Origin: Eledone cirrhosa
Lineage: Eukaryota
Direction: 5' to 3'
DNA: 64,000 nt
NCBI GenBank assembly: GCA_964016885.1
Contig: OZ024743.1
Coordinates: 239,196,001 to 239,260,000 of the forward strand
This document shows, one piece after another, positions 1 through 64,000 of the stretch. The translations under genes and the position numbers were made by a program. Each line of letters starts with the position of its first letter. Positions within the stretch are counted from its first letter, which is position 1. Below the pieces are notes generated by a model. It worked only from the letters and a program-made list of their open reading frames with translations. It was not told the origin of the DNA and did not search any database.

Positions 1-155
1 ACCCCAATCTTTTTGGGTGTTCCTTTCGGAAAACAATGTATGTCCGCTTATATATAGTTAACAATAACATTTTTTCATAAATGGCAATTTTTAACAAACG
101 GAAATAACAAACCTTTGCGGAGCTCACGATGATACGATTTACTACGTAGGTCGCC
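1..155 (-). mobile_element. 5' end of a Tx1-clade LINE copy (continues left of the window)
   Basis: Closely similar to 39637-39794, the 5' UTR of the Tx1-like LINE (shared CAAACCTTTGCGGAGCTCACGATGATA...TTTACTACGTAGGTCGCC). Both copies abut (AAT)n. Confidence 0.8.
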
Positions 156-364
156 AATAATAATAATAATAATAATAATATATATATATATGAATATGTA
201 TATGTGTTTGTATGTATGCATATGTGTATATATATGGTGCAAGCACAAGGATTGGTGGTTAGATTGTTTGATTTCAGCCCTTGCACAAGACAAGTTATTT
301 CGCATTGCTTAAGTCCACTTCATCTATATCTGTAATTCAAAGGAGAGTATCTGTCACATCTTGT

Positions 365-439
<75 letters not shown>

Positions 440-980
440 AGGTGTATTATTGATTTGTGTCAAACGGTCCAATAACATTTTTGTTAGCAATATTAAGTTC
501 TCCACGCTTTTGTATATCTCCAATTATATTTATGGGAACAGCTAGATGATGTAAAACGGAGTATTTGTATCAAAATAAAGATCCGAAGGCATGGTATAAA
601 TTTCCAATCATTTAAATTACGACACATGTTTCAATAAGAGATAGATCGATCGTGTAGCCATGATCGATTATCACTGATCACGTCAGGTGAAAATGAATTG
701 TCTTCAAATCCTTGATATGAGGGAGAAAATTAACAGTGTTCACTCACAGAGTTTAGTCCCTCATATGAAGACCAAGCAGTCAAAACACGGCGACTGCTAT
801 ATGACGGGAAATCGCACATACTGACACCTTAACGCAAGTACCCAACCCTACTCAGGGCCCCTTGGTGGCCTACATAGCGGCTTCTTGCACGCACAGATTT
901 GAGGACTCAGATTCTCAATGGGTCAACAGCACATACTGAGTTCGATATGAGCTGTCTACTTGCTCTTCACATAGATGTGT

Positions 981-1253
981 ATATACCTAAACATACACTA
1001 TTTGGAGATACGGATGTTACAATTCAATCTATACACGTATAGCAGAACATTGAACTGAACTTACTTGCGTGTGTATAGGGTTGCGGTTGACCCAATTGTT
1101 TCCAATTCTTTTGGACGATACAAATGTATATACCATAACATGCACTATTTGGAGATACGGATGTTGCAATTCAATCTATACACATATAGCAGAAAATTGA
1201 ACTGAACTTACTTGCGTGTGTATAGGGTTGCGGTTGACACAATTTTTCCCAAT
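981..1253. repeat. Tandem duplication, about 147-bp period, about 2 copies
   Basis: CTATTTGGAGATACGGATGTT...GGGTTGCGGTTGAC begins at 998 and again at 1145. Confidence 0.85.
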
Positions 1254-1724
1254 TTACACGTCAAATTGAGATTTGACCAATATAACATTTGTTGTTTTGT
1301 AAACTAAATTTCGGTGAATACTATGTTGGTATTTTTGTATTTTTACTTTTCTTTAACCTCGTGTCGCTGTGTGTGAGTGTGCGTGTACTGTCTCACACTA
1401 ACTGTGACCGTCTATAGTTCTACACATTTGATGCTGTGCTGGTATGTGTATATATATTTTTCTTTGACCTCGCGTCATGTGTGTGTGAGTGTGTGTGTAA
1501 CCACTCACATTAACTGTGACCGACTGTAATTCTACAGATTTGATTGATGTCCAGCGTATTTTACAGCTATTAGGAGATAGAGACTTGATAGTTTTATGAC
1601 CCTAACTGAGGACGATAGCAGTCGCCGTGTTTTGACTGCTTGATCTTCATATGAGGGACTAAACTCTGTGAGTGAACACTGTTAATTTTCTCCCTCATAT
1701 CAAGGATTTGAAGACAATTCATTT

Positions 1725-1797
1725 TCACCTGCGAGATTAGTGATAATCGATCATGGCTACATGATCGATCTATCACTTATTGAAACATGTGTCGTGA
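1725..1797 (+). ncRNA. Degenerate type-I hammerhead ribozyme
   Basis: TCAC-CTG(A)CGA-[long stem AGTGATA/TATCACT, ATCGATCAT/ATGATCGAT]-GAAAC-ATGT-GTC^-GTGA. The opposite arm retains CTGACG, so the consensus core is CTGACGA. Confidence 0.65.
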
Positions 1798-1834
1798 TTT
1801 AAATGATTGGAAATTTATACCATGCCTTCGGATC

Positions 1835-1887
<53 letters not shown>

Positions 1888-1891
<4 letters not shown>

Positions 1892-2685
1892 AGAGATTAT
1901 TCAATATTCACAACTTCTTGCATAATCTGCCGCCCTTGAGTCCATTTATATATGGTCGAGATGTTTCTAGTATTAACCATCCAATGAAGAAGTCTATGTT
2001 CTTTCTTTGTGTTGCGATATTGAATCAACGCTACCAAAGGGAATCCTGGATGTACATCGGTATGTCAAAGAGAGCCGGCTTAGAAAGCGCTTCCTTAATC
2101 ACGAATTGACCTTCAGACATACCAATTAATAGAAATACCACAAATTTGGCAAACAAAATATGGCACACAAAGACAATAACATAGACTTCTCCATCAAACG
2201 GAAAATACTAGAAAAATCTCGACCATATATAAATGGGCTGAAGGCCTGCAGATTATGCAATGGCGAGAAATGGTGGATATCGAATACGCTCTGCAACAAT
2301 AACAAATCATTTAACACACGTACAGGTATTTTCTCACGATGTTCTCATGTTTCTAAGTACCTTTTAAACAACTGGTCTTCTTAATGTTGATTTATATCTT
2401 TTTTAAGCTATCGATTTTTCTAGCCCAATCATTTGTCATTTAATTAAGCGTTTGATCGCGTTTTTATTTTTGTTTGGTCACATTCTCTCCTCTAGACCAT
2501 CCAGATTATCTGCCGTTGGTTTTGGGGCCCTTCTTTTTCTCAGTATTGCTCTATATTTTTCTTTTTGTGTAAGCATTTCCGGGTGATTCTTCATCGGCAC
2601 AGGTTGAAAAGTGGCTTCTGAAGGCTAACGAAACCTACGTACCTGGTATTCTATGGTATCGTTGTAGTAACTGGCGTTAATAATT
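1888..2685 (+). mobile_element. 5'-truncated PLE 3' end (GIY-YIG C-terminal remnant) with 5' inversion
   Basis: ORF 2160-2384 KILEKSRPYINGLKACRLCNGE...SRCSH resembles the end of the intact PLE ORF (SVLKRATPYQNNRKECRLCSQE...SCNH). About 1888-2020 is a diverged inverted copy of about 2153-2297. Flanked by (TA)n. Confidence 0.8.
2600..2645 (+). ncRNA. Hammerhead ribozyme candidate, U3-A8 core variant
   Basis: CAGG-TTGAAAA-GTGGCTTCTGAAGGCTAAC-GAAAC-CTAC-GTA^-CCTG; stem I CAGG/CCTG. Confidence 0.55.
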
Positions 2686-2953
2686 ATATATATATATATA
2701 TAAAGCAGTATACCATACATGAAGTGTGGTGAGATATGTAATATGTGATAAGATGATCAGAAGGCCAGTACAATGCCGATAGAAATATAAAGATAAATGT
2801 ATGTGGCATATAAAAAGAAACTTGACTTTTTTTGTCATACTTTATCCCAGTTCCAGCATTATATTTCTATCTGCATTGTACGAGCTTCATGAACATCCCA
2901 CTTATTGCGCATACAGAGAGAGAGAGAGAGCGAGGGATATATATATGTGTGTG

Positions 2954-3060
<107 letters not shown>

Positions 3061-3149
3061 TAGTTATTTGTGTAGTTGTTACATATAAATATTGAAAACA
3101 TGTATTCACACGCACACACAGATACAAAAATATAGCCTATGATTTTCTC

Positions 3150-4700
3150 GATGTTATTGATAATTGTCATTGTTGTTATTCTTGTTGCTTGCTTTCTTTG
3201 CCATACCAGCAGCTGTCGTTGTTTTCGTTGTTATATATCACTTCTGATAGTATTGCTAGTCTTCTTGCTGTCCCATTCTTTGTTGTTGATATTGTTTTTG
3301 TTGTTTTTGTTTTAGTGTCTGTTCTGAGAAGAAAGACAGAGTTACACGAGGTGCGGATACAAAGTGAATCTGTTGCTCTTAACTTACAACATTCCACGAT
3401 GTTGATGTTACATTTTTAATGACATTGCCAATAAATTTCTTGGTTAAAAACATTTATAGCGAAATATCCTTATCAACTTTTCCCATATGATGTCACACGG
3501 TTGTGTCGCCGGATAACCAAGGTAGTAGAGATGCTTGTTGTTGTAGTAACTGTGGCAATGGCAGTGGCGGTAGTGAGGCTTTTTGTTGTAGTAATTGTAG
3601 TACAGGTGGTGGTAGTGGTGGTCAATGGTGGTGCTGAGGGTTGTAGTAATTGTGACAATGGCACTGGTGGTAGGCAGGTCTTTTTTTGTAGTAATTGTAA
3701 TAGAGGTGGTGGAAGTGATGGTTGGTTTTGCTGCAATTTGTGGTAGTGGTGGTGGTGGAGGTAGTGATGGTTGTAGTAATTGTAGTATAGGTGGTGGTAG
3801 TGCTGAGATTGTTTTAATAACTGTGGCAATGGCAATGGCAGTAGTGAAGGTTTTTGTTGTAGTTAATGTAGCAGTGACGGTGGTGGTAGTGGTGGTTTGG
3901 ATGTGGTGATGGTTGTAGTAATTGTTGTAGAGGTAGTGGTGGTGATGTGGGTTGTAGATATTGTAGTTGAGGTTTGTTCATTGTGCTCTTGGTAATAGCG
4001 GTGGTGGTGGAGATTTTGCTGTTGGTATAGGCGGTGGTTAATGGTGGTGATGGTTGTCATATTGTCTAAGGGTGCTGATGTAGAAATTGTGTGGTAGTGT
4101 TGGTGGTGACTTTGTTGTTGGTAGTAGCTAGGAATGGTGGTAGTGGTGGTAGTAGTGGTGGTGGTGGTAGTAGTGGTGGCTGGCGATGGTAGTGTTGTAA
4201 ATGGTGCTGCTGGGGATGAGGATGTGGGTGGAGGTGGTAGTGGTAGTGGTGGCTGACGAAGGTAGTATTGTAATGGTGCTGCTGGGGATGGGGATGTGGG
4301 TGGTGGTGGTTACTATGTAAAATGACAAGACAGAAAAACAGGTCATCGCCTCCATACGAAAAATAATATTATAGTAGTGATGAGATAAATAGAAAGCAAA
4401 GTAAAAGTTGTGGAAGTGATGGATATGGGGTATAATGAGAGGATGAAAGGAAGAAGGGGCTGGAAGATTATGAAAGGTGGAGTTGGACGGATAGTGTGAG
4501 GAGAGGATGAATGGTTAGGGGATGAGAGAGTATGAAAGGGTGAGAGAGAGGTAGTGGGAGAATATGAATGGTAGAAGAGAGGTGGAATTGTAAAAATATG
4601 CGTGGTGGAGATGGGGAGGTGGGTTATGAATGGCAAAGAGGGGACGGGAGCTTTGTGAGAATATAATGGTAATGAGGGGAGAGGAATTTGGGGGAGAACG
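3150..4700. repeat. Degenerate trinucleotide (TTG/GTG/GTA) and purine-rich low-complexity tract
   Basis: Runs of GTG/GTA/TTG followed by GA-rich sequence. Overlapping ORFs are poly-V/T/H artefacts. Confidence 0.85.
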
Positions 4701-4789
4701 ATGAATGAAAGTATTTCAGTGGAGGGTTAAGGGTATGACTGATCAATGTATTGGAAAGTATGCTTTGTATATATATATATATATTATAT

Positions 4790-6258
4790 ATATATATAAA
4801 ACGGAGGATGTTTGTCTGGGTGTGTGTATGATTTGTATGCATTTCCACGTTTCTCTGCCGATTTTGAGGATTTTTTTTCCAATGTGCTCCAAATTTAGCA
4901 GCGATGGTCAACGCGTAATAAACTTTGGCAAAAAGTTCTGCTTCTATGAAAAAATTCGATAAAACTAAATACATGCTTAATCCCTCTCTTTACTACCCTC
5001 AACAATCTATGAAACTACATACATGATCAAACTCTCTTTAAAAGGTTCATCCCTCCCTCTACTCCCCTCTCAATCTCCTCTGCAACTCTCTTTAAAAAGG
5101 TTAATGCCTCTACTACCCTATCACCATTACAGTTTACAACAGCGACAAAACTTCGTTCAGGAACGCGACATAAACTTTGAAAACTAAGCAACACATCAAT
5201 ATACAACAACAAACAATATACAACAACAAACATAGCTTTACTCTCTCCGTCGCTCTTCCCTCTCTCTATAATAGATTATTCCCCCTCTCTATAATTTAAC
5301 TGCTTTACACTCTTCCTGCTTTGAGGTTTAACACACCACCCTATAGTTTCTTAGTTTTACTCACTACGTCACTCTTACCTCTCTCTATAATAGATCATTC
5401 GCCCTCTCTATAATTTAACTGCTTTACTCACTCTGCCGCTCTTCACTCTCTATATGACAACACTGTTTTACACACCTCCCTATGGTTTCTTAGCTTTACT
5501 CTCTCCGTCGCTTTTCCCTCTCTCTATAATAGATTATTCCCCCTCTCTATAATTTAACTGCTGGGGATGTCATTGGAGTTCCGTATTGACATACACTTCA
5601 TGGAACAAAATAATGCTATAGACATGAATCGGAATATTTAAATTATTTATTTTTTACGACTTTAATTGGTTAAATATTAATATGACAACACCCATAGTGT
5701 TGTGCTTCTGGCAATTCTGCCGAATACACTGCCATGGATGAACCTTTTCCCGTCGGCGTCAGATATCCCGTTCGATTTCCGGCGATCCCAATTCCAGGTG
5801 AGACCATGTTTTGCCATGTCCATTAACAAGTCAAAAGGGCAAACATTGTCCCGTGTAGGGAGCAGGAATGGACTTTTTGCTTACACTCCTCAAGGGATAA
5901 CACGCAATATCGTCTATAAAGCGGTGCTATAGATGTTGGCGCAGGCAGGTGTTGGAGGTGTTGGAGCTATGACGTCTAGAAAACTATTTCCTGGCAGGGT
6001 CACCATGGCGGACAGATCTGACACCCAGCGGCATCAGGGCCACCATCTTGCAACTTTAGTCTGCTAAATTCGCTATTGGAAGATTATTAACCCATCATTG
6101 CTTGTCCAAAATGCTAATTGGTTTGTAGTTTTAATAACCGGTTCAACTGCTTTATGCACTTAATTGATAAGCTTATTCGCTTTCAAGCCACGTTTATCTG
6201 TATGTAACTTTTCATAGCAAATGAACAAACCCGAGCAATGCCAGGCTAAACTGCTAGT
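4790..6258 (+). mobile_element. Non-autonomous Helitron with PIF1-helicase remnant and internal tandem repeats
   Basis: FRRSQFQVRPCFAMSINKSKGQTL...TRNIVYKAVL (about 5770-5930) is a Helitron helicase C-terminus. The 3' end is CCCGAGCAATGCCAGG hairpin-like + CTAG then T. Internal repeats lie at 5230-5560. The 5' boundary is approximate. Confidence 0.75.
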
Positions 6259-7053
6259 ATATATATATATATATATATAGAGTATAAAGAAAACGAAAAA
6301 TCAGTGATGCATCTGGACTTAATTTATTGTGTGTTACAATTGTTTCTGCGGCAGGTAGCTCGAGACATGGTCCTTGTATGGATCTGGCTGATTCTACTTC
6401 TGCAGGTTCTTTCAGACACGAGTATTTTGTTTGGAGCAAATTTCATCACTGGGGTGTTATCATCAAAAAATACCCTCAAAAAACCCTACTTCCACTCTTG
6501 TCATGCCATTGGCTGTTTTTACTCCCCGTCATAACAAGTTCTGGTCAGTATCTACTGCCACACGGGTCATCAGCCATTTTCCGTCCGACACATTTCGATG
6601 GAGTCATGCTGGGTTCAGCATCTCACATGTCTCTTCACACTTCAGAGTAAGCACCCACACATACTAATATACACACACATACACACACGCATGCAGACAC
6701 CGACAGATTTATGCATACACACACGTACGTCTACATGCGCAGACACACACACCCTCCACATACATACATATATGTATATATACAGACACACTTTCTCCCT
6801 CACCTCCACGGACTCAGTCACACCCACTTGTAGATACATATCGCCACAAGCCTTATGACGGGTGCTTAATTTGCCCCATGTATCCGGTTGGGATAAGCAT
6901 GGCCTACTCACACATACACATATATACATACATACGCTCAACCTTATATATATTTATATATCTATATATGTACACTCATGCACACACATATATACATACA
7001 CACATACATACACACACATACATATACACACACACATACACACATATATATAT

Positions 7054-7134
7054 ACGTGAAGGCATGTAGCTGAGTGGTTAGAGAATTGGATTCACAATGT
7101 TGAGGTTGTGAGTTCTATTCCTGGACCGGGCGAG

Positions 7135-7135
<1 letters not shown>
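7054..7135 (+). mobile_element. tRNA-derived SINE head
   Basis: A-box-like TAGCTGAGTGG and B-box-like GAGTTCTATTCC with tRNA-like spacing; truncated at (TA)n. Confidence 0.6.
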
Positions 7136-7198
<63 letters not shown>

Positions 7199-7209
7199 CT
7201 CACACATGC

Positions 7210-9332
7210 CCACGTATAGTCAACATAGTTCGTAACAACAAGTTCCATAGGAATAGAGCACGGCGGACAGAATATCTCAAAAGTCTCGGATCCACCATCA
7301 AAAGCATGGAAACATGCCAGGATTTACTTGTGCCCTCGGACAAAACTGGTAATGTATACATGCTTGACCGTTTTACATACAATGACTGCCTCGGGAAAGA
7401 GATTAGGGAAAACTATAGGACCACAGGACAGACAAATTTAGATAGTATTAACGCCACGACAAAAAATATACCGACGGGGCTAGTACTAGAGGATAGGACC
7501 GAGGTATATGTACCTCGAAAACCACGGATATCTATTAAAGACCATAAATTAGACTTTAAAACTAAACTACCGGTTAAGTTAATAGCACCCTCCAAATCCG
7601 ACCTAGGCAGGACCAGCAAGAATATTATAGATAGGATCATACCGGTACTTAGAAACAAAACTAGGCTTAGCCTATGGACCTCCACTAAGGAGGTAATCGA
7701 GTGGTTCTCGTTAATAGCTGACAAACACCAAGTAAATTTTATTCAGTTAGACATAGATAGCTACTACGCGTCAGTATCTCCGATACTAGTCAATAAGGTC
7801 CTCATAAGCGCCAGGGCCAGATCTATCCTCACTAGGGACGAGAGCAACCTCATAGTAGCAGCCAGAAAGACGCTAATTAGTTTCGAAGACAAGTTATGGG
7901 AGAAGAGGGACAGACCCGACAGTTTCGATATCACCATGGGGTCAAGTGACTTGGCGCAGGTGACCGACCTTGTGGGGATATATCTCATCCATAGGCTGAC
8001 GGAGGAGTTCCCGTGGATCGGAGGTGGAATATACAGAGAGGACGCAATTTTCACCTTCCGTTCCCTTAACACCAGTCAGATGGAGTGTATGAGGAAGCGC
8101 ATATCGCATTTTTTTTAAACAACACGGCTTATCCGTGACAATATATCCTAGCACTAAGACGGTCAATTTCCTGGACGTTACCCTGGAAATGAATACGGGC
8201 ATCCACAGACCATACCATAAGCCCAACGAAAACCTGCAATATGTGAACAGGCAATCGAATCACCCTAAGTCAGTCATAGAAGCCATAGTTAAAGGGGTAT
8301 CCAAACGCGTATCCACCCTGTCGTCGAACGCAGAAGTGTTCAAACAGCACGCCAAATATTATAATGAGGCACTGCGTAGGACCGGTTACAAAGACACCAT
8401 AATACATACCCCAGATAGAGTAGAGCCTAGTGATAAGGCGTGCAGAAATGCCAATAGTGAGGGCGCCTCCTTAGGTAGAAGAATTGACCCAGTAGCAGTA
8501 TCCAGGAACACAAATAACAACACAACTAGCATTAATGACACAGGACCGACCCGAGGTACGAATAAGGCACCCATAGGAGCCAGACCACCCAGTACGCGGA
8601 GGCATGTGCCTCGCACGCACACTTCATACTCCGCGCCAACTGGGACCACGGACAGGACTTCCACAAATACGAACGGGGCACACGCCTCAGAGCACGACCA
8701 CCCTGGTTATAGTGCTACAGCACGGACAACAGCATCACATAGACCTAAGGGGAATAGACGTATAGATGACCACATAGAACGACGTAACTTTATAACTGTA
8801 GAGCATAACCCCGACGCACTTAGCGAGCAAATAGACAGAGACAACACACGGGACGAAATTGTGGTTGGGCCGGGCACTGGACGGACATCGAGTCCTGGAC
8901 GCACGAACAAGAATCCACGCACAAGAAGGAACAGATCTATGGCCTTTACCTGGTTTAATGCGCCTTACTCCAAATATGTACGCACCAACGTGCCAGGACT
9001 TTTCTTCCGAGCGCTAGATGAGTGCTTTCCGCGGACAAACAAATACCACAAAATCTTCAACCGCCACACGGTGAAATTTTCCTTCCCCACAGCGCCTAAT
9101 GTGGCCGACTACATGGCTAGAACTAACGCGGTGAAGATGGCGTACACTGGCCGTCAAGCGCGGCGACAAAGTGAACGTCTTTCGGAGCACGGAGAACCAA
9201 CCAAGGACCTGCCCTCAAATGACAACTCAGCCCACCAGGCGACAAGAGCGCCCGCGGAGGGCGATATGGTTCAACACCGAGAGGGAAACAGTGGCATGGG
9301 GGAGACAACAGTGTCGGTGGTACAACACCCTG
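7210..9332 (+). pseudogene. Penelope-like reverse transcriptase, 5'-truncated, frameshifted, no GIY-YIG domain
   Basis: Motifs SDKTGNVY, KDHK, PSKSDLG, FIQLDIDSYY, FDITMGS, GIYRED (YRDD altered), VNFLDVTL, SNHP and WFNAPY are colinear with the intact ORF at 20564-23026. Frameshift in the T-run near 8110. Confidence 0.9.
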
Positions 9333-9887
9333 AGATATATATAAGGTTGGGCGTATGTATGTGTGCGCGCGTATGTATGTATATATGTGTATCTTTGAGT
9401 AGGCCATGCTTATCCCAACCGGATACATGGGGCGAATTAAGCAGCCGTCATAAGGCTTGTGGCGATATGTATCTACAAGTGGGTGTGATGGGGTCGTGGA
9501 GGTGAGGGAGAAAGTGTGTGTGTGTATATATATACATATATGTATGTATGTTGGGGTGTGTGTGTCTGCGCATGTAGGCGTACGTGTGTGTATGCATAAA
9601 TCTCTCGGTGCCTGCATGAGTGTGTGTATGTGTCTGTATATTAGTATGTGTGGGTGCTTACTCTGAAGCGTGAAGAGACGTGTGAGATGCTGAACCCAGC
9701 ATGACTCCATCGAAATGTGTCGGACGGAAAATGGCTGATGACCCGTGTGGCAGTAGATACTGACTAGAACTTGTGATGACGTGGAGTGAAAACAGCCAAT
9801 GGCATGACAAGAGTGGAAGTAGGGTTTTTTTAGGGTGTTTTTGATGATAACACCCCAGTGATAACATTTTCTCCAAACGAAATACTC

Positions 9888-9976
9888 GTGTCTGAAAGAA
9901 CCTGCAGAAGTAGAATCAGCCAGATCCATACAAGGACCATGTCTCGAGCTAACTGCCGCAGAAACAATTGTAACAC
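9888..9976 (+). ncRNA. Hammerhead-like motif with long stem II (inverted copy at about 6331-6419)
   Basis: GTGT-CTGAAAGA-...TGCAG...CTGCCGCA-GAAAC-AATT-GTA^-ACAC; palindromic stem III ACAATTGT. The core has extra bases. Confidence 0.55.
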
Positions 9977-10109
9977 ACAATAAATTAAGTCCAGATGCAT
10001 CACTGATTTTTCGTTTTCTTTATACTATCTACACTCTTACTCTGATGAATATCGTTTGCTAATTTTGGCATTACGCCTATGGAAGCACCATAGCTACCAT
10101 TATACACAA

Positions 10110-10176
<67 letters not shown>

Positions 10177-10191
10177 TATATATGCTAATAT

Positions 10192-10248
<57 letters not shown>

Positions 10249-10328
10249 AATATATATATACACAAATAAAATACAGTTATTAATAAGCTCAAAATATAAA
10301 TACTTGTATATATATATATATATATATA

Positions 10329-10960
10329 ATAAGGAGTTGACGGCCCCATAATATTTATCAATGCCAGGACCGGTTGTATATCAGCGTACTCAATAGGAAA
10401 TGGTGGATACATTCCCTGATCATACACATAGTTATTCGCTTCAATACAATACACGTAAAACGGACTCTAGTTTCGGCCACACTTAATGCAAAAGTAGGGT
10501 GCACTGCACCCTCTGTCTGCATATATTATGCAACAATGCATAATCGGCGTATCTGGCTTTATCAGCGGGTATCGTCTAATCAATAACCAATCGATCGACA
10601 GAATCCAAACCCCAGCCCATGGCAGCTATGACTGTTTGTGACGTCCGACAGAGTAAAGTGATTAGCAACTGGAATCCGATACAATTCTGTCCCTCTACCA
10701 GCCACTGATTTAGAAACTGTACGTGGTGGCGGGAGAATAGAAAACAAATCACCGATGAGCAATAATTGGTAATTCTCTTCACAATTAATTTGCGAAACAG
10801 CATAGCCAAACGTTGTCTGGGTGATTGGTAGTTCCCACAATTCCTGTTTGTATTTATTTTCTTCATTTATTCGTAAATTGAGTCTGGCACACCCTATTGT
10901 CGATAGTTAGTATTTCTTTCACCTTAGCGAATCTTGTCCCTTACGATTTGAACACATATA
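10329..10960 (-). mobile_element. PLE pLTR-like segment with degenerate hammerhead at about 10459-10570
   Basis: Minus strand reads CG-CTGATAA-AGCCA...TGGCC-GAAAC-TAGA-GTC^-CG, with stem II about 85 nt. The left end joins (TA)n. Confidence 0.5.
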
Positions 10961-11330
10961 TGTATGTATCTGTGTTTATCTCTCTTTTATATTCAATTAT
11001 AATATACGGCTCGGAAAAATCTCTTTCCGAGAAAGCGTACTTAAATATTAGTACCCTTGAAATACGTATAATCAAATAAATATGGTTTTATAAAGATATT
11101 TTCCAATATTTTATTAATATTATTGATATTAATAGGATACTCCGGATAAAACTCATTGAATGCTTTTAATCTGTTGTAAAATTAACTTTATTGAATAGTC
11201 AACAAACCAAATAACTTTTTGTTTATATGCATATATATATATATATATATTAAATGTATAAATTATAAATTTAGTTAGGAACTATATATCTGTGTTCGCT
11301 TTTCTTTTATATTCTATTATAATATATATA

Positions 11331-11789
11331 CTAGCAGAGGTACCCGGCGTTGCTCGGATATTAAATACCAGTTGTTTATACCATTTATGTCAATATTTCA
11401 GTGCTGCTTCGAAAACTATACTTTTACAAATTCATCGGCTTTTTCCAAAAGGGGGTTCCTGCCCCCAGGGATCCCCTACCCAATATGTGCCAATTCTGAG
11501 AGTTAACATTCATCTGTAGGACAAACGTAGCCCATGTGTCAAGTTTTGTGAAAATCGGTTGCGAACTCCCGAAGTTATGACGTTTTGTTGCCCTGCACTG
11601 CAGTCCTTTAGCCGACTCCAAGAGAGTGGTTAAAGTGGTTAAAGGGGTTATCTGCCCGGGGGCCCTATAATCAATATCCGCAAAAATGACAGTGCCCATG
11701 ACCATCCGGAGTATATAAGTAACCTATGTCTTAAGTTTGGTGAAATAATGTAGAAATTCATAAGATTTATACATACGCGCGTGCGTTCG

Positions 11790-11821
<32 letters not shown>

Positions 11822-12441
11822 AGTGTGTATGTGTGTGTGTGTGTGTGGGTGTGTATGTATTTGTGTGTGCGTATGTATGTGTATGTCCGTCGGGGCATAC
11901 GTATGTACTGGCCTAAATCTTCACTATTTACTTTTACTATTTTAATAACCTGTCATTTTCGTTTTCAATTTTATTTACATCATTCTTAAACTCCGGGGCT
12001 GGAAATCATTCTGTTATTTTAAATAGAATATTAGTCTAACTACTCCATTTATACCATAAACTTGGTCTTGTCTTTGCATGAAATTGTTCTTCACGCCCCA
12101 CATAACGACGTATTATCATCGCTTTTTTGCCGTTCATTGCCAGGGAACGTCTTCACGAACCAAAATATCGTCTTCCTGATTTCGTTCGGTTGCAACGTTT
12201 CTCGAAATATTTACTTCTGCGTTCACAGATTACTCTCAGTTCAATTTGAATGGGAAATTCCCGTTTCATCGATTTTCTCCGTAACAATGGAAGCTTGTAG
12301 CTTGACAGTCGACCCAACGCCTCCACGGGTTATTCTGCATAACTGTGTAAATTTTTCGCTGCATTCCACCAAGCCGTTTCGAATTTTATCCGACTACACC
12401 TAGATATACAACGTCCGTCCACTTCCAATTTATATAGTAGA
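11331..12441 (-). mobile_element. Non-autonomous Helitron, both termini visible
   Basis: The minus strand begins TCTACTATATAAA (12441) and ends CCGAGCAACGCCGGG...CTAG (11331), inserted between A and T. Confidence 0.75.
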
Positions 12442-13017
12442 TTTGTTTATATATGAATGACAAAAAGAAAAGTACAAAACTATACATTAATTGTTTCTAC
12501 TAAACCTTCAATTTAAGACACAACCTACATATTTGATAGGACACCAGCTCACACCTTCTTCTTCTTCTTCTTCTTCTTTTGCACCCTCTGGAACATTGGG
12601 CTGCGAGCCACCCCCACACAACGCCATGTTCTGAGTCTGCTTTTCAACTCCACAGTGATGCACGGCGCGTCATGGTGTGTCTAACCATTTTTTTAGGTCT
12701 TACTACGGCTGATTTCTTCCAGAGAGAAAGAAAGAGATGGTAAAAGGCAGAGAAGATTCATCCCCGGAGGAATAATAAAAAATGTTTACACTGCACATTT
12801 CATTTTTTCAAAGCTAAAGCTGCCGATCCAAAATCAGTAATTCAACTCCCTGAAAACTTTCAAATATATGCTGTTCTAGCATGAATATTATGCTAAGGGG
12901 CAGCTGTCCACAAAGTAAGATTTACTTGCATATCCCCGATCATATAAACACATAAATACATGCATACATACAGTACAGTTGATAATTTTTTTATTAAAGC
13001 GTTTTCATATTATATAT

Positions 13018-13227
<210 letters not shown>

Positions 13228-13551
13228 ATTTATATATATATATATTATATATATATAGTGACGAAACATAAGTCAATTGCATGAACTCATAATCCTTTAT
13301 TTACTGCTTTGTTTGTATTAAATTGTAAATAAGACAAAAGTATTAGAACAGGGGGAAATAACTCACCGAACGCGATAGTAAATAGACCGTTTTGGGGCCC
13401 CAGGGACCACATTTTTAAGATAGAGATTTGAAACCTCGTCTATTTGCTTCCTTGGCACTTTCTACATAGGTGTGTAAATTCTCATGTCCGTCCGACCATT
13501 TAACCGTGCACAACTGAATTTCAACCACCACCCATTTCACCCATATATATT

Positions 13552-14700
13552 AGATTAGTAGAGCGTAAGCACGTGGAGAAATAAATATAGGAGAACAAGC
13601 CGTTAAAACATGTTTATTTAAAATAGCACCTACGTACGTTTCGCCCGAATGGACTTCTGAAGGTCATAAATAACTAAAAAGTGTTCCTTACATGACTCGG
13701 AATGTGTTTTTAGAGATAAGTTCACGTCAGAGTTCATTCTTCGTAAAAAAAGCATGTATTGATTTTGCAGTAGGTCAAGGGAGATAACTCTGGTCGGTGT
13801 TAGGGCAGTCTTTTCCGGACAAATTTGTATCCGTTACCAGTATGTGGCAACTACCTTACCATTGTCGATACGCACAGGGTCAGGTATGCAACGTTTGTTT
13901 CGAGACGTTTCTTTGCAGCGCCTGCCCACCTGGGTCGATTCATGCCGGGTCTGGGATGCATGGTTAGTTTCCGGATGTTTTTTGCAGTGCCTGCCCGGTG
14001 GGGTGTTAAAGCTTGGTGCAGGGAGACCCCGTTTACGGTTTCACTCCTCGTTCTTATTCCATCTGGAGTAGGATATTTTTCAGCGGTGTGTGCAGCTTAT
14101 CGTCGTTTCAGCTCTGCTGTTGATGAGCTCGTGGGGTGCCGTTATGATGTGGTAGAGCTCCATGAGGCAAAGCTCGGACTTCCTCTTGAAGATGTACGGT
14201 GCAGCCCTGCCCACAATTTCCCAGTGCGTGGAGAAGCTGATGTTTGAGTCTTTTAATGCTGTGATGTAGTACGCGAGCGAAGTGGAGTGTCTTAGTTTCT
14301 TGTTTGCGAAAGAGTGGAGATGTGTTCAAAATCTAATTTTGAACGGGCCAGAGGTGGTCCCTATACAATGTTTAACGCTATTATGCTAGTTACGGTGCAC
14401 CTATATATAACCCTATCAGCGGCAGTTGCAATTTCGGTCGCGGTCCCTTCTAGTTCCCACGGTAAGGCTATTATTATTGCTATCTACGTTGCTACCTACG
14501 CTCCCACACCTGTCATTAGCACCATTATAACCCACTGCGTGCGGGGTGGTACCATTATTATTCAGAACGCAGCAGCGCCTTCCGTTGCTGCCAGGTGACC
14601 CGTGCGGGTCACTTGCATACTCCCCAGTCATGTCGCGTATGTGTTGATTGCGTCTGTAGTGGCTGTTGCCAGCACTATTGGATGCTGCTAGGGAGTTATT
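13552..14700 (-). mobile_element. PLE 3' fragment (degraded GIY-YIG C-terminus + pLTR), same family as the 63170-63640 foldback
   Basis: The minus strand encodes WEIVGRAAPY...LCLMELYHI...INSRAE near 14110-14225. 13552-13780 aligns with 63175-63400 and includes GGGC-GAAAC-GTAC-GTA. Confidence 0.75.
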
Positions 14701-14726
14701 ATTATTATATATATATATATAAAAAA

Positions 14727-15603
14727 AATGTTCGCTCTACATGGATGAATAAAATAAATGTAATCTGAGTTTTTCAAATATTAATGATAACAATCATCTC
14801 GTTTGCAATTATGCAAATAAGCCTCAACTTTATAGCCATGTCAGTAGAATGAACACTTCATTCTTCCTCTTGTGTTGGCATGTGAACAGAACTGCAGACA
14901 CCAATGTTTCTGGGTATCAACATTCATCAGTACAGCTCACTGTTCACCTGCCAAACTGTCAGAGCTTGTGAAAATATATGCTATTTTCAAAAATATGCAG
15001 TGACTGATCGGCCTGATTTGCATATTAGCAGACTGGCTGATCAGTCAGATCTGCATATTATCAGATCCACTGATCAGCCAGATTTGCATATCAGCAGACT
15101 GGCCAGTCAGTTTCCTGTATACGAGCGATAAATGGCCGGCGTTGTCAAATTCAAATAAAAAAGAAAATTTTAAACTCTCCATGGCTGAATACAATAAATG
15201 TAATCTAAGTTTTTCGAATATTCATAATAACATTTGAATTTGGCATCGCTCGTATACAGGAAACTGACTGGCCAGTCTACTGATATGCGAATCTGGCTGA
15301 TCAGTGGATCTGCCAATATGCAGATCTGAATGATCAGCTAGTCTGCAAATCAGACCGATCTGTCACTGTGTACTTTTCAAAATACCATATATTTTCACTA
15401 GCTCTGACAGTTTGGTAGGTGAACAGAGAGTTGTACTGATGAAGGGTGATACCCAGAAACATTAGTGCCTGCAGTTCTGTTCACATGCCAACACAAGAGC
15501 AAGAATGAAGGGCTCATTCTACTGACATGGCTATAAAATTGAGGCTTGTTTGCATAATGCAAACGAATCGAATGTTATTAATATTCGAAAAACTCGGATT
15601 ACA
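14727..15603. mobile_element. HHR-bearing foldback insertion
   Basis: About 14757-15129 is the reverse complement of about 15245-15603. The spacer contains a direct copy of the element's own left end. Flanked by (TA)n. Confidence 0.85.
15431..15474 (+). ncRNA. Hammerhead ribozyme (inverted copy 14892-14935)
   Basis: TTGTA-CTGATGA-AGGGTGATACCCA-GAAAC-ATTAGT-GCC-TGCAG. The opposite arm retains the GTC cleavage triplet. Confidence 0.7.
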
Positions 15604-15819
15604 TATATATATATATATAATGTTATATTTGGGGAGGGCCAGACTATTATAACATTGCCAGAAATAATGATAAAACACACTCACTGTTTGGTCCAGATTG
15701 GTTTACGCTTCTGTATCTTTCATATCTCTATAGTTAATTTATCTGGCAGTCAATGTTTATCATATTTGTTTCAACACACGATTTAATATCAAAATCCTTG
15801 CAAAGCAAATATATATATG

Positions 15820-15883
<64 letters not shown>

Positions 15884-15923
15884 TATGTTTGTGTGTGCGT
15901 GTGTGTAGATAAATATTCGTGTG

Positions 15924-15999
<76 letters not shown>

Positions 16000-16001
<2 letters not shown>

Positions 16002-16630
16002 CAAATGGAAGTTTAGTAAAATCGAAGTATTGGCTGTGGCCAATCTAACGATATACAATTAGGAATGTGCATCAAAGCACTCGATAAGGTTGTGACACCT
16101 TAGAGTAATAACATACATTAGATAGCTTAATATGCTTGTAAACCTGTGTGTTATATTATTTGATACCCTTGCCATACTGTAATATATATGCCTAGTATCA
16201 TTGCTTGTTACCTACCTAGCTGTCCTGTATATGGCTAACACATTTGCAATCTCTATACGCTTGCATATGTACTGCTAATGTACTCATTTTGCGAGTAACT
16301 TTCTGCCTTAATGCCTCTTTAATTGTTATACTATTCTCTTGTAATCTCTGTCACATCTACTCCACTGTAAATACGAAACTGTTGATGACAACATTAATAT
16401 CCATGTATCTATATGACTGTTCTGTCGAATAGGAAGTTAATTATATGTCCAAACTTTGCAAGTGCTCCGATGAATTAAAACGAAAGTTGTGAAGAAACGA
16501 TTGTCAGCAATAAAATGTTTTGAGCATAGTTTTGATTATTGTGTAATTTATATTCCTGCTCTGTAAAAGATCTGATGTAGATACATTGAGGTATTTTTCT
16601 TACTGGTAATAAGGTAGTAATGAATTACTA
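16000..16630 (+). mobile_element. PLE pLTR-like segment with hammerhead at 16463-16509
   Basis: TGCT-CCGATGA-...-GAAAC-GATT-GTC^-AGCA, with one core change. Lies between TA-rich tracts. Confidence 0.55.
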
Positions 16631-16671
16631 ACCTTTCCTGTTTATAATTATATATAGTGTATATATAAGTA

Positions 16672-16860
16672 TAAATAATTGTTTCTACTTTAGGCACAAG
16701 GCCAGCAAATTACCCAGTGCATTACTGGTACTTTATTTCATCGACCCCGTGAGGATGAAAGGCAAATTAACCTCGGCGGGATTTGAACTCAGATCGTAAA
16801 GGGACGTAACTATGCTGGAAGGCATGGCGTCCGACCCTCTACCGATACTGCCAATCCACA
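16672..16860 (-). mobile_element. tRNA-derived SINE
   Basis: Minus strand has A-box-like TGGCAGTATCGG, B-box GAGTTCAAATCC and central GCCTTTCATCCTCACGGGGTCGATGAAATAAAGTACCAG. Related copies are at about 47400-47560, 48433-48485 and 53131-53322. Confidence 0.8.
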
Positions 16861-16928
16861 TAAATAATATTATTATTATATATATATATATTTGTGTATA
16901 TATATATATGCATATATTTGTATATATC

Positions 16929-16974
<46 letters not shown>

Positions 16975-17159
16975 GATAAATCTACCAAGAGTTTACGGTA
17001 GTGTCCAATCCGTATGAAGAACTCAATGTATTCCGGATATCATGGAAAGAAGAGATGTAATGAAAATCCAATTTCGGTGAAAGATAAACGGTATACAGAG
17101 TCAAGATAAAATATTAAACAAATAATGAACAAACAATTCCTTATATTAAACAAAAAAAG

Positions 17160-17314
17160 TTCACTATTTAACGATCGTTTCTAGGGTATATATGTGCTAT
17201 AATTGGTATGCATATTTAACAGATCTATGTACAAAATTATACAAAATTATACAAATTATCAAGATTAAATATACATACCTAACTCATATATACGCCGTCT
17301 TCAGAAATAATGAA
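17160..17314 (-). ncRNA. Type-I hammerhead ribozyme with about 115-nt stem II (copy 1)
   Basis: Reverse complement of 32248-32402. Confidence 0.8.
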
Positions 17315-17399
17315 GTATATTTATTGATAATAACAACAATTCAAAATATCAGTTCAAAATTGACCAATGAAAACACAAAGGGTTAAAAAGCAGTTTGGT

Positions 17400-18088
17400 G
17401 TGTGTATATACATGTAAAACCCTACACACATTTTACAATAATGTGTGTATAATATGTATGTGCATACTAAAAAGATGGATGCAAATAAAAAATTTCAAGG
17501 TTAATATCTCTGTAAGCTTAATGCGCTGATAAGATACGCAATGATACTTATGTAGTCAAGCATATAAATATATTTTTTTCATACTCACACATATCAGTAT
17601 AATCACACATACATGTGCGTATATATATAAATATACACATAACCACGAACACACAAACACACACACACCCCCCACTCACATTTATATATGTGGATATAAA
17701 ATCATAAGCAAATAGAAATTAAGTCACTCACATAAACACACTGGTACACACATTTCAAGATCAAGATACAGAAATTAGGTGGGAGGGGGGGGGGAGGGGT
17801 CAGTATTAGGTTGTCAGACCAGACAGCCTAATATAAATGTATCTATAAATTATGAAAAATAAAAAAATAAAAACAATAAAATATATTACATATAATATAA
17901 TGTACATACGCATACAGATATACATACACATACATACATGTACGCGCACATAGAGATATCTACACATACATACATACACACATACCTATACTGTCATACA
18001 CACACATACATTTACACGAACATACACATACACATATAAAAAGATAAAAATACAGACACACACACGCGCAACACATACACACATACAC

Positions 18089-18129
<41 letters not shown>

Positions 18130-18240
18130 TATACACACACACACATAGACTCATATATATATACATACACATACATATACTTATACATAAACATATATAT
18201 CCCACACTCATACCACCATGAAAACACATACAAACATCCA

Positions 18241-18299
<59 letters not shown>

Positions 18300-18391
18300 A
18301 TACACACACGTACACATATATGCATATATACATACATATATACACACATACACATATATATATATACACACACACATAAAATACAGACATG

Positions 18392-18422
<31 letters not shown>

Positions 18423-18518
18423 TTCATTACCCTTATATATACACATAGTATATATACATACACAACCTCACTTATACACATATACACATAAGTTATATTA
18501 CAATAATAATAAAGAATA

Positions 18519-18549
<31 letters not shown>

Positions 18550-20309
18550 TATACACACATATACACATATACATACATACACATACATATACATACATAC
18601 ATACACATACATACATACACCTAAATATAAACATATATAAATACACACATACGAATAAAGACATATATTCACACATAGACACCTATATACACATATATAT
18701 ATATATATAATTATATATATATATATATATCTATATACACACACATACACATACATACACATATATATATATATACACATATATACACACGCACACACAT
18801 ACAGACACACATACACACTCACATATATATATATATATATATATATATGTGTATGTGAGTGTGCGCAAATACATACATATATATACACACACACATACAA
18901 ACACACACAAACACATACATATGCATACATGCACACACACTCACATATATCACATAGATACGAAGATAAACATATAAATAGAGAGACATACAAATATATA
19001 CAGAACCCATATACACATACATGCAAACACGCATATACATATATACATATATACACACATATATATTCCTATATACAAGCATACACATACACACACATAT
19101 ATACATATACCTACACATATATATACCACACATTCACATACACGTACATATATAATACATATATATACATACATATACATACATATGTATGTACAATCAT
19201 ATATACACACTCAATCTTACATTCATATTTACATGCTCATATATGTATTTTTATATCTAGAAAAAAATACCAAAAAAACTATATAGACACCCATCTACCC
19301 ATATATTCATACATATACACTTACAAAAACAGATGATAATAGTATGGGGGAAAGGGGGGGGTTTGGAGAAGGGGATCAAAGTAAATATATGTTTCAAGAA
19401 ACCTATAATATTTTCCATATCTTAATTCAATGTATGTTCTTACATATTTTCAATGCTAGGAGATACGAAATCTATGCATCACAAAATAAAAAAGTATACC
19501 ATTAATCATATGTCAACTAAACCAAAGATAGTCAACATATTGATTTCCAAGGTGTAAATTAGTTAGGTTTATAATATTTGAAGCAGAATTATGAAGTCAA
19601 ACAGTAGTAGATTATTAATTACATTATAACTAAATTAAAGTTAATAATAGGGAAAAGAAACCCAAATAAAAATAAAATAAAGTATTACATCGGTAGTAGC
19701 ATATAAATTATATGTTAACTAAGTTAAAAATTATATATTTATTTCAATAGTATATGTTAATTAGTATATGTTAATTAGGTATACAATACATAAAGCAGAT
19801 ATTGTATTTCATCAATAGCATAATATAATTATATGCAAATAAAAATCAAAATTAATACGCATACACATACATATACATACACATACACATACATATACAT
19901 ATATATACACATATATATATATATATATATACATATATATACACACATACATACATATATAGTCACATAAATATACATACAGATACACATACAATACACA
20001 CATATACATATACATATAGATATACATATCTTTTTCAAAAAAATTTGCACAGAATATATTAACTAGGTATATATCCAAAAACACCTCCCATTCTATGATT
20101 ACATGAAATTCTGCAATTCGTCTGTACAAGGATACTAATTTTAAGCAAATTAAAATTAAAATTAAAGTTTTAGGTTGATTAAAGCTAAAACCAAATAATA
20201 AATATATTTCCAAAATGTATATTAATTAGGTCAATAATACTAAAAATTCTTTCTCCGTCATAGGATACATGATATTATTTTGTTATATTTTATCTGTAAA
20301 AGAATTATA

Positions 20310-20345
<36 letters not shown>

Positions 20346-20563
20346 TAATAAAAGGTTAAACTAAATTAAAAAATTATAATAAAAGGTTAAAATAAGTTAA
20401 AATTAATCTATAAATTAAATTACTGAATATATATTAGTAATATTTAAAGGTTTTTCAAAATTAATGATTACATAATATTTTCTCATCTGTAATAAAATAT
20501 TAATTAAATTAAATTTATAGGTTAACTAACATTTAAATTAAATTAAATTCTAGAATAATGTTA
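17400..20563 (-). repeat. Microsatellite-rich 3' UTR of the PLE ((TA)n/(TG)n/(TATG)n mosaics and a poly-U tract)
   Basis: The same mosaic is repeated at about 23590-26770 and inverted at about 28988-32160. Confidence 0.9.
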
Positions 20564-23026
20564 TTAATTAGGTTTATAATATTTAAATGTTTTTTTTAGT
20601 TTATGATTACACGATATAATTAATTCCTGTCTTTTATTTAATAAGATATCCCTAGACTTCATTATTTCAAATAGTTCTTGGGAACATAATCTACATTCCT
20701 TTCTATTATTTTGATAAGGGGTGGCTCTTTTGAGCACACTCCAGGTCAAATCATATTTTATATTTTTATTTTTATAACTATTGATTTTTTCTGCTAGAGA
20801 TGTTGTATTAGCCAGTGCGGCATTTTTAAAGCTATGTTTGTGGGTATTATACCTTGTCTTAAAATTGTTAGAGGTAGCTCCTATATATGTGCAAATAGAA
20901 TCTTTAGTTTTAACATTACATTTATAGACTATGTTGTTAACAAGACAATTCCCTTTTAATGGGCAGTTTGTTTTGTTTCTACAGTTACATCCTTTCGTTA
21001 ATTCTGTATTTGAGGAGATATTATTGTTAATTTGATGTACTGGTGGTATACTTATAGTTTTCTTACATTTATATGCATTATATGCACTTATATTTTGTTT
21101 TATGTTATTTGTTGTAGAATATGAGAATTTAACTGTAGACCTATTTAAGATTTGATGGTATTTGTGGTTTGGCGGGAAGTTTTTCTCAAGGATATAAAAA
21201 AATTTTTTAGCAATATTATCCTTAACTTGTAAATTAAAAGGAGCATTATACCAAGTAACTCGTCTATTACGGTTTCTATGTTGTTTATTATTTTTATTAT
21301 TTTTATATGTTGTATCATGATTTTTACTAGGAGGAATAATGTTAATGATCTCACCACAACTATTTTTAGTTATATTTGTAGATTTAGGTGTTTTATCTTT
21401 TTTATTAGGAGTTTTATTATTAATATTTATTATAGTCTTATGATGAGTAGTTTTTTGAGGGTTACTATACTTTATATTAGAAGATTTAGTATTTTGGGGT
21501 ATACTGTGGGTGGCATTTAGGTGTGTACCTTTCATTTGGTGTTTGTTGGTAATATTATGCTGTATGTTTTCAGTATTTTTAGTAGAAGTTATATACTCTA
21601 ATCTATTTTTGTGGCCACTTCTATCTAGAGCTTCATTATAAAAGGTCGCATTTTTATCAAATACATCTTGGTTAGAAGAAAGGTTAGAAATTCTAAGTGA
21701 TATATTATATGCAAGGTTTTTAAGGATAGATTTAGGGTGATTAGATTGTGAGTGTATGTAATGTAAGTTTTGGTTAGGTTTATGGTAAGGTTGGTATATA
21801 CCCGTAGCTAAATCTAAAGTTATATCTAGGAAATTTACTACTTTACTTGTTTTTTCAAAAGTAATATTAAGATTATAATAGTCCTTAAGGAAAGTTCTAA
21901 TATGCTTTTTGTTTTTTTCGATTTCTGAAAGGCTAAGGTTGTTAGAAAGAAGAAGACAGTCATCACGATATAAACCACCTTTGAGGTGGGGAAAAGAGGC
22001 ATTTATGTTGAAAAGGAGAAAGAGGCCCACAAGATCAGTAATTTGGGCAGAATCGCTTGAACCCATAGTAATATCAAAAAGATTACTATAAGTGTTTCTG
22101 GTCCAGTATTCATTCTGAAATTCAATAAGTGTTTGTCTAGCATGTGTAATAATGTTAATGTCATCCGAAGTTAAATTAGATCTATTTTTAGCAAATATTA
22201 ATGCTTTGTTCAGGAGTATGGGTGATATAGAAGAATAATAGTTATCTATATCAAACTGTAGGAAAGAAGCAGAAGATTTACACCTAATATTTTTAAACCA
22301 ATTAATTACCTGGGAGGTGTTTTCCCAGAGTGGTAAAATAACGTATTTTCTTATTTGTGGGATGACTCTATCTAAAATTTTTTTGCTAATTATTCCAATA
22401 TCTGATTTGGAGGGACATATAAGTCTAATAGAAGGATTAGAGTTAAAGTTAGATTTGTGATCTTTCAGGTTGAAGTGTGGACTTCTCAATGCCAAAGGTT
22501 CAGTTCTATCTTCAATATTTAGTTTTTTTACTATGTTGTGTGTTTTGTTGTTGATGTTGGTGAGTGACGCATTATTAGATTTTTTATAACTTTTTCTGAG
22601 TTCTTTATATATGAACTCATTATAATGTTCAATATCCATATGATACAAGTTACCAGTTTTGTCCGAGTGGACATGGATTTTTTTAGACTTTTTTAGGTCC
22701 AATAGGGTAGAATCAAGGTCCTTTTGAAAGACGGATTTATACTTTTTAAATTTGAGGTGTTTAATTAAATTAAAAAGGTCTTTCTCGAAGTCTTCAAGTA
22801 AAAAGTTGTGTGGTGGATTCTTGTAAGTGTTGAAATCATACATATATTTCCGATCTGCTTGTTTAGACTTTCTATCAAAGTGGTAGGCTCTCCATCTAAC
22901 CCTTCTGATAAAATTATTAGTTTTCTGAATCATAAGGAGTAAGAAGTCGTCCTTAGAAGGTATTGGTATGTTTTTTAAGGAGGTTCCTAAATATTGTTTT
23001 TCCATTGTGATATGGATGATGGACAA
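20564..23026 (-). CDS. Intact Penelope-like RT + C-terminal GIY-YIG endonuclease polyprotein (first ATG at 23005, about 813 aa)
   Basis: Uninterrupted ORF with SLKNIPIP, SDKTGNLY, FLQFDIDNYY, ITMGS, GLYRDD, FLDITL, SNHP, WYNAPF, linker CNCRNKTNCPLKGNC, NIVYKC...YIGAT (GIY-YIG) and CRLC...E...N...CNH. Confidence 0.95.
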   Translation of the reverse strand: MSIIHITMEKQYLGTSLKNIPIPSKDDFLLLMIQKTNNFIRRVRWRAYHFDRKSKQADRKYMYDFNTYKNPPHNFLLEDFEKDLFNLIKHLKFKKYKSVFQKDLDSTLLDLKKSKKIHVHSDKTGNLYHMDIEHYNEFIYKELRKSYKKSNNASLTNINNKTHNIVKKLNIEDRTEPLALRSPHFNLKDHKSNFNSNPSIRLICPSKSDIGIISKKILDRVIPQIRKYVILPLWENTSQVINWFKNIRCKSSASFLQFDIDNYYSSISPILLNKALIFAKNRSNLTSDDINIITHARQTLIEFQNEYWTRNTYSNLFDITMGSSDSAQITDLVGLFLLFNINASFPHLKGGLYRDDCLLLSNNLSLSEIEKNKKHIRTFLKDYYNLNITFEKTSKVVNFLDITLDLATGIYQPYHKPNQNLHYIHSQSNHPKSILKNLAYNISLRISNLSSNQDVFDKNATFYNEALDRSGHKNRLEYITSTKNTENIQHNITNKHQMKGTHLNATHSIPQNTKSSNIKYSNPQKTTHHKTIININNKTPNKKDKTPKSTNITKNSCGEIINIIPPSKNHDTTYKNNKNNKQHRNRNRRVTWYNAPFNLQVKDNIAKKFFYILEKNFPPNHKYHQILNRSTVKFSYSTTNNIKQNISAYNAYKCKKTISIPPVHQINNNISSNTELTKGCNCRNKTNCPLKGNCLVNNIVYKCNVKTKDSICTYIGATSNNFKTRYNTHKHSFKNAALANTTSLAEKINSYKNKNIKYDLTWSVLKRATPYQNNRKECRLCSQELFEIMKSRDILLNKRQELIISCNHKLKKTFKYYKPN

Positions 23027-23348
23027 TTGAAAGAGCTCAACTAAATGTATATGGGTTTACAAAATCATACATATATATATGTATATACATAAATATAAAA
23101 TTAATACACACATACAGTACAAAAATACGAATATTTCCGTGAAAATAGGAGCAAAATTATGTAGATAAATCTACCAAGAGTTTACGGTAGTGTCCAATCC
23201 GTATGAAGAACTCAATGTATTCCGGATATCATGGAAAGAAGAGATGTAATGAAAATCCAATTTCGGTGAAAGATAAACGGTATACAGAGTCAAGATAAAA
23301 TATTAAACAAATAATGAACAAACAATTCCTTATATTAAACAAAAAAAG

Positions 23349-23503
23349 TTCACTATTTAACGATCGTTTCTAGGGTATATATGTGCTATAATTGGTATGC
23401 ATATTTAACAGATCTATGTACAAAATTATACAAAATTATACAAATTATCAAGATTAAATATACATACCTAACTCATATATACGCCGTCTTCAGAAATAAT
23501 GAA
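23349..23503 (-). ncRNA. Type-I hammerhead ribozyme with about 115-nt stem II (copy 2, about 350 nt upstream of the intact ORF's ATG)
   Basis: Identical to copy 1, offset by 6189 bp. Confidence 0.8.
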
Positions 23504-24276
23504 GTATATTTATTGATAATAACAACAATTCAAAATATCAGTTCAAAATTGACCAATGAAAACACAAAGGGTTAAAAAGCAGTTTGGTGTGTGTATATAC
23601 ATGTAAAACCCTACACACATTTTACAATAATGTGTGTATAATATGTATGTGCATACTAAAAAGATGGATGCAAATAAAAAATTTCAAGGTTAATATCTCT
23701 GTAAGCTTAATGCGCTGATAAGATACGCAATGATACTTATGTAGTCAAGCATATAAATATATTTTTTTCATACTCACACATATCAGTATAATCACACATA
23801 CATGTGCGTATATATATAAATATACACATAACCACGAACACACAAACACACACACACCCCCCACTCACATTTATATATGTGGATATAAAATCATAAGCAA
23901 ATAGAAATTAAGTCACTCACATAAACACACTGGTACACACATTTCAAGATCAAGATACAGAAATTAGGTGGGAGGGGGGGGGAGGGGTCAGTATTAGGTT
24001 GTCAGACCAGACAGCCTAATATAAATGTATCTATAAATTATGAAAAATAAAAAAATAAAAACAATAAAATATATTACATATAATATAATGTACATACGCA
24101 TACAGATATACATACACATACATACATGTACGCGCACATAGAGATATCTACACATACATACATACACACATACCTATACTGTCATACACACACATACATT
24201 TACACGAACATACACATACACATATAAAAAGATAAAAATACAGACACACACACGCGCAACACATACACACATACAC

Positions 24277-24317
<41 letters not shown>

Positions 24318-24430
24318 TATACACACACACACACATAGACTCATATATATATACATACACATACATATACTTATACATAAACATATATATCCCACACTCA
24401 TACCACCATGAAAACACATACAAACATCCA

Positions 24431-24491
<61 letters not shown>

Positions 24492-24583
24492 ATACACACA
24501 CGTACACATATATGCATATATACATACATATATACACACATACACATATATATATATACACACACACATAAAATACAGACATG

Positions 24584-24614
<31 letters not shown>

Positions 24615-24706
24615 TTCATTACCCTTATATATACACATAGTATATATACATACACAACCTCACTTATACACATATACACATAAGTTATATTACAATAATA
24701 ATAAAG

Positions 24707-24743
<37 letters not shown>

Positions 24744-26503
24744 TATACACACATATACACATATACATACATACACATACATATACATACATACATACAC
24801 ATACATACATACACCTAAATATAAACATATATAAATACACACATACGAATAAAGACATATATTCACACATAGACACCTATATACACATATATATATATAT
24901 ATAATTATATATATATATATATATCTATATACACACACATACACATACATACACATATATATATATATACACATATATACACACGCACACACATACAGAC
25001 ACACATACACACTCACATATATATATATATATATATATATATGTGTATGTGAGTGTGCGCAAATACATACATATATATACACACACACATACAAACACAC
25101 ACAAACACATACATATGCATACATGCACACACACTCACATATATCACATAGATACGAAGATAAACATATAAATAGAGAGACATACAAATATATACAGAAC
25201 CCATATACACATACATGCAAACACGCATATACATATATACATATATACACACATATATATTCCTATATACAAGCATACACATACACACACATATATACAT
25301 ATACCTACACATATATATACCACACATTCACATACACGTACATATATAATACATATATATACATACATATACATACATATGTATGTACAATCATATATAC
25401 ACACTCAATCTTACATTCATATTTACATGCTCATATATGTATTTTTATATCTAGAAAAAAATACCAAAAAAACTATATAGACACCCATCTACCCATATAT
25501 TCATACATATACACTTACAAAAACAGATGATAATAGTATGGGGGAAAGGGGGGGGTTTGGAGAAGGGGATCAAAGTAAATATATGTTTCAAGAAACCTAT
25601 AATATTTTCCATATCTTAATTCAATGTATGTTCTTACATATTTTCAATGCTAGGAGATACGAAATCTATGCATCACAAAATAAAAAAGTATACCATTAAT
25701 CATATGTCAACTAAACCAAAGATAGTCAACATATTGATTTCCAAGGTGTAAATTAGTTAGGTTTATAATATTTGAAGCAGAATTATGAAGTCAAACAGTA
25801 GTAGATTATTAATTACATTATAACTAAATTAAAGTTAATAATAGGGAAAAGAAACCCAAATAAAAATAAAATAAAGTATTACATCGGTAGTAGCATATAA
25901 ATTATATGTTAACTAAGTTAAAAATTATATATTTATTTCAATAGTATATGTTAATTAGTATATGTTAATTAGGTATACAATACATAAAGCAGATATTGTA
26001 TTTCATCAATAGCATAATATAATTATATGCAAATAAAAATCAAAATTAATACGCATACACATACATATACATACACATACACATACATATACATATATAT
26101 ACACATATATATATATATATATATACATATATATACACACATACATACATATATAGTCACATAAATATACATACAGATACACATACAATACACACATATA
26201 CATATACATATAGATATACATATCTTTTTCAAAAAAATTTGCACAGAATATATTAACTAGGTATATATCCAAAAACACCTCCCATTCTATGATTACATGA
26301 AATTCTGCAATTCGTCTGTACAAGGATACTAATTTTAAGCAAATTAAAATTAAAATTAAAGTTTTAGGTTGATTAAAGCTAAAACCAAATAATAAATATA
26401 TTTCCAAAATGTATATTAATTAGGTCAATAATACTAAAAATTCTTTCTCCGTCATAGGATACATGATATTATTTTGTTATATTTTATCTGTAAAAGAATT
26501 ATA

Positions 26504-26552
<49 letters not shown>

Positions 26553-26770
26553 TAATAAAAGGTTAAACTAAATTAAAAAATTATAATAAAAGGTTAAAAT
26601 AAGTTAAAATTAATCTATAAATTAAATTACTGAATATATATTAGTAATATTTAAAGGTTTTTCAAAATTAATGATTACATAATATTTTCTCATCTGTAAT
26701 AAAATATTAATTAAATTAAATTTATAGGTTAACTAACATTTAAATTAAATTAAATTCTAGAATAATGTTA

Positions 26771-28925
26771 TTAATTAGGTTTATAATATTTAAATGTTTT
26801 TTTTAGTTTATGATTACACGATATAATTAATTCCTGTCTTTTATTTAATAAGATATCCCTAGACTTCATTATTTCAAATAGTTCTTGGGAACATAATCTA
26901 CATTCCTTTCTATTATTTTGATAAGGGGTGGCTCTTTTGAGCACACTCCAGGTCAAATCATATTTTATATTTTTATTTTTATAACTATTGATTTTTTCTG
27001 CTAGAGATGTTGTATTAGCCAGTGCGGCATTTTTAAAGCTATGTTTGTGGGTATTATACCTTGTCTTAAAATTGTTAGAGGTAGCTCCTATATATGTGCA
27101 AATAGAATCTTTAGTTTTAACATTACATTTATAGACTATGTTGTTAACAAGACAATTCCCTTTTAATGGGCAGTTTGTTTTGTTTCTACAGTTACATCCT
27201 TTCGTTAATTCTGTATTTGAGGAGATATTATTGTTAATTTGATGTACTGGTGGTATACTTATAGTTTTCTTACATTTATATGCATTATATGCACTTATAT
27301 TTTGTTTTATGTTATTTGTTGTAGAATATGAGAATTTAACTGTAGACCTATTTAAGATTTGATGGTATTTGTGGTTTGGCGGGAAGTTTTTCTCAAGGAT
27401 ATAAAAAAATTTTTTAGCAATATTATCCTTAACTTGTAAATTAAAAGGAGCATTATACCAAGTAACTCGTCTATTACGGTTTCTATGTTGTTTATTATTT
27501 TTATTATTTTTATATGTTGTATCATGATTTTTACTAGGAGGAATAATGTTAATGATCTCACCACAACTATTTTTAGTTATATTTGTAGATTTAGGTGTTT
27601 TATCTTTTTTATTAGGAGTTTTATTATTAATATTTATTATAGTCTTATGATGAGTAGTTTTTTGAGGGTTACTATACTTTATATTAGAAGATTTAGTATT
27701 TTGGGGTATACTGTGGGTGGCATTTAGGTGTGTACCTTTCATTTGGTGTTTGTTGGTAATATTATGCTGTATGTTTTCAGTATTTTTAGTAGAAGTTATA
27801 TACTCTAATCTATTTTTGTGGCCACTTCTATCTAGAGCTTCATTATAAAAGGTCGCATTTTTATCAAATACATCTTGGTTAGAAGAAAGGTTAGAAATTC
27901 TAAGTGATATATTATATGCAAGGTTTTTAAGGATAGATTTAGGGTGATTAGATTGTGAGTGTATGTAATGTAAGTTTTGGTTAGGTTTATGGTAAGGTTG
28001 GTATATACCCGTAGCTAAATCTAAAGTTATATCTAGGAAATTTACTACTTTACTTGTTTTTTCAAAAGTAATATTAAGATTATAATAGTCCTTAAGGAAA
28101 GTTCTAATATGCTTTTTGTTTTTTTCGATTTCTGAAAGGCTAAGGTTGTTAGAAAGAAGAAGACAGTCATCACGATATAAACCACCTTTGAGGTGGGGAA
28201 AAGAGGCATTTATGTTGAAAAGGAGAAAGAGGCCCACAAGATCAGTAATTTGGGCAGAATCGCTTGAACCCATAGTAATATCAAAAAGATTACTATAAGT
28301 GTTTCTGGTCCAGTATTCATTCTGAAATTCAATAAGTGTTTGTCTAGCATGTGTAATAATGTTAATGTCATCCGAAGTTAAATTAGATCTATTTTTAGCA
28401 AATATTAATGCTTTGTTCAGGAGTATGGGTGATATAGAAGAATAATAGTTATCTATATCAAACTGTAGGAAAGAAGCAGAAGATTTACACCTAATATTTT
28501 TAAACCAATTAATTACCTGGGAGGTGTTTTCCCAGAGTGGTAAAATAACGTATTTTCTTATTTGTGGGATGACTCTATCTAAAATTTTTTTGCTAATTAT
28601 TCCAATATCTGATTTGGAGGGACATATAAGTCTAATAGAAGGATTAGAGTTAAAGTTAGATTTGTGATCTTTCAGGTTGAAGTGTGGACTTCTCAATGCC
28701 AAAGGTTCAGTTCTATCTTCAATATTTAGTTTTTTTACTATGTTGTGTGTTTTGTTGTTGATGTTGGTGAGTGACGCATTATTAGATTTTTTATAACTTT
28801 TTCTGAGTTCTTTATATATGAACTCATTATAATGTTCAATATCCATATGATACAAGTTACCAGTTTTGTCCGAGTGGACATGGATTTTTTTAGACTTTTT
28901 TAGGTCCAATAGGGTAGAATCAAGG
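26771..28925 (-). pseudogene. 5'-truncated duplicate of the PLE ORF
   Basis: Protein is identical to 20564-23026 from LDSTLLDLKKSKK onward. About 100 N-terminal residues are lost at the inversion junction. Confidence 0.92.
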
Positions 28926-29205
28926 AATTAATTATATCGTGTAATCATAAACTAAAAAAAACATTTAAATATTATAAACCTAATTAATAACATTATTCTA
29001 GAATTTAATTTAATTTAAATGTTAGTTAACCTATAAATTTAATTTAATTAATATTTTATTACAGATGAGAAAATATTATGTAATCATTAATTTTGAAAAA
29101 CCTTTAAATATTACTAATATATATTCAGTAATTTAATTTATAGATTAATTTTAACTTATTTTAACCTTTTATTATAATTTTTTAATTTAGTTTAACCTTT
29201 TATTA

Positions 29206-29254
<49 letters not shown>

Positions 29255-30834
29255 TATAATTCTTTTACAGATAAAATATAACAAAATAATATCATGTATC
29301 CTATGACGGAGAAAGAATTTTTAGTATTATTGACCTAATTAATATACATTTTGGAAATATATTTATTATTTGGTTTTAGCTTTAATCAACCTAAAACTTT
29401 AATTTTAATTTTAATTTGCTTAAAATTAGTATCCTTGTACAGACGAATTGCAGAATTTCATGTAATCATAGAATGGGAGGTGTTTTTGGATATATACCTA
29501 GTTAATATATTCTGTGCAAATTTTTTTGAAAAAGATATGTATATCTATATGTATATGTATATGTGTGTATTGTATGTGTATCTGTATGTATATTTATGTG
29601 ACTATATATGTATGTATGTGTGTATATATATGTATATATATATATATATATATGTGTATATATATGTATATGTATGTGTATGTGTATGTATATGTATGTG
29701 TATGCGTATTAATTTTGATTTTTATTTGCATATAATTATATTATGCTATTGATGAAATACAATATCTGCTTTATGTATTGTATACCTAATTAACATATAC
29801 TAATTAACATATACTATTGAAATAAATATATAATTTTTAACTTAGTTAACATATAATTTATATGCTACTACCGATGTAATACTTTATTTTATTTTTATTT
29901 GGGTTTCTTTTCCCTATTATTAACTTTAATTTAGTTATAATGTAATTAATAATCTACTACTGTTTGACTTCATAATTCTGCTTCAAATATTATAAACCTA
30001 ACTAATTTACACCTTGGAAATCAATATGTTGACTATCTTTGGTTTAGTTGACATATGATTAATGGTATACTTTTTTATTTTGTGATGCATAGATTTCGTA
30101 TCTCCTAGCATTGAAAATATGTAAGAACATACATTGAATTAAGATATGGAAAATATTATAGGTTTCTTGAAACATATATTTACTTTGATCCCCTTCTCCA
30201 AACCCCCCCCCTTTCCCCCATACTATTATCATCTGTTTTTGTAAGTGTATATGTATGAATATATGGGTAGATGGGTGTCTATATAGTTTTTTTGGTATTT
30301 TTTTCTAGATATAAAAATACATATATGAGCATGTAAATATGAATGTAAGATTGAGTGTGTATATATGATTGTACATACATATGTATGTATATGTATGTAT
30401 ATATATGTATTATATATGTACGTGTATGTGAATGTGTGGTATATATATGTGTAGGTATATGTATATATGTGTGTGTATGTGTATGCTTGTATATAGGAAT
30501 ATATATGTGTGTATATATGTATATATGTATATGCGTGTTTGCATGTATGTGTATATGGGTTCTGTATATATTTGTATGTCTCTCTATTTATATGTTTATC
30601 TTCGTATCTATGTGATATATGTGAGTGTGTGTGCATGTATGCATATGTATGTGTTTGTGTGTGTTTGTATGTGTGTGTGTATATATATGTATGTATTTGC
30701 GCACACTCACATACACATATATATATATATATATATATATATGTGAGTGTGTATGTGTGTCTGTATGTGTGTGCGTGTGTATATATGTGTATATATATAT
30801 ATATGTGTATGTATGTGTATGTGTGTGTATATAG

Positions 30835-30868
<34 letters not shown>

Positions 30869-31015
30869 ATATGTGTATATAGGTGTCTATGTGTGAATAT
30901 ATGTCTTTATTCGTATGTGTGTATTTATATATGTTTATATTTAGGTGTATGTATGTATGTGTATGTATGTATGTATATGTATGTGTATGTATGTATATGT
31001 GTATATGTGTGTATA

Positions 31016-31046
<31 letters not shown>

Positions 31047-31142
31047 TATTCTTTATTATTATTGTAATATAACTTATGTGTATATGTGTATAAGTGAGGT
31101 TGTGTATGTATATATACTATGTGTATATATAAGGGTAATGAA

Positions 31143-31173
<31 letters not shown>

Positions 31174-31265
31174 CATGTCTGTATTTTATGTGTGTGTGTA
31201 TATATATATATGTGTATGTGTGTATATATGTATGTATATATGCATATATGTGTACGTGTGTGTAT

Positions 31266-31322
<57 letters not shown>

Positions 31323-31433
31323 TGGATGTTTGTATGTGTTTTCATGGTGGTATGAGTGTGGGATATATATGTTTATGTATAAGTATATGTATGTGTATGT
31401 ATATATATATGAGTCTATGTGTGTGTGTGTATA

Positions 31434-31474
<41 letters not shown>

Positions 31475-32247
31475 GTGTATGTGTGTATGTGTTGCGCGTG
31501 TGTGTGTCTGTATTTTTATCTTTTTATATGTGTATGTGTATGTTCGTGTAAATGTATGTGTGTGTATGACAGTATAGGTATGTGTGTATGTATGTATGTG
31601 TAGATATCTCTATGTGCGCGTACATGTATGTATGTGTATGTATATCTGTATGCGTATGTACATTATATTATATGTAATATATTTTATTGTTTTTATTTTT
31701 TTATTTTTCATAATTTATAGATACATTTATATTAGGCTGTCTGGTCTGACAACCTAATACTGACCCCTCCCCCCCCCTCCCACCTAATTTCTGTATCTTG
31801 ATCTTGAAATGTGTGTACCAGTGTGTTTATGTGAGTGACTTAATTTCTATTTGCTTATGATTTTATATCCACATATATAAATGTGAGTGGGGGGTGTGTG
31901 TGTGTTTGTGTGTTCGTGGTTATGTGTATATTTATATATATACGCACATGTATGTGTGATTATACTGATATGTGTGAGTATGAAAAAAATATATTTATAT
32001 GCTTGACTACATAAGTATCATTGCGTATCTTATCAGCGCATTAAGCTTACAGAGATATTAACCTTGAAATTTTTTATTTGCATCCATCTTTTTAGTATGC
32101 ACATACATATTATACACACATTATTGTAAAATGTGTGTAGGGTTTTACATGTATATACACACACCAAACTGCTTTTTAACCCTTTGTGTTTTCATTGGTC
32201 AATTTTGAACTGATATTTTGAATTGTTGTTATTATCAATAAATATAC

Positions 32248-32402
32248 TTCATTATTTCTGAAGACGGCGTATATATGAGTTAGGTATGTATATTTAATCT
32301 TGATAATTTGTATAATTTTGTATAATTTTGTACATAGATCTGTTAAATATGCATACCAATTATAGCACATATATACCCTAGAAACGATCGTTAAATAGTG
32401 AA
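32248..32402 (+). ncRNA. Type-I hammerhead ribozyme with about 115-nt stem II (copy 3)
   Basis: TTCATTATTT-CTGAAGA-CGGCGTATATATG...CATATATACCCTA-GAAAC-GATC-GTT^-AAATAGTGAA: 10-bp stem I, canonical core, palindromic AACGATCGTT. Confidence 0.8.
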
Positions 32403-32447
32403 CTTTTTTTGTTTAATATAAGGAATTGTTTGTTCATTATTTGTTTA

Positions 32448-32524
<77 letters not shown>

Positions 32525-33281
32525 ATATACGAGTATATATATTTGTAAGTGTTTATATATATGTGTGTGTGTGTGTGTGTGCGGTGTGTGTGTTTGTGTG
32601 TCTGTGCAGTGCAGTTCTGAAATTAAGACTAGACGTCATTGCAAGGTGGCTCAGATGTTTCCCTTGTGTAAGATTACTGGCATAGACCTCTCTATATTCC
32701 CTATAGTCGTTCAGTTAAATACTGTTAGGTGTCAAAGTGTACAAAATATATTACTTGTGTCTTCACCTTTTTTTCAATAGGAAGACAGCAATTTACCGAT
32801 ATCTACCGTCTACACCAAGTACCTACTATATCTCATCATATATTGACTGTTACCCGGCACACTCGTATCGATATTCTTAGAAATACTGTCGTGTACACAA
32901 AAACAACAGACATACACACTCTCACACACACACATACACATACACACCGACATACATGCATACATTATATACACACAAACATTCACATTCATTCACTCAC
33001 ACATTCACACACAGAAATCACGGACAAACACACACACACACATACACGCACCACCACACACAAACGTACTCATGTTCACACATAAGTATGCCGACACACA
33101 TACAGAGACGAAATCTGTTTTAGAAAGACAGTTAAACGTTAACTGAAAAAGTATTCAATACATATCGGTAGAGTAAATTTATTTTTTTACAAGTGAATGA
33201 TTATTTCCAACATTCGTCTGTAGTTGATTACCCTAGACAGCTCTAACACAAGCTAAGTCCGCAGGCATAAATATATATGAA

Positions 33282-33346
<65 letters not shown>

Positions 33347-33401
33347 TTATCGTCCACCTGGTTCCTTACCACACTTCCTTCGTTTTATATATATATATAT
33401 A

Positions 33402-33712
33402 TAGTTATGTAATAAACAACATAAGGCAATTATTCCATTTACCAGTGGTTTCTTAAAAGCAAAAAATTTTGCTTTCAATCATCAGAATGAAAAAATCCTG
33501 GTCTGTTTATTGAATTTGGATTCAATAAACAAATTCAATAAACAGACCAGGAGTTTTTCATTCTGATGATTGAAAGCAACATTTTTTGCTTTTAAGTAAC
33601 CACTGGTAAATGGAATAATTGCCTTATGTTGTTTATTACATAACTATTAAGCTCTGTTACCTACATAGAGCACTCTTTTTTCCTGGACTTTTCCGACGGA
33701 ATTACTTCATTT
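33402..33712. mobile_element. Short HHR foldback insertion
   Basis: 33402-33517 is inverted at about 33531-33646, followed by a tail. The minus-strand HHR at 33436-33489 reads CATT-CTGATGA-TTGAAAGCA..TGCTTTTAA-GAAAC-CACTG-GTA^-AATG. A solo tail copy is at about 48738-48810. Confidence 0.85.
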
Positions 33713-33730
33713 ATATATATATAGAGAGAG

Positions 33731-35065
33731 AATAAGGAAAAGCTAAGTAGTTTCAGATGTTCAAGTCCTTTAATAATAATGCTGTGATATATATTTCAGT
33801 GACGACACTGGCCACACTGTTCTGTGTGCGAGTGTCGTGACATAATCAGACAGCTTGTTACATTATAAGGTTATGTTTCCGAGGCAATCCAAATTGAATC
33901 GACATGGGAACGGATGAAGTGTGTGCTTTTGGGTTCTTCATCCGTTCCCCTGTGAGTACCAATTCACCCCCACCGGTCTGCGCAGGCGCATGTTGGAAGT
34001 TGACCATTAGCTACCGCAGATTTCAACGAAATTCACTTAGTCAGTTCACCCTCTCAGCCAAACAATGGCCCACCTAGGCCTGTACCATAGTTTACTGCTA
34101 CCCATCCCGACTGTGGAAGTCAGCCGAGAGCCAGAGGGGATGGGAGATTGTTAGTTTTTACAGGTCACAATACTACCTCTCACCAAGCGTGGACAGTACG
34201 ACTGACCATCAACTCATAAGAGTTAATTCTAGGTATCATGGTTTTACATTGGAAGTTAAGAGTGAGAGTTGGAAATAAAAATTAAAATCCTAAATCAAAT
34301 ATCAGAAATTATAAATTAAACAATTAAAAAATTAACAATTGGAAATTAAAAAATTTTTCAAGTGAGAATCCGGATTGAGGTGAGTAAAAAAATATAGATT
34401 GAAGTGAGTAAATAATATGGAGAGAGATGTTTAAGTAAGAAGTTCTGAGAGGGGTATCAATGTCACAGTTACTCTATCCACATATTGAACGACAGTGCCG
34501 TACATTAGAACGGAGAGTAAATTACAGTATTCAAGGCAGTAGTCAATCTGGTACACAGTCATAATTTACATCACATGGAACAAAACCAAAGAAAAACAGA
34601 CATAAAGTACACAAAAGAAAAGAACCAATAATGAATAAATGCAAAAACAAAGGTACATATATGCAAAATGATCCATATGATTGTCAATCTGTAAATGTAT
34701 AGATTGAATTGAGGGGGCTTCTGTTCAAATGCGATTTGGTGCAGGAAAATAGGGGTTTATCTTATTTTTTGTTTCCGCGTATTTATCCTGCCGAAAATTA
34801 CTATTATGTCCGTCCAGTATCAGGGGTTTCCATCCCCATGGTAGAGGGAAATTACAGGGGTAGCTCATGGTTGGTTCCTCTTTTCTCCACCATATCGGTT
34901 ACATCATAGAGCGCTCAACTAATTGGAGCTAAATTATTAGGGTAAATATTGATGCAATTCAATTCAAGCACTCAACGTACTTTTTCCACGTAGGAGTGAC
35001 GGAGTAAATATCGAATAAGGAAAAGCGAAGTAGTTTCAGATGTTCAAGTCCTTTAATAATAATGC
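33731..35065 (-). mobile_element. About 1.28-kb non-coding retrozyme/pLTR-like monomer with 52-bp terminal direct repeat
   Basis: 33731-33782 matches 35014-35065 with 1 mismatch. The HHR at 33781-33854 (-) reads GCTGT-CTGATTA-..ACGACAC..GTGTCGT..-GAAAT-ATAT-ATC^-ACAGC. Same family as 51412-51625. Confidence 0.75.
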
Positions 35066-37682
35066 GTCGAGGAAGTGGTGGAGATGTCGTAGCCTGAGCG
35101 CGTGTCTGCCCATCATCAGCCACGGCATGCCCAGCCCTCCACGTAGCGGGTGTTGACAACAGATGGACCGCCTGACCATCGGAGCGCGTCCCTTCCACAA
35201 AAAGCGAAAGAGCAAACGCTCCAGCGCAGTCAGGCGTGGCTTAGGACAGGGTACGACGGTCAGGCGGTAGCAGATGACAGAGGCGATGTACGCGTTAGCC
35301 ACCTCCGCTCGACCTTTCAGGGATAGCTTCCTCTCCGCCCATTTCTGGGTGAGAGAAGCCACCCTGCTCGCCACCTCGTCCCAGTTTTTGTCCGTCTGGA
35401 GGTCCGGACCGAACCAGACCCCTAGCAATTTAACCAGTCCGTCCGTCCAGCGTCCGACGATGCTGTTGGACGGCATGGACCTGCCTCTCTAGGTGCCGAG
35501 CTGCAGGCCCACTGACTTTTCCTGGTTGGTCATTGCACCTGTCACCGCTTCGCATTCTCTTAGTGTAGTGCCGATCGCCTCCATGTGTTTGGCGTTCGAC
35601 ACCACTACGGTGACATCGTCCGCATATGCTGACAGACACGGATCTTCCGCATCCTAGTTCGCGCGGGACCCCCTCAACGTCTCCAGTTTGTCCAGTAATG
35701 GCTCGAGAGTCAATACGTACAAGAGGGACGAGAGGGGACATCCTTGGCGGACCGAGCGCATGATGTTGAACGGTTCCGAAAGGTGACCGTTCACTCTCAC
35801 CACAGAGCAGATGTCTCTGTGCATGGCAGTGATCCAGCCTCTGAAGACGGGCCCAAAACAAGCCGCCCTCAGGACTGCCGCTCGGTAACGATGGTCGACC
35901 CTATCGAAAGCTTTCGACTGATCTAAATTAACCAAGGACCCACCCGTGCCAGGTTCCCTAGCCACCCTCTCTACGATGTATCGCATGAGGTGGAGGTGGT
36001 CCTGGAAGGATCTGTCGGGAATGGCGCATGTCTACGCCTCTGCCACCAGACCCCAACGACAAGCGCCAACCTCTTTGCTAGCACCTTGGCCAAAATCTTG
36101 AGCTCTGTGTTTAACAGAGATATGGGCCTAAAATTATCTATGTTATCCCACTTTCTCAGATCCTTTCTCATCAACGCCACAGCTCCTCGGCTCACAGAGC
36201 TGGGAATTCTCCCGTTCTGTTGCCAGTTGCAGTAGACGTCCGCCAAGAGGCCTCCGAACAAGTCTGGCATCTGTACGTAAAGTTCATAGGGCACACCAAC
36301 CAAACAAGGCGATTTACCCCTTGTGCAGCCAGTCATTGCATCCCGTACTTCAACGGCTGTTATCGGCTTTTCGTAACACTCCGCCTCAGTAGCCGAGAGC
36401 CGCGGCAGTCCGTTGAGGTAGACACTAAAGTCCATCCGTCGATACGGCCCGCCGCTTCCCCCGAACAGCTGAGCGAAGTGTCGCTGAAAAGCTTCACACA
36501 TTTGCCCAGGATCGAGTAGCATGCGCCTGTCGTGGTCCACCAAAGACCGGATCGTGACTTTGTTGCCACGACGCGCCTACGCCACTCGGGCCCATTGAAC
36601 GGCTTTCGTTCCATCCTGTCTGAGAGCACGCACCCTATATCTGACAACGCAGCCTTCGTGCTTTGCATTGAAGAATTGGTCAAGGGCCAATTTCACCGCA
36701 AGTACGTCAGTCGCGATGCCTTTGCTAAGCGCCTGGTCTAATTTTCTAACTAATTCTCCCTCTGCTCTATTTTTCTCTATTGCTAAAGCCTTACTAAACC
36801 TAATGGACTCTATTCTAATTGCTATTTTCAGAGCAAACCACCACTTGTTGTTGACGATGGCACCCGTCAACGCCCGCTTAACTAGTTCGCTAATCCGGTC
36901 TCTGTAGGCCTTGCGCGCTGGTAAGGACGCGTGTAGCTTCCAGTAGTCGGGTCCTAGTCTATGAAGCCTATATAAGTCAAGCACACAGATCACGAATTTG
37001 TGGTCCGTGTAGCTGACTATCTTGAATTATGGATAGCCTATGCTAGACCTATCTATTTCCCTACAAAATACTCTATCTAGATATGATCTGGATGACCCTA
37101 TGCGATTTGTCCAAATCCACATTGGCACATTCTGGAAATCCAATCGGTACCTGTCAGACAGTTCAAAACGCCTGAGCAGGTTGGTGAGGCTCTTGCACCC
37201 TCCTCCCCTATCCGCTAATCCCACACAGTCCCAGCGTGAATCTAAGATCCCGTTCCAGTCGCCCACTAACACTAAAGAGCTGGACGTTCCAAGAAAGGTC
37301 TCCAAACGCCGGAAGAAATCAGGCCCCCTGCTCCTGTCGGGGCATAGACGGCCACTAGCCTGAAAGCTTGCCCGTCTCTGCTGGTCACGTCTAGCACCAT
37401 CAACTTACCTTCTGGGTCCAGGAAGATGGTCCGTATGGCGATATCCAGACCTCTCCAAAAAAGCACCGCAACTCCCCCCCCCTCCGATCCAGGACGGCTG
37501 GGAGATGCGTACACATCGTAGCCGCCGAAGATCGGTGCGAAGGCCCGTGCTTCGGAGATTCTGGTCTCGCCGATGGCCACTACATCTATGTTTAGCGACC
37601 TGAGGTCGTTGAGCAGGTGGCCCTGCTTCCATGACGACCCCAAGCCATGCGCATTTAAGCTGCCTATTCTGAGTGAGGGCAT
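35066..37682 (-). pseudogene. LINE ORF2 (AP endonuclease + RT), multiply frameshifted
   Basis: SLNAHGL, AIGETR, LVGDWN, YLDRVF, TDHKF, YWKL, FRPISLLNTELKILAK, LDQSKAFDRVDH, VRQGCPLS, AYADDV, LLGVWF, LSLKGRA, GGLGMP. Confidence 0.92.
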
Positions 37683-38177
37683 GTTGAAATGGAGTGGAAA
37701 AGATGGGAGAGACCACTTACCTTACTTCTCGTAGAGGAAGGTTGGTTTGTCCATCCCTTTCACCGCTTGTGGCCTCCTCCGGAAGGATGTCCTTATAAAT
37801 CCTCCTGGAGAGTGTTTGTCGGAAGTCTCCGATGTCTTTGGGGAATTTTTGTTTTAGGGTCGTGTACGTTTTCTGTGTGATGCGAATGATGCGTTTTGGT
37901 TGTTTTGTTTTGTTTGCGTTTGTTGTGGGTTTGTTTCTGTTACTCTTTTTGATGACTTTTGTGTTGTTGGTGATGGTGGTGTTGGGGTTAATGATGGTGA
38001 TGGTGTTGGTGTTTGTGGTGCTGGGGTTGGTGATGCTGGTGTGGATGGTGGCATATCTGTCCTAACTTTTTTGTTTGAGAATTTATTTGTTTCCTTCTGT
38101 ATTTTGTTTTTGGAGGGGGAAGGAAGAGAATTTTTTCTTTTTTGGTTTCTTTTTTTCTTTTTTCCTGATACCGTTTC

Positions 38178-39594
38178 TTACTCCTCGTCGTCACAATCTG
38201 TCTTCAGTTGCGATAGGCCGGGGAGTGGAAAATCCTCCACGGGCGCTAGTTTTGGTTGTGGCCTGGTGGATGGTGTAGGCGCTGGTCCCATTTCTGGCGC
38301 GTTGGGTGGTGGTGGTGTTGGTTTTGCTACTGTTGCTGGGGTTGTTGCTGTTACAGTTGCTTCAGTTGTTGCTGCTACAGTTGTTGCTGCCATTTCTGCT
38401 GCTGGTGGTGTTGATGGTTGAGTCACTGGTGTGGGTAAGAGAGGTGACCTCAACATTTTAGCCTGAGGGCAGAAAGGCCTTAGGTGGGTTCCTTCACCAC
38501 AAACGACACACCTAGGCCTTCTGCCTTCGACGATTACGGTGAGGTGGCTGCCGTCAGTGAGGTCTATTACCTCTGGGATCTCCTCAATGCTTTTATGGTC
38601 CGCTTGGATCAGAAGCTTCATCCCAGATCCGGACCAGTTCTACTATTTCGATTATCTCGGTGTTGGCTTCGATGCCGGCGAGGACGGTAGCCATTAGCCA
38701 GGGAATTTTGATGGCCGGTGGAACGTGGGTCACCTTGATCTTCTCAAGTCTCTGGCCAAAATAGTTTGGGACGAGTGTGAAGTCGTCACTTCTTAATGGG
38801 GCCATGGAGTGTTCTCTGGCCTCCTATGGTGTTTCAAAGAACACGTCCACGGTTCCATATTTCTGCCCACGTCTGATGTGTGTTTTTGTTTGCCCACACA
38901 TGTCCCAAAGCTTTTTGGAATTTGGGACTCGGATGCCCGTTCCACTCTTTTATGTTAATTGTCTGATAAGACACGTTGCATAGGCGACAATGCTCCATTT
39001 TATTAGGAGGGTGTGTAGGTGGGTGGGTGTGCGTGTTTGTGTGGGTGTGTGTGTAGTGTGTGTGTGGGGGGGGGGGGGGGGGGGCTGAGCCTGTACTCAT
39101 ATTTCTTAACCATTCTTTTGGCTTCTTCTAATTCCTCCTGAGTTACCTGGATCGCTTCGCACATTTTTGCTACTCTGGCAAAACTCAGGGTAGTTTTCTT
39201 AATTTCATTGTTGCTGTTGTTGTTATCGTTATTTTTGTTATTGTTAATTTTAGTTTCAGTTGTGGTGGTGGTGGCATCAGTGGTGTTCGGTGTGGAAGAG
39301 GTCTTTTTGGTTGAATTCATTTCGATATAACGAGTTAATTTATTTTATTTCTTTTGTTTCTGTTGTCGCTGTGGTGGTGGTGGTGGGGGTTGTCGCTGTG
39401 GTGGTGGTGGTGGGGGTGGCGGCTTTAACACCTGCAGTTATTGGTAATGGCGTGAAATGAATGTCTGGCTGAGACAAATTTAAAATATTGCTTCTGCTTA
39501 TATTTTTAGTGTTGGCAAACGTAGTAATATTTACAATGGTGGTGTCGGTGTGAGGTGTTAGTTTGTGAGGAAGGAGTGACTCTGAGTCTTCCAT
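38178..39594 (-). pseudogene. LINE ORF1 (zinc-knuckle protein), disrupted
   Basis: VIVEGRRPRCVVCGEGTHLRPFCP (CX2CX4HX4C), LSFARVAK and Thr/Pro-rich linkers. A microsatellite interrupts it at about 39000-39085. Confidence 0.75.
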
Positions 39595-39844
39595 GATTCT
39601 TCAAAGTTATAAAAAGTTTAAATTTTGGGCTCAAGGCCCCAATATTTTTGAGTGTGCTTTTCAGAAATCAATGTATGTGCACTTATATACAGTTAACAAT
39701 CAATAAAAATTTTCCATAAATGGCAATTTTAAACAACTGAAAATAACAAACCTTTGCGGAGCTCACGATGATAGGATTTACTACGTAGGTCGCCAATAAT
39801 AGTAGTAATAATAATAATAATAATAAAAATAATAAGGTAAAAAA

Positions 39845-39900
39845 GGGCCGCGTCCCTCAGAGAGGAACCAGACTGGGGTCGAAAAATCAGCTAATGGTTC
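39845..39900 (+). ncRNA. Partial HDV-like ribozyme candidate at the Dong/R4 5' end
   Basis: P2-like pairing GAACCA/TGGTTC preceded by GCTAA (J4/2-like). The P3/L3 region appears too short or deleted. Confidence 0.3.
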
Positions 39901-42900
39901 AAACCTTCCCATCACTTCGGAGCTGGAGACCTCCCATAACCGGAATACTCCTACTGTTGGCCCTCCATGCTCACCACCAAGACATCCAAAGAAAAAGAGA
40001 GAAAAATGGTCAAGGGAAGATAATAAAGAAGTCCTTGAGGCTTTCTACACTGCCATGTACTACCCATCAAATACATCGAATACAGAACAGACATATATCA
40101 ACTGGAAAAAGAAACATCCCGAAAACAGAGGCTATATAGACAGTAACAAACTAGCCAATATACGAAGAAATATTGTAAGAAAAAAGTTACTAACTGATAT
40201 AGAAATTGATCAGATCAAGCTATTAGCACAAAGTCAGCGAAGGGAAAATGAAACATGTGTCAGTGAAAACGAGGTAAACTGTAACACTTCGAATCCCAGG
40301 GTTGGGGCGGAATCACTGACAACAGAACAAATTAAAGAAAGGATCGAAAAAGTGGAGGGAGAGCATGCTCAGGATGAAACTCCAAATGAAAATAATGAGA
40401 TCGTAAATGATAAAGAAATGAATGAGAATGAACTTGCCAACTTGAAGGATGAAATTATGATCGAATGGATGAAAATGAAAGAATCTGACATGGGGCAACG
40501 AGACACCCTCCCTAAAATCCAGAACTCCAAACAGAACCAAAAGATAATACACAAGACTAACATAATTCTCAAAAACATCATCATCACAAACAAACTAAAC
40601 ATTACTGATTTAAATCATATCTATTATGCATCGGCTAAAGTCACCACTCACTTATGTGGAATGAAGATGAAAAAACAAAGGAATTCCCACAAGAAATCTA
40701 CTTGGCAAGAGAACATCAATCGCCAAATAAACCTTCTCCGATCTGACATAGAAATTTTAACAAACTATAAAGTAGGTGAACATGTTAAACAAACTAAACT
40801 TAGAAAATTGAAAAAAAAGTACAGTATAAAATCAACATGTGACATAGACATGCTGATAGAAATAATCAAGCAAAAAGTGTCGGCCAAAGCTGCTCGTATA
40901 AGGCGCTTCGAAAAACGATCTAGATTCTATAAGGACAATAATATGTTCAAAAACAACCAAAGAAACTTCTACAGAAAAATTGGTAAGTCAACAATAACTG
41001 CTAAATCAATACCACCCAAGGAGGAAGTGCAAGAATTCTGGGAAAAGATCTGGGCCGAAGAAAAAGTTCATAACATACATGCCCCATGGATTGACAGACA
41101 AATGAAAGATACAGCTCACCTTGAGGAACAAATATGGGAAAATATAACAGTTGAACAGTTGCGCTTGGCTCTAAGAAAAACTAGCAAATGGAAATCAGCA
41201 GGAAAAGACAAAATACAAAACTTTTGGATAAATGCCTTCACAGAGTCTCATGAGCTGTTAGCCCAACTTTACAATGAAATAGTTAAGGAGCCAGAAAAGA
41301 TACCATCATGGCTAGTTAACGGCATTATATTCCTGCTTCCGAAGAATGATGAGACAAATAATCCCCAAAATTACAGACCGATAACTTGCTTTACCACAAT
41401 GTATACAATTTTAACATCAGTCCTAACTGAATACACATATATGACCACCTGATAACAAATGACCTATTTCCCATTGAGCAGAAAGGGTGTAAACGAGGCT
41501 CATATGGCTGTAAGGATCAGCTTCTGGTTAACAAATTGATACTGGAAGATTGTCATAATAGACACAAAAATCTATCGATTGCTTGGATAGATTATAAAAA
41601 AGCATTCGATAGTTTGCCACACAGTTGGATTGAAAAATGTTTAGAGATTTTCAAAATATCACCCGTTGTCAGGAGGTTTTTGTCATTCAGTATGAAGACA
41701 TGGAAAACGACACTCCTTTTGAATAGTGAAACAAAATCACTGGAAGCTGGAGAAGTTAATATTAATTGTGGAATTTTTCAGGGTGACTCTTTATCACCGC
41801 TTTTATTCTGCATCGCACTTATACCATTAAGTAAAATGCTCAATGAAACAAAACATGGATATAAAGTCTATGACAAAACCATTAATCACCTGTTATACAT
41901 GGATGACCTGAAACTATTTGCAAAAAATGATGAACAATTGCAAGGGCTATTATCCACTGTGGAGCAGTTCAGTGATGACATTAAAATGGAGTTTGGACTA
42001 GATAAATGCGCCAAAGCAACGTTCACCAGAGGAAAGCTGCTGAAGAGTTCAGACATTAATCTTGATCGGGGGAACGTGATAAGAGAACTTGATCAAGAAA
42101 AAACTTACAAATATCTAGGTGTTTGTGAAGGAGACGGAATCAAGCACTCGACAATGAGGGAAAGGATAAGGAAGGAATGTTATCGCAGAGTAAGAGCAAT
42201 CTTAAGAACGGAATTGAATGCAAGGAATAGGATCGATGCCATAAACACGCTTGCCATACCAGTAGTAACCTACAGTTACAATGTCATCAACTGGTCAAGC
42301 ACAGAGATCCGTAGGCTCGATACAAAAATTCGAAAATTCTTAACCATGCACAGAATGCATCACCCTAAGGCAGATATAGATAGAATATATCTCCCTAGGA
42401 AAGAAGGAGGATGTGGGTTAATCCAGTTAGACATTGCATTGAAAACTGCAACAATTGGATTATTTACATATCTAAGGGAATCACATGATTGGATGATCAA
42501 ACTCGTTTTGAAACACGAAAGCATCAAAAGATCATACTCCATTACAAAAGATGCACAAAGATACAGTAATGGACTACAAATTTCAGAAGTCCCATTTACT
42601 GCTGAAATGGAAAACACAGAAAAGGCAAAGTAGGTAAAAGTAACTGCAAAGAAAGAACTGCTACAGAAACTGGCTAAGAAATGGCAAGAAAAGCCTCTGT
42701 ATGGAAAATACCCAGAACGAGCTAACAGTCCTGATGTTGACAAAACTTTAACCCATCAGTGGTTGGCATCCTCTGGACTGAAATCGGAGACTGAAGGACT
42801 GATTATATCAGCACAAGATCAGTGTCTGCCAACAAAAAATTACCAAGCCAACATAATAAAAAATGGATGCAGCCCATTATGCCGTGTATGCAAAAAACAA

Positions 42901-43447
42901 CCAGAGACCATTGACCATATCATTTCAGTGTGCAGTCCTATAGCTCCAACCGAATACCTAAACAGGCATGATAGAGCTGCACAATACATACATTGGATAA
43001 TGTGTAAGCATTTTGACCTGCCCCATCAAAAGAAATGGTGGGAGCATCAACCACCTCCCATACTTGAAAAAGATCACATCTCAATCTTGTGGAACTTTAG
43101 CATCCAAACAGACCGAAAAATAGATGCAAATAGACCTGATATAATACTGAAGGACTTTAAAAAGAGGGTTATGCTTGCTAATTGATATGTCCGTTCCAAT
43201 AGACAAGAATGTATCTATAAAAACATTTTAACAATTGAACAAGTATAAGCACCTGGAGATAGAAATTGGAAAAATGTGGAAATTGAGAACTAAAACAATA
43301 CCAGTGGTTGTAGGCGCTCTAGGAATGATACCTAAGGGGTTTAATGATTACTTATCGCAAATCCCTGGAAACCCGCGTATAGGAGAAATACAAAAGATAG
43401 TACTAATGGGAACTGCCCATATACTAAGGAAGATTCTGTCAATATAA
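39893..43447 (+). pseudogene. RT-CCHC-RLE polyprotein with a few frameshifts/stops
   Basis: KWSREDN, WKSAGKD, NYRPITC, AWIDYKKAFDS, GIFQGDSLSP, HLLYMDDLKL, YKYLG, CRVCKKQPETIDHIISVC, RHD, NRPDIIL..ID and IPVVVGALG. Breaks near 41440, 42631 and 43170. Confidence 0.92.
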
Positions 43448-43674
43448 GTACATCACAAGTCTAAACCCCTAAAGATGCATGTGTGTGTATGTATGTATGT
43501 ATGTTATTTCTTGAACATGGCGGACCTTGTTGTCTCTTGAGGTCACTGGTTGTGACTTGGTAATAACTCGTATGAACATAAAGCAAGATAAATGCAACTA
43601 TACTACTACTACTACTACTAATAATAATAATAATGATAATAATAATTTAAAAAAAAAATTATTATTATTATTAC

Positions 43675-44312
43675 AGTAATTTATGAAGCTGTGGTCACTT
43701 CCAACCGACCAAATCAACCACACGAGGTCAAATCCTATGTGGGTATGGCTGAGGGCCGATCTAAGGAACGCTTCCTGAACCTCCAGTCGACCTTTGGGTA
43801 CTCGGACAGACGTTCATCCACGAAACTCGCGAGCCAAGTATGGTCCCTCAAAGACTCAAATATAGACTACTCCATTCAATAGAAAGCCATCACTAAGTCC
43901 AAGCCATATGCAAGGGGAAATTCGTCGTGTGGACTATGTATTGATGAACGAATAAATATTCTAAAGAGATTATGCAATAGTGATTGCCTAAACACGAGAA
44001 ATGAATTCTTCACACGTTGACCACACGTCTCGAAACACCTGTTACATAACTACAAAGCTCCGGATTGAATCACAACATTCTAATTTTCTTATCAACTAGA
44101 ACATTTTCTGACTTTCGCACTTACACCTCTCTTTTCGGACTTACACCTCTCGCACGCTTTTTAATATTGCCCGTGTGAAGTGGCGGTTTCTGCGCATGCG
44201 CGTTCGTACGGTTGTCCTTCTCGTTCCGTATAACCATGTCCATTACGAGTTGATGATCCGCTAAGGTGAAACAATTGTTCTCGGTATGGTGAACTAACTG
44301 TTGTGTAACCAC
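43675..44312 (+). mobile_element. PLE 3' fragment: GIY-YIG remnant + pLTR with hammerhead at 44246-44283
   Basis: VIYEAVV...SYVGMAEGRSKERF...STKLASQVWSLK...CGLCIDE. The HHR reads CGAG-TTGATGA-TCCGCTAAGGT-GAAAC-AATT-GTT^-CTCG. Confidence 0.85.
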
Positions 44313-44326
44313 TTATATATATATAA

Positions 44327-44937
44327 TCTCGCTAATTTATATTTGTATTAATCTCCAGAGTCTAGCTATTGACCAGTTAATTTTCTTGATTTTTTTAGTT
44401 GATTCTATTGAGTGATGAATAGCTTATGTTAACTTTAACCATTCTGTCGATAGCTTTATTCGATTTGTGATGTTTTGCATTCTTGCAATAATATACACAA
44501 CTGAATTCATTCGCCTAAAATAAGGGTTGCTTCCCTTGCTGAACTCCACGTGGGGTCAGTAATAGTCACTCCTTGAATTAGCAGTTGAACAAAAACCTGT
44601 TGATAAAGTGGCTTCCTTGTTCAATCATCTTACCAGAAGCCTAACATTATGTATGTAAGAGGACAGTACTTGATTTAGGAGTCGCAGAAACCCGAATACT
44701 GGATTTTACCAACCTTCCAGGGTTCCGGGTAAATTTTCAATCACATATATTTTTATTGTTTGACCCGAATTACTTAGTCGTTTCTTTGGCTGTGCGGATG
44801 TTTGTTTAACCATCGTCTCAGTGTGTTTGGCCTTTAACGTATGTTGTAGCTCTGGTTCATCTGAATCATCGAGCACTTGCCACACATCTCGGAAGTTGTT
44901 TTTCGTTAATTCCTAAGCCGAAATACGATTCTCGCTA

Positions 44938-44945
<8 letters not shown>
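44327..44945. repeat. About 600-bp interspersed element with terminal direct repeat TCTCGCTAATTTATAT; 3' part repeated at 50307-50518
   Basis: 16-bp repeat at both ends. About 44736-44945 is nearly identical to about 50307-50518, and both copies end in (TA)n. Confidence 0.75.
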
Positions 44946-44984
<39 letters not shown>

Positions 44985-45027
44985 TTCAAAATATTAACAA
45001 AAATAGACATTCGTGTGATCAAGTATA

Positions 45028-45090
45028 TTTTATTATACATATTTCAGAGGTACTGAGCTATCTTCAACAGTACATCCTCATCAGATAAAA
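45028..45090 (-). ncRNA. Type-I hammerhead ribozyme with canonical core, near the end of an AT-rich segment (about 44982-46370)
   Basis: TTTTAT-CTGATGA-GGATGTACTG...CAGTACCTCT-GAAAT-ATGT-ATA^-ATAAAA; about 50 nt from (TA)n. Confidence 0.75.
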
Positions 45091-46370
45091 AAGATGATGC
45101 ATGACATTCCCTGACTAAGTAGATTGTTAAAATTCAGCCATGGCAGTGAATAAGATATGACAAAACTCAATATTTATATACCTTAAGATTGACACATGAA
45201 AAAATTACATATAATACAGAGGGTGCGTGTGAGAAAGCTTATAAAGATACATAATAATAAACAACTACTAATATAATACAAACTTACATAACTGTTAGAG
45301 ATTCCAATAATTTAAATTATTGAAGAAAGAAGAAGTGAAAGACAGAGAGAGAAACAGATGAGGAAAAACAGATTTACTAGAAGTATAGAAATATATTATG
45401 CACGAAAGCAAAAGAAAATTGATTAAGGATAGAGAGCCGAGGATAAAATTATTTTTATAGTATAAAGCATAGGGAGGGATAATTATATTGTCGTGGATAA
45501 ATAGCGTATAATTAGGTGATGCAAAAATATGTATATAAATAAATATATATTTGGGCATAGCTTTGTGAAGGAATAATTTCGAATCGTTAAATTATCTAGA
45601 AATAATCAATCAATCAAAATATCAAATATATCTGGATGTAGGTTTATTTTCGAGTTCTTAAGTTAATTGGAAATAAACTATTAATCAATTATATATATCC
45701 CAACGTATCCGGATGACCGTTACATTTCGAATCATTTATGTTAGTTCAAAATAGTGAATTAATCTAAATATTTCAGGCTATAAAATGTATAAGTATTTAT
45801 ATTATTGTATAATATCATATTTAAAGTATTTAAACATGAGAAAGAAGAGACTTAATATTTTCTTCATCCCGAAGGTATTCCAAAATTAAATTATATTAAA
45901 AAAACGTTATATTAAAGAGATTTAATATTAAAAAATAATCATTATATAATTTAGAAAGTAATTACAATTATAACTTTAAAAATTTTAAATTAAAAATTAG
46001 AATGCCCTTAAGTATCCAAAGGCCTTATAATTATACTTAAAAAGGATATTATTAAACTAGATATATGCATTTGTCTAAATTTATACAAAGAGTACATTGT
46101 TTAAAGTTTAAGACGATATTAGTTGGTTATATATAATATAATAAATAAATTACTGTTAATAGTGTTAAAAATAAGGTTTTACGTCAATTATTATATTAGG
46201 ATCATGTAATACATATATACTATAACTATACAAATCAAACTTCATGAATCATAAAACATAAGACACAGATTCAAAATAAATAAATGAATGGTTTGCGATC
46301 CTATAAGTGTGAAATATATAAGCTATATAATTTAAAAATACAAGAAAATTTTGTAAACAACCTTTAAATA

Positions 46371-46410
<40 letters not shown>

Positions 46411-46417
<7 letters not shown>

Positions 46418-47186
46418 AAATAATTAAGTTAAATATTTAAAATTTGGCTTCGTTTATTAAGGTGTACTGCTATATATATTTCGGTGACAGCCATCATTGG
46501 CTGTGACCTTTTCAGGCAGTCCGAATTGGTGTGGTAGAGACAGGTACAGATGTTGTTGAGGTGTTTAACTCCGTCAATACTCGGATATGCCAAGTTCCTG
46601 GTTGGGTTGTTATTTCTCTGAGAGAAATGGTGGCAGGATGGATGCCAACCCACACACACACATTCTTCTAAACATAAAGCTGACCTGCCTACTGATCCCC
46701 TGACGCCCTAACACCAATACAAGGGAGGAGGTCAGCTATACTTCACAAAAACAACCACAACAGATTGCCTTGCCTCAGAAAAATTTCTATAGATTTTTGA
46801 CTGAGGAATGTTCTCACAACTGACCAATGGGAGGAGAGAGTTCCTTTGACACTGAAATTCGTTTGTTCGAATTCATATGATTCCAGTTCCTCAGAGAAAT
46901 AACAACCCAACCAGGAACTGGGCATATCGGAGTATTGACGGAGTTGAATACCTCAACAACATGTGTACCCGTCTCTATCAGACCAATTCGGACTGCCTGA
47001 AGAGGTCACAGCCAAGGATGGCTGTCACCGAAATATATATAGCAGTACATCTTTAATAAACGAAGCCAAATTTTAAATATTTGATTTAATTATTTTATTT
47101 TACATTACTCCGGAGTAAACAAACCAACCCGCGTACTTCGTACTTTGCTCCAATCTGCATACTGAGGTGTCGGTGAACAACTCAAT
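46411..47186. mobile_element. HHR foldback insertion
   Basis: About 46411-46622 is inverted at about 46890-47102, plus a tail. Flanked by (TA)n. Confidence 0.88.
46992..47046 (+). ncRNA. Type-I hammerhead ribozyme with canonical core
   Basis: ACTGC-CTGAAGA-GGTCACAGCCA-AGGA-TGGCTGTCACC-GAAAT-ATAT-ATA^-GCAGT. Confidence 0.85.
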
Positions 47187-47198
47187 ATATATATATAT

Positions 47199-47233
<35 letters not shown>

Positions 47234-47399
47234 GGGGTTGCTAATTTAGGGTCGGGTAAATTCCTAATAAAGCAGATACAAATATAATCTTATCCTTAGC
47301 GTGGCTGTAGTTGTTGAGATAACATTGACCATTTTAATACATAAAACAGACAATACCGAACATTCTAATTCCATCAAAAAGCTTCTTTGAAGGTATAAC

Positions 47400-47560
47400 A
47401 TTATTGTTTCTACTTAGGCACAAAGCCAGTAATTTGAAGGGGCGGGTAAATTGACCCTAGTACTTTCTGATGCTTTATTTTTTCAACCCCATAAGGATGA
47501 AAGGCAAAGTTAACCTCGGCGTGATTTTAACTCAGAACATAAAGGGCCGTAACTCGTTGC
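47400..47560 (-). mobile_element. Diverged tRNA-derived SINE
   Basis: Shares TTGTTTCTACTTAGGCACAA and GGATGAAAGGCAAAGTTAACCTCGGCG with 16672-16860. Confidence 0.7.
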
Positions 47561-47921
47561 TGCAAAGTATAAAATATTATTCACCTGTTAGTAAATGGAG
47601 TAAGTCCATTACCGATCCGGCATTGAGCAAATTTAAATGCCATCGTAGATCAACCAATCAAGAACATATTTGTATAACACGAACAACGTGACTTGTCTAA
47701 AATACCGCTAGAAATAGTTCACATATAACCTCTCTATCAACTCAACAAGCAAGGAGGAGCAAATATCACGCTGAAGGATTTTTGTCACTGATATCCAGAA
47801 AATCTCAATGTAAACACAGCTAAAATTATCCATTCAGAGAAGTGCAGCGGCGTGTAGAATTCTAGTATAACAACCGAAAATAAGCCACCGTACCATTAAT
47901 CTCGCCCTTACCATATATATA

Positions 47922-48709
47922 TTAGGGTGGCCCTTATTCTTCAACTTTCTAAAAGTTTAGTTCCCACCCCCCTTATCTTGTTTCAATCAAGGCGACCCTC
48001 ATCGACCGTGAAATTTTGAAGTTTTCGCCCGGGCGAAAATATTTTATATTTCTCCTTGCTCCCCTTTTCTCAATGTACAAGTACATAAATACAAGGAGAA
48101 AGGGAGTGCAAGGCTGAAAGGGGAGCAAGGAGAGCAATGAGAAAAGGAGAGTAATGAGAGCAAGGAGAGAAAGGAGAAAAAACGGCAGGAGGCAGGGAGG
48201 AAGGGAAGAAGGGGGAGAGGGGGTATTGGGGGAAGGGGATGAGAGGGAGTCGAGGGGAAAGGGGAGGAAGGGGTGGAAATGGACGTAGGATATGAAGGTG
48301 GAAGGGTAGGAAGGAAGGATGGGGAGGTGGAGATAGAGGAGGAAGAATAAGAATTGGATGATGAGGAGGAGAGGAGCATATTTACATATATCAGTATGTG
48401 GTTATATGTACAATCTATATATAACCTCATATAATAATTGTTTCTACTTTTGGCACAAGGCCAGCAATGTAACCAGTCTATTACTGGTGAAGAAAGAAAG
48501 AAAGAAAATGGTTGAGATAGGGAACAGTATACCGCTTTTACACAGAATTAATCGTTGCGTATACTATGTTCCAACTTCAAGGCGTTTGAGGGTCGCCTAA
48601 CAGTTGTCCGATTGTGCTGAAATGTTGCACAGCCCGTTGTTTTGCATTGCACACCCCGTTGTTCTGTTTTAACTTTCGGAAAATTACCTAATGCTAAGGG
48701 CCACCCTAA
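47922..48709. mobile_element. Non-autonomous TIR DNA transposon (MITE-like)
   Basis: Perfect terminal inverted repeat TTAGGGTGGCCCTTA / TAAGGGCCACCCTAA flanked by TA runs; no transposase. Confidence 0.7.
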
Positions 48710-48806
48710 TATATATATATATATATATATTATATTTAGCTCTGTAACTTACATAGAGCACTCTTCACTCCTATGACTTTTTCAATTTTCAACGGAAACT
48801 TCAATA

Positions 48807-48885
<79 letters not shown>

Positions 48886-49541
48886 TATACTGTATATATG
48901 TGTGTGTGTATGTGTGTGCGGTCTCTGCTTTTAATGGTTATATTCTTTAAAACAAATAACATTTATATTGAGGTATAAAGAAAATTAAATAAATATATCA
49001 AGCAATATTTATTATGGTAGTTACTTTCGGTGAAAGTTTTTATATAACAAATATACCTTATATAATGGCGAAACAATTATAAAATATTCTACCACTTTCT
49101 AGCTAGTTGTATTACTAAAGCCAATGAAGTTAATATATATTTTGTAGCTTTGGTGCCATTTGATGTGTGTGCCTGAGTGAGTGGCTCGTATGATATTGTT
49201 TCGGTAAAAGTATCTTAATATTTTAAAGTATGTTCGATTAAAATATTTTAACGTTTTAAATATTCTGTCTGTATAAGTAGCGATTAGCCAGTTAGATGTT
49301 AGAGCATGATTCAGAAGTGCAAAGCTAAAATGGTTCTTTTATTGTAGTGTGAAGTTCTATAAAGCACAAGATCTTTCATTTTGTAGTCTAAATTATAATG
49401 CGACAAGTGCATTTTTATTTTGCTATTCTGGCTGTACTGCGATATGTATGCTTCTCTATACTGATTTGCTCTTCCGTGCGTTACTAAAACTTAAATGGAA
49501 TTGGCGTTAATCCGACATAAAAATTTGGTATTTAACTTTAG

Positions 49542-49607
49542 CACAGAAAATCCCAGGAGAGTTAAACTTCAGCAAAAACTATTGTTTCTTTAAGCAATTA
49601 GATGAAG
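49542..49607 (+). other. Possible isolated 66-nt host exon
   Basis: TTTAACTTTAG acceptor and AAG|GTTAGT donor, with an open phase-1 frame QKIPGELNFSKNYCFFKQLDE in apparently non-repetitive DNA. No homology recognised. Confidence 0.2.
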
Positions 49608-49945
49608 GTTAGTTGCTAGGTCATATATAATACATAAGCTTTCTTTAAAATGAAATACATAGGAATATATATTCTAAAGACCTACAGTGCAATATTTTCA
49701 ATCAAAACATTTATTACCCCTTTGTATCATAAAATACTGTAATCCATTCACTGTTGCTTCTCAGTTAAAAGTTTTTCGAAGCCAATAGAAAATATATTTA
49801 AACTATTAGTATAAATTATATAACGTATAAATGTTATTCTTATTTTGACCCGTTATAATAATTTGTGAAACTTCAATGCCATAATCATTCGCTTAATTTA
49901 GTCAATTTAGCTTTATTTCTATCCTTTTATACTCCATATATATAG

Positions 49946-50065
<120 letters not shown>

Positions 50066-50253
50066 ATGTGTAGTAATATTAATGTTGAGGAGTAGAAACG
50101 AGGTGTCTAAATACATTACGTATCTTCATGTGTGACGCGCTTTTCGCGATCGCTCAGCTCAAGGTACAATCAATATCGATAGCGTATGACTCTGGAATCA
50201 ATAGCGCTTATCAGACTCGTGGTTTCCTTTCCTTAATGATGGGAGAAACCTAC

Positions 50254-50300
<47 letters not shown>

Positions 50301-50511
50301 CATATATTTTCAATCACATATATTTTTATTTGTTTGACCCGAATTACTTGGTCGTTTCTTTGGCTATGCGGATGATTGTTTAACCATCGTCTCAGTGTGT
50401 TTGGCCTTTAACGTATGTTGTAACTCTGGTTCATCTGAATCATTGAGCGCTTGCCACACATCTCGGAAGTTGTTTTTCGTTAATTCCTAAGCCGAAATAC
50501 GATTCTCGCTA

Positions 50512-50554
<43 letters not shown>

Positions 50555-50558
<4 letters not shown>

Positions 50559-50748
50559 AAGAAGTATGACCCCGATGGCAGAACTCAAGCCGTCTCGACG
50601 GCTATTTCAGCCCAGCAATAGCCGTCGAAACGGCTTGAGCTCTGCCGTCGGGGTCATACTTTTTCCTATTACCCTCTCTACTACCCTAAGTATTGAGTAC
50701 TCTGGTGCGTTATGGTCCATCTGGTTCCTTACCACAACTCCTTCGTTA
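50555..50748. mobile_element. Minimal foldback containing only the 3' half of a hammerhead, plus tail
   Basis: About 50555-50612 is inverted at about 50617-50668, with GAAAC-GGC-TTGAGCTCT-GCC-GTC. The tail GCGTTATGGTCCATCTGGTTCCTTACCAC also occurs alone at about 33344-33386. Confidence 0.75.
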
Positions 50749-50766
50749 TATATATATATATATATT

Positions 50767-51380
50767 CAGGTTTGAGGTTCACCACTGTATAGAGCTGGTC
50801 TATTCCGTATGGTCAATCGTAATGCAATAATATAGAGAGTACTCAACGTAAGGCAGTTCAACCGTCTTTGTTTTTGTAGTTGGTGGTGCTATTACGGAGT
50901 TAAATATTATAATGAAATGACAGGAGGCTGGATTTGTGTGAATCCTTGAAAGGTTTATTATACTATGATCATTTCAATGACCAGGTTCCGTATGAATCCG
51001 GTGATATCATCAGGTATTCGAAATATAATACGTGAATGTAATAGATAAAATCCATGGGGCTGAAAATCGAGGACCCGAGGGTGACCGCTATTCTGTTCCT
51101 TCAACCTCAGATGTATCACAGCATTATCATTAAAGGACTTTAGCATCTGAAACTACTCAACCTCCAGGGCGACCGGCTGAGTTTGAAGGAACAGAATAGC
51201 GGTCGCCCTCGGGTCCCCGATTTTCAGCCCCATGGATTTTATCTATTACATTCACGTATTATATTTCGAATACCTGATGATATCATCGGATTCATACGGA
51301 ACCTGGTCATTGAAATGATCATAGTATAATAAACCTTTCAAGGATTCACAAAAATCCAGCCTCCTGTCATTTCATTATTA
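50767..51380. mobile_element. HHR foldback insertion with templated apex
   Basis: About 50908-51110 is inverted at about 51177-51378. The HHR at 51270-51327 reads ATAC-CTGATGA-...-GAAAT-GATC-ATA^-GTAT. Confidence 0.88.
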
Positions 51381-51411
<31 letters not shown>

Positions 51412-51625
51412 CGAATAAGAAGTTTCAGATGTTAAATCCCTTTAATGATAATGCTGTGATACATATTTCAATGACGTCATTGAAATATGTATCACAGCAT
51501 TATCATTAAAGGACTTTAGCATCTGAAACTATTTCGTTTTTCTTATTCGATATATACTCCGTCGCTCCTATGTGGAAAAAGTACGTTGAGTGCTTGAATT
51601 GAATTGCATCAATGTTTACCTTAAG
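51412..51625. mobile_element. Spacer-less palindromic foldback (centre GACGTC, about 51473-51478), family of 33731-35065
   Basis: The arms contain GAAAT-ATGT-ATC^-ACAGC. The right arm continues in sequence matching the reverse complement of about 34938-35065. Confidence 0.82.
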
Positions 51626-51656
51626 TATGTATATATATATATATATATATATGTCA

Positions 51657-51734
51657 GGTCACTCTCGAGTGCTACTGGTAACATGTAGCCCAGTACAACC
51701 TGTCGCATGGCCGGGTCGTCGATGACTAAACCGG
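51657..51734 (+). ncRNA. HDV-like ribozyme candidate (possible retroelement 5' end)
   Basis: The order P1 GGTCA ... P2 CCAGT, CC-containing loop, P1' TGGCC, GG, short P4, CTAA, P2' ACCGG fits HDV topology with mismatches. Confidence 0.35.
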
Positions 51735-52526
51735 CAACCCCACCAGGTTTACAAGAACTCGTAAAAGAAAAGAATAATCCTGCCAAATCAATGGGTGGCA
51801 GGCAGTAGTTCCAGCTGCACGCATCGAAAGACTGGTGTAGTGGTTCTTATATATATTGATATATATTTATCCTTATCGAGCCCTCTTTGGATTTTAGTCT
51901 TCAAATTTATTATTATTACTATATATATATATATATATTTCAAATTAAAAGATATATGAACATATCTAGAGCGCATTAGCCATATATCGTTTGAAAAACA
52001 CATAGTATTTTCTACTATTTAGGAAAAAATACGTACTTCACGATTGAAAACTTTCCTAATGATACCATTTCATGATTGGAAACCATAACAAAAATTGATC
52101 TAAGCAATCAATCATTGATCACTAACTATTGCTTTTCGTAACACTACAAGAGACGCGAATCAATCATTAACAGAATTTGCTCTTTGAATAAAGTTCCAAG
52201 AAAGTATAGAGTAGAAAATACTTTTATATCTGTCGTGATCCAAGCGTTAGGTCAACACGATAGACAGTATGGTGTAAGAACTTTCTCACTGTGACGGCAG
52301 ATATAAACAAGATTGGACGTCATAACCGCTAGAAATATGTGCGAAGTCTTAGTCACAGTGTGTATCACAAGATATATAATATGTATGATGCTTGTGTTTC
52401 TCAGTAGAAACGCCCAGCGCATCAATAATTCAAATTAAAAGATATATGTATAGAGAGAGAAAGAGCCGTATAACGTTTGAGAAATATATAGAGCTTTGTA
52501 CATATATATATATATATATATCATTA

Positions 52527-53823
52527 TCTATAGAAGGCAGATTGTTGTTGTTGTTGTGTGTGTGTGTGTGTGCATGTTCCATGTTTGTACATTTGCACAA
52601 TTTCCAACCGATTCGACTCAAAGTCTGTGTGAATGTTGTAAATGATCTAACTTAGTTCAACGACTATTTATTCTTTTCCAACTCACCCACAATTACGGAA
52701 ATAATCGATAAATCTAAATACATGACGCTTTACCCCTCTAATACAATATGATTACCTCTCTCTCTACTCCCGTTAAAATTCGATAAAACTACATACATGC
52801 TGCAACTTTCTCTTGTATACGCTTAAACCCCTTCCTTACAAACTTCCTTTAGCAACGCCGAAGAAAGAAGAGAGAAAGAAATGAAGGAGAGAGAGAGAGA
52901 GAGAAAGAGAGAGAAGAGAGTGAGAGAGAACGTTTGTTTTTGAGTGTGGAACGGTCAAACATTTATTTATTCAATGACAACGAAGAGAACTTATTACATT
53001 TCATACCAAACAACAATTATTCAAAAGCAAGATAAATTTATTCAACAACAACAAAAAATAACGATAAATCTTTTTCAAAACATCTCTCAATGAACGTGGA
53101 CGAAAGAAGGATTAGTTTATTTACTATACACAATAATTGTTTCTACTTTAGGCACAAGGCCAGCAATTACCCAGTGCATTACTGGTACTTTATTTTATCG
53201 ACCCCGTAAGGATGAAAGGCAAAGTCAACCTCGGCGGGATTTGAACTCAGAACGTAAAGGGACGTAAGTATGCTGGAAAGTCTGGCGTCCGACCCTCCAC
53301 CGATACTGCCAATCCACCGCCTTAATTTACTATACACAATAATATCCTCTATGAGGTCACTAAACCTGCTAGAAACAGCAGCTAACTCTCTCCCATATCA
53401 CACCCTCCCTACTGTCTTAAATTTAGAAAACACATATCCTCTATGAGGTCACTAAACTTGTTAGAGACAGCAGCTAACTCTCCCCCATATCACCCCCCCC
53501 CCCTACTGTCTTAAATTTAGAAAACACACATTAGACAACCATGCAGAACAACTCCATCGCAGATCTGTTGTTCGGCTGGCATCGTCTACGCGCGTGTTGC
53601 GCAAGTACTGTGAAACAATAAATGTCAACACTTCTTTGCACAGAGATAATATCCATAGGCGAAACTACAATTGTCACTGCTGGCGCAGTTCCTGCTTCGG
53701 CAGTCCAGGTCTGCAATTCATTCACCCAGTGCCTGGCACACAAAAAAGTGCTGCATAAAATGGGTGGTGCAACCTAACTTTGGTAACTTACTGAACCCGA
53801 GCAACGCCGGGCTTTAATGCTAG
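52527..53823 (+). mobile_element. Non-autonomous Helitron containing a SINE and a 2-copy tandem repeat
   Basis: Ends CCCGAGCAACGCCGGG...CTAG then T. Shares AAAATTCGATAAAACTA.ATACATGCT with the 4790-6258 element. An approximately 92-bp duplication lies at 53343-53530. The 5' boundary is approximate. Confidence 0.65.
53131..53322 (-). mobile_element. tRNA-derived SINE, apparently full length
   Basis: Very similar to 16672-16860 and flanked by the direct repeat ATTTACTATACACAATAAT (probable TSD, about 53119 and 53325). Confidence 0.85.
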
Positions 53824-55150
53824 TATACTATAAAGCTGACGGCCGTATGTAGGTAACAAATTTTCCCCCATCGGCTGGACCAAACAGCACCAAATTTGCA
53901 CCATGGATGTAACTTTTTAGAAGTAAAAACGTGAGGGTATTTTTGTTTACTGAATTTTGTTAAAAGATTAAAAACTTATTTAAATATTCAGTTCTTTATC
54001 ATTTCAAATGTCAACACTTCCGGTTATACGTCATTCCTCACTTTTTCTTATGGCGTCACGCAACATTCCCCTCTTTTTCTTAGTCTGTATGTCTGGCTAT
54101 CTGCATTAGATAACGTTTTTCGAAATATTTGCTTCTGCGTTCACAGACTGATTTTTTTTAGTTTCAGAAGATCCCGTTAAAGGTGAAAGCAGCAATTCTT
54201 TGCTTAAACTTAAATCTAATATTTTAATATATATATTCGTGTACAGATATTTTTGCATACACAAAAACAAAAACTTATTTATTTCACGAAAGCACAGACG
54301 GCTTATCGTCATTGTTACTGTTCGAGGTTAGAGGACCACAGTCTGTCCAAGATCTGAGAACCATCAATGGTCATCGATGTTCCACCTACCGTTTGGCTTG
54401 CTAGATGCGTGGTATGTTACACGATGACAGCCATTGGCACCCCACCTTGCAAGAAGCAGCAACTGCTAAAGTCCCTTCTCAGCTGCGAAAACCGTTTGTT
54501 ATTATGCTGCACAACTGCGATCTCGCTGAAACTTCTCGCACTGTGGAACAACCACCGCGAAAGTCTAGCTGAGGATATCCACCACCACACACACAGACAC
54601 AATCCGAACGTAACATACGATGTCGTTTTCAATGAGGCGCTCATTTGGCTTGAAAAGAATGTCCTGGAGATCGATGGTAGGCCTCTAAGTCACTACAGCT
54701 TACCTGCTCCTGACAGAAGTGTCCAGAGGTCAACGTCTACAGAGCTTCTTGATTCTCCCATGGTCAATTGTATGTAGGATGCTCTAGGGTGAGCTCGCCA
54801 AACAATCTCTTCATTTTTGCTCCGGAGGGCCGAACAAAAAATATTGTATACTCTGAGGCTCTAACAATGTAATTTAAATATTTTCTGTTACTTGGAATTT
54901 CCATTATGGTTGTACAAATTATTGTTTCTAAAAAATGTGTTCTCTGTTCAGCCTTTATTGTTGTAACTATCAATTTTCTTTAACGTACTGGCTGCTGAAC
55001 TGAGGAATCCTAAAAACTATTCAAACCCAACATCAGAGCACGTTAACCGCCCAACCCTCGTTGACTTGAGAGGGCGTGCGGTATCTTTGCACTAGAGTGT
55101 AGGGGGCGGGGGGAATTCCTGAAAAAATAAAATGCCGGATGGGCCAACTA

Positions 55151-55151
<1 letters not shown>
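53824..55151 (+). mobile_element. Internally deleted Helitron with Rep/helicase remnants
   Basis: VRGPQSVQDLRTING, LWNNHRESLAEDI, LSHYSLPAP and SHGQLYVGCSRV...TKNIVYSEAL; ends GCCGGATGGGC-CAA-CTAG then T. Confidence 0.8.
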
Positions 55152-55190
<39 letters not shown>

Positions 55191-55611
55191 CGAACTACCA
55201 TAGTTGCGAAGTGAACCCATTAGCCAACCAGTCATGTGCGTGTGTCTTTGTGAACCTGTATACACATTTGTATATGTGTCTGTGATTTTCCCTATGCTGC
55301 TGTGTAGACTTAGTGGGTATAGAAAGTATTTATATTCATAAAGTACAATCACACGTGCACACTCATATACACGCACACGCACTCTTTCATACATCCCTAC
55401 ACAATGATTACAAACCTGTTCAAGTAGAACTGTCTGTATTTTCGTATGTGTGTGCCTTTATAAATGCGTGTAGTTTTCTATATATGACAATTTCGGTAGT
55501 ATGTGTCTATATAAATATGTATATTTTTCTATATAATAATGTTTGGGTAGTATTGAGGTGTCACTGTCTGGCAATCTCTTATGGGATTGCACGTCACTTC
55601 TGCTCACACAA

Positions 55612-55670
<59 letters not shown>

Positions 55671-55882
55671 TTCCACTCCATCTCTCTCTTTCCACCTTTT
55701 CTCTCATCCACTCATAAATTCCCCCCACCCCCTCTCTCTATCTATCTGTTTATCTATCTATCTATCTATCTACTTACCTATCTATCCATTTATTTATATT
55801 ATTTTCTCAAATGACTTCCTGTTTCTCTGTAATATATATATATGGATACATATGGTTATTATTTTGTCATTGCTTAGTATAC

Positions 55883-56030
55883 CTGGCGCAGGTGATGTTG
55901 CACCTTTGATTTTCCAAATTAGCGAAACAGGTGAAACTGTGAAGGTCAGTTGCTCTAAAAGAACAAATGTAAAGAAGATTGCAAAAGTAATTTGCAGCAA
56001 AAGATCACGCCGTGCCTTCACCGGAGGCAG
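55883..56030 (-). other. Possible isolated host exon with a hydrophobic segment
   Basis: TTGTATTACAG acceptor and CAG|GTATAC donor. Only one frame is open: LPPVKARRDLLLQITFAIFFTFVLLEQLTFTVSPVSLIWKIKGATSPAP. Confidence 0.25.
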
Positions 56031-56406
56031 CTGTAATACAATTTAGCCATTTTCTTTTTTAGAGTAAATAATATCACTGCTTCGATTGTTGAATACATTT
56101 GTATAATCCACTAACATTTTATACTAGTACATATGACCTGCATTACAATGCTTGTCATTCGTTTAGAAAAATATTACACATATTTTTATTATTTTATAAG
56201 GATATTCAAATATTTATAACTTCCAAACTTGACTAGGAGTTCATAGTTAAGTAAAAAACAATAATGTGCTCGTAATTCCCGATGGAGTCCCAATGACTCT
56301 GTCCTGACACATGTGTCATGGGCGTTTTATACCTAGCTGATCTCATCTCTCATGAAGAGGAACTGAATATAGCTTCAAAAGAAAGAAAGAAAGAAAGAGT
56401 GAGTGG

Positions 56407-56437
<31 letters not shown>

Positions 56438-58447
56438 TCATGTAGTCTGAATATGTTGAGAAAGAGACTATCTCTACAATTTCAAGAATGAAACTCATTT
56501 TGGGTAGATTCAGCTATAGACAAGAAACATGGGAGATAATTCACATAGCCTCGGTGGGTCCAACTTTTTTTTAACAAATGAAGAAAATGCAGTAGAATTG
56601 AACCTTATTTATAAGCCAGCTTGGCAAAAAAAGGAACATGTTTGTAACTTATTACTCTCGTGTCTCAAATAATGCATTACGACGTCTATTAATTCTTCAG
56701 ATTTCCTCCCCCCCCCTCTTTATCCACACCCGCTCATTAAATTTTGCAAATCTATATCCGGTGAAATTTTAAGTGGTAGAATTCCTGTGACAATTTTCTT
56801 TTGACATTATAAAACATCATACATGACCAAAACAGCACATTACGAGAAATCCCATACGTTATAAAATAAATAGAATGGGGTCTCAATATGCAAACTGAAT
56901 GACAAATACTGTTTTTTTTTAAAATCAACTGAGACAACCTAGAAAACTGATCTATCCCCCTCCCGCTATTCTAACCCCCCCCCCCCCCATTATTTGGTAC
57001 CCCAGAGAAGATCTTCTTTGCAAACTGTATACACTAAAAAGATGGCTAGACTAGGAATAGGCATATAGATATCGGAAATGCGGAATATTCTTTTCGTGGA
57101 TTTTCACCTTGCATTTTGTTGGAACACATAATGAAAGCATTATTTCGCAGGCGGAATCATTCGGTATTTTAATCCTTCAGGTGCCAGAACTAGAACAATT
57201 CTTATCCCTGTCCTGTTTGACGACTCTAGAAACAAAAGAACAATAACCCGAACAATAGATGGGCCTTGTTGGTCTAGACACCTCACAAGTCTCCAGGAGC
57301 TCGTAAATGCCAGCTTGGTTCCGTGGGAGACGGCACATATTCTAGCAACACACATATAGACACACACACAGACACGCACACACATAAAGACACATATACA
57401 TAGACATACTTGCACGTGTGTGTATGTGTATGTGTGTGTGGGTGTGTGTGGCGGGTGAATTGTAGTGAGTGCGGCACTAATCAACATCGAGCAAACTTGT
57501 TTACCAGTCAACTAAGATATGTAGAATACAACTCTAACACAAGTATAGAGTCAACATATTAGTATATGTTTCTCATGTTTATACCTATGAAAAGATGCGG
57601 TGTATTAACAGTGTCAGTAGAGTATCAGGCAACATGCTTTGTGGCATGGAGTTGCGGCCTTTCACGACTGAGTTCATCTTTTATTTAAATTATATATTCT
57701 GATGAAAGACTAGTGTCCAAAACATACAGTCACTTTTCCTACTATATCAAGGGTTAAACTAATATAGTTCTTTATTGTACTGTGTTGTTTCCATTTAATT
57801 CTTGCATACACACACACATACACACACGCACAAACACTCATATATATGTATACATCATTTGATTATTCGTTCATTCGAAGATGCAGTGTTCAGCGTAAAT
57901 CAACCACATGAAGCTGTCGGGTATCTGGTAATAATCTGGTTTAACACATTATACATATTCAAATTTGCCCCCATGCATTCACATATATATTTATTGACAT
58001 ACACACTTATCCCCCCCCCCCCACGCACACACACTAACATATAAATATTGCCCAACCCAAACACATTCACACACATATATAAACACATTCACAACTATAT
58101 ACATATACCTCCCTCCATACACACATTTAGATACATGTATATGTTACATCTGTGTAATTCTGTATTTTCGTAAATATTTGTTGAAATTTCCATTATATTC
58201 TTCAGTGAATACTTTTAGAAAAGTTTTTTTCATTTTTCTGATTTTAGATTTGGATGTCATTACCATGTTTATATATGTAAATATTCATTGAAAGTTTTAG
58301 CTGTTTTCTATTTAGGACTTTTGATATATTTATTCAAATATGTTTTCATTACATCCATTACATCGAGATTTTTCTCTCATTTTATTTAAATGTGCTTTCA
58401 ATGAAACTTTTTCAAAAAATTTTAATACATACTTTTCTTACACATAT

Positions 58448-58576
<129 letters not shown>

Positions 58577-59219
58577 AATATGCAGATGCACGCATATACA
58601 CGTGTATATATGCACACACACACCAACATGCACGCACACACACACACACGCACACACACACAGACACACACAGACACACAGAGACACACACATACACATA
58701 CTGGATTTTCGTTTACTTCAATATCTTTCTATTATGAAGTTTTACATTTTACGATAGTATTCAAATTTAGATTTTTATTTACTTTCATAAATTTTATTTG
58801 ATTATAATTTTGTATATATTTATTATAAAGTTATTTTTTATATTTGCTGTTTTTGTTAAACAAGCAAACTAACCAGCCAGCCAGCCAAATTGTGAGCCGT
58901 TTAACTAGCCTGTCACTTCACAAGCCAACCAGTCATATACCACTCAGTCAGCCAACAAATCATTTGCAAGCGCTGCAAAAAGAATTTAGAAAATAGACCA
59001 TACAGTGATGCCATGGTAGAAAAGCCATGATCATAATTTAAAAGAACAGCAACAGAGTCAACTACCGAATCAGCATTCAAAAACATTTGGATGTCTCTAA
59101 TAGCAGAAACCACACAACTCCAGGGGAAAGATATGCTACGGTTGAAGAGAGATCTCCCACAGTGGAGGATGGAAAATTACACAGCCTCGCAACATTAAGA
59201 AGCGAAGAATTGATCTTCG

Positions 59220-60466
59220 TGCCCTCACACTGCGGTAAAAGTTTGCCGAAAGTCAGGGTATTGCAAACCTAACACGAGGTAACGAGCAGGATGGCCACTC
59301 TCACCCAGTAATGGGTCGAGAGGAAGCTATCCCTGAAATCTCGAGTAGCAGTAGCGTTATCTGTTATCGTCTGACTTCCGAACCTTACCCTGGTCAACAT
59401 GTGACGGCACTGGAGTGTCTGATCTGTTGCCGTTTTGTGGAGGGAACCGCGTGTCAAGTGAAGGAGGGCATGCTGTGGCTGATGATGCACAAACATGCAC
59501 CGACGCTACGGTATCTTCTGCTTTTTTTGACGAGAAATAAGTGTCATTGCCGTTTGCTAGATGAGTATTTTTCCCGCTCATCTCCTTGAGATGTAGTCCT
59601 GTGTCAAGTGAAAACGCAACAGGTGTGCTTGAAAACTAGAATATCTTCAAGCACATACAGCCCTCGGTCAATTGGGCACGGCAATCAACGGAGACTCCAC
59701 CTTGGCGTTCTATAGAGAGTGGTGAGTAAAAGTGGCGACATTCTCGGGGAGACTTGGCGTTGGTGAAAATGAACCAGCCATTATTTTCCAGAGGTCTTAC
59801 TTTTCAAGGTCAATGGATAACTTGGAGAAATATCTGACATAGCAGTGCTGCCGGGGAGCATTGCCAGTTCGAGATAAACTCTATAGGTATAGAAATGTCG
59901 TCAGCCAGACTTGCTCGAGATGCACGCATGGTGACGAAACCATCATTCCTGCACACGTTGCGTGTCCGATCATTGCTGACTTGGGAGTCTATCTTAAATC
60001 CCTACTTTCACGTGTAGGATTGACCTGACTATTAACTGCGTCCATCGTGAATATTGTCCCACACTCTTCATTAAGCCGGCTGTTTTTATCTTCCTGGTGG
60101 CCATAGCGTAATAGGTCGGGTTACGAATGCTCTTTGGTTAAGCTCTGTTTAACAATTTCAAACTTCACCTGAAGATGAAAATCAGATTGGGAAGGGATGT
60201 AGATGAGAGTGGCAAGCATGGTTCGAATGAACGGATCTGTTCTGAGTATGTTCCTGTAGATCATAGGAGAACGATTAGAAGGGGGCACTTGGCCTAGTGG
60301 CCAGAGTGACCGTGGCTTTTAGTGGTTTTTAACTGAATGAGTTCTCATGTGTAGTTTTTTTTTGTTAAGCATTTTACATGCGAAAACGAACATTGTATAA
60401 CCCTGTACCATCTCTTGACATCTTTAATGTTTCCTTGGTGTAAGCCCTGTGTGGCCAATAAAGAAA
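59220..60466 (+). mobile_element. Degraded 3' part of a Tx1-clade LINE
   Basis: RKLSLKSR, SVICYRLT and MLWLMMHKHA.TLR parallel RKLSLKGR, SVICYRLT and MPWLMMGRHALRLR at 35080-35340. Ends near AATAAAG. Confidence 0.75.
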
Positions 60467-60831
60467 TCGTTAGTATCTTATATTGTTTTTTCTTCTACAC
60501 ATCAAGGAGTGTACCTTGGGATTACTGTAGGTTCACCCGGGTGAGCACTCGATGTTTATGTTCCCTTCAGTGTCGAGGTGTAGAGCTGATACAGAGTGTT
60601 TTATAGTGAAATAAGATAACAAGGACGATTGGTTACTCCTTCATTACACTTATTGGTTGGTGACGCGCGTTTCGCCACTGACCAGCTCATTACAAGGGGT
60701 CTGACGAGCCGCGGATTACAGAGTCCGGTAAGATCGATACAGATCAAACCTTGAACTGGTCAGTGGTGAAACGCGCGTCACCAACAAATAAACGTAATGA
60801 AGGAGTAACCAATCGTCCTTGTTATCTTATT

Positions 60832-60837
<6 letters not shown>
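60467..60837. mobile_element. HHR foldback insertion
   Basis: About 60602-60689 is inverted at about 60752-60839. The HHR at 60698-60782 reads GGT-CTGACGA-GCCGC...GTGGT-GAAAC-GCGC-GTC^-ACC. Confidence 0.82.
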
Positions 60838-60915
<78 letters not shown>

Positions 60916-61082
60916 AAATACACTATATATACATTCATATATATATCGCTATTTCAGAGAACCAATTCTAATTTTCAATTTCTGCTTGCCCGGCAACCGC
61001 TCTGTATAATCAGTTTCTGATTATTACTAGAATTCTATAAGAATCAAACATTCATGATTCTCAGCAAACAGGTGGAGTACTT

Positions 61083-61127
61083 AGCTTTGATAAGTACCAA
61101 AAAGTACGAAACAGAGCTCTGTCAGCT
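61083..61127 (+). ncRNA. Compact hammerhead ribozyme, U3-A8 core variant, within an approximately 315-bp direct-repeat-bounded unit (60919-61261)
   Basis: AGCT-TTGATAA-GTAC-CAAAAA-GTAC-GAAAC-AGAGCTCT-GTC^-AGCT. TACACTATATATACATTCATATATATAT occurs at 60919 and 61234. Confidence 0.75.
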
Positions 61128-61290
61128 TTATCTCCTCTGTTTGCTGAAAATTTAAGTGAGACTGTCACTACTCTAAAACAATAACGTAAGGTCTTCGAAA
61201 TGCTTTTAATTAAGCATACAGTGTATTGAAAAGTACACTATATATACATTCATATATATATATACACACACACATATATATATATATATA

Positions 61291-61563
61291 CTAGAAAGTG
61301 AGGTTTTTTTACAAAATGAAAAATAACCGCGGTGTCCTATACGAGTGAAAGTATAATGAAAAAAGATGAAATCGAAAATGCAACTGCAGTCTTATTTTTT
61401 TTTAAATATATATATATTTATTTGGTTCCTTTACCGGTTTCGCAGTTCTTCTGCTTTTCAAAAGTAGAAGAACTGCGAAACCGGTAAAGGAACCAAATCA
61501 ATATATATATATTTTTTAAAATAAGACTCCAGTTGCATTTTCGATTTCATCTTTTTTTCTTTA
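61291..61563. mobile_element. Near spacer-less foldback with hammerhead 3' half
   Basis: About 61353-61458 is inverted at about 61460-61563 and contains GC-GAAAC-CG-GTA. The left tail extends to 61291, with (TA)n flanks. Confidence 0.8.
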
Positions 61564-62031
61564 TATATATATATATGTATATATATACGTATTATATTGT
61601 TATGCTAGCGTGATTATTCATCTGTTATGCGAGCGTGATTATTCCAGTTTCATTTCTTTTAAATATATTTCATTTGAAATGTAATTGAAAATAAAATTAC
61701 CTAAAAGAAATAGAACTAAATTCTATTCAATTGAAGAAGAATATATCTTTTTATTTAGTTTTTTCGTTTATGGATGTTCATTTTGTTTGTCTTCCTATTC
61801 TTTATCAACGTTCACAACTCTGCTAGTTGACGTTTCATACATACATATATTCATACATACATACATACATACATACATACATACATACATACATACATAC
61901 ATACATACATACATACATACATACATACGCACACACGCACATTATTAAATCAATACTCGGTGACGCAAGCACAAAGGTATGTTCGGTCATATATCTATAT
62001 ATATGAGTGCATGTGTGTGTATGTATATATC

Positions 62032-62096
<65 letters not shown>

Positions 62097-63001
62097 ATAT
62101 ATATGGATATACATATAATATACATGTGGAACATTGCGAGTATTAGAAAATTGAAGATGTAGTTAATGTAGATTTATCTATAGATGTTTTAATTAAAAGC
62201 TTTGCTGCCAACAGAAAGAACATAAAGTATACTACCCTGAAGTGCATGAGGGATATCTTTATTCGTTTCAGAGACTGTTATCTCCTCATCATAGGATAAC
62301 TACAATGATTGTACATCCTGATGGATCTTTATAACTGAAATATAACTGAAACATAACTGAAATTGTATGCCTAATTTGTCTTGCGTGCATTCGTTTAGCA
62401 AATTTATAATTAGATATGTATAATTATGTTGATGAATAACCATACGTTTAGGTCTATTCTGATGAGAAGATAATAAACATGAAATGAAACGATAAGTGCA
62501 TTTTCCTCAAATCAAAGTTTTAATTTTAAAAGAATAATTGTAGATATATATGTACATATTATCTATCTTAAATCTTTTAATAGACATTTTGTTCTGTATT
62601 CATATTTCTTATTCAATTGATTACGTGGCATTTCAGCTCTATTCATTAATGTTAAAGTTTACAGTGGATTACCCTTTAATATATATATATATATATATAT
62701 ATTGTCGTTTTGGAAGCCTCAACAATGCAGATGGGTAAATCTCCGGGTAACAGAATCCGGTGGTGATGAGAGAGATGTAAGGGAATGTAGAATGAGATGT
62801 ATAGTGTGTACAGGAACGTAGGAAAGAGCGTAAAAAATAAAAATAACACGAGATAGAGTTACCTTGGGAGAGATTTAATTGTTCCTATATTTCGGATTCG
62901 CATCCATCAACTGGGGGGATTCCGGGGGGGGGGGAGTTATCCGTCGGAGAGGAGCGGTACGTGGACTCTATCATCTGCTGTATATATATATACATATCTA
63001 T

Positions 63002-63043
<42 letters not shown>

Positions 63044-63169
63044 CGTATCGAGAGAGAAAAAAGAAGGGATAGGTGATACATGTAGTTATTTGCCAAATAG
63101 CGTATGCAGAAGGTGCTCAATACTAGTGCCGGCAGTGTTACATATTAGAAGTGTTAATATTTAGTGGGC

Positions 63170-63639
63170 GAGAGAATTAGCAGAGCGTAAGCACGTGGAA
63201 AAGTAAGAAATAGGAGAACAGAGCGTTAATACATGTTTATTTAAAACACCACCTACGTACGTTTCGCCCGGATGGGCTTCTCAAGGGCATAAATAACTAA
63301 AAGTGTTCCTTACATTGCCCGAAAAGTGTTTTTGGAGGTAAGTTCACGTCAGAGTGCATTCTTCGCAAAAAGAGCGTGTTTTGATTTTGCAGTAGGTCAA
63401 CCTTCCTTGATTTTGCCGTAGGTCAAGGGAGGTTGACCTACTGCAAAATCAAAACAGGCTCTTTTTGCGAAGAATGCACTCTGACGTGAACTTACCTCCA
63501 AAAACACTTTTCGGGCAATGTAAGGAACACTTTTAGTTATTTATGCCCTTGAGAAGCCCATCAGGGCGAAACGTACGTAGGTGCTGTTTTAAATAAACAT
63601 GTATTAACGCTCTGTTCTCCTATTTCTTACTTTTCCACG

Positions 63640-63640
<1 letters not shown>
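63170..63640. mobile_element. HHR foldback insertion (family of 13552-14700)
   Basis: About 63193-63402 is inverted at about 63431-63640. The HHR reads CC-TTGAGAA-GCCC-ATCA-GGGC-GAAAC-GTAC-GTA^-GG at about 63545-63584. Confidence 0.88.
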
Positions 63641-63676
<36 letters not shown>

Positions 63677-63857
63677 TTTATATATGTACAATTCTGTAGC
63701 TAAGCATTTCATTTCACAACCTTGTTCTCGATACATCAGCCCCACTGCTTGTGTGCGTTTTAGTCAACTATAAACTCGGACTGAATTGAGTGAAACTCTA
63801 TATGCGGAAACTGTACAGAAGCCCGTTGTATGTATCCACACACATACACAAGTACAC

Positions 63858-63928
<71 letters not shown>

Positions 63929-64000
63929 CATATGCGTGTATTTATGTAATATGTAATTATTAGTGTGTGTGTCAGCTATTATATATATTTATATATATAT

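Follow-up and report, generated by a model that had tools for sequence, protein, structure and literature searches.

A tandem and inverted Penelope-like insertion in Eledone cirrhosa, and a duplicated motif that matches its two ends

How does a retroelement come to lie in a genome as nearly two units joined head to tail without a scar? The question is raised by a Penelope-like element (PLE) in the window, by which we mean the whole 64,000-nucleotide stretch of Eledone cirrhosa DNA analysed (GCA_964016885.1, contig OZ024743.1, positions 239,196,001 to 239,260,000 of the forward strand). A preliminary description had read the locus as a 1.9-unit tandem copied around a circular or multimeric RNA. 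The layout, in positions of the window, is as follows; the start sites named here are putative.

16972-32456: whole insertion, 15.5 kb, with units A and B on the minus strand, inverted unit C on the plus strand, and (TA)n on both sides
16972-23160, minus strand: unit A, complete, 6189 bp; its outer 3' end, 16972, is start site 2 (cut+198)
23161-28925, minus strand: unit B, 0.93 unit, 5'-truncated 287 nt into the ORF (A-equivalent 5747 bp)
28923-32456, plus strand: unit C, inverted 0.57 unit, with the last ~60 nt of the ORF, the 3' UTR and the hammerhead
32456, plus strand: outer end of unit C, start site 1 (cut+64), within (TA)n
28923-28925: AGG microhomology, 3 nt, at the head-to-head B/C junction
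16972-17105, minus strand: "tail", 134 nt, separating start site 1 from start site 2; carried by the A arm but not by the C arm
17171-20563, minus strand: 3' UTR as far as the cut, 3.4 kb, AT-rich, containing long simple-repeat tracts

The period of 6189 bp and the seamless junction at 23160 hold up: A and B together make 1.93 units, the junction (23160/23161) is scar-free, and sequence comparison finds no substitution between them and five indels, every one in a homopolymer or dinucleotide run. The tandem had thus been described correctly, whereas the extent of the insertion had not, as the inverted copy C (28923-32456) was missed. Across A, B and C the only differences are one substitution and run lengths, with private run-length alleles in each unit (seven sites in total); the run-length pattern among the three is star-like and gives no separation between template models. 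All three derive from one source, being near-identical, whereas reads of the family are mostly 90-99% alike (i.e. 1-10% divergent). The ORF is complete only in A; B lacks its first 287 nt and ends 577 nt before the next site 1. Two outward-facing 3' ends flank the insertion, cut+198 on the A arm and cut+64 on the C arm, and the outer end at 16972 shares a TAT microhomology with the (TA)n target. The inverted third copy shows two separate priming events. The insertion is young and of a known PLE kind, and neither the element nor its layout is unusual for the PLE superfamily.

The element had also been called intact, and its reading frame is:

20564-23005, minus strand: intact 813-aa ORF, reverse transcriptase (RT) plus C-terminal GIY-YIG, with Hydra-clade motifs
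Motifs in the 813-aa protein, by residue: RWR 37, DKT 115, YRDD 346, CxCx5C 673 (CNCRNKTNC), CxxC 771 (CRLC), CxH 799 (CNH)

RT motifs A and B accompany the YRDD motif; residues 1-470 match RT-like Atlas clusters and residues 665-813 match GIY-YIG clusters (0.95-0.98). The Pfam GIY-YIG model gives a weak match in 4 of 34 aligned members and none in a Pfam search with the 813-aa query itself, and a PDB sequence search with the same query also returned no match. A CxxC between GIY and YIG is absent from the query and from all homologues (0/117); the query carries two unconserved Cys residues there, 9 apart. One ORF that joins RT to a C-terminal GIY-YIG is the arrangement of EN+ Penelope-like elements, and the layout (a pLTR partial tandem, a 5'-truncated copy in inverse orientation and a tail on one side) is the one that the accessible text of Craig et al. 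2021 (PMC8557442) gives for EN+ PLEs, including their Hydra clade. By its motifs, domain order and hammerhead the predicted protein fits the Hydra clade as delimited in that text: RWR in the place of RWK, DKT, a linker with CxCx5C, then CxxC and CxH near conserved E and N, no CCHH, the C-terminal GIY-YIG, a canonical type I hammerhead (the base at the cut is often U) and a (TA)n target. The Hydra clade's short size (<3 kb) is not found here: the unit is 6189 bp, or 6.2 kb, owing to the 3.4-kb 3' UTR, versus 1080-3045 bp (1.1-3.0 kb) in the clade, which the same source calls "generally short", with no defining weight on the trait. Other parts are also stretched, namely the stem II region of the hammerhead (116 nt versus about 10-25 nt in relatives), the motif loops discussed below (70-105 nt versus about 4-20 nt in relatives) and the tail (134 nt versus about 60 nt). 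Two other assignments were discarded: Naiad/Chlamys elements, with N-terminal GIY-YIG, DKA and no canonical hammerhead, by the C-terminal endonuclease, DKT and hammerhead found here, and a non-LTR retrozyme, a non-coding unit of 150-450 bp, by the 6189-bp unit with its 813-aa ORF.

A hammerhead ribozyme is predicted once in each unit:

17160-17314, minus strand: hammerhead of A, type I minimal, cut after 17170 (GUU), 10-bp stem I, 116-nt stem II region, stem III palindromic (ACGAUCGU)
23349-23503, minus strand: hammerhead of B; the cut, after 23359, lies 354 nt upstream of the ATG of A
32248-32402, plus strand: hammerhead of C, cut after 32392

In A and B its elements are the CUGAAGA core, GAAAC-GAUC-GUU and the 10-bp stem I, all on the minus strand. 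A stem I of 10 bp was reached in none of 20 shuffles of the window, and the fold has z = -4.2; Rfam gave no match in the window at the gathering score and weak AT-repeat matches only at low stringency. The predicted cuts after 17170 and 23359 are the GUU sites named before, and the end said to lie about 200 nt past the cut lies 198 nt past it. Stem III is of the dimer type, combining 2 bp with a palindromic loop, and minimal hammerheads of this type cleave poorly in vitro (PMC4209133). The hammerhead was probably uncut in the template RNA. Of 11 small palindromes with a recognisable stem III, six have arms that extend 27-282 nt beyond the cut, and none ends there. For the purified PLE PAc (Poseidon_Ac), Frangieh et al. 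2024 (PMC11167929, accessible part) report insertion unaffected by hammerhead mutants, RNA-seq ends absent at the hammerhead cut, and uncut RNA as the main substrate. The Hydra clade is described as carrying hammerheads universally, and Naiads as having the same tandems without canonical ones (PMC8557442, accessible text).

The ends of the insertion are matched by a second feature, a duplicated motif:

23207-23291, minus strand: motif 1 (GACTCT ... ATTGAGTTCT, long loop), beginning 3 nt after site 1
17018-17102: second copy of motif 1, in the tail of A
23032-23152, minus strand: motif 2 (GCTCC ... GTTGAGCTCT, long loop), beginning 8 nt after site 2

Motif 2 is present in a single copy in the insertion, in the 5' UTR of A, and one end of the insertion precedes motif 1 while the other precedes motif 2. 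Whereas a metagenome scan with the single protein gave no loci, an alignment-based scan gave 77, and the duplicated motif (GCTCC...GTYGAGCACT) occurs in 53 of 59 relatives. Insertion ends fall at a motif copy (-5 to +10 nt from the motif start) in 12 of 16 usable relatives, against 2.5 at random (0/10000 draws), and the 12 matching loci are at most 72% identical to one another; the P values are optimistic, as the motif was first spotted by eye in nine loci later tested and the test intervals were chosen post hoc. The other four ends lie off the motif (L005, L050, L051, L069), and the copy at L051 extends past the sole motif detected there. With one exception, the scored ends stop short of motif 2. 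Within the window, all ten head-to-head insertions flanked by TA runs at both ends combine one short and one long arm, and CTC stands just past the short-arm end in 11 of 13 long arms (expected 1.6; 0/5000 draws). The published Hydra consensus sequences, as far as they are given in PMC8557442 and its supplement, carry the same 5' UTR motif pair and end at the same sites. Stem positions of the motif are nearly invariant, leaving little covariation. Judged from sequence, the motif is conserved and positioned, its action on RNA is putative, and its two copies likely mark where cDNA copying starts. A 74-nt intron in the loop of motif 2 (23115-23042) gained no further support as a candidate, and the comparison of 5' boundaries in relatives comprised four internal boundaries only.

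The overhang of 198 nt, on which the preliminary description had built its deduction, is not special to this locus: all nine informative relatives end 46-128 nt beyond the cut, and in run X16, from another individual, 622 reads join the end at 16972 to (TA)n. Since ends beyond the cut are clade-wide, the overhang is no evidence for a circle. Neither the +64 end nor a stop at the cut is found among the read ends listed, and pile-ups in X16 at 23324-23327, 23393-23399 and 23547 were discounted as biology, lying on likely restriction sites. In run X1, depth, a weak indicator that is not copy number, does not drop at 23359 and falls about 7-fold between 23504 and 23574, just upstream of the hammerhead. 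The statement that a single cut-to-cut linear RNA, read once, cannot yield the product stands, and is strengthened by the motif: the +198 end precedes a copy found only in a 5' UTR, and the scored ends stop before that copy. By the same token, plain read-through would cost the element one unit in every generation, so that a step of re-reading is probably required. If priming is internal, the template RNA would extend past 16972, so that RNA ends at 16972, formerly offered as a test, would be looked for in the wrong place.

We prefer, tentatively and at rather less than even confidence, to explain the tandem by a homology jump on uncut RNA, within one young Hydra-clade insertion in (TA)n. The GIY-YIG domain would nick both strands of (TA)n while the protein, possibly as a dimer, bound both motifs of the RNA; cDNA would begin just 5' of each motif, with ~3 nt of pairing to the TA primer. 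The cDNA from site 1 would halt after 3.5 kb, giving C, and that from site 2 would extend 11.95 kb, giving A and B; the two cDNA ends would then anneal via AGG and be filled in. As motif 2 lies only in the 5' UTR, near the RNA 5' end, RT from there would soon run off, at a putative transcription start a little way upstream of the hammerhead, and the run-off cDNA could then switch to the 3' pLTR, identical in sequence, of the RNA it was copied from or of a sister RNA. Repeated transfer would yield a seamless tandem without ribozyme cleavage. In L1 twin priming, primers come from two target strands and produce a head-to-head inversion with short microhomology, the second primer annealing at variable internal sites; here, in contrast to the variable L1 starts, both would be motif-fixed, about 60-130 nt apart. 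PAc is closer, since it initiates internally at two adjacent sites downstream of the hammerhead, which define the tail, with both strands of an AT-rich target cut and extended and a dimer predicted, and it requires RNA 3' of the start site (PMC11167929, accessible part). PAc nevertheless belongs to a different clade and, in the same account, starts inside the ORF, in an AC-rich stem-loop, at sites that do not differ between strands; in the present element the starts would lie within the 5' UTR, ahead of a clade-wide motif, one site per arm. RNase H is not known from PLE RTs, and the transfer would therefore need host RNase H or branch migration. Three observations weigh against the jump: jump, circle and multimer give an identical seamless DNA product; the abundant hammerhead-plus-tail module may be a separate non-autonomous family instead of run-off products; and the 10-bp stem I would keep the ends of a cut monomer together, which fits a circle.

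That pairing of the cut ends, predicted through stem I, is one basis for a circle or nicked circle, in which a 6189-nt monomer, cut by hammerheads from a more-than-unit transcript and held by stem I or ligated by RtcB, would be rolled round by RT from site 2 with strand displacement to give 1.93 units. A ligated circle as the source of more-than-unit RT in PLE tandems was hypothesised by Cervera & de la Pena 2014 (PMC4209133), and the preliminary description made the same proposal. With a circle, motif 2 would follow a full ORF and no parent array would be needed; the model would suit both the near-identity of A, B and C and the universal hammerheads of the Hydra clade. Animal non-LTR retrozymes, which share head-to-tail repeats, one type I hammerhead per unit and a link to the PLE pLTR, do circularise, likely via RtcB, yet they are, in the accessible parts of their descriptions (PMC7229834; bioRxiv 10.64898/2026.07.22.740005), non-coding units of 150-450 bp with demonstrated circles, whereas the coding unit of 6.2 kb here is known from DNA alone, and a coding PLE circle was not found in the open-access literature. 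With the 2-bp stem III and palindromic loop of a poor cleaver, the indifference of PAc to hammerhead mutants, its lack of RNA ends at the cut, the Naiad tandems and, weakly, a sharp rather than smooth fall in depth upstream of the hammerhead, we regard the circle as somewhat unlikely. The preliminary list of options (circle, multimer, jump) stands, while its emphasis on the circle is not favoured, the PAc mutants and Naiad tandems speaking against it. A broader version, distinctly unlikely in our estimate, has Hydra-clade PLEs replicate on a coding RNA one unit long, whose ends meet at the hammerhead through ligation or through stem I, with a dimeric RT-endonuclease that would clamp the twin GCUC/GAGCACU motif, prime both target strands at points 60-130 nt apart on this RNA and roll round with strand displacement.

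An uncut linear multimer is also rather doubtful. A parent array of ~3 near-identical units, or one of 2 units primed at its 3' end on (UA)n from read-through, would supply an RNA of at least 12 kb, its hammerheads uncut, copied once per site, the scenario drawn for PAc with a several-copy mRNA (PMC11167929, accessible part). Low hammerhead activity (PMC4209133) suits it; two of the 77 loci, L012 and L063, each come out of assembly as a pair of full units, 99.9% and 99.6% identical, which may be assembly effects; and the stop of B 577 nt before site 1 is expected from twin priming on one long RNA (chance ~1 in 10). Against this, ends that precede motif 2 mean that each linear round drops a unit, so another step must add units, and the array would need identical units in a family mostly 1-10% divergent. 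An origin of the second unit at the DNA level or in the assembly (insertion of a new copy by homology into the element's own pLTR, unequal crossing-over within a longer array, or misassembly of a near-identical repeat) we hold to be improbable. PAc does cut its own ORF-pLTR junction in vitro (PMC11167929, accessible part), and the four read runs compared, out of 18 listed, all come from other individuals and show near-fixed differences from the window, e.g. at 21025 and 23260. B alone (0.93 unit), however, offers no direct repeat for recombination, the private run-length alleles at seven sites suggest that A, B and C were separately resolved, and the layout agrees with the published PLE pattern (PMC8557442, accessible text).

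The accessible text of PMC8557442 calls the origin of tandem, inverted and tailed PLE insertions undefined and does not mention the motif pair, of which we found no description in the open-access literature. New here, on the evidence of aligned sequences, would be a motif that occurs twice in elements across the clade, one copy matching each insertion end. The match accounts for the one-sided tail, names exact bases for mutation, and implies a step in the life cycle, a jump or a circle, that restores a unit. If the closed RNA were true, rolling alone would yield tail, inverted copy and tandem, with a circle here of 6.2 kb. Having a very young, intact ORF together with both putative start sites, the locus offers one in vitro system in which jump, circle and multimer could be compared.

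The insertion comprises three copies of one Penelope-like element (PLE), lying in a single (TA)n target:

16972-23160, minus strand: unit A (6189 bp), which with B makes 1.93 units
23161-28925, minus strand: unit B, truncated 287 nt into its ORF
28923-32456, plus strand: unit C, an inverted copy of 0.57 unit, joined head-to-head to B through AGG

A and B are free of substitutions over 5747 aligned bases, and each of the 5 indels between them falls in a homopolymer or a dinucleotide run. C differs from both by 1 substitution and by run lengths. The preliminary description of a partial tandem of an intact element was therefore correct (an 813-aa ORF is open in A), but the insertion extends beyond 28925: with C it totals 15.5 kb and has two outward-facing 3' ends. 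Family reads and contigs, compared in 4 of 18 sequencing runs, are mostly 90–99% alike; because A, B and C are nearly identical to one another, they derive from one source. At near-fixed sites the same reads and contigs disagree with the window, so these 4 runs cannot check the assembly. A partial tandem, a truncated copy next to it in inverted orientation and a tail on one side only make up, in the accessible text of PMC8557442, the usual PLE layout, which the insertion shares; rotifer elements are similarly arranged in the available part of PMC3846280. A SINE-like repeat occurs twice (16674-16859 and 53132-53317, 94% identical), once about 110 nt to the left of the insertion. A SINE resemblance tentatively points to a cephalopod host.

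The 813-aa protein contains the motifs RWR, DKT, YRDD, CxCx5C, CxxC and CxH and lacks CCHH. According to the part of PMC8557442 available, RWK/DKT-type, CxCx5C, CxxC and CxH motifs without CCHH are diagnostic of the Hydra clade. Atlas searches supported a reverse transcriptase (RT) in the N-terminal half of the protein and GIY-YIG at its C-terminus. Judged by motifs and domains, the element is a new, unusually long, putative member of this clade. A second, older Hydra-like element occupies 6281-10111 on the plus strand, bounded on both sides by (TA)n. Its ORF is broken, its RT shows 45% identity over 270 aa, and its inverted termini lie at about +54 and +139 relative to a hammerhead-like cut. 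Short head-to-head palindromes of several different families also lie in (TA)n (33401-33711, 46408-47184, 50554-50746, 50904-51383, 51405-51629, 61352-61565, 562-1852 and 14754-15608); in every case one arm is short and the other long, and several contain hammerheads. The inverted repeat at 1888-2296 (70% identity) resembles by eye the end of the coding region for a PLE endonuclease, and neither the motif described below nor a hammerhead was found in it. Broken ORFs at 35971-36522 and 40055-42633 resemble LINE-type reverse transcriptases.

Every unit carries a type I hammerhead. With a CUGAAGA core, its stem I measures 10 bp, its stem II region 116 nt and its palindromic stem III, which ends in GUU, 2 bp; no hit in 20 shuffles had a 10-bp stem I. 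A strict descriptor finds a hammerhead in 33 of 77 related loci from a metagenome scan. Related copies at 63193-63640 and 13554-13778 have a hammerhead-like GAAACGUACGUA end and a non-canonical core beside a short stem. The outer end of A lies 198 nt past the predicted cut, close to the 200 nt first estimated, and that of C 64 nt past its own, inside a TA tract. Such overhangs are normal: the downstream copy ends 46–128 nt past the cut in all nine placeable related loci (2 of them doubtful, with k-mer-sized repeats), and among 11 small palindromic window elements with a recognisable stem III the arms cross the cut site in 6 and stop at it in none. In run X16, 622 reads stop at 23158 and go on as (TA)n, an end also present in run X4 and at the start of one X5 contig. 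For a PLE purified and studied in vitro (PAc), the accessible text of PMC11167929 reports two internal start sites for cDNA, which lie downstream of the hammerhead, with cDNA begun on both strands, no effect of hammerhead mutants and no RNA-seq ends at the cut. What the 198 nt show is thus a template unbroken at the hammerhead; they do not show that it was circular.

Both ends adjoin a sequence motif. Among the 59 relatives whose sequence sufficed, 53 have GTYGAGCRCT, preceded by GCTCY, upstream of the ATG, compared with a mean of 0.4 and at most 2 in shuffles, and 38 of 50 have two copies, mostly 55–74 nt apart. Insertion ends numbered 19, and removal of two exact 55-mers and one without motif left 16 that could be used; 12 of these lie -5 to +10 nt from a motif start, six before each copy (2.5 expected), and 4 do not fit, statistics that are optimistic since the motif was first spotted by eye and the windows were chosen afterwards. 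The 12 fitting loci are at most 72% identical to one another. C ends 3 nt before motif 1 (site 1) and A 8 nt before motif 2 (site 2). Both motifs here have long loops and fold as predicted stems, motif 1 as ACUC/GAGU. Stem II of the hammerhead (17160-17314) and both motif loops (23032-23291) are 5–10-fold longer than those of relatives with pairing kept; this lineage seems to lengthen its loops. Within the loop of motif 2, GUAUGU...UUUAG (23115-23042, minus strand) could delimit a 74-nt intron; 5' UTR introns are known in PLEs.

In each of twelve further inverted-arm elements of the window, one arm directly abuts a TA run; the second is 32–138 nt longer in 9 and has no TA run within 200 nt in 3, and none of the twelve is symmetric. 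Counting this insertion, CTC lies just beyond the short-arm end in 11 of 13 long arms (1.6 expected) and the motif's 3' half in 8 of 13 (in element 33401 the true match is at +17). Published Hydra consensus sequences, as far as accessible, share these motifs, and their ends fall at these two sites; we found no earlier description of the motif pair in the open-access literature. Immediately ahead of a motif copy, within their 5' region, three related loci (L007, L011 and L018) carry a (TA)n tract that could supply direct homology to the target.

The insertion was likely made by target-primed reverse transcription in which both nicked strands served as primers, site 1 being the start of one cDNA and site 2 that of the other; the two would then be joined through AGG. 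This would account for both tail and inversion. PAc requires RNA downstream of the start site (PMC11167929, text seen in part), and we assume the same of the motifs here. If so, priming at site 2 relies on a motif that the insertion ends do not keep, and linear read-through costs one unit with every generation: nothing but the incomplete B could come from this locus, and the insertion's own parent would have had to hold about three units. The life cycle therefore likely includes a step that restores units. Priming on read-through (UA)n at the inherited end escapes this argument, yet it too cannot turn a shorter parent into 1.93 units. The likely need for such a step supports the core of the preliminary inference, that a linear cut-to-cut monomer does not suffice as template. 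The locus does not single out the ligated circle favoured in the preliminary description, a published and unproven hypothesis (PMC4209133, as far as accessible).

The restoring step could well be, though we stop short of calling it probable, a homology jump from one redundant end of an uncut RNA to the other, which needs no ribozyme activity and agrees with the PAc data (PMC11167929) and with Naiads, PLEs that form tandems without hammerheads (PMC8557442), in the accessible portions of both. It also fits the reads: in runs X1 and X4 the depth of the hammerhead and tail segment 23161-23505 exceeds that of the ORF 5' end about 100-fold, and in X1 the excess drops just upstream of the hammerhead (summed depth 158,470 at 23504, 21,372 at 23574 and about 2,000 at 23153). 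Summed contig depth does not equal copy number, however, and the excess could instead come from a separate short family; together with an X5 contig that folds back at 23500, it suggests that short palindromic derivatives form a large family. A circle, or one that is nicked and kept together by the 10-bp stem I, would give the identical DNA product and has precedent in retrozymes, non-coding hammerhead repeats (PMC7229834; bioRxiv 10.64898/2026.07.22.740005), but we consider it rather unlikely, as hammerhead mutants had no effect in PAc (PMC11167929) and minimal hammerheads are weak and dimer-dependent (PMC4209133), these four sources being available in part. A long uncut multimer RNA is the scenario published for PAc (PMC11167929, accessible text) and is here likewise rather unlikely, and an origin at the DNA level or in assembly is improbable. 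The twin motif and the rule of one site per arm make tandem and tail formation in PLEs directly testable.

Follow-up and report, generated by a model that had tools for sequence, protein, structure and literature searches.

The minus strand of the 64,000-nt stretch of Eledone cirrhosa DNA analysed here (the window) carries, between 33731 and 35065, an insertion whose opening sequence, GCATTATTATTAAAGG, occurs twice, starting at 35065 and again at 33782, with a period of 1283 bp. Each occurrence opens a 53-nt repeat (35065-35013 and 33782-33730, 98% identical), and the insertion as a whole amounts to 1.04 units, namely one 1283-bp unit plus 53 nt, holding a single ribozyme (Table 1). A 53-nt stub joined to a full unit is a partial tandem forming a pseudo-LTR, as in Penelope-like elements (PLEs). 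Counted from the predicted hammerhead cut, the element begins at +4, three nucleotides being missing relative to the cut, and ends at +56, directly before (TC)4(TA)6. Given that its first G is also found in a LINE paralog at the junction and is therefore possibly LINE-derived, the 5' end is either +4 or +5. The longest stop-to-stop frame lying entirely within the unit has 68 aa, no reverse transcriptase (RT) or endonuclease coding is found in the unit, eight of its longer short frames yield no domain match at E<0.05, and a tRNA search found no tRNA. A preliminary description of the locus had proposed a start within 3 nt of the hammerhead product end, a length of 1283 bp without a long ORF and an end about 55 nt past the hammerhead at a microsatellite, all of which agrees with these boundaries; its reading of the stretch as one cut-to-cut monomer does not survive the count of 1.04 units with one ribozyme.

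Table 1. Features of the insertion, of the related family loci and of the adjoining elements (positions in the window; signed numbers are distances from the predicted cut).
Feature	Position	Strand	Remarks
Coding PLE ORF, 830 aa, Hydra-clade marks	20564..23056	-	unit hammerhead cores at 17304, 23493, 32258
(TC)/(TA) microsatellite target	33711..33729	.	shared tail-to-tail with another hammerhead family (33390-33711)
Downstream copy of the 53-nt repeat, up to the main family 3' end (cut+56)	33730..33782	-	same end in inverted arm ~51412
Type I hammerhead motif	33781..33854	-	predicted cut 33786/33785
Non-coding interior of 1283-bp unit	33855..34936	-	strong hairpin at ~33902-33953
Optional tail, second family 3' end	34937..35012	-	cut+57 to cut+132; this is also where 51475-51624 ends, at (TA)n
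Upstream 53-nt repeat (pseudo-LTR stub), insertion 5' end	35013..35065	-	cut+4 to cut+56
Broken LINE (endonuclease + RT), cut inside ORF2 at junction	35066..39344 (upper limit approximate)	-	RVT_1, Exo_endo_phos
Third family piece, cut-7 to about +40	51111..51157	+	at the middle of a palindrome belonging to another family
Second family locus, head-to-head 5'-truncated pair starting at cut-19	51412..51624	.	arms end +56 and +132, both at (TA)n

The LINE at the 5' junction is recognised by its RVT_1 (E 2.7e-10) and Exo_endo_phos (E 6e-4, below its cut-off) domains, and its 3' part is not found within the 64-kb window. The junction has no target duplication and at most 1 nt of microhomology, the one G held in common with the LINE paralog, and in this it resembles the junction reported for a rotifer PLE inserted in a LINE, with no duplication and joining by microhomology (PMC3846280). 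Alternatively, a later deletion might have fused the LINE to a once longer tandem, leaving a 5' end that is uninformative on the RNA. The lack of a target duplication, a LINE that stops mid-ORF with its 3' part absent, and the private changes of this copy (at least 15 substitutions among the 40 rows listed plus one indel, a decay of at least 1.2%) would suit such an event, but microhomology of just 1 nt and the occurrence of the same junction type in primary PLE insertions (PMC3846280) speak against it, and we consider it very unlikely.

The ribozyme is a type I hammerhead motif located by a descriptor scan, with its core at 33849 and a predicted cut between 33786 and 33785 on the minus strand; the scan gives 10 matches in the window versus none in each of 30 block shuffles, and a narrower scan (helix II of at most 70 nt) gives 5 strong matches versus 0-1 in 20 shuffles. 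Rfam returns no hammerhead match, neither at the gathering threshold nor at E up to 10, and three weak Rfam matches within the latter range were rejected as unrelated. Helix I has 5 bp; helix II spans 45 nt, with U.U at its base and a C.C mismatch at pair 4; helix III is palindromic, self-complementary over 8 nt and unable to fold alone, the dimer type described for PLE hammerheads, which are reported to cleave poorly in vitro (PMC4209133). The core of this copy reads CUGAUUA, with U at position 8, and that of the family CUGAUGA: G8, at 33844, is found in 302 of 305 X8 (RAD) reads, in 74409 of 74483 of X1 depth and in all X4 and X5 depth. The family core is thus canonical and the G8U change is private to this copy. 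Cleavage in this family is a predicted activity only.

That the unit belongs to a family of its own is evident from reads and contigs. Four of the ten listed runs (X1, X4, X5 and X8) were aligned to the reference 33712-35012, in which every base of the unit occurs a single time, a choice that keeps genuine ends close to the cut from being mistaken for the repeat. Coverage extends to 30 of 30 bins in X1 and in X8 and to 28 of 30 in X4; X5 is largely covered, a second organism (organism B) covers 24 of 30 bins, and organisms C and D hold small shares (0.05). Together with the lack of any Hydra-type ORF remnant, this upholds the earlier view of a non-coding unit of about 1.3 kb. X4 coverage was rejected as a sign of expression, this run being small and of indefinite nature, and a 37-letter family pattern has no match in metagenome contigs. 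The +56/+57 joint (35012 to 33730) is carried by 147 X8 reads from 23 starts and by 11 X1 contigs. X1 depth stands at 102-209k over the ribozyme end (33712-33887), drops through 98k, 58k and 20k over 33888-34019, i.e. 100-250 nt upstream of the cut, and has a median of 8.4k and a minimum of 3.2k inside the unit, the ribozyme end being about 18-fold deeper; it rises again to 141k over the tail (+57 to about +125) and falls from 141k to 17k across 34944-34900. Copy numbers cannot be read from summed contig depths, and none of the listed pieces extends over the entire unit, but the shape of the depth fits many short 3' ends and fewer whole units, as expected for 5'-truncated PLE copies. A short insertion at 33995 in many family copies lengthens a GC-rich palindrome and suggests subfamilies, and one truncated copy may account for the loose-end row at 34839 (94 reads, (TA)-rich, agreement 1).

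The other family loci in the window add to this anatomy. The family has two fixed 3' ends, +56 and +132, with (TA)n as targets; together with the strong 5' truncation seen in the roughly 18-fold depth gradient these are a PLE feature, and so are the inverted truncated copy with optional tail at 51412-51624 (tail 76 nt) and a hammerhead motif, canonical in the family core, that lies within the terminal repeat. The third piece, at 51111-51157, is perhaps not an independent event. Partial tandems, inverted truncated copies and an optional tail are in print for PLEs (PMC8557442), and in the Poseidon element of Anolis the tail is described as the gap between two internal RT start sites (PMC11167929). 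Five of six features of non-autonomous PLEs are thus found here (pseudo-LTR, fixed 3' ends, inverted copy, hammerhead, no coding).

A likely kind of driver lies in the same window. The intact 830-aa ORF carries RWR, DKT and CxCx5C, i.e. Hydra marks; it is not named by Pfam, and its placement in the Hydra clade comes from motifs and an alignment judged by eye rather than from a tree. The element around it (16972-32456) is young, a partial tandem with a period of about 6.19 kb (6189-bp unit) and an inverted truncated copy; about 3.4 kb of microsatellite-rich sequence separates ORF from hammerhead, the hammerhead has a 116-nt helix II with a 10-nt tandem repeat, and the tail is about 134 nt. The host genome is microsatellite-rich, and the window holds further remains. 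Four more hammerhead families lie at 33390-33711, 45034, 46411-47185 and 50904-51383, three of them inverted pairs at (TA)n and three with the helix II mismatch at pair 4. A large palindrome at 14754-15608, holding a further hammerhead-like core with short helix II at 14930 and 15436, adjoins a Hydra-type endonuclease fragment (14050-14364); more such fragments lie near 2070-2370 and 43670-44050, and a frameshifted Hydra-type ORF (7060-9505, plus strand) sits between inverted arms at 6281-10026. Right after an (AAT)n run, 39795-43185 holds an interrupted non-LTR RT with a C-terminal zinc knuckle and a nuclease-like motif, which we take to resemble R4/Dong elements.

Five families of the window, the coding PLE included, are alike in having a mismatched pair 4 in helix II and a palindromic helix III of 6 nt; in each of them one arm reaches (TA)n at 53-63 nt past the cut. 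In the family whose hammerhead lies at 33485, helix II is fully paired and helix III resembles that of the printed Hydra-1_Obim (PMC8557442). A U.U base of helix II and (TA)n targets are reported as common to many published Hydra hammerheads (PMC8557442), and the 1283-bp family combines a (TA)n target with a hammerhead of this type, a Hydra-clade feature. Its ends, compared with those of the one coding unit available in the window, score 14 and 13, at shuffle level, and given that no sequence match links them the coding element indicates the likely kind of driver, not the partner. Mobilisation of the family by a PLE is very likely and the non-autonomous nature of the unit is likewise likely, with good confidence in both; that the driver was Hydra-type is probable by analogy with its neighbours.

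A further alternative is that the 1283 bp are nothing but UTR sequence from both ends of a longer coding PLE, brought together here. The coding element of the window has several kb of non-coding sequence in its 6189-bp unit, and 113 nt of the unit interior (34553-34665) match its 3' non-coding region (18935-19047) at 67% identity; this match beats 100 of 100 shuffles, but it is T-rich and was picked after the fact, and may be taken as a hint at most. Against such an origin, X1 depth never falls below 3.2k in the interior, there is no well-supported branch point among the rows listed, and the X1 loose ends listed are short, lie mostly at indel sites and mark no branch to a longer element. A Hydra profile built from 60 of 117 homologues of the window's coding PLE has no match in any of the unit's six frames (best E 0.22), against 15 pieces that it recovers from the rest of the window. 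With the Hydra profile empty and the interior covered, the case that the preliminary description had named as fatal to its proposal, a unit that is simply the UTR of a coding PLE, is not what the data show, and we regard it as exceedingly improbable.

The 5' end of the insertion had been ascribed to self-cleavage, and a check for 5' ends piling up at the cut site had been suggested, which the reads allow in part. X8 depth is 333 at cut+42 versus 477, 306 and 402 at -14, -59 and -79, and X1 depth is 161k versus 103k, 74k and 160k at the same points; there is no step at the cut, and most copies run through it. X1 depth upstream of the cut is 0.70 of the downstream mean, within two-fold noise and compatible with a minority of ends near the cut. 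No loose end falls at 33782-33786 among the 24 rows listed; given that the weakest listed X8 row has 77 reads and depth near the cut is about 560, a single-position pile of more than about 14% should appear if rows are ranked by reads. All six listed X8 begin/end piles and four of the six listed X8 loose-end rows lie at AATT sites; the RAD piles, like the large heterogeneous loose ends, reflect AATT library cuts and were not accepted as true family ends. The two further family 5' ends of the window lie at -7 and -19, and that of the insertion is not at +1; its junction with a broken LINE, lacking a target duplication, likewise lends cleavage no support. Self-cleavage is accordingly an unlikely origin for the 5' end studied here. 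A minority class of cut-site ends may exist, with a low probability that this copy belongs to it. A single junction such as this one is not evidence of cleavage.

Arrest at RNA structure, as far as can be inferred from three ends of which two may be one event, accounts for the ends better than run-off at +1. All three in-window ends (+4, -7 and -19) lie within 20 nt of the cut, although most copies, by depth, reach -79 or beyond, and random truncation does not explain this. For an RT coming from +56, helix I is the first paired part on its way, and an end at +4/+5 lies one or two bases inside it; the region in which depth drops steeply overlaps that of the strong hairpins (33880-34000, -43.9 kcal/mol). 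The start of cDNA at +56 or +132 imposes a further constraint: a linear cut-to-cut monomer would give copies of only 56 or 132 nt, so that the present copy requires either read-through RNA with an uncut hammerhead or a circle.

The reading that we favour, to which we give about an even chance, is that the stretch is a full 1283-bp unit plus 53 nt of a multicopy, protein-free family with a hammerhead motif, likely copied in trans by the RT of a Hydra-type PLE, and that its 5' end likely marks the point where copying stopped. The donor, tandem or partial-tandem, would be transcribed through its ribozyme end; the PLE protein would nick (TA)n DNA and begin cDNA inside the RNA at +56 or +132; the RT would read through the uncut hammerhead and usually stop 100-250 nt upstream, at strong hairpins. 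In the present case it would have run the whole unit and stopped at +4/+5, in helix I of the next hammerhead; target DNA would have been lost as the cDNA end was joined to the LINE, with microhomology of no more than 1 nt. A tail of 76 nt, versus the published 30-40 nt, counts against this account, as do the lack of a sequence match between the ends of the family and the window's coding element, the closeness of all three in-window 5' ends to the cut and the X1 depth ratio of 0.70 across it.

A tandem transcript cut at its first hammerhead and left uncut at its second, the earlier proposal in corrected form, might instead have served as template, with the RT running off the cut end from +56 and 3-4 nt being trimmed. 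An end within 4 nt of the cut has a chance of about 3% per end over a 300-nt spread (0.7% over the whole unit; both rough), the family core is intact, its self-complementary helix III suits dimer cleavage (PMC4209133), and G8U in this copy's hammerhead would explain the uncut second site. Against this, the chance rises to a rough 9-19% over the three to seven ends looked at, no depth step or listed pile marks the cut and the end is not at +1, and G8U, with at least 15 further changes private to this copy in the listed rows, could easily have arisen after insertion. In the one PLE so tested, that of Anolis, cleavage is reported to be unnecessary in vitro, with no RNA read starting or stopping at the cut (PMC11167929). 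We think this course of events rather unlikely, and quite unlikely a third, in which a circular 1283-nt monomer, made by dimeric hammerhead cutting and a host ligase, was copied once round until the RT stalled 53 nt into its own hybrid. A unit and a little more is indeed the expected product of a circle, as proposed in PMC4209133 and PMC7229834, and intact core and dimer-type helix III are present. On the other hand, shuffled sequences fold as well as the monomer (z -0.65, 12 shuffles, one mutated copy), retrozyme circles being described as highly self-paired (PMC7229834); partial tandems are reported to form without circles in hammerhead-less PLEs (PMC8557442); and a circle gives no reason for stopping at the cut. 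The broader proposition, that the insertion is a DNA record either of a germ-line RNA 5'-cut by a Penelope-type hammerhead or of an RT halted at the folded ribozyme, is tentative and rather doubtful.

The role of hammerheads in PLEs is stated to be unclear (PMC8557442), a question that becomes countable with this family, which is high-copy and protein-free and combines an intact core with fixed 3' ends. A histogram of 5' ends would separate cleavage (+1) from arrest at folded RNA (+4 to +6, helix II, upstream hairpins) and from random truncation, and, if the cut-RNA or the RT-halt reading is true, thousands of datable 5' ends would be the first genome-scale read-out of PLE hammerheads in vivo. 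A search of the literature, with Repbase, Dfam, subscription journals and bioRxiv preprint supplements outside its scope, found no printed description of the family, and the idea that PLE ends gave rise to such elements is already in print. Our verdict is a new non-autonomous PLE family, retrozyme-like, whose arrangement at this locus and size set it apart from retrozymes.

Among known systems the closest are the Hydra-clade PLEs (Craig et al. 2021, PMC8557442), Hydra-1_Obim included, which are described as having a hammerhead near the 3' end with a short helix III, often U.U at the base of helix II, (TA)n targets, 5' truncation, partial tandems, inverted copies and an optional tail. The family differs from them in lacking an ORF, in its 1283-bp unit and in a tail of 76 rather than 30-40 nt, and C.C at pair 4 of a long helix II is not seen, as judged by eye, in the Hydra rows of their file S2. 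With the animal non-LTR retrozymes (Cervera and de la Pena 2020, PMC7229834; Li et al. 2026, bioRxiv 10.64898/2026.07.22.740005) it shares a non-coding nature, a type I hammerhead, PLE-related ends and presumed PLE mobilisation. Retrozymes, however, are defined by at least two consecutive units, each with a complete hammerhead (bioRxiv 10.64898/2026.07.22.740005), whereas this locus holds one hammerhead in 1.04 units and is not a tandem of complete units. Their units are given as about 150-450 bp and up to 972, as RNAs of 170-400 nt or consensi of 51-972 bp (PMC7229834; bioRxiv 10.64898/2026.07.22.740005), the search behind the latter range having had a maximum period of 1000 (bioRxiv 10.64898/2026.07.22.740005). 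The family is also not unusually self-paired, on the folding comparison given above, and it is dispersed as truncated PLE-type ends and known here from DNA. Type I hammerhead and absence of an ORF are thus held in common with retrozymes, and because tandem arrangement (at this locus), size and self-pairing are not, the family is not filed as one; of the earlier proposal of a retrozyme mobilised by PLE machinery, the PLE insertion anatomy stands and the retrozyme itself, in arrangement and size, does not. MRC1 of Chlamydomonas, a non-autonomous PLE (PMC8557442), is likewise protein-free, with pseudo-LTRs and head-to-tail insertions, but elements of its type are said to resemble their autonomous partner at the 3' end, unlike the 1283-bp family and the window's coding unit, and to belong to a mostly hammerhead-less clade (PMC8557442), whereas the family has a hammerhead motif. 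Poseidon of Anolis (Frangieh et al. 2024, PMC11167929) is similar in its two fixed RT starts downstream of the hammerhead and its AT-rich targets, and dissimilar in being coding, in a hammerhead that overlaps the start codon and in a tail of 30-40 nt. In size and habit the family is intermediate between coding PLEs and small tandem retrozymes.
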